DNA of 63,896 bases, filler included, from Folioceros fuciformis (Eukaryota): NCBI GenBank assembly GCA_049999805.1. It is 6 parts of 6 records of this genome, joined end to end, with 100 filler letters (N's around TTAATTAATTAA, not from the genome) between each part and the next. Parts side by side here need not be neighbours in the genome. Positions count along the whole stretch, not along the records: positions 1 to 23,689 come from JBNGIO010004075.1; 5 more parts are not named here. One strand, given 5' to 3'. Each line of letters begins with the position of its first letter. The first letter of the stretch is position 1. A program made the position numbers and the translations under genes. The notes below the pieces were generated by a model. That model saw nothing but the letters and a program-made list of their open reading frames with translations, searched no databases and was not told the origin of the DNA. This document shows positions 1 through 63,896 of this stretch, in pieces.

Positions 1-101
1 AAGTAGATGGGGCGAGGATCCAGCTCGTGCTCCAGCCCAGGGTGCCGGTCCTGGTGCTGCGGCGGGAGGTCCTTGAACTTGTCGTGCTCCGGGGTCGCCA
101 T
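1..101 (-). CDS. 5' end of a glucose and ribitol dehydrogenase-like short-chain dehydrogenase (runs off the window edge)
   Basis: Manual translation from ATG at 101 gives MATPEHDKFKDLPPQHQDRHPGLEHELDPRPIY. This matches the PPQxQxxxPGxExxxDPRP leader that precedes the TGGDSGIG motif in this SDR subfamily. Not in the ORF track. Confidence 0.7.
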   Translation of the reverse strand, partial: MATPEHDKFKDLPPQHQDRHPGLEHELDPRPIY

Positions 102-1425
102 GGCCAGGCTCCTGGCAGCGCTTCGGATTCGGGCTCCAGCGTCGGGCTGATGAACCTGTCGTAGCCTTGCCGATGGGCTTCGTCCACACAACTGTCGGAA
201 TGGAGGTCCAAGCGAGTGGCAACGATTCGAGCTGGTGCTGTACGATGCAGCAAGCTTTATGGCTTGGAGGACCATCGGCTTCAGCAAGTCCGAAGGGGAC
301 GCAGCAGGTGAGATTTAGCCCACTCTTGCCTTCCTGCCTATGTGCCTGGGATTTCAGCTTGGAGCTTGGCAGCATTGAGCCTGCGATGCCACGTTGAGGG
401 CAGCTGGTAGCATGCAGGGCAGCCGTCATTCGGACACTCCACTGCTTCAGACCACGACTGGTGGCATCATGTGTGCTTCATCACTTCCTATCGGCACTGC
501 ACATGGCGACAACCGTCATCCGTTTACCGCGCGACTTTTGTCACTGCGATTCAGGACTAAGCTGAAAAATCTAGCTTGTTAAAAGGGACGTTTTCTCCTG
601 GACAAATTTTGCCGTTCAATGAAATATGTGTTCAATTGTCTCGTACAAACGCCTTTCACAGAATATATGACTGTTTTTGCTGGAAAAAAAGTTTAAATTC
701 AAAGATTTTTTTTTTGCATGCCTATTTCTATTTTTATTCAATGGTGATATAAGGCAGAAAATACATGGATCAATTATTGCCTACACATCGATACCCAATG
801 GAAGTTAATACCTGCCACAGCCCGTGCAGTATGGTTGTGCTAGGCCTTACGGCTGGTGCCAAAAGCCATTCCGTTTCGCCCAACAACGCGGCCTTACCAA
901 TTCATCCGTCTGTGAGCTGAACATGTTATGTACACCAACAGGCTATTCCGTGCGGTGTGGTGGTGCGGGCATCACGCGATAATAACCATGCGCCAATTAC
1001 GCTTACAATACCTAGCTTCGTGGCAACCACCATTAACCCTAATGTTCATTCAAGCGATTGCCCAAATTCACGTCTCCTATGTTCAAAGTTTCCCCTTACG
1101 CTGACCAAAGGGGTTCAGATTAGGCCGATGATCTTACTTGTCAAGGGCAGCTTTGATTGAGCTTAGTGTACATGGATCGTACTGAGTGCAAAAATTTTGA
1201 TGAGCGGCCTCAAGATACACCATTCATGTTGCTCACATTTTGATGGACAGAGTGGTGGACTTTGTAGTTGGTATGAGCGCAAACAAAGAACATCCAACAA
1301 ATTTCTATAAGAAGGATTCAAAGGGACCCAACAAGCTCTTGAAACCTATAACACCATGTGTCCACACAGCCTTTTCCTACACGAGGAAAGGGTTGTGTGG
1401 AGACTTCTTTGACTCTTCTAGAGAT

Positions 1426-1920
1426 AGCGGGTAGACAAAATGTGAACTGCCTTTCAAAAGCTTCTTCGGTTCATATCTCCTTCATCTTTGATTGAAACCA
1501 GGCGTGCTACACACCGGCGTGTCTATCATGTTGTAAGCTTTTTATCGAAGACTGATAAGAAAGCATTTGACTCATTTGGAGAAAGCGGGTAGACAAAAAG
1601 ATGACATGCCTTTCAAAAGCGTTTTTCGCTCATATCTCCGTCTTCTTTCATCGGAACCTAGCTTGCTTCATACCGGCTTGTCCGTCTTGTTGTAAGCTTT
1701 CCATTGAAGTATGATAAGAAAGCATTTGACTCATCTAGACAAAGCGGGTAGAGAAATAGATGGCATGCCTTTCAAAGGCTTCCTTTGCTCATATCTCTGT
1801 CACCTTTCATTGAAACTGAGCGTGCTTCACACCAGCTTGTCCGTCTTGTTGTAAGATTTCCATCGAGGTATGATAGACAAGCAATCAACTCTTCTAGTGG
1901 AAACAATGAGACAAAAAATG
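1426..1920. repeat. ~159-bp tandem repeat, 3 diverged copies, inside the MULE-like element
   Basis: AGCGGGTAGA(C/G)AAA...TTTCAAA...CTCATATCTC...TTGTAAG unit starts at ~1426, 1584 and 1743. Confidence 0.85.
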
Positions 1921-2179
1921 AACGCGCTCTCAAAGCCAGCGTTCCATTAGCGTTCCTTCCGCTCTCAACACATAAGGGTGTGTCATTCTTGTGATTTCGT
2001 GAAATTGGGTATGTTGTATCCCCGAGATATGGGCCCCAAGGCGTATCCTACAGGATGCGCATGGTCACACCATTATACGCCTGTGCATCTTGAGGGTCGT
2101 CATTGCGCATTCTAGGTGTGAAGCAAAAACGGGTGACCCGGATCTCGAGTACACTATACAATGCGTAGTCGTTTCATGG

Positions 2180-2320
2180 CTGAAGACCTTCAGGCTCATC
2201 ACCTCTAGCCGAAGACCTTCGAGTCGGCTCATCGCTGAAGACCTTCAGGCTCATCACCTCTGGCCGAAGACCTTCGAGTTGGCTCATTGTTGAAGACCTT
2301 CAAGCTCATCACCTCTAACC
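2180..2320. repeat. 55-bp tandem repeat x2.5, subterminal in the Harbinger
   Basis: TGAAGACCTTCAGGCTCATCACCTCT unit at 2181, 2236 and 2291. Confidence 0.9.
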
Positions 2321-2557
2321 CGCCTGCGTTGAAAGCCCGTGTTGCAGTCCCCCAAGCTCATGATGAGCTCCCCCAGCGTGTGGTCCGGGTGCTGTTGTAT
2401 GTGCCTTTCTCAGAGCTGGGAAGTTGTTTTGTGGTAAGTGGCGATTGACAAGTACATGTAGAGTGCCTTCTACTTGCCTTGCCTCAATCTAGTGTTGTGG
2501 CCTCTCTTTGTGCAGGTACCTAACAAGACTCTCTGTGGGCAAGATTGCAGTACAAGT

Positions 2558-3935
2558 ATGGACAGTTTCTTAGACCCGTTAACTCAGCCTCTTGCCCAAA
2601 AGCAAACCCGGAAGAAGGGTATGCCCAATGATGCATCAATTATTAACAAAAAGGCACATCTCAACCATGTAGATTATGCTACAATTGTGACATAGTTAGA
2701 AAATCCGGCTAATAGAAGCATGCTTTGAGGAGAGGAAGGTAAGACTTCCATTGGGATGACATGTGTACCAGCTACTATAGGATATAAAAAACTAGCTGAT
2801 CATGTCACTCTAGCTAGCAAGGGTCGCCTTATGCTAGATGATAAGGCGATGCGAGAGAGGTTCAAGACTCACAAGCAGAGATACACAAAGACAAAGGCCC
2901 TCCTCGAGACTACGGTTTTGGTTTGGATGAATCTGATAGAGCTAAAGGGGTTCACACCATTGAGCGAAAGGTTGAGATGTTATGTCCTTTTTTATATAGA
3001 ATGAACAAACTGTTTAGTAGCAGGGCAAACATTGAGCCTCGTTTTGAATACGATCAGGGGGTTGAAGGCACATCAGGAGGTCAGCTGCATCGTTCCTTGG
3101 ATGAAGACATGCCAATCCTCCTTGAAGCTGAGGTTAATGCAAATAATCTTGAGCAGAACCTAAAGAGCATCCAATAGGGTTTCACTATGCCCTCACAACT
3201 TAATGATACAACAAGAGATGTAGAATGCTTCACTAGTATGCTTAATGCTACAGAGGATTTGGATAGTATGTATAGGGATCATGAAGTAACAGATCTTGAT
3301 TCTCTAGCTGACAATGATACCATGATTGGTGCTTCCATGCAACTTGGTGACAATGAACTACAGGGACTTAAAGTTGGGAGTCAGCGAAAGAGTTTGCCCT
3401 CTCCATCATCTACCAGTTCACACAAAGTGAAGGGTGATGCTGGAAAAGTGGATAGTAGGAGGGCACCAGCCAAACTTGATGCAGGTCCAAGTACACGTGA
3501 TAACAAAAGCACCAACTCTTTTGCACACTCTTTCCATATGGCTGCCAAGGCCAAAGCACGAAGTAAGTTGTGGCTTCGAAGCACTTGTTTTCAATGGCAA
3601 ACCAACAATATTCTTGTCGTATAATAATATTTCTTGTAATGATAGTGCGACAAGCAATAGAGACAGAGAAGTTGGCATGGGAGAAAGAAAGATTCCAAGT
3701 GTAACAAACTGCAATGAGAGAGGAGAGAGAATCACAACAAGTTGCACAATGGGAAGAGAGACATTTGAAACTGGAAATTGCCAAAGAGGACAACAAAACC
3801 AAGCTTGAGATATAGCGAATGGAGTTGTGGAAGTCCGTTCTTGATGCAAAGTTGGATCGAGAAGAAATGAAGGACATCATTCAGAAGTTGGAAAAGAATT
3901 TTGGCAATGATAAGAGTCTGTAGATGGCCGTTCAA
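2558..3935 (+). pseudogene. Harbinger ORF1 (Myb/SANT-like DNA-binding protein with coiled-coil tail), with stops and frameshifts
   Basis: Joined fragments read ...GYKKLADHV...MRERFKTHKQRYTKTK...GFGLDESDRAKGVHTIERKVEMLCPFLYRMNKLFSSRANIEP..., then a low-complexity linker and an E/K/R-rich tail. It is convergent with the transposase, inside the TIRs. Confidence 0.7.
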
Positions 3936-3944
3936 AGTAACAGT

Positions 3945-5251
3945 TCATACATGAGTTAACGGCAATACATCTCTCTCATAATTTCTAGCTAGTACTTTGG
4001 GCTTTAAAACTTCAAGAAAGCTTGCAGCTGTATTTCCATAAACTTGTGTCGGGTCATCTAGTGCATTCAACATATGATCTTCCTCATGATGAAGCTCATT
4101 CCAAGCATCCCCAAGGTTGGCCAACATGTTGTGTAGGAGGCAATATGCAACAACCCACCTAGATATTTGTCTGATGTCCTCTTCACATTTGATTTGGCAT
4201 CGTAGCTCTCGCAGAGATCCTCATTTGGACTTCAATACGTTAATGCAATGCTCATTTCGAACTTTGCTTTTAGATAAGCAATAATTGAACTCTACATTCT
4301 CCCTAGAGGAAGGAGCTCGATATGATGGAATACAAAAATGTGACACTGAATATACGGAATCTCTTAGAAGGTATTGCCCTGCCGAGAAATGAGCTCTTGG
4401 ACCCTTATAAATACTCATTCTTTGAAACACAAATACATCATGATTAGAGCCAGGACAACCAACATGTAGAGAAGTAATTCTTTGTCTACATCACAGACAA
4501 CTTAGAGGTTCATAGAATACCTATACACAAAACATAGTATTGGAATCATAAATCAAGCATGTTGGAGGTCTTTGATGTTTTTGAAATGTTAAAGGCACAC
4601 CTTCGTTTCCTATCAAAATATTGCTCGCTGCCAATAACAGGCTTTTGTGATAACGACAAAGTTGTCCCGTCAATGAAGCCAACGCATCCCTCAAAACCCT
4701 CTAAGCACATCACTTCACTAATCTCAGAATGCCTACTCTCATCTAGCCATTTCATCCACTGATGGCGCATATCAAGCAAAGCAGTGATCACATGTTAGAT
4801 CCATTTTACAACTATGCTATGGCCAATGTGAAATAGTTGACATATTTTTCCAATGCTTGCTCCATTTTTTGCAGCTCCAAATCTACATAAAGTAACTCCC
4901 AATGGCCAAGCAACTTGACTCTGAGAACAATTGGAGTTTGTTAAAGAAAACTTGGTTGTTGCTAAGGAAGGTGCAGAGCGACTTGAAACCCTGATGTGAA
5001 GTACGTAGCAATTGTCTAAACTCATCTCGATCCATGTTAGAAAGTGTGGATGACCACAAGTACAAGGGGCGATGACGTTTGCCTTTCACATTCACAAGTC
5101 GAGATGCTTCAGCAAGCATATATAAATAAGAGAGAGTTTCTTCCTCATTAGACGAATCCTCCTCCTCTGAAGTGTCGTTGAGCAAACTTGTAATGGCCAT
5201 AACTTTCTCCAAGTCCAATAAAAATTGCTTCCGGAGTGAGCGGTATGACAT
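3945..5251 (-). pseudogene. Harbinger/PIF DDE transposase (HARBI1/DDE_Tnp_4), disrupted
   Basis: Motifs FRQLLRTS, TLCRFG..NGAS, GFEGCVGFIDGT, YFDRKRR / YSMNL*VVCD, GCPGSNHD, QYLLRDSVY, FNYCLSKSKVRNEHCINVLK. Probable intron at ~4522-4600. Confidence 0.9.
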
Positions 5252-5675
5252 AGTGATGGGCCACAACACTCAGAGTAATCAACACCAAACCCTTGGCAAG
5301 CCATTCAGTGATGCATTAGAAGGTGGGCAGCCTAGAGGGATCCAAGCAAGAGCGATTTGGAGAAAGAGCGAGGAGATGAGAAGCAAGAGCGATTTGGAGG
5401 GAGAGCAAGGGCGATAAGCAACACTGCACCTATACGGGTGGGTCGCACCTTGGTCACATGGGGATGGAATAGTGGGTGGCGTATGAGTCCACGAAGTATT
5501 ACGTATCAGCGAAATCTATTAGGGTACCCCCTAGTGGATTCGGCGAAGCTCAAATACTTACGTATTTGATCTAATACATAAGTATTGTACGATGGCATGT
5601 CTCGACCAAATACGACACAAACCAATAAGAATGACATGCCCTATGAAGTTCATTGTAACCGAGAAACTCTACAAG

Positions 5676-5853
5676 CTGATAAGCGCATGGTTTATTATCG
5701 CGTGATCCAAGCATGGTTCATGCACTGATAAGCGCATGGTTTATTATCGCATGATCCAAGCATGGTTCATGCACNNNNNNNNNNATAAGCGCATGGTTTA
5801 TTATCGCATGATCCAAGCATGGTTCATGCACGCATGGTTTACCATCGCGTGAT
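5676..5853. repeat. 49-bp tandem repeat (3-4 copies, spans a 10-N gap) at the inner end of the right MULE TIR
   Basis: CTGATAAGCGCATGGTTTATTATCGC(G/A)TGATCCAAGCATGGTTCATGCA at 5676, 5725 and ~5785. The core is the inverse of 971-992. Confidence 0.85.
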
Positions 5854-6204
5854 CGCACGATGCAAGACCGCGTTCAACTCATGGGACGAAGGATGAGAAC
5901 TGGTAAGGCCGCATCGTTGGGCGAAACGAAATGGTGCCGTAAGGCCTAGCACAGCCATACTGCACCGGCTGTGGCAGGCATTAACTTCCATCGGGTATCG
6001 ATGTGTAGGCTCAATTATTGCTATGAGTATGGTTTAAGAACACGTATAATAATCTAGCCTAACATACTTTGAGTTCACAAAGTCTAGTTTACCGAGATGG
6101 CTAATATTCTTGATCTTACATATGTGTGGAGCATCTTCCATGGATAGTGAACTCAAGATATTCGGTTTGACATCTTGGGGGAACCCTACATGTAAGGGTC
6201 ATTG

Positions 6205-6525
6205 TGTAGGTTTTTTTCTTGCCCTAGGGTGTACCAAGCCATTAGTATTGTTGCACCTAGATTGACCTAGATATAGTCATGAACTAGATTATAGTCTCCC
6301 ACAGCGTGTCTAGGTTTTTTTCTTGCCCTAGGTGTACCGAGCCATTAATATTGTTGTACCTAGATTGACCTAGATATAGTCATGACCTATAGTCATGAAC
6401 TAGATTATAGTCTCCCACAGCGTGTCTAGGTTTTTTTCTTGCCCTAGGTGTACGGAGCCATTATTATTGTTGTACCTAGATTAACCTAGATATAGTCATG
6501 ACCTAGATTATAGTCTCCCACAACG
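6205..6525. repeat. ~104-116-bp tandem repeat x3
   Basis: TAGGTTTTTTTCTTGCCCTAGG...CCTAGATATAGTCATGA...TAGTCTCCCACA repeated at ~6205, 6309 and 6425. Confidence 0.9.
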
Positions 6526-7430
6526 TAACCTCTGTAGTGCCCTCGTTGATGTACCTAGAGGCTTGCACAAAGTTCATTGAATGATTCATTAAGGATATAT
6601 AGGCCCCGAGTGACCCCTCTCCCTCTTGCAAACCTGTAGACACAACGTACCTACATAGGCCATACCAATTTTTCTTGCTATCCAATTGCTCCGATATTAG
6701 CAACATTGTAGGAAGTGAGGACCTCATGCCTTTGCTTGCTTTGTGGGGACCATCATGGTTGTTGTTGCTACTAAAGAAGCTTCAAACAATAACTCCCACA
6801 TTCTCCATAATCATCCTGCCATCTTGGGAACATAGGTTGTCTTCATAGCTATCTCCAAGTTGGCTTGTCCGATCATAACATACAAATTTGTGGTGTCATG
6901 CACAAATCATTGCCGCACCATGCGTTTTTTATCACACTCTTTCCTCCAAAAAAGCTTCTTTAGATCTATCTAAGGATCAAAACTCTAAGATCCGACATAA
7001 TTCAAAAAAAGAAGAAGCATTACTGATATTAATTAATGAGTATTAATATTGATATTAATTTATATTTTTTAGTCTCTAAGAAGAATATAACATAACACCT
7101 AGCATACTTTGAGACTTTCAAAAAACAATTAGATAGGTGGTTAGAGTTAAGATTTAGAGATAATTAAATAATATAGTTGTACGCACCTGCAAAAACTTGC
7201 CGCAATCGCGCTAGTACAGACATGAATCAGAGGAATCTCTTCCGTAAGGATCCCCCGATAGGTTCGCCTATGGCTCAACGTTCCAAGGGATGCGATGCCG
7301 GTGCACGCCATAACACGGCGTCAGCTTTATTCCTTCCACATGCTCAAGTGTGACAATCTGGCTCCACAAGAGCTAAATATGTTGAGTGCTACATGGATCG
7401 GTGGATTCAATCCATATCACACCACGGATC

Positions 7431-8105
7431 ATGGCGGGTGCACCAGTGCCGTTGGCCTTCCTGCTTGTCCTCAGCTTGACACTGGGTGCAAAGCAGATGC
7501 GTTCACTGGCATTCAGTATGTGCGTGGCGGATTTGAGTCAACAAAGGACGGTGAACTTTGGTTATCCTTGGTATCCGTGCATGCCTGACAACAATGTCGT
7601 TCCCGCCGCTTTCAAATATGCTGACCTGAAGGATAGAAGGGACACAACAAACGCATTCAACGCTTCAGCGACATTCGGAGGCGTCGAAAACTGGCCGGGA
7701 CTGAACACGCTGGGAATGAGCATAGCGCGCCTGGATCTGGCACCGGGAGGCGTAATTCCGCCGCACACTCATCCGGAGGCCTCTGAGCTACTGTTCGTGC
7801 TGGAAGGCGTTTTGCACACTGGATTTGTGAGCTATGACAATAAGTTGTATGCTCAAACTGTGCACAAAGGGGAGGCCTTTATCTTTCCCAAGGGTTTGCT
7901 TCACTTCCAACACAACACGGGGACGGCGCATGTCTCCAGCATAAGCGTCTTGAATGCGGAGCGTCCCGGGCTTCAAATGCTGCCAACAGCTCTGTTCGCA
8001 TCTGCATTGAGCCCCGAGCTCGTGTCGAAGTCTGTTTTTATCAGTGATAAGGAGGCATTGCTCGAAGGGAAGCTGGTGCAGGAGAAGTATGCGACTTTCA
8101 TGTAA
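7431..8105 (+). CDS. GLP: Germin-like protein (cupin), secreted, intronless
   Basis: Hydrophobic signal peptide from ATG 7431, CVAD...C pair, PGLNTLGMSIARLDLAPGGVIPPHTHPEASE (germin box B) and FIFPKGLLHFQHN (box C). Confidence 0.95.
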   Translation: MAGAPVPLAFLLVLSLTLGAKQMRSLAFSMCVADLSQQRTVNFGYPWYPCMPDNNVVPAAFKYADLKDRRDTTNAFNASATFGGVENWPGLNTLGMSIARLDLAPGGVIPPHTHPEASELLFVLEGVLHTGFVSYDNKLYAQTVHKGEAFIFPKGLLHFQHNTGTAHVSSISVLNAERPGLQMLPTALFASALSPELVSKSVFISDKEALLEGKLVQEKYATFM

Positions 8106-8648
8106 CTACACCCTACACCCTAACCTTTCTTTTTTTTGTCTTCATTTATTAAGTTTTGGAATTAACTCCTTGAACGATGGAAGTACAAAACTGCACATTC
8201 TAATTCTCGTTGGTGAAGGACGCGCTTTTAGGACATCTTCTTCCACTCTGGGCCATACATCATATGTTCGTGTAGGTTGAACTGTTTGGAAATAGAGGAT
8301 TTATGCTGACCGAGAATAATACTTGCACAGGAGCGAGTCTGGAATTTGGTGACCAGCAACTTGTTTCAACACCTAGGGGCGCTTTGGCCATGACGGAGCA
8401 CCGACCATTTGTAATCTGCTGGTGCCAGCAGGAGAGTTCTGCACTGCGACAACCTCATAGCGCGGTAGGAGAACTAGTTTATGCGAGATACGAAACTAAG
8501 CATGTCGTAGTCAGCAAGTAGCACAACACCGACCAGAGGCAGCAAATAGTTGCAGCTGATCAAAGTTCTTGTGAAAGGTCATCTACCGATAAAGTTGTCA
8601 GATATTAAGCATCCGTGCAGCCGATAATAGATCTTTAGCCGTCGGCAG

Positions 8649-11419
8649 TCAATGTCTTATACTCTCCGTCCATATACCCATGTGACCAAGCAGCAGTGAA
8701 ATGTGAGATATAAACTCTCCGTCCAGCAGAAACAGCTGAAGCCGATGTTCGGGTCTCTGAGAAACAGCAATATTGATGAGGAAGTCGGTCCATACTTCAG
8801 CTAGAAGAGCCCACCGCTTCTGACTGTCTAGGTGCTTTATCAACAAGTGTGCAAGAACCCGCCCAGCTTGCCACGGCTCCGGTCTCAGACCATCCAAATC
8901 TCCCGAGTACCTGTGTGTCACATCGTCGATGTATCTCTTGGCTTTGCTTCCTGTCAGCAACCTTTTCAGTGGGTCTGTTGAACCAAGAAGGATCCCTTGA
9001 AGCTCCGTAACTGATCGTGCATACTTATCCCTGGCCGAGTGTGACAGGAGGATGTCCGCCTTCTCCACCAGCAAGTAGAGGACGTACCTTGATATATGCC
9101 TCGCCATCTCCATGGTTTCGGCCCATGAGAATGTGACAGTTTCCTCATCAATTTGTTCCATGAACCCGGACATAATCCGCCTAAATAGACACCAGGCAGA
9201 GCACGTTTTTCCCGGTGGTGCCACAGTCTCAATCTCACACAAGCTAGTAGCTATCTCCCATGCTACCAGTGCACTGACAAGGTCTGTTGCACTTGCCCAC
9301 CTGAAAAACCTGCTATGGCTATGGTGGCTCAGAGAGTATCCAGTCACCTGAGCCAAGGAGTGTTTAATTGCTTCATCCTGCGTTCCCGGCTTGCAAAGTG
9401 AGCAGCGCTGGAGAACTCTGTCCAGGAGAAAAGCTTCAACCACGCGCACTTTCACTCCATACAGCATCAACGGCTTCTTGCTCCTTGAAATCTGTGAAAC
9501 TTGACCCATCTTGTTTGTCCTGTACCCTGTTTCAGCCTTTGCACAGTATAACGAGCTTGACAAATTGCAGAGTGACAATACTGCTAGTAGGTTCCAAGCT
9601 TTGACTGTGCAAACACCTACAAGAAGTTTGAACACATCATCAGGCAATTTGCACTTAGCCTTTTCCACACGTCCACTCAATTTCTCATGTAGTCTGTTGC
9701 TTTCTCGGATTCCAATCACGTACATGCAAGCCAACCAGACAGCTGTCCAGTCAGACTGGATCAGCCTGACGAGCTGCCACACCTGAATAAAAATCCCACA
9801 AGCAAATGAGAGACCTGTGATCAATCCTCCGTCACCCTTCCCACCAAGAGTTGATATGATAGCTGACGCTACGAGTATAATCAGGAAGGAGAGTCCTTGC
9901 AATATAACCATAATCCACTGGCTATCTGTACCGAATGATTTCTTCTGGCTGCTCTCCACCACAAAGCGAAGCTCCGCATCAAGCATTCGGATTATTAAGT
10001 CCGTGCCATCAACCCTCTGGCTCAATTCTGCAGCAAAAAACGTGTGGATCATCTGCCGCTCCTCATTAAGCATCTCAAGCCCGGTCAAGCGTCCTCTAAG
10101 CATCTTAAAAAGGGCGAAAGCTGCACATGTGTCCGCAACATTCAGTCCATTCCTCGTTTCCCGTTTCAGTAGAAGAGCGTATGGCTGTTCCAACATCTCC
10201 GAAAGCAGCACAACTCCGGTAAGGAGTTGGATCCTTCCAGAAACCCCTCCACCGCAGAAGCAGCTAGGCTGCTTCCCCAGCAAGTCATGATAAGCTTCTT
10301 GCTCCCCTTGCACAAAGAAGTTATACCTAGGGGAACGGGAATGTGCAGCCTGAGACAAACGTGATTCAAGATCCATCACCATTTGCTGTCTCAAGGCAAG
10401 GTAGTTCAAGTGAGCAGCCGCAGATTTCTTCAGAGCGATGACCCGCTCCATGCACCTGTAAGTTCCAGCCAAACCTAGCACCACTACACTCAGACAGTGG
10501 CAATCCCAACTGCGGCATACTGATTCATACATCACTTTGAAAATACTCCCAACCTGCACATCTCCCGGGCCCCAGTAGTGCATGCATGTCAGAGGTCTTT
10601 GACGCTGAGAAGCCTCAGAAATAAATGCACAACATCTGCGAGGATTCTCTGTGAACATAACTCACCTGGACTGACAGGCTGACAGCTCGTTCCCACCTAA
10701 GGTCGTCGTCTTCATAAGAGCAGTACGTGCTACTGCCGTCGGAGCCACCAAGATTGAAGAGCAGAATTGCAAGCGACACATCATCCACATGCCTCATATT
10801 CAATTCATGTGCCTCCAGAAAAGCTTGCACTGTGCATATAGCGAGCACATATTCCGCGTTAAATGCCAAGAGCCCAAGCTGTGCCGCAAAGGACTGCTGG
10901 TCATTACGGCGAGGGAAGAACCGAAGCAGCTGGAGAACCATGCACAGAAGCATCAACCCATTCAGCACCACTGCAAGAGTTCCCTTCGACAGAAGCTTGA
11001 GGTGTTCCAGCACATTGAACTCTCGTAAAAGTGGGAAGAGGAATTTCCGAAGCACCAAGGTGGATACCACAAACAACCCCTTCGCAGTGGAAACCCATGA
11101 GATTCTGCATAGAAATCCCCAGCAGTCAGAACCTGCTCAACTAACGTGAAATCCAACATTAACATTAAATCGCCCACAAGCGTATCATCCATGGAACATG
11201 GAAACGCCCACGATCCTATCATCAAATATGGGATGCCCACAATCCTGTCTTCAAATTTGCCACCTCTCTCCCCATACCTGCTAATCGACATCCTGATTGG
11301 TGCTCCAAGCCTGTCGTGAAAATCCCAGGAGGGCGTTCCCAATCCCAGAGTGGATCACGCAGCAGCATGCAGCGATGGCGGAAGGGCGTCAACCAGGAAC
11401 TGCCGCCATTGCCCTCCAT
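8649..11419 (-). CDS. DUF4220 + DUF594 family membrane protein (probably 3 exons)
   Basis: C-terminus RWALLAEVWTDFLINIAVS..EHRLQL..DGEFISHISLLLGHMGI is a DUF594 pattern. ISRYVLYLLVEKADIL and multiple TM segments fit DUF4220. A GT-AG intron at 10665-10554 joins ...SLSVQ to VGSIFK... in frame. An upstream exon from ATG 11419 also splices in frame but is less certain. Confidence 0.8.
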
Positions 11420-12039
11420 CTCGCCTTCAGGATGGAACTCGTGAAGCAGGAAACACGCGGAGAGTACTTCCGACAAGATCGGAGGCAATCTGGGACAATA
11501 CGCCTCGGAAGTTGTGACTTGTGAAGCCCGTATGCCAGCGCGTATCAGAGATTTTGCGACTGTTTCCCCAAACAACGAACATGTACATGTCCTGGCAGTT
11601 GGTGGCTCTGATGACAGCGTGCTGCAGCCTGCGACTGGTCAGTTCAGGACGCGGAGGGAAAGAGAATGTCCGGCATGAGAAAGCCACATGGCTTCCTCCT
11701 CTTTCCGCACAACGAACGGATCGGCTACCAGGCGAAGAGGATACAGCAACGGGCCACTTCATCTTTTCCAAAAACCGGTGAGGCTGATTTTATGCTTAAA
11801 GCTTTTAGTGCTTACCGTCAGGGGTCAGTCGCGGTACAGGATGGCTAGCAAAATCTGAATATGTACATGCGATGAGAGCTCAGTTCGGAGTTTGGACTGG
11901 ATGAGCCTTAGTACGGATGTCTGGAGGTGCGCTACAGGATCAGAAGAGAAGCGGGAGCTTGGCTGGCTGTTCCTCTCCAGTCACAGAGACTCCAGGTACC
12001 GATGTACGTACATTTCCCTCTCATGATGATGATCACAAG

Positions 12040-12800
12040 TGTCCACGTTCCTTGCCAGCAGACGATTGGTGGCACATCCCCATGCCCTGAATGGACACGG
12101 AAGCCAATTACGGACGGCTTGCCTCGGTTTCCGCATGCTGACGTTCAGCAGTTTGAAAGTGATGACTGATGACGTGATTTGGCGCCATATTTTTCATGGC
12201 TAGCATTCACTTCTCGGGAATCCGATGTGCACTGGCGTTCGTTGAGTGGGTCTAGCACTGTTTGTCGTTTGTTTACACTGTCCAGTTCAGGGCATTTCAC
12301 CTGTCTTCCCCAACTGGCGGCGTTACCCTCTTCCCGAATCGTCCAGTTGGAAGTAGAACCAGAGGATGACAAGGTTTTGGATTTCACAGTGACCCAGTGT
12401 GAAGAATTGCAATGAGCATGACGAGAGTTACTGTGGTGGAATGATCCAGATGTCACGACATGGTACAATGGCTCCTGGAAAAGAGACTCTCTCTGATGAG
12501 CATCCAAGCTCGAGATTGAAGGTCCATTGTGGATTCGGTTCCATGAGAGAACTGGGACACAGCACTGAACCCATCAGGTTGACAGCGTCTCTCATCGAGC
12601 TGCTGCAGTCTCGCAGTCGGTTCTGGTGTGCGACTGTGCGTCCCCACGCAGCAACTAGGCTGGTTCATGTCTTGGTGTTTGAGAAACTCGCCAGGCATGT
12701 GAGGTCCTCCAACATACAAGGGCCTGCGGAATGCTGGTTTCGAAGGTCGAGCACTGGTGCACCTTGGTGGGCTCAGGGACCAAATTTCGAGGAGAGGTAA
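12040..12800 (+). pseudogene. Probable decayed F-box gene
   Basis: From 12052: LPADDWWHIPMP*MDTEANYGRLASVSAC*RSAV, an F-box pattern LPxDxxxxI...RLxxVxxxW with TGA at the R and W positions. Later ...GHFTCLPQL...VQLEVE...FTV resembles the F-box-associated NPLTxxWxxLP region. Confidence 0.45.
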
Positions 12801-13149
12801 GGATCTTGGACATTCTGTCAGATATTTGAACGTTGTCTGCTTGCTATTTCAGCGATGGTGCCACTCTGGTCTCGTCAAAGTCTGGTGAGATATCTTGTGG
12901 CTAATTAAATGTGCTTTAAACGTAGCAAGCGACATGGAATCTGAGTAGTGTCAGATTTGGATGGTTTCCAAGGTGGAGGGTCCTGTCATCTCTCGTTTTG
13001 TGTGCTGGCTTTAGCCCTAAAGGTGGGTTCAGCTTGCGGCTGTGGCACTGTAGTTGGAGCAGCTCCTTTGCTACTGCAACTCATTTCCGCTTGTGTGGCC
13101 TCGGCATACTGCAAAGCTACAGTTGCGTGTTTGTGATTACTGCTATTCA

Positions 13150-14784
13150 ATGGCCCCTCGTTTGTGCAATCTAGCTTGGGACTCAGATGTGGAAGTGGAT
13201 GAGCGGGACTGGGATCTGCTGGCCGACCCGCCTGACGATTACGAGTGTCTGCATTGCTCTGTGCAAGCTGAAGAGCCTCACTTTGTCCTCTCGGTTCTAC
13301 AGGGCCGGCTGTCTGAACCTCTGAGCGCGAGAAGCAGCTTGGATATGGAGGCGTCTCTTTGGAGCAGCCTTCCGCAGGAGCTTCTAGAGCGAGTCCTGGC
13401 GATGCTCCCTGCGGCCTCCCGATTCCGGCTGTGTGCCGTCTGCAAGAGCTGGCGATCTCTGTTCTCCTCTCCGCGGTTCAAGCAGCTCTGTGATGTTGTC
13501 GGTCCTGTAGCTCTGGCTCCAATATGCGCTCTGGAGTACAAACCAGGGAGACTCGACCGGGGATGCCTGCCGCGGCCTTCAGATGTTTCATACCTTTGTG
13601 CGTCACGCGGACTGCCGGTGCACAGGCTGGGCCTCTCTTTCCTTCCGGAAAGGTTCCAGCGGTTTTATCCTTCTGACTGTGTGGTACAGAGTGGCTTGCT
13701 CTGCATCTTCAAAGCTGAACCGGTCGTGATGAAGCCAGGAATGGTGGAGAAGTGGACAGTTCTGGACGAAGACGTGCAGTTCAGGGAGCCTGAGGGCGGG
13801 TTTGAGGCGGTCAGGATGAGCTTATGCGTTGCCAACCCTCTTACCAGGACTTGGAGAGAGTTGCCGCCACAGTATTGTACACATGAGGAGTACGAGTACT
13901 GGAGAACGGATTACGCAATGGACCTGAAAGTGGAGAAGAGTGGAAGGCATTTCAGAGTCTTTGTCATCGGTCCCCGACTGCAGCGGGGGAAGAAGCACTT
14001 GACAGTGAACTCTTTTTCTTCGAAAGTTGGTTCCTGGGAGGTGACATATCTGTTTGATAGATATGCAACCCCTGATGAGGACGATGCAGTGGAGTGGCCC
14101 CAGTATGTGGTCTGCAAGGGGCTGCTTTACACAGCACAGGCCCAGTCTGCTGACCTCCTCGTTCACAGGCTGGAAGATGGGAAGTTTCTCCGCAGCCAAA
14201 ACTGGGACAATGCAAGGTTCCTTCTTAGCTACCGCTGGGACAACGAGGAGTTCCTTGCGCAATGTCAGGCCCGACTGAACAATGTGTTCAAGCTTTTCGG
14301 ACACGGGAGCAGAGTCCTGTGCGTGGGGAAAGTCTTGGTAGTGACACGAAGACCCAAGCTTCCGGAACACATCAAGCTTCTCCGTGAATCGTTTTCCAGA
14401 GTGGAGTTGGACTACGGTGTGTGGGAACTGGACCAGAGTAGGCTGTTATGGCACAGAGTCTCCCTTCTTCCTGAACATCTGCAGCAACTGCTGTTGGAAC
14501 CTGCTCAAATCGACCTTCACAATGAGAAGAGAAGGGGCAGGATTGAGGGTGTTAAGGAGTATAGGTTGTACTTGGATGGGGCATTCTTGATCGCCGACAC
14601 CATCTGCCTCAGTTTTGCTGTCAGTGGCAGTGGTTCCTCTGATACTGGCCCTCTGTGGAAGCATTGGGTTGCCTACAACATTCTGGAGGACTCGTGGAAG
14701 CTGCTCTGTCATGGAATGATCGCTCATATGCGCAGCAACGCCTTTCACCTCTTTCAGACCAGTTTTACTGATGTTCCTGAATAG
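13150..14784 (+). CDS. F-box protein with kelch-like/F-box-associated C-terminus, intronless
   Basis: WSSLPQELLERVLAMLPAASRFRLCAVCKSWRSLFSSPRF (F-box), SGLLCI and CVANPLTRTWRELPP. First ATG at 13150. Confidence 0.92.
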   Translation: MAPRLCNLAWDSDVEVDERDWDLLADPPDDYECLHCSVQAEEPHFVLSVLQGRLSEPLSARSSLDMEASLWSSLPQELLERVLAMLPAASRFRLCAVCKSWRSLFSSPRFKQLCDVVGPVALAPICALEYKPGRLDRGCLPRPSDVSYLCASRGLPVHRLGLSFLPERFQRFYPSDCVVQSGLLCIFKAEPVVMKPGMVEKWTVLDEDVQFREPEGGFEAVRMSLCVANPLTRTWRELPPQYCTHEEYEYWRTDYAMDLKVEKSGRHFRVFVIGPRLQRGKKHLTVNSFSSKVGSWEVTYLFDRYATPDEDDAVEWPQYVVCKGLLYTAQAQSADLLVHRLEDGKFLRSQNWDNARFLLSYRWDNEEFLAQCQARLNNVFKLFGHGSRVLCVGKVLVVTRRPKLPEHIKLLRESFSRVELDYGVWELDQSRLLWHRVSLLPEHLQQLLLEPAQIDLHNEKRRGRIEGVKEYRLYLDGAFLIADTICLSFAVSGSGSSDTGPLWKHWVAYNILEDSWKLLCHGMIAHMRSNAFHLFQTSFTDVPE

Positions 14785-15213
14785 CAGAGGACGCGGTCGG
14801 AGAGTTCCCTTCACTTAGGAATGTTGTAAGTTTACTGAGGGCCCACTACACATCTCCCACAGTGACCTGCCGATGGAGGGGCCGCGTAAAATCTCCTCTT
14901 TGCAGTCCGCATGCGTTTTTCAGGTCTCCACGCAATAGATGTTCTGTACCGTAGTACTCTGTGAAAGGAGTTGTGTTACAAAGTCCTGTAATTTTACTTT
15001 GGATATTATTTCTCAGTCGTACTGCAAATGTGGATACCCAAGGATGTGGGTATTATCCGTACATGATGAACACATAAAACGTGACCAACATTCATTTAAA
15101 ACAAATTTGTGAAATATAATATTTATATGTTTTATTAATTTGTTGAAAAAGGACGGAGATCCTCAATAAATGAGAAGTACCAATACCCTAAACTCTATGA
15201 CTATCACTTCGTA

Positions 15214-15263
15214 TGTCTTGGTTTGTCTTGGTTTGTCTTGGTTTGTCTTGGTTTGTCTTGGTG
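15214..15263. repeat. (TGTCTTGGTT)x5 minisatellite
   Basis: Directly visible 10-bp unit. Confidence 0.95.
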
Positions 15264-15917
15264 TGAAATGACAAAAGGGCTGCCTACCACTAGTGACCTA
15301 CAATATATTATTGACAAGTTGTCGGGGTGTGAAATGACAAAAGGGCTACCTATCCCTAGGATTGATGCCAATTTTCTTAGGGGAGGATGCTAGTTTTCTT
15401 CTCAGACAATACGATCATGACAATCTTTGGAATCAAAATTTGGTACTGCAATTAAACGAAGATAAGACAGAACACAGACGAAGATAAGGAGAGAGAGAGA
15501 GAGGAAAGGGAAAAGAAATAGTGAGATGGAGGCTCGAGGTCGGTGCTAATGGACTCGAACATGCGTTCGACCCAGAAAGGACAAAGGTCTGGAATTTTTT
15601 GGATTTCCCCGCAGGCTCGTAGTTATCCTTGGTGTCCAAGGTGTGGAGTTTCGTGTGTCGAGAGGGAGGGGGTGTTGCAAGGTGGGAAGAGGTAGAAAGA
15701 GGGGCGTGGGCATGGCAAGGGGTGTGAGACCGGGCCTTGAACCCATATCCAAGTTTTTTGTCTAGTCAGGGAAATGGGGGAGCTCAAAGGCAAAAGTTTC
15801 AATCTACTTTCAATGCCTCGCACCGGAGATAAGGGAGGGTGAATGAAGGAGGAATGGCAAAGAGGGACAATAGATTCAAAGTGTTTAGTGTCATACAGGA
15901 CTTAACGAGGATTTCCG

Positions 15918-16240
15918 CCTAGTGTCAGTCTACTAGCGCACTTGCACTTCAAAACTTCATTTTCAATCAAGAAAACTTCTTAAACATCCCTTCTTAACTG
16001 CAGGAGTGCGCTGATCTACCGACACACTTGCTCTTGAAAACTTCATTTTCAATGAAAAAAACTGTCTTAAACATACTCACTTAACTGCAAGAAAGCACCG
16101 GTCTACCGACGCACTCACACTTAAAAAAATTCTTTTTCAATCAAGAAAACCTTTTTAAACATACTCACATAATAGCAAGAGAGCGTCGATCTTCCGGCGC
16201 ACCCACACTTTAGGAGTGCGCCGATAGACCAGCGCATTTG
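15918..16240. repeat. ~87-bp tandem repeat with a GC-rich palindromic core (4 direct cores plus 1 inverted)
   Basis: Cores centred near 15930, 16016, 16103 and 16191, with an inverted copy at ~16225. Consensus GAGTGCGCCGGTCTACCGGCGCACTC, separated by related AT-rich spacers. Confidence 0.8.
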
Positions 16241-16547
16241 GATTGCTGGTTTTTCTATTTTTGCATTAAGGAGTTGAAGCACTAGGTAGTCTAGATAAAT
16301 AAAAATAGGTGATAAATAATCAGTGTAGACATGTCCACACACGTAACGTTTTCAAAAAATGGTAAAAAGTGGATCCAAAGCTAGGATCGTACCAACAATA
16401 GAATGAGCAAAACGGGCTTTGTGGAATCTGACCGTTTTGACCAAACCTTGTTCCTAGGTCGAAAAGAAGAAGGAAAGTGAATGGAAGTACCAAGAAAGGT
16501 AAGTGAAGGGGAGGAAACAATAGAAGGCCAAATGCATCTAGAAGCAC

Positions 16548-17192
16548 CTCATACCCGTGGATACGCTGGGGGAAGTACGCTGCACACAGCTTGTCTCCTT
16601 CAATGGCTACACAGTTGCGCGCCGACAACAATGCTACTAGCAATGTAGTCTCGCTGCCTAAACAAGCATCAACAATCCACTCTCCCTCTTTACTGAAGCT
16701 ACGAACCAACCTGTCCATCAGCTCTATTGGTCGCTAATATGGGCATACAACCCTTTTGTCATGGGAGAGGTAAACATGTTTCTTCACCACTATATCATGT
16801 GCAATGATGGACCTCCCATTGTTGAAGATTCGTTGTGGTTGCCCTGGCATCATTGATGTTCGAACTTTGCTGCTTCCCTCCTTCACACCCCATCCAACAG
16901 TGATATATTCGACCGTTTCAAACTCTCCACGGTCATTCGACATGTTCGTCTTATCCCACACAAAAGAAACGAGCCTTGCTCTCTAAGACATCTTTTGCAT
17001 GACATCCCTAACAATGTGAGCGTCCTCCACACCATGCATAACCACTAGACGGAAATCCTCATTTGTGGTCTTCTCTGCAAAACTAGCGAGCACAGTTTGC
17101 AACACTCCAACAACAAGACGCCCACCCATTGCCCCTATCTCAAACCCCTGAGGGACATCCATCACCAAGGTAGGCCTGGGTGGAGCAAGAAC
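16548..17192 (-). pseudogene. Beta-class DNA N6-adenine/N4-cytosine methyltransferase (N6_N4_Mtase) domain with two in-frame stops
   Basis: ORFs 16983-17168, 16734-16961 and 16320-16718 share one frame. It reads LVMDVPQG (motif IV, DPPYG-like) ... FVWDKTN ... ETVEYITVG ... VCPY*RPIELMDRLVRSFSKEGEWIVDACLGSETTLLVALLSARNCVAIEGD, matching HPTQKP..LxxRLI...GDxVLDPFxGSGTT..A...R...GxE. Splice acceptor TTACAG just before 17192. Confidence 0.85.
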
Positions 17193-17719
17193 CTGTAATG
17201 GTCCTCAATAACAGACGACCGGAAGGAGAGGGAAAGACCCCCCGGCGGACCCCACCCATGCCTCAACAGGAGAATTCGGGTGGCAGGTGAGAGTGAGGTA
17301 GAGGTTTTATGGGAGGATCTGCCTAACCAGCAAAGAGGGAGGAGAACCCGGGGATTTGGCGGCCGAGGAAGGAGAACGCGAAGGTCAGATAGGAGGCAGG
17401 CGCGGTGATAGGATAGGCTAGAATTCATTGCATCTTAAAATAATATTTAGTTAAGATCTGGTGAAGATGCTTTCTTGGACCTGATGTTGCTTGCAATTAA
17501 GAGCGCTAGACTGCTTAAGACTAGACTTAATGGCGGCTACGATTCCGCCCTGGATGTGTTGTACAAAGAGGTCTATTGGGTCTCGCGAATTAGAAAATGT
17601 TGGAGATAGCTTTTCCCAATAGAGATTCCCGCTCTGTCCATGGCTATATTGGAGATGTCTGTAAGGGTAGTGTGTACGTGATTCTCTTAAGGGTGGTCGA
17701 GAGCTTTTGCTCTGCAGCT

Positions 17720-17975
17720 GGTGGTGCGGGGGATAAATCAGCAAGTTCCCTGCTCAGTAGAAGGTCACCTTCTTTTATTCCCTGGAACGCTATTTGTGTT
17801 CTACGGTGAGTGGTGAGGGGGACAAATCAGCCGCCACGATGAGTGGAAGGAGAACTTCTCTTTCCCTTATCTCTTGAACGGCTCACTGTGGTCCATAGCA
17901 AAGGTGAAGGGAACGAATCCACCAGTTGCGCGGAGTGGAAGGGGAGCTTCTCCTTCCCTTATTCCCTGAACCATT
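17720..17975. repeat. ~91-92-bp degenerate tandem repeat x3 upstream of the methyltransferase
   Basis: Minus-strand units begin GTTCAGGGAATAAGGGAAGGAGAAG, GTTCAAGAGATAAGGGAAAGAGAAG and GTTCCAGGGAATAAAAGAAGGTGAC at ~17971, 17879 and 17788. Confidence 0.7.
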
Positions 17976-18567
17976 GGCTGTGTTTTGAATTTGGTGTTGA
18001 AGAGAGTCCGTGAGAAGACGAGGTGTGGAAGTGAGTGTGTGAGAAGAAGGAGATTGAAGGAGTCAGTGAAGAGAAGAGTTGAGTGAGATACGGACTGGAA
18101 GAAAGAAGACCTATCTGCCACTAACAGAAGAGGCTCGTGGAGTGACTGCTGGAGAACTGAAGAGAATTGCTAAGAATTTGCTGACTGGATGTGAACGACT
18201 GTTGAGGCTAGGGTGTGCTTTCTAGAGAATTTCTGAGGAATTCCTGGATGTTATGGGGGACTGTTGAAGCTTGTAAGGTGTTGTGAAAGATTGTTGGGGA
18301 ATCGCTGGAGATTTGTGGACGTTGCTGGGAGATTGAAGACACTTGGAGACAGACCTGTGAGGAATAAGTGTACACTAGAGTTCGGGTGTGTTTTGCATGT
18401 GGAGAGTGATGCATGGGTGTGTGAGGAAGTTCGGCTGATCCGCGGGGTCTTGTTCCCCAAGGATTAGCATTTGCATGTGTGAGGAGCATCCAATAAGACC
18501 ATATCTATAAGTCTGGAAGCTCCTAGGGCAGAAACCAATGACAACACATGCGCCGGAGAAATACTAG

Positions 18568-18590
18568 TTAGGGTTTTGGGTGGGTCCCAC
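18568..18590 (-). promoter_or_regulatory. Telo-box (AAACCCTAA) next to a TCP/site-II-like GTGGGTCCCAC motif
   Basis: TTAGGGTTTTGGGTGGGTCCCAC on the + strand. This pairing is typical of plant promoters and lies upstream of the minus-strand methyltransferase. Confidence 0.35.
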
Positions 18591-19598
18591 CACGATCGGG
18601 GGAACAGCTACTGGTCACGGGTTCCCTCGGTCGTAAAGTAGGGACCAGAGTCGTAGCGTAAGGTCAACGATAGATGGGCTACCTAGGGGTAGTGGTAGGG
18701 AGCTAATAGATAGTAGGGATGGTAGTGGATGAATTCTGACCTAGGTGAGAGATAGTAGTAGTAGAAGCTAAGAAAAATAAGGAATGCTAGAAACGTGTCA
18801 AGGCAGCTTGACATCGTGTGTGCAATAGCCAACAAGCAATAAGAAATAACAAAATAATGAATGGGATAAACGTCAATGAACATAGAGTTGTTTATATAGT
18901 TTAAACCTAATACGCCTAGGTTAACATTAATATACTTAATGTATATTTTTCATACTCCCACATAACCTAGGCAGTATTTAAGAACTGAATAAAACGTGCA
19001 TCGCGTGAAACAATGAGCATTATGCTTTTGAAAATGGAACTGGAAGCTCAAACAACAGGGTCTTCCACTCGCAAAGAGCAGTGCCAACACCATGTCTCAA
19101 CTACTTGCCGTCGTCGCGCTCGTAATAGCTGTGTTCTGTATCATCATCCAGTGGCAAGAGTCGATGACGACGAGAAGCGGAGCATGCTACCAGTCTGTAG
19201 AAGGTGAGGAGCCGAGCGCCAGACAAGGAGGCAGAAGGAAGAAGTCACGCAGAGCGGCGCAAGCCCATGGAATGGAAACCTTTCAACCTGCAGCACTATT
19301 TGAGGAGCTGCGGCTGGGAAGTGGAGCTGGCGACAAGTGTTACTGTGAGGAAGACCTTAAAGACGAATAGGCACAACTTGCCAATTGTGAAGGAAGAGAT
19401 GGTTGACCTAGAAGACATTCCTGCAGTGGACCCTCTCAGGGGCGTGAGAGTGCAATGGCGTGAAGCGGTCAACACTCCGCTACCCACCGAAGATGGGGAA
19501 GAGGAAAAGGTTCCTGCTGAAGTTGTAAAGCTGTCTCAAGAGATGTTCAAGCTTTCACAGAGAGACAAAGGGAAAAGGATGCAAGGTTAGGTAAGGAC

Positions 19599-22500
19599 TG
19601 TTGGCTTCATCCATGCTCCTTTTCCTGTGTGCCAAAAGCAGGAGGGTAATGACTGACCTATAGATTGTGTTTGTGTGTATCATAGGACACAAGTAGATAG
19701 GAAGTGTAGGAAAGTCTATCAACTGAGGCTACAATCTGTAAAACCTAAATTATAAGGGGGTTTTTAAGATCAGAGGACATAGGCCCTCACCCTCCCACAC
19801 ACTCCAGGTCAGTTGTTACCTTCCAAGTAGGTGGCTGAAGTCTTTAAGTCCAAGCGATTCCATGTGCAATCTGTGCTTCAGCTTAGGCAGCGCTTTTGTC
19901 AAGATATCGGCTGTGTTCTCAGCAGTGGGAACATATGCCAATTGGATAACTCCTCTTGCAACTGTGTCTCTGATATAGTGGTGCTTGATCTCGAAGTGTT
20001 TCGTCCTTGCATGAAATCTTGGATTGGCGACCAAGGCAATTGCAGAAATGTTGTCACAGCGGAGGATTGTGGGTTCCAGTTGCTCAACATGAAGATCCTT
20101 AAGATAAGCACGCTCCCACTCAGCCTCCTTTGCAGAATCAGTAAGAGAGATGTATTCTGCTTCAATGGAAGACAACGCAATTGACTTCTGTTTCTTGTAG
20201 GACCAGTTCACTGTAGCACCAGCTAATAGGAAGCAGTATGTGGAAAGACTCTTCCTAGAGTCAGAGTCTGAAGCCCAATCAGCGTCCGTGTATGCAGATA
20301 ATTGAAGACCTGAAGGTGACCCAACTTGATAGAAGAGTCCAATTGTCATGGTACCCTTGAGATAGCGGTAAATCCGCTTCACAGCTGCCCAATGCACACG
20401 TCCAGGCTTCTCCATGAACTGAGATACAGCACTAACTGCGTATGAGATGTCTAGCCTGGTCCAATTAGAAATGAAGATTAGGTAGCTTACTACATGCCTG
20501 TAAGGTACGTTCTCCATATCAGCAATCTCATCAGCAGATGTGGCACATTGGTCCACAGTTAACTTGACTCCCACAGAGCCTAGTGTCGAAACTAGACGTG
20601 CTTGATCAAGTTGAAACCTCTTCAGAATCTCAGCCAAGTATTTCTTTTGATGAATCACGATCAGACCTGCGTCTCTGTGACGTAGAACCTGAACACCTAG
20701 GCAGAATTTTAACTCTCCCACATCCTTCATCTCAAACTCAGTGCTAAGGAGATTTTTAACGGTGGCTAAGATGGATGTGTCTGTGCAGGCAAAGATACAA
20801 TCATCTACATAAATGGCTAAGATGCAAAAGGATGAACCATCTACAAGGTAGTATACAGAAGAGTCTGCAGCACTTTGAACAAAACCGAGCTTCTTGAGAT
20901 GAGTATCCAACCTTTTGTTCCAAAGCATGGCGCTTTGCTTTAAGCCATAGAGGGCCTTAAGGAGGTTAAGTACCTTGTTGGGCCATTGCTTGTGAAGATA
21001 ACCTTGTGGCTGCTCCATGTATATCTCCTCTTCAATTTCACCATGTAAAAATGCTGTACAAACGTCCATTCGGTGCAGTTCTAAGTTGAGCTCAGCAGCA
21101 AGAGCAAGGATAATTCTAATACTCTGAGCTCTGACTATAGGAGAAAAAGTGTCCTGGTAGTCAAGGCCAGCAACTTGACTGAATCCACGAGCACAAAGTC
21201 AAGCCTTGTAGCGGGCGATTTCACCATCAGCATTCAACTTTGTTTTAAAAACCCATTTGCAGCTAACTGGTTTCCTCCCTTCTGGCAAGTCTGTAAGTAT
21301 CCAAGTATTGTTCTTAATGATGGATTGATATTCCTCCTCTATTGCAGCTTGCCAGTGACGAGCATCAGGTCCAAAATAAGCTTCATCCATAGAGGCAGGG
21401 TCAAGATGGAGAGAAGCACTTCCAGGGACTGCTGTATGAGCTGAGGGTTTATGCCGAAAATCAAAAGACTCATAAGGTGGCTCCTGCCAGTGATCCCGAG
21501 GAATTCGGGCTCGGTAAAGTATAACGAGGAAGAGGCGCAGCCTCGATAGGTAGTAAGGCCTCCTCCTCAGAATCTACAGTAGTAACTTGGGATTCTTGAA
21601 GCGCAGGTAGGTCAGGTTGCAAGTCATTCTCTAATGGTGGGATTGGATGTGGAATTGCATCAACAGGCTCATCAATAAGATCAGGAGGGTGATCAACAGG
21701 GTCAGGAGGGTCTGGTGGATCTAGAAGTTGCACATAAGGTAGCTGATCGGGTGCAGGATCAGCAGCGTCGGGAAAGGTGGTCGGAGGAGTGGCAAATACG
21801 TCTGTTGTGGATGATTCGTCATCTGATATATCAGAAATAGAGGAAGGGTGAATGCCTACGTCTGGGGAAACTAAGGTCAACAGCTCCTTAAAGACAACAC
21901 TCCTAGCAAGAACAGGGGTAAGAGATGCAGGGTCAATCAGTTTGTATGCCTTGGCTTCATCCCCATAACCTACAAAAATCAAAGCTCGTAATCTATGATC
22001 AAGTTTCTGACGCTTCTCAGGTGGGATGTAGGCGTATGCAGGAGAACCAAATACCTTGAAGTGCATGATACTGGGCTTACGTCCCCAAAACATCTCAAAA
22101 GGCGTTTTACCTAGAAGGGAAGTTGTGAGAAGGCGGTTGAGGATGTAAGTGGCTGTGGTGAGGGCCTCTGCCCAGTACTCTACTGGAAGTGAAGCCCAAC
22201 TAAGCATGCTACGGGTCATGCCCATAAGGGTTTGATTCTTTCTTTCAGCAACCCCATTCTGTTGGGAGTGTATGCAACTGTCAGTTGTCGTAAGACACCA
22301 TGATCTTGGAGAAAGGCATCAAAGGTATTGTTGCAGAACTCTGTTCCATTGTCAGTACGTAAGCATTTAAGAAAACAGCCAGATTGTCTTTGAGCCATGA
22401 AGAACCACTCTTTAAAACAGGGAAAGGTCTCATTTTACGAGACATAGTATACGTCCATGTAAAACGACTAAAATCATCTGTTATTGTAAGGTAGTATAAA

Positions 22501-23689
22501 GCTCCTCCCAAGGATTGTGTTTGCAGTTTACCAGAGATGTCGGCATGCACTAGATCTAACAGCCCTAAAGTTCTGTAGGCATGTTGTGGAAACAGCTTCT
22601 CCTTCTGTTTGGCCAACAAACATGCTTTGCATATGGGTAAGTCCTTAAAGCAAGAAGGTAGAGGCTCAACATAGCAGTCGTGTGTCGACATCTTAATGAG
22701 TGATTTTTTATTGACATGTCCAAGGCTGGCATGCCATAACTTGGCTTGTTCGCTGGCAGGTAGATATGTTGGTGAAGTTGATGTAATTATTGGTGCTGGA
22801 GATGAAGTCTCGCAGATCACATCCAAACTATATAGCTCCGAATCGGGGACACCTCGATCAATACACTGCTCTGATGAGGTACGTCGAAAAACTTCACATG
22901 TGGTGCCATGAAAACGAAACTCCAGATTGTGATGAATCGCCAAGAGCCTGACTGACAGCAGATTTTTGGCCATGCCAGGAACAAACACTACGCCTGGCAC
23001 ATTGAGAACTGAATTGTCAGTCATAACGAATCGACAAGTACCATAGCCTTTAATAGGTAAGCTTGTTGATTGTTGTTCATCTCCAAGCAGGACAGATTGT
23101 GTGGAATCTGTAAGTTCCTTGAAGCTGCGAAATAATTGCTGATCTTTGCAAATATGTGCTGTCGCACCAGAGTCCGGAAACCAGCTACTAGGATCACTCG
23201 AAGAAGAAGACAAGCAAATGGTAAGAATCTTCACCACTGCCTTGCCATTGTCATGTTGAGGTCTTTCCTTTGCGACTGAATTGACTTCAGGCTTGGGACG
23301 ACGGGGCTCGCCTGCCTTCTTTTTGCGGCAGTCCCTCTCCCAATGTCTTGGCACATCGCACCAATTACAGTTGCCTGGTTTCTTTGTAGATGGAGTGCCA
23401 GCAGGAGAGGTTTGTGGGCGAGAAGCAGGTCGTCCGCCTCCTCTGCCCCTCCCTCTCCCAAAACCTCCACAATGACGGCAGATATAGAGAACTCGATCAG
23501 TGCGCAGCTTGCTGGAGCCGCTCGAACTAATACAAAGTCGGCTTTGCTCCTCTTGATAAAGGGCAGCAATCACGGCCTCCAAGGAATAATTACGAGGGTG
23601 ACCAGCAGCAACATTCTGGCCAGCAATGGCCAAGGGACCATGTTGTAGAGATACAAAAGTCTGATATGATGGGGGGAGCGAGAGCAAAA
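19599..23689 (-). mobile_element. Ty1/copia LTR retrotransposon (decayed; 5' end lost in gap); 3' LTR at 19599-19779
   Basis: Gag zinc knuckle (CNWCDVPRHWERDC), protease (WFPDSGATAH), integrase (LDLVHAD, TDNGTEF), RT (AIYVDD) and RNase H (YTDADWA, TADILTKAL). PPT GGGAGGGTGAGGG followed by a TG...CA 181-bp LTR. Confidence 0.95.
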
Positions 23690-23789
23690 NNNNNNNNNNN
23701 NNNNNNNNNNNNNNNNNNNNNNNNNNNNNNNNNTTAATTAATTAANNNNNNNNNNNNNNNNNNNNNNNNNNNNNNNNNNNNNNNNNNNN
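23690..23789. other. Artificial scaffold spacer N44-TTAATTAATTAA-N44 (also at 31811-31910, 38378-38477, 52822-52921, 61117-61216)
   Basis: Identical 100-bp structure five times. The 12-mer has stop codons in all six frames. Confidence 0.97.
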
Positions 23790-24129
23790 GCGTGGTCCCG
23801 ATAAGATTAGCATTGTTAGTGGTGCCGCTCTTGCTGGTGATAATAGTGCAGTTTTCCTCGCAGTCGTCCTCCACGAAGGCCTCGAATGTCACATTCACCA
23901 CCTCCCCCCCGGCATTGCAGGTGATTCCCTTGAAGACGCAACAGTTCCCGCTGCTGGTCCAGGACTCCAACTGGTTCCCATTGTCATTCAGCCCGGCCTT
24001 GAACGCTAGCAGCCCGGCCCGATCCCGCGGCACGCACAGCGGAGTGGCAGCCCAGGTCCCCGAGAAACTGAGCAGCACGAGCGCAAGCACCGTCACCAGC
24101 TGCAGTTTCTGCGTTCTGCCCGTCCCCAT
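23790..24129 (-). CDS. LRR receptor-like protein, N-terminal part (signal peptide + LRRNT_2), cut by gap
   Basis: MGTGRT...LALVLLSFSGTWA then CVPRDRAGLLAFKAGL..QLESW..GNCCVFKGITC. Close paralog of the 26251-29605 gene. Confidence 0.9.
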
Positions 24130-26250
24130 GGCTACCTGGCAGAAGGCACCCGCTCTGGCCTGCCTGCCCTTACCGGATCAGATGCGATTCAAGATACGAA
24201 TCAGTCACAGGAACGAAACGAGATGAGTGCCTGAGGGGAAAACGAAGATGGAGATGGAGATGGACGGGGGGTTTGTCAGGAGGTGTGGCGGTGGAGGAGA
24301 GGAGAGGAGAGGAGAGGAGGAAGATGGTTCATTTGAAGATCGCAGAGCGAAGCAGATAAATACCTTGCTCCGTCTCTGGCTGGCAGAAGCATGAAGGAGG
24401 AAGCTGCAGTTGTGGTGGCATCACTGGCATGTTGCCGCTTGAGTCCACCCAACGGTTGCACCTGAGTTGCGTCCTGTACCGGCTGGCGACGACCGGTTAC
24501 CCGGATCACCCTTATCCTGAATTTGGGCTAGGGCCCGGTCAAAGTCGGAGGCCGCGTGGGCCGGAGGCGGGCCATGGGCCCATTCTCTTCCACCACGAGG
24601 ACACGTGTACGCCGGACACGCTGGAGCATCCCTGGCTCCAGCACAGGTCATGAGCTCACCTGTAAGCCACCCCGACCGTACAAGTTGCGCCACCGCAACT
24701 TGTGCCCTCCTTAGTACAGTTGTCAGTCCCCCATGGCAGCAATCCTTGCACCTTCGCTCCCGAAGCGCCGCCTCTGCAATGTGCAGCACGTTTTCTCTCA
24801 AGCTTAAAAGCGGCGTAAGGAGTTTAATCGACATAGAGTAAAAACAGAGGGAAAGATACATAGTAAGGGCCCGAGAAGCTGCAGATGAGGCGACAGGAGC
24901 GAGAACTGCTCATCCCACCAGCGTCGGGGAGTTGAGCAGAGTCGACTCCGGGTGGAGCACGTTTCATGCGCCGTGCACCATATATGCTGCACACATGTGT
25001 TAATTCCTTGTGAGCGTTTTGTTCTTGCTCTTATCTTGATTCGTGTGACGATGGATCGTGTCGTGTCTTGTCGTGTTTTGTGAGTGGGACTTGTCGTCTT
25101 GCCTTCCCCGCCTAACCTGCGCTTTTCTTGTTGGTGGTGTAGTTTTATCTATCCCGCAGAGATCTGGCCAGCTACTGTACTGTGTGGCGGTGGAGTTTTA
25201 TTATCTATCCAGCAGAGGTTTGGGCCGCAGCGAGCTGTACGAATCGGGTACCCTCGTCAGCAAGCTTTTGGAGTTCCAGACGCTCCCAACCAGCTCTGCT
25301 CTGAGGCTGTGGTAGCGGGCCGCGAATGGTATTTTATCTGATCACGAGTCTTGGAAGGGCTGGGTACGAACCGACAGATGAACACAGTCCCGTTGGAACA
25401 GTACATACACGAGACCAAGGTTACGTCAACCGACCAGATGTTGGCCTGGCTCACAGGCTGGGATGCGGGATCTGCACTGTTTGTTCCTGTGTCTGGATGC
25501 AGCAAACAGCAGGCTGATGAGGGACGACGACGGGAACCTGGACCCCAACCTTCCACCACCGGGGTGGGTCATGGCTGTAGCAATGATAGGTGGTGGTGCT
25601 GGTAGCCACAAACTCGTCAGCTGCAAAAAGGAGGTCGAGAGAGCACGCCTTGGAAGGCGTGTTCTACCGACTTACTTTCCCGTACCTGGGAAAGGATAGC
25701 TACAGCGTCCAGCTATCCGTAGATGTTGGCAGTGGATGATGTAGAGCTGCAGCCCATTGCACTGATCATGCCAGGCGTAGGTGGATGAATGAATGTACGA
25801 TGTCATACAGTACTGCACCTTGATTAGGCCGGGCTTACACTAGGGTGGTCATGACCACCCTGTCAGGACCAGCAATTCCAGCAATTGACTCCAGCAATTC
25901 CTTTTGCAAAGCCATTGCTGCGGTAGATATGAATGTCCGCAGGGAAGAGAACAAATCTCCAGAGCATACAACACACTCAGAGCTAATAAAATCTTCTCTC
26001 TACGGCCATTCTACAGTGTTGCCGATTCTGTGTCCTCGCGGCTATCACTGTCCATGCTCGTCCATCACTGCAGGAATTTGGTGAGCCATCTCACGCTCCT
26101 CCCTTCCATGTAGAAGTTTTCTCGACGTTGTGGCACTGACAACCCGGTCATTGTGTAAAAACCCCACCCGTATGTGACAGATCAGTACACAAGTGCAGGT
26201 TTCCGGGAAGAGAGTTGGTAATTATTACGTGTGTGTGAATGAGGCCAGGA

Positions 26251-29200
26251 CTAGGAGCATTTGTTGGGAAGAGGGACGCCGCAGAGGCCGGAGTTGCCAG
26301 TGAAATCAGTGGCTGGGAATCTGTGGAGTTGAGAGGGAATGGGGCCTGACAACACGTTGTAGGACAGGTTCAGGGCCTGGAGGTCGGTGATTTGTGCGAT
26401 GGCGGCGGGGACAGAGCCCGAGAACTGGTTGTAAGACATGTCCAGGATGTGCAGCCCCTTGAGGTTCCCCACGGAGCGATGGATCGGCCCCGTCAACCGG
26501 TTCCACGACAGTACCAGGGCAGAGGTGGCGGAGAAGGGGTACTGGATGTCCCTTCGGAAGTCGCTGCTTTCCGGAACGTAGTAGCCCAGGGTGTAGGTAG
26601 GGGCTCCGGCAGCGTAGGATGCTGCGCTGCCTGCGACTGCCAAGCCAGTGAAGCCTGACACCATCTGCTGGAGTGGCAGATAACCTCCGAGAGCGTTGCT
26701 GCTGAGGTCCACAATTTTGATGGCGCTCAAACTGCTCAAGGACGCCGGCACGCTACCTGAAATGTTGTTGAAGCTCAAGTCCAGAACTTGAAGGCCCTGA
26801 GATGCAGTATCCGGGGTGAGGGGTTGTGAAAAGGCAAGGAGGAGGAGACGAGGGTTTCGGAGGAAATGGGTACCGTGAAGGAGGTGATGGCGGCAGGAAT
26901 CTGGCCGGACAGATGGTTCCCGCTCGCATCGTACACCAACAGCTGAGTGCAGGAAGTCAAGTCCACTCCGCTGGGAAGAACGGACCCTGAGAGCTTGTTG
27001 TTTTCCAAGACGAGAGCCTGCAGCCCGCCGCAGGCAGCACTGAAGTCGGGGATGGGTCCTGCCAGATTGTTGTTTCCCAGCTTCAGTATCTGCAAGGACG
27101 GGAAGTTCGTGAACAGAGAAGCAGGGGTAGAGCCGCCGAGCAGATTGTTGGACAGATCGATGTAGTTGAGTTCATTCCTCCTGACTGTGATTGCAGGGAT
27201 TGCCCCCGTCAGTTTGTTGTTGTTCAGAATGATGAAGTTCAGTTTTGTGGACTGGCTGTCGAAGATGTCAGGGGGGATGAGACCGCTGAGCTGGTTGTCA
27301 GCAAAGTTGAGTCCCCGTAGGACTACCTGTCCCCCGAAGCCGACTGGGATGGAGCCCGTGAATTGATTCTGGTGCAGGTCCAGGTAGTAGAGCAAAAGGA
27401 TTTGCGAAAAAGCCTGGGGAATCGTCCCTGTCAATGCATTCGCTGAGGCGTTGATGTAGGCCGCCAGCATCCGTGTGCCGTTGATTACAGGCAGCTGGGT
27501 GAGGTGGTTGTCGGATATGTCGATGGAGAGGGAGTTGTAGATCTGGAACACCCATGCAGGCACGGGACCTGCGAGAGCCGGGAACTTCATCATCACACTA
27601 CGTCTACACATCAATCCAGACATGCCCTTCCTTTAATTTTCCAAAAGCAAGAAGCCTAACAGAAAAAGAAACCGGCAAACCATGTGCCTCGTGCGCAACA
27701 ACACACCTGTAAACTGGTTGGAGTGCACATCAAAGCTCTGCACATTCAGCCCTTTGGCGCCGTCATCCGGAATGCTGCCAGTGCCCAAGCTGGTGAGCTT
27801 GTTGTGGCTGAGTGTGATGTGTGTGGCCCCCCACAGTGACGGCGGGTTCACGGCTCCCGTGAGCTGGTTGTGGGACAGGTCAAGGGAGCGGTCGCCTTCG
27901 GTGATTGCAAACCCGAGGTTTTGCGGAATGTCACCACTCAGCTTGTTTCGGGACAAGTCGAGCAGGGCCAGGTGCAGATGGGACAGCGAGCAAGGAATAA
28001 CTCCTGCATTTGAACATCCAACTTGTAAGCTTCCAGCATGTTGCAGAAGAAATTTAAAACAACTTTGACAGGCAGGTAGATGTGATACAATGTCCTTGAA
28101 TTCCAGTACCTGTGAGGAGGTTGTTTCCGGCGACGAAGGTGAGCAGGGCCTTGTCAGCACCTCCAAGAGACGCAGGAATGGGTCCGCTCAATCTGTTGTT
28201 GTCCAAGGCGAGGTTGACAAGAAGTCCGTTTGCTCCCAGAATAGCTGGAATAGGTCCAGTGAGCTGGTTGTCGCTCAACAACAGATCTGTCAGCGGCAGG
28301 CTGGCCAAAGACCTTGGAATGCTGCCGGATAAGGATGCGCCTCGGAGAACCAGAACCTGCACAAATTGAACAGGAAAAGAGCAGAAATTAATCCGGGACC
28401 CAACAATTAGGAAACTCGTAGTACGCCGCAAGCCATCAATGCTGGACAGCAGGGCTGTGCTGCTGACGTTGTCATTGCACACGATTGGTTTGTTCGAGAA
28501 GAATTTGCATATACCTGCAATTTGGTAAGTAGTCCGAGAGAGGCAGGAATGGTTCCTGCCAACGGGCTCCTTTGGAACAATCCCTGGCTGTCATAAAGCC
28601 CTCCGATCCGCAATTCCCTGAGGGAAAAAAGGTTCTTGAAGGACGCAGGGATGGAGCCGCTGAATCGGTGCCCTTCCAAGTACAGCTTCTCCAGCGACGG
28701 GAACTCCCCGGGGTTGATGAGCGGAAGAGCGCCGCTGAGTCCAGCGTTGGGCAGCGTCAANNNNNNNNNNNNNNNNNNNNNNNNNNNNNNNNNNNNNNNN
28801 NNNNNNNNNNNNNNNNNNNNNNNNNNNNNNNNNNNNNNNNNNNNNNNNNNNNNNNNNNNNTCTTGAGCTGCTTCAGCCCGTCCGGAATCCTCCCGTTGAA
28901 GGGCGCGAACTCCAAGTCCAGCACCTGGAGCTGCGTGAGCTGCGCGAAGCAGGCGGGGATGTCGCTGGCCGTGCTGCCGTCTCCTAACCCGATGCCGGAC
29001 AGGTCCAGCGTCTGCAGGTTCCTGAGCTTGCACAGGGACTGCGGCAGCGGGAGCGAGATGTATGAGCTCCCGTCGAACGACAAATACTCTAGCGACACAA
29101 TGTTCCCGATGTCGGACGAGACGGGGCCCTGGAGATCGGCTCCCAGCAGCGACAGCACCTGGAGGGTCTTGATGGCGCTCAGGCCCGTCGGGGTGACGTC

Positions 29201-29605
29201 GTGCAGCAGGAAATTGGTGAGATTGAGCACCCGCAGCGCCAGGAGACGGCACAGCGTGGTGCCGACCAGGTTGGCCGAATTCGGGTTCCCGTACTTGCTC
29301 TGCACGCTTTCGCAGGGCTCCTCCTCGCATCCGTCGTCGATCACCGCCTCGAACGTCACATTCACCACCTGCCCCGTGTCGTCGCAGGTGACCCCCTTGA
29401 ATGCGCAGCAGTTCCCGCTGCTGTCCCATGTCGCCAGCTGCCCGCCGTAATCCAGCAGCCCGGCCTTGAACGCCAGCAACGCGTTCTTGTCTCGCTGCAC
29501 GCACTCCGGGACTGCAGCGTCCGCACCGCTACCGCTACCCTTACCACCCCCCACAATCAGCAGCAGCAGGAGCGTCACGCTCCGGAATGGAAGAAGCCCT
29601 GGCAT
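26251..29605 (-). CDS. Large multi-exon extracellular LRR protein (RLP-like, island domain, no TM segment)
   Basis: Signal peptide, LRRNT cap (CVQRDKNALLAFK...NCCAFKGVTC), many LxxLxLxxNxLxGxIP repeats and an island (GFTGLAVAG...YTLGYYVP...). It ends FTGNSGLCGVPLPNKCS*. GT-AG introns include 26873-26798. Internal 100-N gap. Confidence 0.9.
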
Positions 29606-30418
29606 CCTGTTGGCCGTTTGTCTACTATCGCCCACAAACACCCCTTCTCGCGTGCTAAACGGATTGCATTGCGGAGGACGAAGCGCGGGACAGAAGGAGT
29701 CACCGTGACCGGATTCAGGAAGTGGAGCAATTGCAAGAGGAGTCGCCAACAGCAGCACAGCGCGTCTTTCACGCCCGCCATCAATCCACGGACAAGACAT
29801 TTCTCACGCCTCCCGATGTGTGCATTCTCCCCAATCTGTGGCCTGGCAGTGAAGCGCCATCTTCTCTTTGCTGGGAGGGTTCACCTCAATGGCCTCGCCA
29901 GAAAAGAAAGCCTGCCAGTGCGTCGGGCATCGTCTTCATTCCCAGGTTGCCGGGAACGAGTCGGGGACATCCATGGCCAGGGACTATGGCATGACGACAC
30001 ATCACATGCATCTCATTTCTCCCGCTGTCAGGAGATTTTGTACTGTTTTGGATTTTGTGGTGGATTCCCGGGAGAGACGAGCAGCCCGACGCGTTCGGAG
30101 CACCTGTACTGTATCATACCACACCAGCCGTTAGCCTCGGGAACATTTTTCTCCGTAATATGATTCATATATTTCAATTTAAAAATGTATTTCTTAATTT
30201 TATATGAAAAAGAAACTACGCGAATCAAATCAGTGACCGGTACATGCCTCCACAAAATCAACCATGCAAAATCAATCAAGTTTGGCATTTCGTTTGAAGC
30301 GCTCGTTATTCAGCCGCGTTTAGCGTTTCATTCTACTCACTTTTCATTAAGTGGTATCTCATATTCTATTAGTCTTTGTATGTGCTTGAACTTTAACTAC
30401 ACAGTTAGCTTTCCTCAC

Positions 30419-30640
30419 CCGCGTTCCTCAGGCCAAAGCCTCGAAAGCCTGGAGCCCTTTCCACACCTACATTCGTTTGGCCAAAGTCATGAAGCTTGGA
30501 TCTATTTCCTTGCCCGCGTTCCTCTGGCCAAAGTCTCAAGGCTTGGACCTTTTTTCTTGTCCGCATTCCTCTAGCCAAAGCCTTGAAGCCTTTCCATTGC
30601 CCGGGTTATTTAGGCGAAAGCGTTGACGCTTGGAAGCTTT
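30419..30640. repeat. Degenerate ~45-50-bp tandem repeat (~5 copies)
   Basis: Recurrent CGCGTTCCTC..GCCAAAG....AAGC(T/C)TGGA. Confidence 0.75.
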
Positions 30641-31319
30641 TGCAGGTTGTAGCTAGACTGTAGTTTCCAGGCATTGGAGCTGGACTGTAATAATTTGCAA
30701 GTGCCTATTGTTGTAGCATTGGCTGTGCCCGCTATTTGGCCATCGTTGGACCTCAATAGTCGTGAAAATTATTAAGAGTATGGACTCTTGGGTTTGGAAT
30801 GTGCATATGAGTTCATTGTGGTTGGCTTCCCTTGCTACCATGCTTGTGCCACAGTATGATTATCAACATTGCAACAAACCAAGGTGTTGGTTCGGTGATT
30901 GCAGTTAACCATTGTGCAGATTGAGCCCTCCCAGCAAACAATTGTGCACACTCAGCCCTAATAGCGGACAATTATACTATCCTCTGCTCTACGATCTGCC
31001 ATTGCCTTCCTAATGTTTGAGGTATTTTGTTGTTGCCATGAAAAATCTCTCTTTCTCTCTTCTAATTTCTATTCTAATCAATTCATTGTTGCTCAGCTGA
31101 CAGGTCATGACTTGGTGATTTCAAGCATAGGCATGTGCTCAATTTTGATTTTCAAGAATTGCAGGCATCAACTCAAAATCAAAGAATAGTTAGCTTGGAC
31201 CCGGATGCTGCATTTGAGGGTTGCTCCTTTCTCATCCAATATCCCCCACCTAGTCCATGTGAGAACAGTCTTTACAGTGGACTGTAAGTACTTATACAAT
31301 TCTCTAGAAAATGGCTTCC

Positions 31320-31810
31320 ATTAAGTTGGCATACGTGTCATGGCAAACAGGAGAGATAATTTCTTGCAAGGAGAGCAGGATAACTGCATTTTTCCAACCA
31401 AGTTTATGAGTAGGGACCACTAGAAAGCTCCCTTACAGAGGATATACAAAGTCACAAACTCTAGCACTACAAAATACAGAAAGTATGAGTGTGCTTATGG
31501 GCCTAAGAATAACAAGCTAACTAGCAAGGAGTTCTTTTTAGACATGTCAAAACAACTCAAAGTCGGAAAACATAGTAGAAAGCACTTGCTTTGAAACAGT
31601 CGCCTTGCGAAGATGGATATGCCCACGGGGATGCATCCCCTTCATTTCGTGCATACCATACATGGGTAGGCATGATTACCGGCCATGTTTTGTGCATGTG
31701 AAGTTCACTTGGTTTGAAAGTGATGTGCTTGCTTATCTAATTTGTGGCCTCATTATCTACACATAAAAAATGATGGCCTAATTATAATAGATTCCTCTAC
31801 ATGACATGCA
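31320..31810 (+). pseudogene. Remnant of a MULE/SWIM-type transposase N-terminal domain (At4g13970/At1g60560-like)
   Basis: Fragments LAYVSW, DNFLQGEQDNCIFPTKF, YRKYECAYGPKN and LIIYT*K follow the family pattern DDFxxGE..PTRF...YxCSFGPxD...ALIIY. Cut by gap. Confidence 0.45.
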
Positions 31811-31910
31811 NNNNNNNNNNNNNNNNNNNNNNNNNNNNNNNNNNNNNNNNNNNNTTAATTAATTAANNNNNNNNNNNNNNNNNNNNNNNNNNNNNNNNNN
31901 NNNNNNNNNN

Positions 31911-33048
31911 TACACATGGATTAGGAACGGGGAAATCATAGAAGGTTCAGGATTGGGTCGGATCAGGTTCTGCCTCTCCTCATCCATCCGGACATATAAA
32001 ATCCGCCCCCAGTCGATCTTGGTACCCTACACTACTTCATGCACAAACAGGAGCGTCTGGTCGAACAGATAATCCTGTTTATGCACCCGGAAGAAGCTCA
32101 GGAACCACCTGGCCAATCCCAACAACTGGGGACTTGCCATGTCGCGCACCAGCCACCCGTTCGCTTCCTTTTTCGTGCCTGCCTTGAGCAACGTTTCCGC
32201 GGCTCCCATCCTGCCACTCTTCTTCAGGAACTCTAGCACCAGTCCCCCCTCCTCCTGTTGGTCGCACCCGTAGACCTTCCTAATCAACTCTAGGCTCGAT
32301 TCCTGGGGTCTGCCTCTGATCCCCTCCTCGCGTACAGGCTCTATCAGCCTCAGGGAGCACTCCCTGACCAACTAGGGTGCTGCATGGTTCCACTTCTGGG
32401 TCATAAAGCTCAGACCCCGCTCTGCCACCAACTTCCCTGCCCTGACCCTCCAGTGCTCCATATTGGGCCACAGGAGTAGGTCAATTCGGGGGACAGGAGG
32501 CCCCCCCTCCTGTCCAGAGGCTGCTGCTCCAAGGATTAGTTCAGGCCACGCCCTCATCCTGCCTGTCCTCCTCCTCTCACACCCTGCGCCGTCTCTCCCG
32601 TCGTCCTAGCGCTTTCCCCTCTTTCAGCCGCTTCACGCTTCAAGTTACTCCCGCTCCCCGTACTTTCGGATGCTGGACAGAGCTCCCCTTTTTCTAGGGT
32701 TTTTATACCCTGCCTGCTTTCTCCCCTTACGCCCGTCGAGCTACCTCCAGTCGTCCCTCCGCTAACGGTTGCCCTGCCGGCTACCGTTGCCCCGTCACCT
32801 CGGGCCCTTACTTTTGCCTACCTTAATGTTCTCAATGACCCGAGGGCCAAGGAGGCACTCGCTGCTTCCCCCTCCTTGTCCTGATCTCCCGTACTCCCCA
32901 AACCTCGAAGCCCAAGGTGGACTTTGGGGGTAAACACCCCGGTCTTACTCGCTTACTAAGCCGATTCGCCTGTCCCTTCACAAAAGAACCACAACCTGCT
33001 CATTCCGTTGCTCAAAATGTGGGTTCCGAAAGTTTTTTTTCGTTCACA
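31911..33048 (-). mobile_element. Putative LTR-retroelement piece inserted in the copia 3' LTR, carrying a decayed accessory ORF (ATG 32557)
   Basis: Ends ...CGTTCACA exactly where copia LTR homology begins. Minus-strand TATAAAA at ~32707 is followed by one frame MRAWPEL...KWNHAAP*LVREC...VHEVV*GTKIDWGRILY, resembling retrotransposon-associated plant-transposon/PMD-like ORFs. Confidence 0.5.
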
Positions 33049-36000
33049 CTTGAGCTTGTGGGCTTGACTTTGGCTTGCCCTTCAAGATGCTACTTTGTCT
33101 TTATTTAGAAGATGCTTCCTTTGTCTTTATCTAGAAGATGCTTTCTAGTCCTTATCTAGAAAACTCATTTTTAGGGCACCTTTCATATAGACTAGTTTAG
33201 GGCACTCTTCATGAACTTAGGTTATTGCACTTTTTATGAACTTATTTTGATATGTGTAATAAACCACTTCTAACACTCCCACTCAACAAATCAAAATTAG
33301 TTCTTCAACCCAAGCATCTTGCTAAACCTAGCATGCTTATCAAGATTCAACCCTTTAGTCAAAATATCAGCTGGCATATCTTTTGTTGGACAATACTCTA
33401 GGTTTACCTCCTTTGATTTCAACTTCTTCCTAATGAAGTGATGTTTCACCTCAATGTGCTTCGTCCTTGCATGAAAAGTAGCATTCTTGGCTAAGAAGAT
33501 GCAACCTTGATTGTCGTTGAAGATTTTTGTCGTCTCGCTTTGCTTGAATCCCAACTCCTCTAATAGACTACACAACCATATCGCCTCTATGGCTGCAGAG
33601 CATGTTGCCATGCACTCTGCTTCGGTAGAAGACAAAGCAATAATAGGTTGTCTCCTACTATTCCAAGAAATAGCTCCTCCATTCAACAAAAAAACATATC
33701 CAGTAGTTGACTTATGACTATCAACATCTCCTGCCCAATCAGAATCACAATACCCTACCAATTTGGCTTCAAGTTGATGCCTCTGTTGATACACCAAATT
33801 CCAATCCTTCGTACCATTCAAGTACCTGATAATCCTTTTCAGGGTTGAAAATGTTGTTGTCCAAGGTTAGCCATGAATTGACTTGCAACCCCCACTGCCT
33901 CTGCAATGTCTAGCCTTGTCCCTGTAGACAAATATGTAAGGCAGCCAACAATGCATTAGTAGAGAGTTTAATCTACCTTTGCCTTCTCTTCCTCAGTCGT
34001 AGGACTCATCTTCTTCCACAACTTCTCATTCAACGCCATTGGTGTCTGCACTGGCTTGCAGTCTTGCATTCCAAAGCGCTTAAGAACGTTCTCAATGTAT
34101 GTCCTTTGACTCAAAGAGATCATCCTGTTAGTCTTGTCCCTCATTACCTTTATCCCTAGAAAGTAATGAAGTTCTCCTAGATCTCTCATGTTCAAAACTA
34201 TCATTGAGACTCTTCTTTGTACTCTTCAAGAGTTCCAAATCATTGCAAACTAAAATGAGATCATCAACATAGATGGAAATGATCATCATGGACTCTCCTA
34301 CTCTTTTCACATAGAAGTTCCAATCTCCATTAGTTTTCTTGAAACCTCCAGCTAAGAAGAACTTATCAATCTTCACATACCATGTAAGTGCAGATTGCTT
34401 AAGGCCATAGATTGTCTTTCGCAATTTACATACCTCATCTTCTCGACCTNNNNNNNNNNCATTGAGAAATGCTGTTTGGACATCCATGTGATGTATCTCC
34501 AGATCCATGGTAGCCGCTATCGCTAAGAGTACACGAATGGATGTCATCTTGGCAACAGGGGAGAAAGTGTCTGTGTAATCAATACCGGGCACATGTGTAT
34601 ATCCCTTCCCAACCATCCTTGCCTTGTAACGCTCTATGCTCCCGTCGGCATTGTGCTTGATCTTGAACACTCATTTCGATCCTATGCACTTCCTTCCTTG
34701 AGGAAGAGGAGTGATCTCCCAAGTCTTGTTCTTGATGAGTGAGTTATACTCACTATCCAGAGCTCCTTTCCACTCCTTCGCCTTTGGTCTTTCCAACACT
34801 TCCTTCAATGTTTGTGGCTCGTCAGCATCTTCTAACAGAGCCACTTCATACTCACATGCATTCATGGACTCCAAGATCTTGTGTGAAGGTTTCCATCGCC
34901 TTGTTGATCTTCTAAGTTGGATTGGTGGTTCCTCTTGGATTCTTCGATCTTGCTCCTCTTCATCATCTTCGACTCTTTGAGTTTCTTCATCTCTTATATC
35001 GTCTTGATGCAGAGGTTGCTCATGCTCCAGAGTAGGTTGAGTTTGCTCCAAAGTATGTTGCTCAGGAACCAAGTCTTGATCAGGGACTTCATCTAGTTGC
35101 CTCAACTCCTTGACAACAACTTGAGTTGCTCCCACTGTTTTGTTAGGTTCCACAACTTCATGAAAAACAACGTCTCTACTGAAGATGATCTTCTTAGTAG
35201 AAGGGTTATACAACCTATACCCTTTTACCTCATCAGAGTACCCAAGCATGATGCATTGGGTGCCTTTAGGATCCCACTTGGTTCAGTTTTGCTTCGAAAC
35301 ATGAGCATAAACCACAGAACCAAAAATCCTAAAGTGACCTACATTTGGTTTGATACCAGACCATGCCTCTTCCGGAGTCATTCCAAGCACAACCTTAGTT
35401 GGAACTCTATTCAAAATATAAGTTGCTGTAACAACAGCCTCTCCCTAAAAACATACCTCCAACCCACTTTGATGGAGCATGCATTTTGCCGCTTCCACCA
35501 AGCTTCTTAGCTTGCGCTCTACTACTCCATTTTGCTCCGGCGTGTGAGGAATTGTGAGTTTTCTCCGAATGCCACACTCCTTGCAAAAGCTTTTGAATTG
35601 AGACGAGATGTACTCCCCTCCATTGTCACTTCTTAGAGTCTTTAGGCATTCTCCACTCTTGTTTTCCACCAAGGCCTTCCACATCTTGAATGTGTTGACA
35701 CCTCGGATTTCTCCTTCAAGAGATACGTCCAACTCCTTCTTGTGAAGTCATCCACAAAGACTAGAATGTAGCGCGCTCCGCCATGGGTAGGATTCTTCAT
35801 TGGTCCGCACACATTGGTGTGTACAAGCTCCAACGCCTTTGTTCCTCGACGCGCACCGATCTTGGGGAAAAAAAAAAAATGAAGTTTTCCCATTATGCAC
35901 CCTTGGCATAATTGCGGCTCTCCATCCTCCTTCAAATCCAAGCCTTTCACCATTTGATAACTCTTCATCAACTTGATGTTGTCCAATCTAATATGTCCTA

Positions 36001-38019
36001 AGCATTGATACCACAGATCAATTGACCCTATGCTTTGAGGCGAGCTTGATAGAATTGTGTAAGCTTCTTCATCTCCTACAGAAGCACACAACTTGTAGAG
36101 ATTGCTTTCTTGAACACCTCGAGCTATCACCTTGACAGTAGGTGATTCGGGTTGCTCGAGTTGGATGCGGCATCCTTTCGAATTGAACACAATCTCATTT
36201 CCTGGGTCAATGATTCTTGCTACTGAAAGAAGATTCTTCGCAAGACCAGGTACATGGTGTACATCCTTGATAGTACCTTAGGATGCTCCTCCAGGTAGGT
36301 TTACCTTCATCACGCCTTTCCCTTTGATCTCATGTGACCAATTGTCTCCAAGCGCCACCTTATGTCCTATCAGCATTTCTTTGTAGCTTGAGATCCAAGG
36401 TCGGTTGTAGGTGAAGTGTTGAGACGCTCCAGAGCCTAGGTATAGACTCTCATCCTTCTTTGATGAGCGCTCTTGCACTTGCTCTATCGTTGAAGCAGCA
36501 AAAAGATGTTCTTCCCACTCACTTGCTTGATTGGCTTGTGACTGTCTTCCCTTCTTTAAGTCAGCCAATCTTGTCCTACAGTCTTTTGCGTAGTGGTTAG
36601 GTTACTGTGGCAAGTACCCCACGTCTTCTTCTTTGTAGCTTTCTCCTTTGATCCTTCACCAAAGTTGTCTTGTGAGGTCTTTCCTTGTGACTTTCCCTTC
36701 CTTGAAAAGAGCACTGAGTCACCATTGTCTTCATTCTTGAATGAATTCTCCAGCTCCTCTTGTAGAAGCAAACCAACCACCTCTTCCAACGTTGCTTGCT
36801 TGTCGCTTGGACACATCGATGCCGCTGTCCTGAAGGCCAACACAAATTGCTTGTACATTGATGGTAAGCTACTCAACAACACCACAATGATTCTTCCTTC
36901 GGATGGTTTGATGTCCGCCGCCTTTATTTGATCCACCAAGTTCTTCAACCTGTTGACGTGTTGTTGAATGGTGTCCCCTTCAACCATCTTGAAGTTGGAA
37001 AGTTGTTGCTCCAACAACATCTCATTCACCATACTTCTCTTTTCGTACATGTTCCAAAGGGTGCTCCACGCCTTCTTCGATGTTGCACACTCACTCCATT
37101 GAGAGAGTATGTCGTTAGACACGTTGAGAAGGATTGACGCTAATGTTCGTCCATCCTTATCAAGGTCTCCTTCAGTGGGTGTGTCTTCGAGGCCCTTGTT
37201 GACGAATTTCCATACTCCTCTCTCAATGAGAAGCATCTTCGTCTTATACTTCCACAATGTGAAGTTCTTGCCTCCAAACTTCTTCACCAAGCGCGTCTCA
37301 AGAAGACGGATCTCCACACTTGTTGACGCCATCTATTGTATGCTCTTTCTTCACTCTCAAGCACTAGAAGGATTGCTACCAAGGCCTTCACAATTGCACA
37401 CAAGCTCAAGGCTAAGAGCTATGCAATTGTGCACAAACTCTCATAAGCACAAGGCTAAGAGTTTGGCTATTGCATGCAAGTTCTCACAAGCATCAAGCTA
37501 AGAACTATGCAATACAACTTGATACAAGCATCCAACTAGGAGAAGTCTACAAGGCACTAGTACATGGCTCTAACACCATGTTAGGAAACCAAGGATCTAG
37601 GCCTTTATAAAGAGGTCATACAATGTTCCCACACAATATGGGACATAAGTGTGCTAGGCACACTTGTACAACAAGATGGCACACAAGCCTACACACAAGT
37701 ATGCACTACCTTGGCTAGGCTAGGCCTTTATAAGCTCCTAGGCCTTCCATGCTATTGGTCCTTGACTTGCCCCTTCCCTTGTGGACTTGACTTGAGCTTG
37801 TGGGCTTGACTTTGGCTTGCCCTTCAAGATGCTCCTTTGTCTTTATCTAGAAGATGCTTCCTTTGTCTTTATCTAGAAGATGCTTCCTTTGTCTTTATCT
37901 AGAAGATGCTTCCTAGTCCTTATCTAGAAAACTCATTTTTAATGCACCTTTCATATAGACTAGTTTAGGGCACTCTTCATGAACTTATTTTGATATGTTG
38001 TAATAAACCACTTCTAACA
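33049..38019 (-). mobile_element. Near full-length decayed Ty1/copia; 5' LTR 37579-38019, truncated 3' LTR 33049-33275
   Basis: gag (KFGGKNFTLWK), protease, integrase (LRSDNGGEY), RT (SIYVDD) and RNase H (YCDSDWAG, ADILTK). The LTR runs TGTTAGG...CTAACA. PBS TGGTGTTAGAGCC (tRNA-iMet-like) at 37566-37578 and PPT TTGAGTGGGAG at 33276-33286. Confidence 0.95.
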
Positions 38020-38129
38020 GGCACGTCCGGGACAAGTTGCTGGGACTAAACTTCTCAATCGTAGCCTGCATATATCAACGAGAAATCGTAAATGGTCTAT
38101 CCTTGATGGGGGCAATGTGTACGCCTTGA

Positions 38130-38377
38130 CTTGCAAATGTGTGACAGTACTAATGTACTTTTTCTGGCAAATTGACAGTCTCCTGGCTGCTCTGTCCCTT
38201 GCAATCTCTATGCCTAAACACCACGTGAGCTCTCCCAGCTTAGTCATCTCGAACTCACGCTTTAGAAGTGCTTTCACTTTGCTCATCAAGCTGCTCTTTT
38301 CCTTGGTGGCGGCCAAGACAAGATCATCTACGTACAGTAGTAAGATCAGAAAGCTCTCTCCTTCTCTCAACATGTAC
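38130..38377 (-). mobile_element. Ty1/copia reverse transcriptase fragment
   Basis: LILLLYVDDLVLA...LKREFEMTKLGELTWCLGIEIARDRAARRLSICQKKYI, truncated. Confidence 0.9.
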
Positions 38378-38477
38378 NNNNNNNNNNNNNNNNNNNNNNN
38401 NNNNNNNNNNNNNNNNNNNNNTTAATTAATTAANNNNNNNNNNNNNNNNNNNNNNNNNNNNNNNNNNNNNNNNNNNN

Positions 38478-38583
38478 CAGCAGATCGGAAGTGAGACCCA
38501 GCAGATCGGAAGGGAGACTCAGCAGATCGGAAGTGAGACCCAGCAGATCGGAAGGGAGACTCAGCAAATCAGGAGCGAGACTC
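38478..38583. repeat. 21-bp minisatellite x5 at a contig edge
   Basis: CAGCAGATCGGAAG(T/G)GAGAC(C/T) repeated. Confidence 0.9.
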
Positions 38584-39802
38584 AAAAGATGATGAAACAT
38601 AATGTAGGAATGCGTAACGTGAGAAATTGTGTGCGTTTTGCAATTTGGTCATGGTGGTTGAGCTGCATTTGCACTAGCCTGGCTCAAAACAACGACTACT
38701 TCGAAGCATTAGTGAAAACCCTCTTCATCGATCCTTTGGAGCATTGCGATTTTCTGTTTCATGGGCACAAGAGCATTCCCCCCGTGTTCTTCCTCAACAA
38801 TCACACAAACATCTCCACTTTTGCACCAGCAATCTATCACAAGTAAGGTTTCATGAATGGCTGGACATGGAAGAAATGAAGTGGATCGAATTTTGGTGGG
38901 GTATGGTAGGGTAAGGTAAGGTAAGGTTGAATGCGGCAGTTGTTGAAACCGGTCGTGACATCTGTGGTTGCAGGGACGGCAGCCTTGTACAATTCGCGAG
39001 AGTGTATGATCGCAATTGTCTCTTCTTCACAGAGCATGGTCCCGTTCGGGCAGGCCAGTTCAGTTGCAAGAGGGCGTTTTCAATCCAAAACAGCAGGCTC
39101 AACTCGCTCGCAGGCCAGCGGTTGAGAAGCGTGTTCAAGCATATCAGAAGCCTGCACGTTCTGCTCCCTCTGCACAGCATAAGGCTGGCACCTGCACAGG
39201 CTGGCAATATAACGGATCCTAATAGGCGATTCTTGGAAGAAAGGCGCTGCATCACATTCTACCTCTTGCCTGAGATGCAGTCAGGCTTGGCGCTGGGATT
39301 ACTGGAGCTGCTGCCTAGCTTGCTCAACTCTGATCACCAGAAGAAGCTCCACACCTTGCACACTACAGCTAGTCAGCTTCAATTTGACTTGGGAGCCTTT
39401 GCTACCAAAGTGCTCGGTTTCCCTTAACGATTGTGTCCTCTGTCCAATTATACATTCCTTCGAAGCTCTATTCCTAAATGATCTAGTACTCGTACGGGAG
39501 CATTCACGTCCTGCTTCATAGTTTGTGGAATTTGCACTCATCTGCCGCCGATACCAGAAACGACCAGGTCTGCAGCCCCAGAAGAAGAGTAAACAGCTGC
39601 GGGCAAGATGTCTACTCAAAGCTCACCAAGTGCTCTCTCCAGAATCTCAAGTCATGATCTAGACAGCGGCAACAGTCTAGTAGTTGCACCCTCCATCCCT
39701 CCATACCTCCGCATAACATCACACAACGTCTTCTGCTTGAAACATGTTACAATAATGGACAAGTTCCAGTCTCCAGAAGCGACGGTGCCGGCGCCGCTAG
39801 CG

Positions 39803-41125
39803 CTATTTCATGGGTGCCCGATGAGGAGCTCCCTTCCTTGTATGGATTGTGCGGGAAAAACACCGATCCAGCCGCACGGGAGTGGATGGGCCAAAGGGAC
39901 TGCACAGAGGGGAGCCAGAGTGGGGTGTGTTCAATGAGAGACAAGTACAGTCATAGCATTCAGCTAATCCTCTAGCTGGCTGCGATGTGTCTGATAGAGT
40001 CGAGGAACTAGGAGAATGCTGAGGATGCACCACCCCGCGTGACTGATCGGATAGAGTTGAGGAACTAGGAGAATGCTGAGGATGAACCACCCCGGGAGTA
40101 TCAACAACTATTCTGTGTGTTTTCGGGATGATGAGCCTAGGAGCGCCCGCTGCCTGCTGGTTGCCGGAGAAGCTGAACTTTCTTCGATCTTCAGCCACAT
40201 CCTGCATCGGGCTCAGGCTGCAATGAAGAGCATCACTCTTGCGCTTCCCCTTGCACTCCTTGAGCCAAGAATCCAGAGAAAACTCCGACGTGAGCTGCCT
40301 CATCATAGGGATTATGCGCCTGCCCTTGTGCGGCGACATCGATGCCGGCGGTGGACAAGAGCTGGACGATGACTGCTCTGTCGATTCCGAGGAGCGTGCA
40401 ACGTTGAGGTCCGACATCCCGGAAAAGCTTGCCTGTTGCGGCGAGAGTTCGAACTCCAGCCCAATGGCAGGTTCAGTTGCAGCAGGCGTAGGATCCATCT
40501 GGCTCAAGAAATTCCACACAAGCCTCGGCGGAGTCTGGTTCCGGATGAGTTGCTCACCATGCACCCGAAAGTTAGTGACCGCCGCACCCGGATTAGGGTT
40601 AATGATGGCGCCCTCGTCCATTTTGGCGATACATGTCTCCTCGAACTCTCCCATGGCGTGGAACGAAAGGGAAGCGTCCCTGCAATCTTTCCTGATGGCG
40701 TCCAGCTTGCACTGGATGGAGCAGAAGCGCACCTGGTCCCGGAAGCTCCGTTTGCACATCTCGCAGTTTGGGACTCCCTGCGGCGGGTTTGCCTGCGGGC
40801 GGCGGTGCAGAAACACGATCTTGGCCCCGTTGATGATGTAGGTCTCGATCCCGGAAATGTCCAGAATCCACTGCACATCGCAGATACGAATGGCGTCCTT
40901 GTACGACGCCTTCCTGGCCTGCAAGACGAAGTGCGCGACATGGCCATCTCGCACACCGGCCGCGCACAGAGGCCCTTCCCCGCAGTCCGTGCAAAAGAAG
41001 TTGCGCTCGCTCTTGCCAAACCGGTGCCGCGTACAGTGGCTGAAGTACTTGGCAGCCACGAATGCGTCCAGCCAGCGAGGACCTTCCCTCTGCACCGGTA
41101 CCAATCCTCCCTCTCTGCCGTCCAT
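39803..41125 (-). CDS. PLATZ: PLATZ zinc-finger transcription factor, intronless
   Basis: PRWL...FSHCTRH...NFFCTDC...LC...H..HFVLQARKASYKDAIR...LDISGIETYIINGAKIVFL..RP...CEMC.R......FCSIQCKL, with C-terminal RKGAPHRAP. Confidence 0.95.
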   Translation of the reverse strand: MDGREGGLVPVQREGPRWLDAFVAAKYFSHCTRHRFGKSERNFFCTDCGEGPLCAAGVRDGHVAHFVLQARKASYKDAIRICDVQWILDISGIETYIINGAKIVFLHRRPQANPPQGVPNCEMCKRSFRDQVRFCSIQCKLDAIRKDCRDASLSFHAMGEFEETCIAKMDEGAIINPNPGAAVTNFRVHGEQLIRNQTPPRLVWNFLSQMDPTPAATEPAIGLEFELSPQQASFSGMSDLNVARSSESTEQSSSSSCPPPASMSPHKGRRIIPMMRQLTSEFSLDSWLKECKGKRKSDALHCSLSPMQDVAEDRRKFSFSGNQQAAGAPRLIIPKTHRIVVDTPGVVHPQHSPSSSTLSDQSRGVVHPQHSPSSSTLSDTSQPARGLAECYDCTCLSLNTPHSGSPLCSPFGPSTPVRLDRCFSRTIHTRKGAPHRAPMK

Positions 41126-42620
41126 CAACCCGCTGCACCCTCCTGCTTAGCTTCACCTCCTTCTTCTTCTCCCCCCCCGCTTCCGGATCCGGACCTGCAC
41201 AGATCCAACACTCAAGCTGTACGCCTTGCTGGCACTGCACCACGCATGCGCATCCGTCAACACATTATATGTCTACATCGATCATAACAATCAGCTTGGT
41301 GCGCGTGCATAAGCCTTGGTAACGCAAAAACGACACATGATTGTGTCACAGACTGCAGCAGCACGGCACCAGCTCCAGAGCAGCTCCATCAAACTCTCAC
41401 CTCTACCAACTCAGTCACCCAGTCAGTCCCCGTTCCACGCGCCCCAGCTGCGTCGAAGCTGCGACGCTGTGGTACCGGTGGGGGTGGAACATCAACATGC
41501 TGCTAAACAAGAAGGGAGCCATGGCAACGTTCTTCCTACAATGCACTTGCGATTGCAGACTCTTACAAGCAAAATTCACACCAAGACGTTGAGCTACACA
41601 TTCATGTTTAGGATTTCAGCAACACAGCATCATATCCGAGCTTTCAAGCCTGGACTGTCAGTTCATTTCATTCAATCCGCGGAGCTGCAACCTGGGGCGA
41701 ATGGATCTGGAGCGAAGCAGAGCGTGACGGTGCGGCCAAATTTGCCGCGACACACAATGCAGCGGACAGGGTGAAGTAGATTCCAGCGAGACGCAGTTGA
41801 AAGAAGCCGAAACAGGAGAATGTGGTGTCCACTCCCGGCAATTCTGCACTCGCCACGTCCCACAGTTTCACCACGTCACTGCGCCTGGTTTGCCAACGTG
41901 CCGCGCCAGAACTGCGCAGGACGCACGGCGAAACTTTTCGTCATGGCGAATGGCGAAACCCGGCCTTCCCGCCCGGATAGCGGGACGACTCTGCACGCGC
42001 AGGGCATACGAGATTCTACCAGCCTACTTCATGCGGCCAAGTGGCCGCGCTTCCTTTCCCGTTCTCGCCATTCTGTTGCGCTGGCCTCCAGTGTTGCCGG
42101 CAGCTATTACTGTGATCATCGCACAAAGCTCACGACACAACTGTTGAATCGCATCCTTTGTTCGCTGGTTTTAGCTCTCTTGTTTTGCCTTGGTGACCAG
42201 TGTGCATGCATTCTGCCTCTGCTTTCCAATCAGCGCCAATTCATGCGAGCCTGCAACCGTGATTGCGATTGTATCGAATTTGCTGTTTCTTGATTGGAGG
42301 GATGTGACTGGCCTAGCTATGGCCATCGGCGAAGGCCTTGGACGGAGCTGAAGGAGGATGTTTAGGATGTTCTAGCTAGATTTGCCTAACGAGTCCTTTT
42401 AGGCATAGAGATCAGTTCAGAGTGACCGCAGTCTCGCTGTGTTTCTTGAAGATTTCGGTGACACCTGGTGCTGATGCTACGGCGTTAGGACTAAGGTAAC
42501 GACACTTGTGCCCCTTGGCTCGAGGCAGGTCTGTCTCAGCTCAAACTTGTGGCACATGTGTTGGTCGGGCCTCCGCCTGTTTGCCTTACGTGCTCCAGCA
42601 TCCCTGACACAGGAGGAGGT

Positions 42621-42892
42621 ACGGGTGCTCTGCTCTGCAAGGTGAAGGTTGCCAACACGAGGGCTATGCTAACGGGNNNNNNNNNNCTGCTCTGCAAGGT
42701 GAAGGTTGCCAACACGAGGGCTATGCTAACGGGTGCTCTGCTCTGCAAGGCGAAGGTTGCCAACACGAGGGCTATGCTAACGGGTGCTCTGCTCTGCAAG
42801 GTGAAGGTTGCCAACACGAGGGCTATATGCTAACGGGTGCTCTGCTCTGCAAGGTGAAGGTTGCCAACACGAGGGCTATGCTAACGGGTGCT
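42621..42892. repeat. 51-bp tandem repeat x5 (spans a 10-N gap)
   Basis: ACGGGTGCTCTGCTCTGCAAGGTGAAGGTTGCCAACACGAGGGCTATGCTA, near-identical copies. Confidence 0.95.
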
Positions 42893-43631
42893 GTGTAAAG
42901 TTGAAACCAAATTTATTCCCTTCGAAACGTGCACAACAATGTGGCTACAGAGATGGATATGGCAAACATATCTCTCATCCAGAATGCTTCACTGCCATCC
43001 CAACAATTCGTATCAAGGAGGAAGCCTGTGGCTGTAACAATTTCACATGCAATACTGTCTTGAGAAGGACGAACCGGTCGGTCTTCTCAAGGCGTAATTA
43101 CGTTCCACAATATCATAATACCACTTGAGATTATGCTTAGAGACACTTAAGGCTATGGTTGGAGACAAGAATTAGTGGTCGAGGTAAGAAAGGTCTGCAT
43201 TACATGCCCAGACAATCTGACATCAGCTTCAGCATGTGCAGAAAAGCTGTCCTGTAACCATGCCGGAAGTAATAGCTAAACTATTGTGCTGAAGACCTCC
43301 GAAAACTGTAGACTACGTGAATGAGGCCAGTGACAGTTGCAGCAGCAAGGCTACAGACGGCTCAGATAATTACTACCCCGTTCACCAAATCATCAAAATG
43401 AACTGTAACTTCGTTCAGAACTTCCAAGATTGATAGGCAAACAAAATCTTGGACATGTAAACTTCATTACTTCTTACACAACTTCCAAAATTATCGGGCA
43501 CACAAGAACTAGGACACGGAAAAGTGTGCACCTGAAAGCTGCAGGGTATTTGGTCGGTAACGAACAAGCAGAGAAACAAGCGCGTTAAGCGTACATGCGT
43601 CAAGGTCATAGAGTCAAAGAAGCTTGGAGCA

Positions 43632-44856
43632 TTACGGAGTCAGAGAAACTTCGAAAATTACGGCATCCTTCAAAATTCGAAGCACAGTACCAGAAGGGTG
43701 CCGTTCCTGAACAACAGGAAGACTTACGAGTTTCTCAAGCACATCAAAACTGATTACGTCCTGGACCTGCAAAGAGCACAAAGTAGTGGATCAGAGACCC
43801 AATGGATAGTCAAACGAGTACTAAGGGTCTCTCAGAGAAAGCCCCTTACAGTTCCGAAGACGGAAAAACTGCCATCCCACTCTGGATGAGCCTCGAGGTT
43901 GAAGAAGAACTCGCTTGTGCCCTGCAACATGTACTGCGAGATTAAGAAAACTACTCTCGAGTGCACAAAGGTTTAGTTGCCAGGACATTCTCATCGCCAC
44001 GCACCGTGATCAAAGAAACTGCACCCCTTTCATTCCTTAAAAAAGACTCCACGGGAAGACGGACATCCTGCTGTTGCCCACATTTGTACAGGCCAGCTTG
44101 TACCAAAGCGTACCTACATGGCCAAACAACCACGAATTTATTACCAAGAAGGATGAGGACGAGATGAAGGAGATGTACATTCAAGACATTTCGCACCCTT
44201 TCCTGATCTCTTCATTGCCATCATCCACAGTATCACCAGGGGGCTCCACCCGGTATATGCCACAACCTTGAAACAATCCTTCCCGCACTAGCTTCTGTCA
44301 ATGCATCCAAGAAACCAAAAGCCTGCATCAGAACAAACGAGGCAAAGGTCACAGTCTGAGTCTCCTCTCTACGCAGCGACATGCTGACATGCATCTGGAC
44401 GCGTACGCGTTCATAAGCAGGCTCAAGTTCACACCTTGATGTAGTTCACTGCAATAGGAGCGGCTTCAGATTCGAGGAGCACTTTGATAACCTGCAAGGC
44501 GACACATGATGTAATCCCTTCCAGCTCCCAACCTGCATAGCCGCAGTTTATCCTATCCACTCGCACTCACCCCGTACCCCGTCCTGAGAACAAGGTACTC
44601 CTTCTCCTGCACTTGCTCAACTGAAGCCATGCTCTGTCAGCCACGGGCGATAAAGAGCAGAGCAAGCAACTCTCAAATCCCGTCTCCACTATGACAGACC
44701 TGAAGTGCTGCGGATCGACTCCTCATATCCAACAAATGCTCCATCCCTTCTATTCATCCATGATCCCGTAGCGAAGGACAGAGCAGTGAAGAGAAACAAG
44801 GCCCCCAAGACAATGGAAAGTCGGAGGTGAGGAGGCCTTGCCGCTTCCGCTCCCAT
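43632..44856 (-). CDS. Atypical cyclophilin-like peptidyl-prolyl isomerase with N-terminal signal/anchor, multi-exon
   Basis: Manually spliced exons give MGAEAARP..IVLGALFLFTALSFA / YLVLRTGYG / VIKVLLESEAAPIAVNYIK / LVREGLFQGCGIYRVEP / YALVQAGL...ERGAVSLIT / GTSEFFFNLEAHPEWDGSFSVFGT / VQDV...KLVSLP...*. These are cyclophilin-fold motifs of the At4g17070-like group. Confidence 0.8.
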
Positions 44857-46937
44857 CCTTGCCTCCACGATACAGGATGATATCAGACTGCCGAAACTCT
44901 CGGAATGCGAGTCATTCAAACATGCACAGTTGAAGGCTAAAAGCCTCTTAAAACGTATCAAGGCACAACAGTTCCACAAAGATGCTATAAACCGTCTCTT
45001 TGAGGACACTCGGCATGTCGCGAGGGACTGATGCTCTGATTTAGACCTAAATTTCATGAAAGCTCTGGCTGAGCAGAGATGTGTCTCCAGCTGTATGCCG
45101 TCAATTTCTCTTCTGTTTAGGGATTAGGAGCTGTCGGCGCAGCGGCTGGTGTTCATTGGGACATGGCTTCTGGTGACAGCGGGAATGAAGGAGGCAAGCC
45201 CTTGGGCTTGCGTTGCCCGCGATGTTCTGCACCTCTTTCCAAGGATCTAGTAAATTTTCAACTATTCCAAGAATTGCTCTGCATTTCAAGACGCATGCAC
45301 GCCAACCGAACTTCTGAGCTGGGTGTTATCGGGTCTTGCGCAGGAGGCTAGCACTTGGACGATTCCACCAATTATGCGAGAATGTTTTGCCATGGTGAGC
45401 TTCCCGTAGCTGAGTCGCTCGTTTGATTCAGTGATGTCTGAGTGGCCTGTTTTCTAGTTTTAGTACTGATCTTGCTGAGTGTGATTTGCAGGTTGGTGCA
45501 GCGGCAGGTGGAGGTCTTGGCGCGTTTTATGGCTTCAATATGTGTACGTCTGAGCTTTTCTTTCTTCAAGGCGTAGGAGTTGAATCATTGCTTTGATTTG
45601 ACACGTTCCCCGACTTGTGGTTGTTTGTTTCTGGCAGTCTTGCCTCAGGTTTCGAAGTGGGTCAAGGGGTCGATGAGGACTCAATTTCTTGCAGGGGTAA
45701 GAACTTGAGAATTTTTTCCAGCCGGGTTTGTGGGTGGAGAGAGCGCTTACTCTCTGGTTTGGAGATGGTCTGGCCAAAGGCAGTGAGACCTTTGTCCTTG
45801 GTCTGTGCAGCTCCCTCCTGTGCTACTGTTTTCCGTGGGATGTGCGGGTCTGGCTGGTAAGCATTTACTCGGCGAAGAGTGCTGAAAGTTTGCGACGTGC
45901 GCGGACTACTTTCCTGCCTGGATAGCCAGGCACTGCCTCGTTTGACAGTCTGAGGGGCTGAGAGTTTCTTGTCTGTCTTCAGTGCTGACACAGCAGTGAT
46001 ATGGCTTTGGTTGCAGGAGGTGCTCTTCCCGGGATTGCTCAACTGGCTGCCTCCACGTATTACTTGACTGAATCAGCCTCGCATTCAGCAATATCTAGTG
46101 TCACCCTGCAAGTAGAGGGGAGAAGGGTAGCTTATCCCAGGTTTGTTTCTCAGCTACATCGCCAGTCGGACGCCAGCGTAGGTGCACCTTCCACTGCCAC
46201 ACCGTCCAGTTCAGATGAGGCCTGAGAGCTGGCAGGGTGAGGGCTGCTGCAGTGATTTTGTGCAACTCTGCGTAAATGACTTGTCCTCACGCAATCCAGG
46301 GCCAGGTACTGCCGGTACACGCTGAGATTGGCAGGTCAAGGATACGCAGAGGGTTTTGTAAACCGTTCTAGGGGGTCTGGTGAGCAGACGGGGGTATGTA
46401 GACAGAAGAGATCATTGAACCTCACCTACCGAACACACAGGTGTCAGTTTTGTGTCTTGGCCACGTACTGTACTAGTGCTTGTGCTTAATGTTTTCCACG
46501 AGTAGTGGAGTACATTCATGATTTGAAATGAGGACTTTCACTGGCCAAGCTTGGCTGTCGTGTACCGTCGGATGAATGGCTCCAAAACTCTGGCCCGTTT
46601 GGTGAGAATCCGAGGAAGGTCTCAACTCTCAACGGGGACAACTGATGCGCGCCAGAGCAGTACAGGTGGGGGCAGAACATGGACAGGCTGTGCGCACGAA
46701 GATGCAGTGAGTCACAGAGCTGGGCTGCTCCAAGGTTCAGACCCTCACATGGGACTGAAGGGTCCTGCAGTACTACTAAACCAGAGGGACCAGATTGATA
46801 AGTCCTGCCTGCGAACTACTATTGATAGCACGGTGGCTACTGATTTTTCACTATCTTCTGTACAACACTCCTTCCCAAATCATGGCCTTCTCAAATCATG
46901 GCTGTGTATCAATATGCACACCAAGCTTGCAGTTGTA

Positions 46938-48841
46938 TCAGGAATGCTCTACTAACGGAGCTACACTAACATCCTTACATTGATCCATACCCGATTCTGT
47001 TTTGCAGATCGGGGGAGGAGGAAGTGGGAATGCGAACCCAGCCAAAACGCCAGTCTCCAGGTTTGAGAAGCCAGAGACGAAAGACATTCGAGGCCTAGAT
47101 TTGGGCAATGTTGGAAGAGCCATTTGGCCGGCCAGCATGGCTTCCACCTGGACCATGGATGGGCGCTGCTGAGGAACCAGATGCATGCAGTGGAGCCCTA
47201 CAGTTATAACTCGTATCATTTCCCCTTCATCGAAGTCTCCTCCCAGTCTTGTGTCGATGGCATCCTTTAGCTGGTCTGCCTCCTTCAATTTCCACACCCA
47301 CTCCAAAAGTACTACTTGATCTGAGGGCAGGCTACCGTCCACAGGAGGTCTGCCACTGGCCACCTCCAATGCAAGTGCCCCAAAGCTGTACACGTCCAGC
47401 TTGTCGCAGATAATGCCTGTGGAGCTCAAAGCTTCGGGCGGAAGGTAGCCCCTAGTGCCTGCATGGGGTGTGGCCAATGCCACCTTCCCGTGATTGAACT
47501 GTTGAGCAAGCCCGAAGTCTCCTAGCTTCGCTGTCATGTCCTTGTCCAAAAGGATGTTGCTACTCTTCACATCTCGGTGCACCACGCCGTGGAGCCAGCC
47601 TCGGTGAAGAAAAGAGAGAGCAGAAGCCACCCCTTTCAGGATGCTGAGGCGTTGTGCCCATGTAAGAGGATTTGCTACTCCGGCATCTCCCTCCACTGGT
47701 TGTTTTCCTCTGTGTAAAACTTTGTCTAGGCTCCCTCCTGGCATATATTCGTAGACGAGAATCATCTGCCCCTTGTGCTGGCACCAGCCCAACAGGGGCA
47801 CCAGATGCTTATGCTGTAGTCTGCCAATCCTGCCCACTGTTCTGAGTTCGGACACGAACTCCCTCAATCCCTGTGGCGAGTTTGCAGCCATTTTCTTGGC
47901 AGCAATGAGCACGCCATCGGGCAGGACACCCTTGTAAACAAACCCAAACCCACCTTCACCTAGTTGATTCTTCTCAGCAAAAGCATTAGTTGCTCGACTG
48001 AGCTCCTTGAAGCTGAACAGTCGAGCTTCATTCAACCTGGACGCAGCCTGAGGTGAAATATAAGTTACGTCGTTGGTGCAGCACCCGCAGGTCCATGCCT
48101 GGGTCAGTCTTTGGAGCCAGTTGCCTTGACTAGCATCTTCACATACGAAAAGACAGTAAGAGCATGGCAAGATTTACAGAAGGTTGTGGAGATGCTCCTA
48201 ACCTTCAGAGCTGCAACAACACGGTGAAGAACGTACCGTAATTTTTGCGCTTGCTGTTTCTGCTGTTTCCACGCTTCTGAGCAACAACCAGATCGGGCAA
48301 ACAATTAAGAGCAAGGCCTGAGACAAAACAACATATGTTCACACACGTCTGCCAATCTAGCAACGTTCATCTTGAAGTGTCACGGGCTCTACCGGGTTCA
48401 CATCAGTCGTGAGAGACGAAGAACTACTCCAGCTGGCCTTTCGCCCCTACACAAAGAAAGAGGGGGCGTGTAAGCTCAGACTTCAGACTGGATCCCAGTA
48501 CTGCACTCCAACACTACAACCTGAATTCTACTACTACTGTACAACGAACTCGCAGTCTACAGTAGTCGGACTTCTGGACTCTAAATCTCCCATAAACCTC
48601 AAGCTCCCGGCATCCATTTCAACCACGGTGGATACATACAGTGGATTTCCTTAGCAGAAACAAACAAGAGTCGATCACTCACAGAGACGGGAGCCCCACA
48701 TATATTGCACTGCTGTGAGCTATTGCTGAACTGCAGGCCGGTGTTGTTGGAAGCCTCGTTGGAACTGGAAGAGGAGGTGGTTGGAGTATGGTGAACACAG
48801 AAGCTGCTCTGTAACAGGCCTGTGCCTTCTGGCGCTGCCAT
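46938..48841 (-). CDS. Receptor-like cytoplasmic kinase with an L-type LecRK-like kinase domain (short 5' exons uncertain)
   Basis: FSFKELSRATNAF, LGEGGFGFVYKG, HKHLVPLLGWC, VVHRDVKSSNILLD, LGDFGLA, AGTRGYLPPE, DVYSFG. Kinase exon 46938-~48136. No lectin domain is visible upstream. Confidence 0.88.
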
Positions 48842-50615
48842 ATGGTAAAACTGTCTATGCTCTAGTCCAGGCGGAATTCTTGAAATCGAGGCGCCCGAAG
48901 AGCAGAATTCAGCGGCTCATCCACTGTCAACCTGTGAGCAAACCGAACACCCATCGACGCTTGGCCCTGCAATCCAACGATTCCTTCAAAGCATTCGCAG
49001 CAACATCTCCAAACACCTGGGCAGCTTCCGGTGCGACATCAGCGTGCTCTACGGAGTGTCTCTCCGCACACCCGTGAATCCGAATCCAAACCCAGCGAAT
49101 TCAACAAATTTTCATTCCGCGGTGGGCGACTCCGGACATGCCCAAAGCTGCGAGTATCCCGAATCCGGCAAGTCGCTCACAATTCTCCGACTACCCCATG
49201 CACCGCCTTCCCAGCAGCGTCGTCTAAAATCCCTACCCGACCCAGGAGGCACAGACGCGCGGCGTCTCCGTGGACCCAACATAAACAAACGCTACGGAGA
49301 GGAAGGCGGAGATGAGGAGGAAAAAGTCTCGCGTTAGAGAGGAGAGAGGCTCTCCGTTACCCGGCACGCATGTCTCGACCTGCGCGGTGGAAGACAGATA
49401 TGGCGTATAGGCCACAGATCTACCCGATGTTGGGTGTTGGGTACAGGCCGGAAGTAGGTACATACCGCCACCCAATAATTCTACCCTGGCAAGCGTCTGC
49501 CAATGGAAAACAGCAAAAATCATCTGGGTGTTTCCAGTCACGAACGGGTTGCTCGCAGTGGAGGAAGGTGAAATGGATCACAATCTTTGGACTGATGCAG
49601 GAACCGGCACAGAAAGAGGCAGAGGGAAGCGGTCCAGGGATCCTCCGTCCCGTCAGAACGGGGGTCCACGGACCACGAGCCTTTTTGCTTGCCTCGGTTG
49701 TTGATTCTTCTGACAAGTGTGTGTGCAAACAGTCAAAACGCTCGTCTTGTTCGGACAGGCCTTGAGCCAGCCAGCGGCATTGCGCATGCTGCCTCTGGCA
49801 GAGCACCCCTTCTGAAGCCCGAGGCGAGGTGAGGTGAGGCAAGGCGAGGCCAGCCAGACCAGGCTGCTCCATGTCTGTCTTGCTACTGCCAGTCCAGGCT
49901 CTTTCTTGTCTTGTTTTACTGCACCACCACTACGCACTGTGCATTTTGCCATGTACAACATGTATCCACATGCATGTCTCTGAAAGCACTGGTACGGGTA
50001 GGTGAGAGGTCGGTTTGGACAGTGACCAGGTTCCACGCTCCAACCACTTCCTTTTGCATGCATAACGCCAGCTTAATCTTGCCCTCAGAAAGCCAACACG
50101 CTTCCGGAATTTGACAATCTAGAAAGCCAGACTACCGTATGTATACATGTGTATGTGTGTGTGTCTTCCCAGAATCTTGGGGGAAAAACTCCTACACTTT
50201 GCACAGACACCTCGATCGGCAACACGCTGTTAATCAACGATTACGTGTGCCGAAGAGATCACTTTTGATCAATCTGTACATCAATTTCCTAGGGCTGCGT
50301 TCCAGCAGGACCACCTCAGCATCAGTATGACACGCTCAAGACAGGCCTACAACCCAAATCACGAGCAACAGTGGGCTGCTCAGAGCAGTGACGAAGCTGT
50401 GGAAAGCTTGAAGCTTACCCATGATTTGCACTCCTCACGATGATAGGGAGGCGGGGCCAACAAGGAAGGAAGGCAAATGAAAAGACGGAAGAGGAAGGGG
50501 AAGAGGAAGGAAGGGGACTCAGGCTGAGAGAGACAGGGAGAAAAGCGAAAGTAAGACTAGAAGGGAAGGGAAGGGGAAGAAAAACAAAGGAAGGGAAGGA
50601 GGAAGAGCCTGTCTG

Positions 50616-52340
50616 TCAGGTGATGCAGACGACAGGGCGCCTGGCGGGGAGGGGAGGCGGACTCACGTGGCCGGAGAGGTAGCGGACGACGTCGATCATC
50701 TTGGGGCGGAGCTTGGGATCGAGGTGGGAGCAGAGGAGGCCCAGGTGGAGCACGAGGAGCATGAGGTGACGGGGGAACTCGCCGGCGAAGCGAGGATCCG
50801 ACGCTTCCAAGAGGCGGTTCTGCTCGTGGAGGTCCCACACCCAGTTGATAAGCAGAGGGTGCTCCAACTTGTAGTCCACAGGTCGACGGCCACAGGCTAT
50901 CTCCAGCACCACAGCACCGAAACTGTAGACATCGAGCTTGTCCGTCATGTGGTTGTCGGAGCCAGTGGCCACCTCGGGGGCCAGATATCCCAAGGTGCCC
51001 GCCGGCCGAGTGGTCAGTGGGAGCTGCCCGAAATTGTGCTGCCGTGCCAGCCCGAAATCGCCCAACACCGCCTTGCCGTCCTCCTGGTCGATGAGGATGT
51101 TGGAGGTCTTGACGTCGCGGTGGATCACGCAGTGCAGCCAACCGGAGTGGAGGAAGGCAAGGGCAGACGCCACCCCCGAGATGATCTTGTACCGCTGATC
51201 GAAAGCCAGAGGGTTGGGGTTGCGCTGGGAGGGCGGAATCCGGGAGTGCAGGATCCGGTCCAGGCTCCCCGCCGGGAAGTAGGAGTAGACAAGGAGCAGC
51301 TCGCCCTTCTCCTGGCACCAGCCCAGTAACGGAACCAGATTGGGATGGCGCAGCCCGCTCATTCGTCCAGTTATGCTCACCTCCGACACGAACTCCTTCA
51401 CGCCTTGGTGCGAGTTGGCTGAGATCTTCTTGATGGCGATGTACTTGTTCTGGATGAATCCCTTGTACACCTTCCCGAACCCGCCCACCCCGATCTCGTT
51501 CCTCTTGTCGAACCCGTTGGTGGCCTTGCTCAGCTCCCTGATGGTGAACACCCTGGTTTCCCCCTGCTCCGGGTCGTGCTCATGGTCATGGGAGGAGGCG
51601 AAGGATGAGCCCACCCCCCCAGATCCGAAGGAATGGTCTCGCCCGATGGACCTGGGATTGGAAGAGCTTTTGAAAAAGTCCCCCAACCTCGCCCTCCAGA
51701 CCGACTTGTTCCTGCCACTGCCGCCAATCCTCCTTTCACCGTCACGATCATCGTCCCCGGGGGCTTGGATAAGAGACGCCCGCTGTGGCGGGGCCCTTGA
51801 TTGCAGGATGGGTGAGATGCTCCGATTCGGACTGGGTGACTGGCAGCCTATGTCCGTCAAGGATGCAGTCATGGCATCCACGTACCTGGAATCTTCCTCC
51901 GGCTCTCTCTCCCGCTCGCGCTTCGCCTCATCTGGACCGCTTGGCAGTGTTGCATGATGTTCCCAGTATGAGAGGGAGCCCACTCGAGCGATGACTATCG
52001 GGCGATGAACGTCCTCCCCGTCCTCTTCAGCCACAATGCCCTGCTGCCGCTCCTCCACTCGGCTCGATGAGAATCCGCTTGTCGGCTCTGGCGAGGGTGC
52101 CCCACTCACCGCAGTCAGCTGCACCCCATCATCCTCAAACTTATCGGACTTCTCTCTCAACGAGCCGGCGACGTCTTGCCTCAACTGTAATCTCAGGCTC
52201 CCGGCTCTGGGACCTACAACATCATGCGGACTGATGCCAGACCGTGCCCTTCTACATCTCACCAACACGAATACTCCAAGCAGAATTAACACGCCCACTG
52301 CAGCAGCACAGATGAGGATGATCATTTCTGGGAATTCCAT
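50616..52340 (-). CDS. Membrane-anchored receptor-like kinase without ectodomain (L-type LecRK-like kinase), intronless
   Basis: MEFPEM then TM segment IILICAAAVGVLILLGVFVLV-RCRR, a long disordered juxtamembrane region, and a full kinase (IGVGGFGKVYKG, AIKK, HRDVKTSN, DFGLAR, GTLGYLAPE). Confidence 0.93.
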   Translation of the reverse strand: MEFPEMIILICAAAVGVLILLGVFVLVRCRRARSGISPHDVVGPRAGSLRLQLRQDVAGSLREKSDKFEDDGVQLTAVSGAPSPEPTSGFSSSRVEERQQGIVAEEDGEDVHRPIVIARVGSLSYWEHHATLPSGPDEAKREREREPEEDSRYVDAMTASLTDIGCQSPSPNRSISPILQSRAPPQRASLIQAPGDDDRDGERRIGGSGRNKSVWRARLGDFFKSSSNPRSIGRDHSFGSGGVGSSFASSHDHEHDPEQGETRVFTIRELSKATNGFDKRNEIGVGGFGKVYKGFIQNKYIAIKKISANSHQGVKEFVSEVSITGRMSGLRHPNLVPLLGWCQEKGELLLVYSYFPAGSLDRILHSRIPPSQRNPNPLAFDQRYKIISGVASALAFLHSGWLHCVIHRDVKTSNILIDQEDGKAVLGDFGLARQHNFGQLPLTTRPAGTLGYLAPEVATGSDNHMTDKLDVYSFGAVVLEIACGRRPVDYKLEHPLLINWVWDLHEQNRLLEASDPRFAGEFPRHLMLLVLHLGLLCSHLDPKLRPKMIDVVRYLSGHVSPPPLPARRPVVCIT

Positions 52341-54772
52341 TGCCCAGCCCACGAGCACCTCCCCCTTCTGCCGCGATTGCTTTCCCACCCAATCTTCAAG
52401 CAGGACGCTCCTCCTCCTACCAACTCCAGACCATCCTCCTAATGAATGCCTGCCTCTCTACAACCCCCCAGCGCACAACCTCCTAAGCCTGCGTCACTAC
52501 AACCCACACACAACCTCCTACGCCTGGCAGTGCCTCACACCGACCCACCACGCGATCTGCCCCAAATTCACTCGGACGAATTACTATCCTCCATCACCCG
52601 CCCCTGCACGAAAATGGAACAGCTCAAAGCCCACAACACCACCCTCATTTCAACCTTGTCTGCCGCACCCGAGCCCGAAGGAGAGTCGGAAGCACAGCAC
52701 CCAAGTCACATCGCAGTCCTGCTCCTCCCTTCCAACACAGCGACAGATTTTTGGATTCATTGCACACACATTCACGTTCCTTTTGTACCAGGGTCACGTC
52801 CTTGATTGCACAGTCCAGGACNNNNNNNNNNNNNNNNNNNNNNNNNNNNNNNNNNNNNNNNNNNNTTAATTAATTAANNNNNNNNNNNNNNNNNNNNNNN
52901 NNNNNNNNNNNNNNNNNNNNNCCTTAGTATTGACTACTTCATGTTTCCTGCGTTCAAGTGCTTCATGTCGAGCAACGTACATCTCCTTCCTTCAGGCTAT
53001 GTACTTGTACTTTGGTTGAGTGACTTGTGGTCTAACCTATGGTCTGGTTCTTTCACTCTCAGGATTCAGCCTGACGCTGTTTTCGGATGTCGTAGGATTT
53101 CTTAGGCTGTTTGTCCTTTGCTTGGGTTTTTTATGTTCCGGGGATTCGGATGTTCTTCCATATTCAGTGATGCGGGCGTCGTGGATGGCTCTTTCTTTTC
53201 TTTTTTCTTCGTCGTCCCTGGAAGCTGGATGACGAGCGACACATAGACCTGTGCTGATTCTGATGAGGATACAACATGCACCATCAGCTGACAGCCTCAG
53301 CCAGGGCAATTCTGTAGGGCAAAAAGATCGGTGTGAGAGCTTGGTTTACCTGTCTTGGTGGGCTGTGATTCTTAGGTTTTGTTGGAGACGGCGGGGCCAC
53401 TGGGGTGGTCTGGAGCCAGCTGGTCTTGTGCCACGAGTATCCCCACGGCACTGCAACACTTTCATACCAGTGCATTGAAGAGGCTCTGACGATTCTGGCA
53501 CCTATGGAGGATAGTGTCGGAGGCTGCCCTAACCCTCCCGCGTCCTTATCCTGGACACCGCCACCCCAAGGAACGCCGGGCTTGGGCTGTTGGCTCCTTC
53601 TAGCAGTATACACATACATTCCGTGGGCCAGACTTGCTGGCTGGGTGGCTCACTTGCACATGTTTCTGTTACGGGAGCGCGAATGTCAACATGCAAACAT
53701 CCTGAACAACCTTGTCTGTGCCCATTGCTCCTACATGACTACTTAGAACTTGGTGAATTGGACCGCCCCTGAGACCTGGATATGGTAATATGATGCTCAC
53801 ACTGCAGAGCTCTAACTTGTTTCTAGGAGAAGTTGGTTGCCGTCATTCAGTCTGATGCTGTTGCTTTCACTGGCCCCTCATGCGTCATGGTCGCAAGCAC
53901 TTGGATTCCATGGCTGAGCAGCATGGCATCAAACCTACTCTCGAGTTTCACAGTTGCATGATTGATCCTCTGGGACGTCCGGCCCAGAGAGCATTTCTGT
54001 TGTGTGACAGCTAAAGAAGAGTTCAGGAACTGACGTCGTCGTTGAACGTCTGCAGCAGTCACGCGAATACCGAGAGCACGACAGGGTTTGGAGGGTCTGG
54101 CCACGCACTGAAGCCGCGAAGTGTACCAGCAAATCCTGCCCTGCCCCTTTCGTGGGGTAAGTAAGAGTAAGCTTTGTCTTGTTTGTATTGTATGCTGAGG
54201 AGTTGGTTCTGGAGTCTGGTCTATTGAAAACTCCGATTGAACATCTCCGGTGGTAACGAAGAAATCTACACACGTCCACAGTGACTTCTCAGCTCGACAG
54301 TGACCATGTTGTCAGATCTGGAACATCTTTACGAGGGACATAGTGCGAGGGATGGGTACCTTGTGCCTCCGTTCACACCTGGCCCTTGCAGTTGTAAGGG
54401 TGGACAGTGAGGAAAACGATGGAACTAGCCTTGTCCTGAAAAGTGTGCACTTTTGTCTTCAGGCATGCTCAACTGCATCCCACTCGCCTCATCACTTCGA
54501 GTCACTTGGGGTTGGCGATATCCGAATAGATATTAAGGATTGATTACATATTATGTCAGCACAGTAAGATATATCTTATTTAAACTATTTTATATATTTT
54601 TATCATAAAAAGTGACAAACGTTCTTATGAGGGAAAAGAAGTTAAACATGATATTAGGTCCTCTTTGATTTGTGATTTTGGTTTCCTCTTCCTCAATGTA
54701 TATTTATGTACATGGGTGCATCGAGAGACCAGCTAGTTATTCGGGGAGACGACTTAGTTATTCGGGGAGACA

Positions 54773-55058
54773 GAAAAGAGGGGAGACGACTCTCGAAGAA
54801 AAAGTAAAAGTTATTCGGAAAAGAGGGGAGACGACTCTAGAAGAAAAAGTAAAAGTTATTTAGAAAAGAGGAGAGATGACTCTAGAAGAAAAAGTAAAAG
54901 CTATTCAGAAAAGAGGAGAGATGACTCTAGAAGAACAAGTAAAAGCTAGTCGGAAAAGAGGAAAAGAGGGGAGATGACTCTAGAAGAAATAGTAAAAGCT
55001 AGTTGGAAAAGAGGGGAGACACACTCTAGAAGAAAAAGTAAAATCTAGTCGGAAAAGA
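54773..55058. repeat. ~45-bp purine-rich tandem repeat x6
   Basis: AAAAGAGG(G/A)GAGA(C/T)GACTCTAGAAGAAAAAGTAAAAG(C/T)TA(T/G)TCGG. Confidence 0.92.
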
Positions 55059-55254
55059 AGGATCCGTTCAAGTCTTTATAGCATGTACTTCAAACATGAA
55101 GTCAAATTGACTTAACTAACCATGATCTTTTATGACCATGTGTTGTGTGTACGTAGAATCTTTAGGGCGTAGAAGAATACATACATACATACTTCTTGTA
55201 GCCTTGTCAAACTAATGCTATGAATATTTGTACTCTAGTCAAACTGACTCCGAT

Positions 55255-55544
55255 TCTCACTGATCCAATATCTTGTATGGACATGTTGCGTTGCATGGAA
55301 GCCAAACCTTTGTGCAAAGAAAAGACACGAGTACAGTACCTTGGCCTCACCCATAGCCCTGGCTAGTTTGATTCTCACTGATCCAATATCTTGTATGGAC
55401 ATGTTGCGTTGCATGGAAGNNNNNNNNNNTCTCACTGATCCAATATCTTGTATGGACATGTTGCGTTGCATGGAAGCCAAACCTTTGTGCAGAGAAAAGA
55501 CACGAGTACAGTACCTTGGCCTCACCCATAGCCCTGGCTAGTTT
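55255..55544. repeat. ~118-bp tandem repeat (>=2.5 copies, spans a 10-N gap)
   Basis: TTCTCACTGATCCAATATCTTGTATGGACATGTTGCGTTGCATGGAAG at ~55253, 55372 and 55430. Confidence 0.9.
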
Positions 55545-55636
55545 GTCGTGTTATGAGTCCATGGTTGGTGGCCTTGTACTACCACCAAGTCCATGGTTGG
55601 TGGCCTTGTACTACCGCCAACCTTGTACTACGAGGT

Positions 55637-56560
55637 GTCTCAATGTCTCAATTCACCACGTAGTGTCTTGGTTCATTGTCTCAATTCGCCACACAGTGTC
55701 TTGGTTCATTGTCTCAATTCACCACGCAGTGTCTTGCTTCATTGCTCTGATCCATTGTCGTGTCTTTCGAGAAAGGTCTAGTCAAACTAGACAATACCGT
55801 CAGAGAGTATTCTAGAAGGAGTACCCTGATCAACTTCTGACTACATCCTTTGGAGTGATTGGTGGGTGTGGACAAGGTACATACTGGGTGTTGTACTACA
55901 AGGTGTCTCAGTTCACCACATAAAGTCTTGGTTCATTGTCGTGTCCATGTGACAAAGCTTTGTTCAATGGTGGACCAGATAGGGCACTCTAAGAGGAGTA
56001 GGCCCATCAACTTCTGACTCCTTGTGGAATGACTTGATGGTGAACAAAGTACTTCGTGGTGTACTACAAGATGTCCCAGCTCACCATGTAGGGAACTCGG
56101 GTTATTGCTCTGATCCAGATCCGTGTCCATGTGAGAAAGCTCTATTCAGTGGAGGACAAGATAGGGTTCTCTAAGAGGAGTAGGTAAATCAACTTCTGAC
56201 TCCTCTTGGAGCGAGCTACTATTGGTGGTGGACAAGGTACTTTGAGTGGAGCAAGGAGATGGACTACTTTTGGAGTGGAGTCGGTGGTGGATAAGGTACA
56301 CTAAGTGGAGTAGGCGGATCGACTCGTGCCTGTGAAGTCTGAAGTAGGTGGTGGGTGGGCAAGGTACGTTTAGAGGAGTAGGTACATCAACTATTGTCTA
56401 ATTCAAGTTTGAGTGAGGTCGGAGGTGGACAAGGTACACCAAATGGAGTAAGGAAGGATGGAGGCAATTCCCAATTTGTGGTGGTGTGAGTGGGTTGTGC
56501 AGTACAATTCACCACGCCTTGGTAGTGTGTCTTGGTTCATTACTTGTACCATGACTCGTG
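55637..56560. repeat. 33-bp repeat x3 followed by longer degenerate repeats
   Basis: GTCTCAATTCACCAC..AGTGTCTTGGTTCATT x3 at 55645-55743. Then recurring GAGGAGTAGG...ATCAACTTCTGACT and GGTGGACAAGGTAC motifs, with TTCACCAC/CTTGGTTCATT echoes to ~56540. Confidence 0.7.
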
Positions 56561-57561
56561 ATTCATTCGAATTAATCCAATGGTGCGATGATGCAAAGTT
56601 GTGGGTTGGGTTGGGCTGGGCTGGATGGAGAAGGTGGGATAAGCCATGGTGGTGTAAGCAAGCAAGGTGGGTTGGGTGGAGTAAAGAGTATGCAACAGTA
56701 GTGTTTGTACTTGAACGTGCTGGATAATAAGGATATCCGCGGAGGATAGAAAGCGAAGTTACAGGGCATATGCTTTGTGTGGCGGGTAAAGAGTGTAACG
56801 AACGGAAACGGTACGACGGTAAGTAAAGCGGACTGAGCACGTCCCGGGCTGCTGCTGCCGCGACTGCGGTCTGGCACAGGCAGAGGCCTCCTGGCTAGCA
56901 CGGGAATCTGTGAGTGGGTGCGCAGGGGACGTTGAGGGTTCGAATCCCGTGCAGTACAAACGGAGAGTGACAAGGAAGGTGTTGGAAGCAAGTAAAGCAA
57001 AGCAAGGCAAGGCAAGGCAAGGGAAGTGAAAGAAGGAAAGATGGAAAGAAAGGAGATGTGTCCCCGACGATTAATATGGGGCAGGTAGGCGGAGGCTGTC
57101 AGTGGGGGCAGGCAAAGGTACCGTGCAAGCAGGGACCTCCTCCTCCTCCCCGCGGATCATCCCACAGCCTCCGGCGGCCTGGGCTGGGCTGGGCTGGCCT
57201 GGCCTCGGCTCCTCTCGTCTCGTCTCGTCTCGTCCCGTGTCGTGTCGTGTCGTCTCGGCTCGCCCCGGGGCCTACATATTTATCCACACTTGCCGCTGCT
57301 GCTCTCACCTGCCAAGAGCAAGCGCGAGCACAAGCCTCCAAGGCGAGTCTTCCCCACTCCCAGTCTTCTCTTCCTGCTCCCGCTCCCGCTCCCGCTCCTC
57401 CTCCGCCTTGGATCGCTCCTCGGCCTCGGCCCCGGATCCACCCCCCGCTCAATGCGCCTCGCGCTGCACCGCCAGCACCCTCGCCTCAGCTGCTGACGCG
57501 GGTCAGCCTGCCCGCTCTGCTCTCCTCGGGGAGGGGATTCGCACCCCCCGCGTTCCCCGCC

Positions 57562-60500
57562 ATGGCTGCTGCCGGGAAGAAGCTCATCAACGATCCCAAC
57601 GGTACTTCTCTCTGCGCTTGCTCGCTCCTCGCCTCCTGCTCCAGGCTGCCAATTCTGTTGCGGACCCGCCCAATTGCGCGCGTGCTCTGCCTCTGCTGCT
57701 GGACTGGGAAATGCTGATGCTCTTTTGCCTGCTTCTGCTCCCGTTTCTGCCCGCAATCAAGCATTGGCTCTTCTCCAGCTTGGACAATGCGTTTGGCGTG
57801 AGGGATCTGCGGGGTGGGAGAGCTCGGGGCGTGCGTGTTTGCTTGCCTCCGTGTGTCTGTGTGGGGAGTACCGGTGGTGTACGGGGAAAGGGAGCCCGGT
57901 CGTACGTTCGAGGTTGTGGAGGTGGCATGTGGGGATGGGGAATGGCTCCATGGTGTGGGTGTTGGATTTGGCTCATTGCGTCGTATTGCTGGGTTTCTGG
58001 GAGCTAGGGTCTCGGGGAGATCGTACGGTAAGGTGTTGCTTGTGCGGGTGCCGGTGTGGTGGGTGAAATGCGGTGCTCACCACGGTGTGTTGTTTCATGG
58101 CTTGGCAGATGTGGTGGTGGAATTTATCCAGGGGCTCGTGGAGACGTACCCCAATTTGGTGTATTTGGATGGTTTTCCGGAGGTATGTGGGGTGCTTGGC
58201 CTTCTGGGGATTGAGCCGGGCTGATGCGCTTGAGGTTCGACGGTTGCTTTGTTGTGTGTCCTATGGCAGGTGAAGGTGGTTCTCAGAGCTGATGTCGTTC
58301 GGGGGAGTTATGACAAGGTCGCCGTGATATCAGGTGAGGTGCTGGGATGACTTGGGTGGGTGCTCTCAGGCCTGTCAGATGCCAGAATGCAAGGACTGTA
58401 GTGTTTGAAAGTGCATGACAGTTGTGCGTTGCTGCCGTGATTGCCACGCACGTGGACTGCTCTTGAGCAGGAGGAGGGAGTGGTCATGAGCCTGCCCATG
58501 CAGGGTATGTTGGTGTGGGCATGCTGACGGCTGCCATTTGTGGGGATGTCTTTACTTCGCCACCGTGCGATGCTATCCTGGCTGTGAGTTTTCCTTGTTC
58601 TTTGTGCTTTCCCTCGTGTTGAGAGGGCCAGATCTTCTGGATGGGGAGGGGAGGGGAGGGTAGGGGCCTTTGCTGGCAGTTCCTATAACTTGGCTTTGTT
58701 GTATCGTGTAGGGCATTCGTGCGGTTACGGGGCCTCCTGGTTGTCTGCTCGTCGTTAAGGTCAGTCAGCCTATGAATGTAACCTTTCCGACCTGCGAGTA
58801 GGATGCCAAACAGGGAAGAGCCCTTGTCTGATGCCCGCAGCCATGACACGTGCAGAACTACACCGGGGACCGACTGCACTTTGGGCTTGCGGCAGAACAA
58901 GCGAAAGCAGAAGGATACAAAGTGGAGGTTCGTCAAAGCCGGAAGAAACTGTGGGACTGTCCTCGAAGAGAGTTGGTTTTCGTTTCTCAAGCTGATTGCA
59001 TTTTCGATACTTGATCTTGCTGACAGATGGTCATAGTGGGAGATGATTGTGCCCTGCCTCCACCGCGGGGTCTGGCTGGTCGCCGAGGACTTGCAGGGAC
59101 GCTGTTTGTGCATAAGGTAAGAACCCATGCTCGGGAGGTCTGATTGTCTGAAACGTGTGCTGCTTCAGTAGCATTTTGTCTGGCCGAGAGGTGAAGTCGC
59201 AGGAGTTGGGGCAAACGGTTGGAGCTCACAACAGGTTGGGCATAAACAGGTTGCAGGGGCAGCGGCAGCTGCTGGCCTCAGCCTTCAAGAAGTCGCTGCA
59301 GAGGCCCGCAGAGTATCACAACTCGTTGGGACGATGGGGGTCGCTTTAACTGTTTGCACTCTTCCGGGGCAGCTGATGTCCGAACGTCTCGGATCTGGAG
59401 AGATGGAGCTGGGCCTTGGAATTGTAAGATTTCTGTGAAAAAGTCCACCGTACCATCCTGGGTCACCGTTAAGATACGATGTACGGGTCACGTTGCTTCG
59501 TAGGTTCGAGGTGGGTTTGATCGTTGAGGCTGGTAGGGTGTGGATGAACTTTGCTATTCAGGGATGGTTGCAAAAGTGTGACGACCTGGCATGAGCGCGT
59601 GCCCCACCTCAGGCAGCGTGTGGGTGAATCCTCTCATGCTGATCTTAGTTTCCACCTGCAGACCACCCTCAATTTGCATCAACTAGTGGCTCAATTGACA
59701 AAGCTCATGAGCTAAGAGATTACGTACGCGTTTGCAGCATGGTGAACGAGGAGCCAAAGTGGACGTCCTCCAGCCTGTGGATTACGTGGTGTCGAATGTG
59801 CTGAAGACGATTCTATCTCCGGTACGGCTTTGCTTTTCTTTTGTTGTTGTGTTGTGGCGGCCTGGATAACTTTGGAAGTCCTGCACTGAATCACACCTTT
59901 GTGATGCCTCCAGGAAACACAGTACACTCAGATCAAGCGAGGGAGCAGAGTTGCCCTCATGGTCAACAGGTGGGGTGGTTTTGGGGTGTGACCAGATTGT
60001 TTGATCGATTGCCAATGGTCAAGAGTTGTAAGGGACTGCTCCCCATGTTCATGGAGTCTCTGATTATCACTCTCCTTTGTGAACAGTCTCGGTGCAACGC
60101 CTCTGATGGAGGTCATGATCGCCGCGGGGAGAGCAGTTGCACAGCTCCAGCTGGAGCATGGGCTCGCTGTGGAACGTGTTTACTCAGGAACTTTCATGAC
60201 GTCTCTCGATATGGCAGGCAAGGATCTACAGACCCCGACACTCTCTACAAGTTTTTTGGTGCTAGCTAGCTGTAGTCCACGCCAAACTGTAGCTCAAGCT
60301 CCCTGTGACTGTTGTGTGTGTTGTGGCCCGACCTCGAGCAGGACTTTCTCTCTCAGTTTTGAAGGTGGACGATGGCATTCTGCAGAGGCTCGATTCTCCT
60401 ACCAGGGCTCCTGCTTGGCCCGTTGGCGTTGATGGTATGTTGAACGTCAACCTCTTTGGTGTAAACCCCTGGTGTTTGTCTCTCATGAAAGTGGGCACGT

Positions 60501-61116
60501 TGGAAATGACAGAAAGATCAACACCTGGGCATGATGCAAATACGTTGTAGACTTCATGAAGATAGCTTGCCGTTCCCTCTTGAGCTTTGCCTGGTCTGTC
60601 ATGGCTGTCTGTTTTTCTTTCAGGGCCGCGTCCCCCGACAACTTTGCCCGTGCCGCTTGCCCCTGACCCCTCCAAGTCAGTTGTGGTATGTCATCATGCT
60701 AATTGCTTGAGCAATCTCTGGATCGTGCCGCCACCGTGCAGAAGTGTCTGTTTTCCATCTCCACAAGTGTACCTGAAAGTCACATGCCATGATGGTGTGC
60801 ACAGGTGCCCCAAAGACCTCAGGAGCTCACCAAGCACGGTCTCCTGTTAGAACAAGCCATCCGTGCAGCTGCAGAGGAGCTCATTAAGCATACAAAGGTT
60901 CTGAACGATTACGATAGCAAAGTTGGTGACGGAGATTGTGGGATAACAGTAAGAACTTTTTCCCAACTTTTGATTTCACAACACTTCCCTGGAGTTGAAT
61001 TTCTCGTTCTCAACGTCCTATCTTCATTCTGCTTTCACCGTAGATGGCGAAGGCTGCCACAGCAATTCTGGACGACATGAAAAAGCGGTAAGGACTTCAA
61101 GTTCGCCTCTCTAAGC
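57562..61116 (+). CDS. DAK: Dihydroxyacetone kinase / triose kinase (Dak1-Dak2), multi-exon, 3' end lost in gap
   Basis: [13 protein letters not shown] / [14 protein letters not shown] / KVAVISG / [14 protein letters not shown] / NYTGDRL / [13 protein letters not shown] / EMELGLGI / HGE / [14 protein letters not shown] / [10 protein letters not shown]. Confidence 0.97.
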
Positions 61117-61216
61117 NNNNNNNNNNNNNNNNNNNNNNNNNNNNNNNNNNNNNNNNNNNNTTAATTAATTAANNNNNNNNNNNNNNNNNNNNNNNNNNNN
61201 NNNNNNNNNNNNNNNN

Positions 61217-61650
61217 GAGTTCCCCAATTTATTTTGTTTTAGAGCCTTGTTTAAGCGCTCGTAATTTGAGATTCTGCATCTTGGTTTTCTAACCTAGTTC
61301 TAACGCTATCCAATCATGGCAGGGACTTCATCTCAACAGGTTATGGGCCCACACATGCAAGGGACCATCACCCTGCAAGTGATTTCCAAGTTTGGAGGTG
61401 ACAACTTCAACTTGTGGAAATTCAAGATGCAATGCTGTTGGCTGAAAAAGGCCTTTGGGGAATTGTGTCGGGGACTGAAGTGCGTCCCATTCAACCGGAG
61501 AGACAGCCCAAGTGGGATGAGTATGCAGGCAAGGCATTTGCAAACATTTGTTTCAACCTCGAAGATGCACAATTGATGCATGTAACTACTTGCAAGTCAG
61601 CAAGGGAAGCTTGGTTGAAATTAGAGGCCTTATATGAGAACAAAATAGCG
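61217..61650 (+). mobile_element. Ty1/copia 5' end: LTR end (CA at 61338), half-tRNA-Met PBS, and interrupted gag
   Basis: ...CTCAACA GGTTATGGGCCCA, then KFGGDNFNLWKFKM / LLAEKGLWGIVSG...CKSAREAWLKLEALYE. Unrelated sequence follows. Confidence 0.85.
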
Positions 61651-62304
61651 TGAACGGGATCGATAGGGTAGGAAAGATGAGTAATGAATGAATTCTTAAA
61701 AAATGTGTGAGTGTGTGAGGCCTTTATGGCCGTGTCCCGTGAACCAATACGACGGTTGACGGGTAATCGTTCTTTAGGGCACGGTTCGTGCCTGTTCGTA
61801 TTCTATATGTATATTTAACTAAGGACTACGCTTAGCGCCGGGAAGCGGGATATATTAGGGCAACCNNNNNNNNNNNNNNNNNNNNNNNNNNNNNNNNNNN
61901 NNNNNNNNNNNNNNNNNNNNNNNNNNNNNNNNNNNNNNNNNNNNNNNNNNNNNNNNNNNNNNNNNTGGCGGCATTTCTCACTTGGATGGCAGCTTTGTTC
62001 CATTGCTCTTGCTGTTGGAACTGGTCGGCGTCGCTGCCTGGGAGGAAAAAAGATTTGCCGAGAGGTGTTCGGTTCTAAATCCTCCCACTCCTGATGAGGA
62101 GGATTTCCGCAAGCTGTCGCCGTGTCCAGGCCTTGAGATGATTCTTGATGCTGCTGATTGTGATCCAGAGGGTAACCTGGTCTTCAGGTATGCTCCGTTT
62201 TGGAGAAGTCCTGAGGCGGAGGTGAAAAAGGCAGGATTATAGTTGTCTTGCCTGCACACACACAGGAGTAAAGCAAGGTAGCAATTCTCTTGTGCGTATG
62301 AATC

Positions 62305-63896
62305 TCTCCCCCACTATCTATGACGAGGCTAACCCTCTGAGTGGGCATGTGCGTGCTTGTGCTGTGTAGGTGTGCGAGAGTCAAGAACTTGGTTGAGTGT
62401 CGAGCCCTAGACCCTTGCAGTGAGCGGTGTGTCTGTCCTTTGGGAGTGACTTAGTGAGTAGGTCTGCCACGTTTTGCTCTGTGGGTACGTAAACTAGGTC
62501 GATTTCTCCGGAGGCTACTATCTGCCTGATATAGTGATGTTTGACGGCTATGTGCCTGGTCCGAGAGTGGTGCACTGGATTTCTGGACAGGGCTATGGCT
62601 AACTGGTTGTCGCAGTAGACAGTTGTGGCTCCGAGTTGAGGAAAACCCACAGACGCCATGAACAGGCGGTTGTAGACTATTTCTTGAGTGGCTGCAGTTG
62701 CGGCCGTATATTCTGCCTCGGTGCTAGAGAGTGCGACCATAGTCTGCTTCTTCGACGTCCAGCTGACTGCTCCTCCAGAGAGGATTGTACAATTGGCAGT
62801 GATTGACTGTCTAGAGTCTTCATCACTTGCCCAATCAGAGTCAGAGTAGCAGATGAGTAGTGGAAACTTTCCTTGTGACTCGTATTTGAGTCCAAGGTGC
62901 TGCGTTCCTTTTAAATAGCGTAGGACTCTCTTAATCCCTGTCTAGTGTGCAATGCCAGGGTCAGCAAGAAATCTTGAGAAGACTCATGCAGCCGGAGCTA
63001 CATCAGGTCTTGTCCACCCGCTCAGGATGTAGACGTTTGTGTCAGTATCACTCTGACTGAATCCAGACTTGACCAAGTAAGCATGAATCTTCTGGTACCA
63101 TATCCTTGGCGCTTGTTTTAAGCCGTACAGGCTCTTCCTTAACTTGCATACCTTATGTGGTTCAGTCTTACTGACATATCCCTCAGGCTGGGTGATATAC
63201 ATTTCCTCGTCTATTTCACCATGCAGGAAAGCGGTCTTGACGTCCATTTGGTGAATATCCAACTTGCATTCAACAGCCAAGGCAAAGAGCATCCTTACAA
63301 AGGAGGCTCGTACAACAGGTGAGAACGTCTCATGAAAGTCCAGTCCCTCGACCTGCTTGTATCCATGAACGACGTATCTTGCCTTATATCTGGCCACTGA
63401 CCCATCAGGATTCAAATTTTTCTTAAACACCCATTTGCCTGTGAGTGGTTTGCGTCCTGGAGGCAGGTCTACCAGCTCCTAAGTCTGATTATCAATAAGA
63501 GACTGGTATTCAGAGTCTATGCCAACCTTCAAGAGCTTGCCTTCTGGGGAGGTCAGTGCTTCCTTCAGGGTAGCAGGTTCTCCGAGGTCCTGAGCTGCTA
63601 TCAGGGCGCGTGCAACGTAGTTATGAGGTATGCGAAAGTCATAAGTTGCGGGAGCATCTGAGCTGGCTGCAAGGTTTGCGTGCTGTCTTCGATACTCTTC
63701 ATCCAATTCGTAGCTCAGTGGTTTGTATGTCCACTGACTTGGATCTGTGGTATGACTCCTAGCAAATCTCCTCAGTTCTTGTGGTGCCTGAACTACTTCC
63801 TCAGCGACCTCTGAAGAGAGTTGCTCCACATTCTTCTCAACTTCAGGAAGAGGAGAAGGTGGGGGACTTTCGTTAGTCACATTGTCATGATCCTCA
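62305..63896 (-). mobile_element. Ty1/copia pol 3' part (RT-RNase H), decayed with an internal deletion
   Basis: EPATLKEAL, RYKARYVVHG, HQMDVKTAFLHG, LYGLKQAPRIW, VALSSTEAEY, ADLLTKSLP. PPT-like AGTGGGGGAG at ~62306-62315. Confidence 0.92.

Follow-up and report, generated by a model that had tools for sequence, protein, structure and literature searches.

In the land plant Marchantia, the beta-class enzymes DN4MT1a/b (Mp6g18330 and Mp6g18340) are described as sperm 4mC writers of prokaryotic ancestry that carry the N4C-type TSPPY motif, and DN4MT1 is presented there as a prokaryote-type 4mC enzyme essential for sperm function (10.1101/2021.02.12.428880). Another eukaryotic case, N4CMT of bdelloid rotifers, is a horizontally acquired PF01555 enzyme according to its description, which also portrays the domain as having switched repeatedly between 6mA and 4mC specificity (PMC8885841). 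A 2015 survey of eukaryotic adenine methyltransferases reports few such enzymes in land plants, and the clades it lists, in the part available to us, do not include the one described below (PMC4738411). On the prokaryotic side, CcrM, M.BceJIV, M1.HpyAVI, M.RsrI, and M.MboIIA have a permuted motif order and a fold in common with the family considered here, which is marked by a Y-Q-K-P motif. Many prokaryote-type matches also resemble it in reading D-L-P-Y-G, but they display H-P-T-Q-K-P rather than Y-Q-K-P, occupy a separate branch of the tree, and lack both the eukaryote-style acidic tail and the N-terminal region.

A degenerate locus in Folioceros fuciformis serves as a pointer to an amino-methyltransferase clade that spans stoneworts, liverworts, ferns, and Ginkgo. 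The locus itself is ordinary and has no effect on the biology of the plant; the interesting part is the uncharacterised family. Its genes are only automatically annotated in databases ("DNA methylase N-4/N-6 domain-containing", "hypothetical protein"), and full-text literature searches turned up no description of the clade, although supplements or the published 2025 Marchantia paper may mention these genes.

A Broken Reading Frame on the Minus Strand

The window, meaning the whole stretch of DNA analysed, comprises 63,896 nucleotides, filler included, from six records of assembly GCA_049999805.1 joined end to end. An earlier sequence-only reading had proposed a decayed beta-class DNA amino-methyltransferase in a single 215-codon minus-strand frame interrupted by just two TAG codons. 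Translation of 16548-17192 reproduced this frame, with stops at 16983-16985 and 16734-16736. Measured from stop to stop, the frame extends over 16320-17204 and is closed upstream by a minus-strand TGA at 17205-17207, beyond which lies neither a start codon nor the N-terminal region of the family. The methyltransferase-homologous block proper (16530-17198, minus strand) is a pseudogene fragment free of internal introns and frameshifts, and its GC content of 0.48 is close to that of its flanks (0.42 and 0.476). A germin gene (Cupin_1, 7386-8105) and an F-box gene (13054-14784) were likewise located in the window, as had been claimed. The best named kinase relatives, at only 40-49% identity, are scattered across the land plants and point to no single lineage. 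A possible RNA run (X4) aligned to 13000-15004 only, which covers the F-box gene, and is uninformative on expression of the methyltransferase locus either way.

All motifs of the sequence-only reading were recovered from the read-through translation in the order given for them. The motif IV equivalent DVPQG, corresponding to the catalytic loop, is encoded at 17145-17159 (minus strand; residues 16-20) and is N-terminal to the motif I SAM loop DACLGSET at 16647-16670 (minus strand; residues 179-186; family form D-x-x-x-G-S-G-T), confirming the permuted arrangement. WDKTN (16944-16958, minus strand) represents the W-x-K-x-N motif of the clade, in which the family alignment (A1) shows an invariant W83 with K85 and N87 nearly so, and RNCVAIEGD is also found at its place in the order.

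The first TAG falls in a column that is poorly conserved in the family alignment. The second occupies the Q position of a degenerate [NSC]-P-Y-Q-K-P at 16728-16745 (minus strand), where the clade signature [NSC]-x-Y-Q-K-P has become C-P-Y-stop-R-P, with K replaced by R. Because TAG terminates the F-box open reading frame and one more in the window, both codons are regarded as real stops. Recoding of TAG as Gln, which would keep the frame open, is ruled out by the same use of TAG as a terminator and by the loss of both ends of the frame. The first TAG is reproduced by a DNA contig of run X1 that extends over 16789-17201 without a single difference; runs X1-X3 stem from one sample, possibly the source of the assembly itself, and are not independent confirmation of the stops.

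Placement in a Eukaryotic Y-Q-K-P Clade

The proposed beta-class identity was borne out by Pfam, by a family profile, and by motif order. The translation matches PF01555 (N6_N4_Mtase) significantly, at E 2e-10 and 41.4 bits (gathering score 26.7), over profile positions 76-212 of 221, and the window copy reaches 149.5 bits (E 5e-48), in a colinear match, with a clade profile from which it had been left out. Each of the three ORF pieces matches the family profile, also colinearly, at positions 26-88, 92-168, and 170-227 (E 3e-9, 6e-7, and 1e-18; the next best of the 2445 six-frame window pieces has E 0.78). With tblastn, all 11 of the 11 family proteins used as queries match 16530-17198 only (E 3e-12 to 2e-26; E >= 0.24 elsewhere in the window), and together with the profile search of the window this establishes a single copy of the block there.

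An exhaustive HMMER search retrieved 180 proteins at E<=1e-3, the best of which (P0002-P0009) are 29-34% identical across nearly the full query. A word-indexed protein search missed the family, with 246 candidates and 0 at E<=1e-3; when the family alignment served as the query, 11 proteins were returned. Y-Q-K-P occurs in 33 of the 150 matches listed. The best 8 matches are eukaryote-type, and prokaryote-type sequences appear from E 3e-11 onward, aligning to the C-terminal third only. A profile that includes the query scores clade members at 127-317 bits and prokaryote-type rows at <= 98. In NCBIfam the best match, CcrM, lies far under its cut-off (25.8 vs 830 bits).

A tree of 27 rows, including the window copy and six prokaryote-type rows, separates the latter from the family side, which is composed of named streptophyte proteins and unnamed relatives (support 97/94). 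P0116, from a sea star, and P0058 had been guessed to be prokaryotic beforehand, and both group on the family side. The window copy clusters with P0002, P0003, and P0004 (support 95/97), all three of which read DLPRG, and its end branch measures 1.45 compared with 0.26-0.63 for these three. Judged by sequence, the locus belongs to a eukaryotic, mainly streptophyte, Y-Q-K-P clade of permuted beta-class amino-methyltransferases and sits in a sub-clade with a DLPRG catalytic loop instead of the usual D-P-P-Y.

Organism names were attached to 10 of the 30 clusters examined: Chara (5), Adiantum (2), Ginkgo (1), Riccia (1), and Patiria (1), with angiosperms accounting for 0 of the 10. The five Chara clusters are less than 50% identical to one another. 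Named clade proteins include Gb_37443 from Ginkgo biloba, KAL3685543.1 from Riccia sorocarpa, GBG86584.1, GBG75370.1, GBG66685.1, GBG89295.1, and GBG77312.1 from Chara braunii, and MCO5553878.1, MCO5614432.1, and MCO5579754.1 from Adiantum nelumboides. These streptophyte "DNA methylase N-4/N-6 domain-containing" proteins are 25-34% identical to the window copy across the domain and have in common with it the motif order, W-x-K-x-N, Y-Q-K-P, and D-x-x-x-G-S-G-T. They differ in being open reading frames where the window copy is broken by stops, and mostly read D-[IV]-P-Y/H-G, in contrast to the DLPRG of its nearest relatives. In several, the N-terminus has a conserved stretch of ~250 residues and the protein bears an acidic tail; the window copy has neither.

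The conserved N-terminal region is present in Ginkgo P0005, P0021, and locus L006. The N-termini of P0002-P0004 are much shorter, and the region may not define their sub-clade. Searches of Pfam, NCBIfam, and PDB sequences with this region returned no significant match; its Pfam matches are sub-threshold and fall in unrelated families (e.g., DUF6551, E 0.019, 14.9 bits vs a cut-off of 26.8). A ParB-methyltransferase fusion as in phages and plasmids, suspected by eye from motifs, was rejected, as the same three collections yielded no ParB-family match and structure modelling lent it no support. In the AlphaFold model of P0021, pLDDT is below 50 over residues 100-235 and exceeds 90 over most of the methyltransferase domain.

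Inherited Motifs and Signs of Decay

The canonical motif IV consensus is (D/N/S)-P-P-(Y/F/W). DVPQG departs from it in that the first P is substituted and the aromatic residue is missing, a departure that had been taken as a sign of decay. Because the whole clade shares D-[ILV]-P-x-G, the pattern is instead a family trait. D-[ILV]-P is common in the Y-Q-K-P clade and occurs in some prokaryote matches as well, and DVPQG aligns to DLPRG in P0002, P0003, and P0004 and to DIPYG or DIPHG in other members. D and P are thus retained. At the aromatic position the window copy has Q, its nearest relatives have R, and the remaining members have Y or H; Q occurs in the window copy only, among the listed matches scanned. 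The deviation of GSE from GSG in the SAM loop was, by comparison, rightly called: G185 is nearly invariant in A1, and its change to E is confined to the window copy. Two nearly invariant residues have therefore been replaced, K by R in Y-Q-K-P and G by E in G-S-G. The features specific to this copy are GSE, the K-to-R change, the stops, and the truncations, with the motif IV pattern excluded.

Both ends of the domain are missing. The family-profile match starts at residue 13 (nucleotide 17168), and nothing in the window matches profile positions 1-25. This 5' end of homology is adjoined, within ~5 nt, by a high-copy repeat whose edge lies at 17172-17177 (strand unassigned), where loose ends at 17172 and 17177 are each supported by three X1 contigs; the edge was deduced from short contigs, none of which spans the stretch. 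At the other end, the conserved C-terminal tail "LPxExQE[IV]G" is absent after ...RIHGYE. Within the window, tblastn (E<=10) and an unfiltered HMM search (matches to E 50) found no upstream exon, tblastn and profile searching found no downstream exon, and the family N-terminal region (Ginkgo P0005, P0021, L006) was not found.

The sequence-only reading had also invoked a splice acceptor, and hence a eukaryotic gene structure, for which an AG does exist at 17193-17194. This part of the reading did not hold up, given that the window contains no upstream exon, that homology begins near the repeat edge, and that in multi-exon relatives the start of the exon bearing motif IV precedes the motif by no fewer than 40 codons, not by 11. 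The conclusion that the copy is dead fared better: two TAGs, the K-to-R and G-to-E replacements, the loss of both ends, repeats on both sides, and another diverged copy in this organism that is broken too all agree with it. The window copy is accordingly classed, from its sequence features, as a dead, truncated, non-functional relic of ~670 bp (16530-17198, minus strand), and the locus as a whole is very probably a dead member of the streptophyte beta-class amino-methyltransferase clade. In the sequence of events that would produce it, the 5' end was cut off by repeated DNA inserted next to a copia element, point mutations then eroded the remainder, and the present relic would yield no protein and methylate nothing.

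Flanking Repeats and Other Copies

Upstream in gene orientation, a high-copy repeat mosaic (17267-19023, strand unassigned) lies between the relic and a Ty1/copia element, whose RVT_2 domain was placed at 19816-21198 by domain annotation of the window. X1 depth of ~14-28 climbs to 298 in the bin 17267-17517, and several bins of the mosaic have a summed contig depth of 100-400, compared with 10-15 over the F-box gene. A long terminal repeat pair for the copia element was not found within 12000-26000. Downstream of the relic, repeated DNA at 15761-16513 (strand unassigned) has an X1 depth of 54-65, and three tandem units of 86-88 nt (direct repeat family D1) occupy 15950-16210. The methyltransferase block itself is at about single-copy depth, against ~20-65 in the downstream flank and up to ~400 upstream.

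DNA run contigs indicate at least 2-3 diverged copies of the block in this organism. One of these, seen in runs X1 and X2, bears on the earlier remark that CAG in place of the second stop gives PYQRP: it has G at 16736, and hence CAG, but also A at 16733, which turns the next codon into TGA. The second copy is consequently broken as well, so its CAG does not lead to an open frame.

Alternative Explanations

The sequence-only reading had described the family as transposon-borne or domesticated. If transposon-borne, it would travel on transposons and the repeated flanks would be parts of the element; the dead state of the window copy would be unaffected. We consider this unlikely, though a serious possibility. 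The family is multi-copy wherever seen (at least 2-3 copies in this organism, five Chara clusters, two in Adiantum, and several paralogues within a single set of metagenome assemblies), its range extends to a sea star, far from plants, repeats border the relic on both sides, and the Adiantum gene model P0164 opens with a stretch that looks integrase-like by eye. Against it, the longest related loci contain no transposase, integrase, or terminal repeat beside the gene. In another, plant-like organism, paralogues are 68-78% identical to L006 over essentially the gene body only (L006 1515-4703; gene 1569-4647), with 2 of 9 loci sharing one further stretch of 133-149 nt with L006 outside it, a pattern better fitted by old gene duplicates than by recent transposition. 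The contrast between the single-copy depth of the block and the high depth of its flanks likewise argues that the two are not one moving unit.

That the locus is a functioning exon of a plant gene with several exons, its stops being due to assembly error or allelic variation or overcome by editing or read-through, is very improbable. In favour of it, the three pieces share one frame in colinear order with no frameshift, an AG lies at 17193-17194, and the second stop position reads CAG in another copy; set against this are the TGA that follows that CAG, X1 contigs that repeat the first TAG with 0 differences, the normal use of TAG as a stop in the window, the absence of both neighbouring exons from the window, the loss of conserved residues, and a terminal branch 2-5 times the length of those of its clade mates.

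Chloroviruses encode many amino-methyltransferases, and giant-virus relics have been reported in non-seed plants, so the locus could conceivably derive from an endogenised giant virus. This origin is extremely improbable: no viral hallmark gene is nearby (the neighbours being the F-box gene, repeats, and the copia element), clade members were not found in a scan of IMG/VR, where 1 of 10 candidate stretches was confirmed and proved to be an unrelated 59-residue match of prokaryote-virus type, and the genes of relatives in other plants are interrupted in an intron-like manner.

Bacterial or phage DNA, whether from contamination, chimeric joining, or very recent transfer, has next to no likelihood even though PF01555 is mainly prokaryotic and phage and CcrM is the best NCBIfam match, since the best matches and the tree set the locus apart from prokaryote-type sequences, the GC content of the block is like that of its flanks, plant repeats bracket it, and the full stretch is covered by DNA contigs. 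The earlier rejection of bacterial contamination is thus upheld, and the nearest relatives, being streptophyte, support a eukaryotic locus.

Target Base and Possible Role of Intact Relatives

The relic and its intact relatives appear to be of neither the DN4MT1 nor the N4CMT kind, as they lack TSPPY and a chromodomain. The published motif description gives TSPPY for DN4MT1, in contrast to DVPQG in the relic and D-x-P-x-G in the clade (10.1101/2021.02.12.428880), and a motif scan of the listed matches found S-P-P-Y/F neither in the window copy nor in any of the 33 Y-Q-K-P matches. The N4CMT structures 8s9m, 8s9n, and 8s9o are fold neighbours of the Y-Q-K-P family; N4CMT differs, however, in its C-terminal chromodomain, for which Pfam (E<=10) gave no match in the relic frame or the downstream ORF.

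The sequence-only reading held that the target base cannot be read from this copy. Intact relatives permit a weak guess: 6mA is weakly favoured by the Asp of motif IV, where S and D usage has been discussed in the 2015 survey (PMC4738411), and by the nearest structures, which are N6-adenine enzymes. CcrM, M.BceJIV, M1.HpyAVI, and RsrI, all specific for N6-adenine, are the closest neighbours in family fold and sequence, with the rotifer N4C enzyme and PvuII ranking lower. Foldseek with the P0021 model likewise ranks prokaryotic N6-adenine structures best (E 2e-12 to 1e-9), and among PDB sequences the family profile matches CcrM at E 6.8e-8 vs 5.5e-4 for bdelloid N4CMT. By motif rules and nearest structures, intact D-I-P-Y/H-G relatives are probably DNA N6-adenine methyltransferases. 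Having retained the SAM loop but not the base-stacking aromatic, the DLPRG sub-clade probably represents a non-catalytic or altered-specificity paralogue.

After the Marchantia result, a second family of the same type, more widely distributed among non-flowering plants, offers a testable candidate for DNA methylation other than 5mC. A broader proposal, which we regard as rather doubtful, is that this is an undescribed ancient eukaryotic family with its own signature (D-[ILV]-P-Y/H-G ... Y-Q-K-P) and N-terminal region and with DLPRG proteins as a possible pseudoenzyme partner, whose intact members might write 6mA or 4mC in male gametogenesis, parallel to DN4MT1, and which would have been lost in flowering plants. 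The named plant holders found are, in every case, Chara, Riccia, Adiantum, and Ginkgo, lineages that make swimming sperm.

Reading Frame and Profile Evidence

The minus-strand methyltransferase-like block at 16530-17198 is an ordinary pseudogene fragment, and the sequence-only reading, which saw in it a nonfunctional member of a eukaryotic family of beta-class amino-methyltransferases, was right at its core. Translation of 16548-17192 (minus strand) yielded 215 codons broken by exactly the two stops that had been reported, TAG at 16983-16985 and TAG at 16734-16736. The stop-to-stop frame spans 16320-17204 on the minus strand and is closed upstream by TGA at 17205-17207. All the motifs quoted for the frame are present, in the permuted order claimed. 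The match to Pfam PF01555 (N6_N4_Mtase), on which the earlier family assignment had been staked, was found when the frame was translated through its stops, each written as X (E 2e-10, 41.4 bits; gathering score 26.7), and the last ORF piece by itself reached 35.7 bits. NCBIfam retrieved CcrM-type adenine methyltransferases only, far below threshold, and PDB sequence matches were weak and C-terminal.

When the query was left out of the clade-core profile, the window copy still scored 149.5 bits against it (E 5e-48), far exceeding the 41 bits from the general Pfam model. The three ORF pieces each match this profile and are colinear at positions 26-88, 92-168, and 170-227, with E-values of 3e-9, 6e-7, and 1e-18; the next best of the 2445 six-frame pieces of the window had E 0.78. 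The earlier observation of an interrupted methyltransferase frame is confirmed.

Relatives and Phylogenetic Placement

Among 1.84 billion representatives searched exhaustively with HMMER, 180 proteins reached E ≤ 1e-3 and 10 of these reached E ≤ 1e-10; no protein reached E ≤ 1e-30. The top matches (P0002-P0009) are 29-34% identical to the relic, mostly along almost the whole query, and have a eukaryotic look with acidic low-complexity tails. Motifs common to the query and its best relatives are D-[ILV]-P-x-G, W-R-x-V-V-x-H-S, V-W-x-K-x-N, [NSC]-P-Y-Q-K-P, F-S-x-E-G-D-W-V-L-D-x-x-x-G-S-G-T, and R-N-x-V-A-V-D. Among the matches listed, Y-Q-K-P occurs in 33 of 150, and prokaryote-type proteins have H-P-T-Q-K-P instead, their motif IV being D-P-P-Y or D-L-P-Y-G. 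Organism names were attached to 10 of the 30 clusters looked up (Chara braunii, five; Adiantum nelumboides, two; Ginkgo biloba, Riccia sorocarpa, and Patiria miniata, one each), the other 20 being run-assembly and metagenome records.

In a maximum-likelihood tree of 27 rows, the query groups with P0002, P0003, and P0004 (ultrafast bootstrap 95, SH-aLRT 97), and a split with 97/94 support sets the family side apart from six rows that are clearly prokaryote-type. The family side also takes in two rows guessed beforehand to be prokaryotic. Of these, P0116 (XP_038062583.1), on a long branch, is a 222-residue protein of the sea star Patiria miniata annotated as "DNA methylase N-4/N-6 domain-containing", a hint that the clade extends beyond plants. 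The terminal branch of the query is 1.45 changes per column versus 0.26-0.63 in P0002, P0003, and P0004, as expected for a sequence released from selection.

Known eukaryotic enzymes of this type differ from the relic and its clade. Marchantia DN4MT1a/b are described in the available part of a preprint (10.1101/2021.02.12.428880) as carrying TSPPY and grouping with prokaryotic N4C enzymes; TSPPY is absent from every Y-Q-K-P member among the matches listed, a separation by motif alone. The bdelloid rotifer enzyme N4CMT bears a chromodomain, which was not found in the relic frame, and is reported, in the part of its description available, to be without eukaryotic homologues (PMC8885841). A 2015 survey, in its accessible portion, puts the number of acquisitions in this structural group at six; apart from MT-A70 it assigns none of them to land plants, which it states have few such enzymes (PMC4738411). 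No description of the Y-Q-K-P clade was found in the full-text literature searched, including recent papers on eukaryotic DNA methylation; supplements may hold more.

Decay versus Family Traits

The deviation of DVPQ from DPPY had been taken as damage, which the family does not bear out. Motif IV begins D-[ILV]-P throughout the clade, with DIPYG, DIPHG, or DVPYG in members beyond the nearest group. All four nearest-group proteins covering the region (P0002, P0003, P0004, and P0156) read DLPRG; identity to P0004 is only 49% for P0002 and 37% for P0003. The absent aromatic residue is thus a conserved subclade feature. Judged against these motifs, the Q alone of the relic's DVPQG is private to the window copy.

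The damage private to this copy lies elsewhere: the two TAG stops, R in place of the nearly invariant K of Y-Q-K-P, and E at the second, nearly invariant G of G-S-G, for which the earlier reading of GSE as a deviation holds. TAG serves as a normal stop in this DNA: the F-box ORF ends with it, as does one further ORF of the window. In the window copy, clade-profile positions 1-25, which include a conserved G-D segment, are without a match, and the family's conserved LPxExQE[IV]G tail was not found after ...RIHGYE.

Additional copies were found in DNA runs (X1-X3) that carry the organism's own label. A second contig, from X1 and X2, has seven differences within 16706-16755 and reads CAG at the window's second TAG, but TGA one codon later; both copies readable at this site are therefore broken, through different C-to-T changes. 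A 257-nt X3 contig is ~92% identical. Two or three divergent copies are therefore the minimum in this organism; X1-X3 represent one sample, possibly the assembly source, and are evidence of copies, not independent proof of the window bases.

Genomic Setting

The relic has an F-box gene (13054-14784, plus strand) on one side and a Ty1/copia element with an RVT_2 domain (19816-21198, minus strand) on the other. A germin-type cupin gene occupies 7386-8105, and genes for LRR proteins and kinases come farther along the window. It shows no foreign mark: GC is 0.48 in the block and 0.42 and 0.476 in its flanks, and CpG observed/expected is 0.58, compared with 0.59 in the F-box gene. When contigs from the DNA runs were placed on 13000-20500, summed depth over the block was ~14-28, near the 10-15 of the F-box gene, rising to 54-65 at 15761-16513 and 100-400 in several bins within 17267-19023.

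Other copies of the upstream repeat cease matching at 17172 and 17177 (three X1 contigs each), and clade-profile homology starts at nucleotide 17168. On the simplest reading, repeated DNA would have taken the place of the gene's 5′ part. The splice acceptor proposed to precede the domain is not sustained, as its AG (17193-17194) falls within the repeat edge and no upstream exon is detectable in the window; in multi-exon relatives, the motif IV exon begins at least 40 codons upstream of motif IV. A short way downstream of the relic, inside the moderately repeated stretch, 15950-16210 holds three tandem units of ~86-88 nt that are 66-80% identical. Within 13000-20500, the possible RNA run X4 covers 13245-15004 only, as a single 1760-nt contig that lies on the F-box gene without any mismatch; this gene may thus be transcribed.

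Metagenome Relatives and Proposed Transposon Carriage

A metagenome scan for relatives gave 80 loci. The best, from one assembly set, are Ginkgo-like genes with interrupted reading frames. They comprise a ~490-residue N-terminal region and, after it, methyltransferase exons that contain DIPYG, NPYQKP, and an acidic tail. Identity in the N-terminal region is 36-40% among locus L006 (1569-3035), the 789-residue protein P0021 (~100-520), and Ginkgo Gb_37443 (P0005, ~130-370), and the region has no significant match in Pfam, NCBIfam, or PDB sequences. In the AlphaFold model of P0021, residues 240-320 and 395-520 form confident helices. A ParB-like domain suspected from motifs was dropped, with pLDDT below 50 over 100-235.

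The family had been proposed to be transposon-borne or domesticated. In the metagenome relatives examined, the methyltransferase gene has no transposition gene next to it, and paralogues in the L006 assembly set share 68-78% DNA identity over essentially the gene body alone; two of nine loci compared with L006 have one extra similar stretch of 133-149 nt outside it. Transposon carriage is thus not supported by these loci but is conceivable, since the family is multicopy everywhere and reaches a sea star.

Likely Chemistry of the Family

The methyltransferase domain of P0021 (526-770) is modeled with pLDDT above 90 over most of its length. Its best fold matches are the N6-adenine enzymes CcrM, M.BceJIV, M1.HpyAVI, and RsrI, followed by the rotifer N4C enzyme and PvuII, and the family sequence profile gives the same ranking (CcrM, E 6.8e-8; N4CMT, 5.5e-4; PvuII, 0.11). 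The accessible text of the 2015 survey associates S in the strand-4 motif with N4C activity (PMC4738411); the corresponding residue in the clade is D. Because of this D and the nearest folds and sequences, intact members are predicted to be 6mA writers, as a lean rather than a call given that the domain has changed specificity repeatedly, according to the available part of the N4CMT paper (PMC8885841).

The DLPRG group retains Y-Q-K-P and G-S-G without the motif IV aromatic residue, and its motifs suggest that it is probably a noncatalytic or repurposed paralogue. In such enzymes, this aromatic residue stacks on the flipped base. The uncharacterized family to which the relic points deserves a direct test.

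Other Genes in the Window

Three Ty1/copia-type elements or fragments lie on the minus strand (19816-23741, 33297-37332, and 62381-63895), several broken by stops or N runs. From the ORF list they look gag-integrase-RT-RNaseH-like, the domain-checked part being RVT_2 at 19816-21198; no LTR pair for the first element was found within 12000-26000. A 670-residue minus-strand ORF at 8649-10661 carries DUF4220 and DUF594, a pair that occurs in plant genes of unknown function. A minus-strand leucine-rich-repeat receptor-like ORF cluster (23734-29803) is split by N runs (assembly gaps), with LRR Pfam matches in ORF 26775-27632. Two single-exon minus-strand ORFs, 46938-48173 and 50616-52457, have a kinase-like look; the former reaches no more than 49% identity with named L-type lectin receptor kinases of land plants, whether from angiosperms, mosses, or liverworts, and 66% with a single run-assembly protein.
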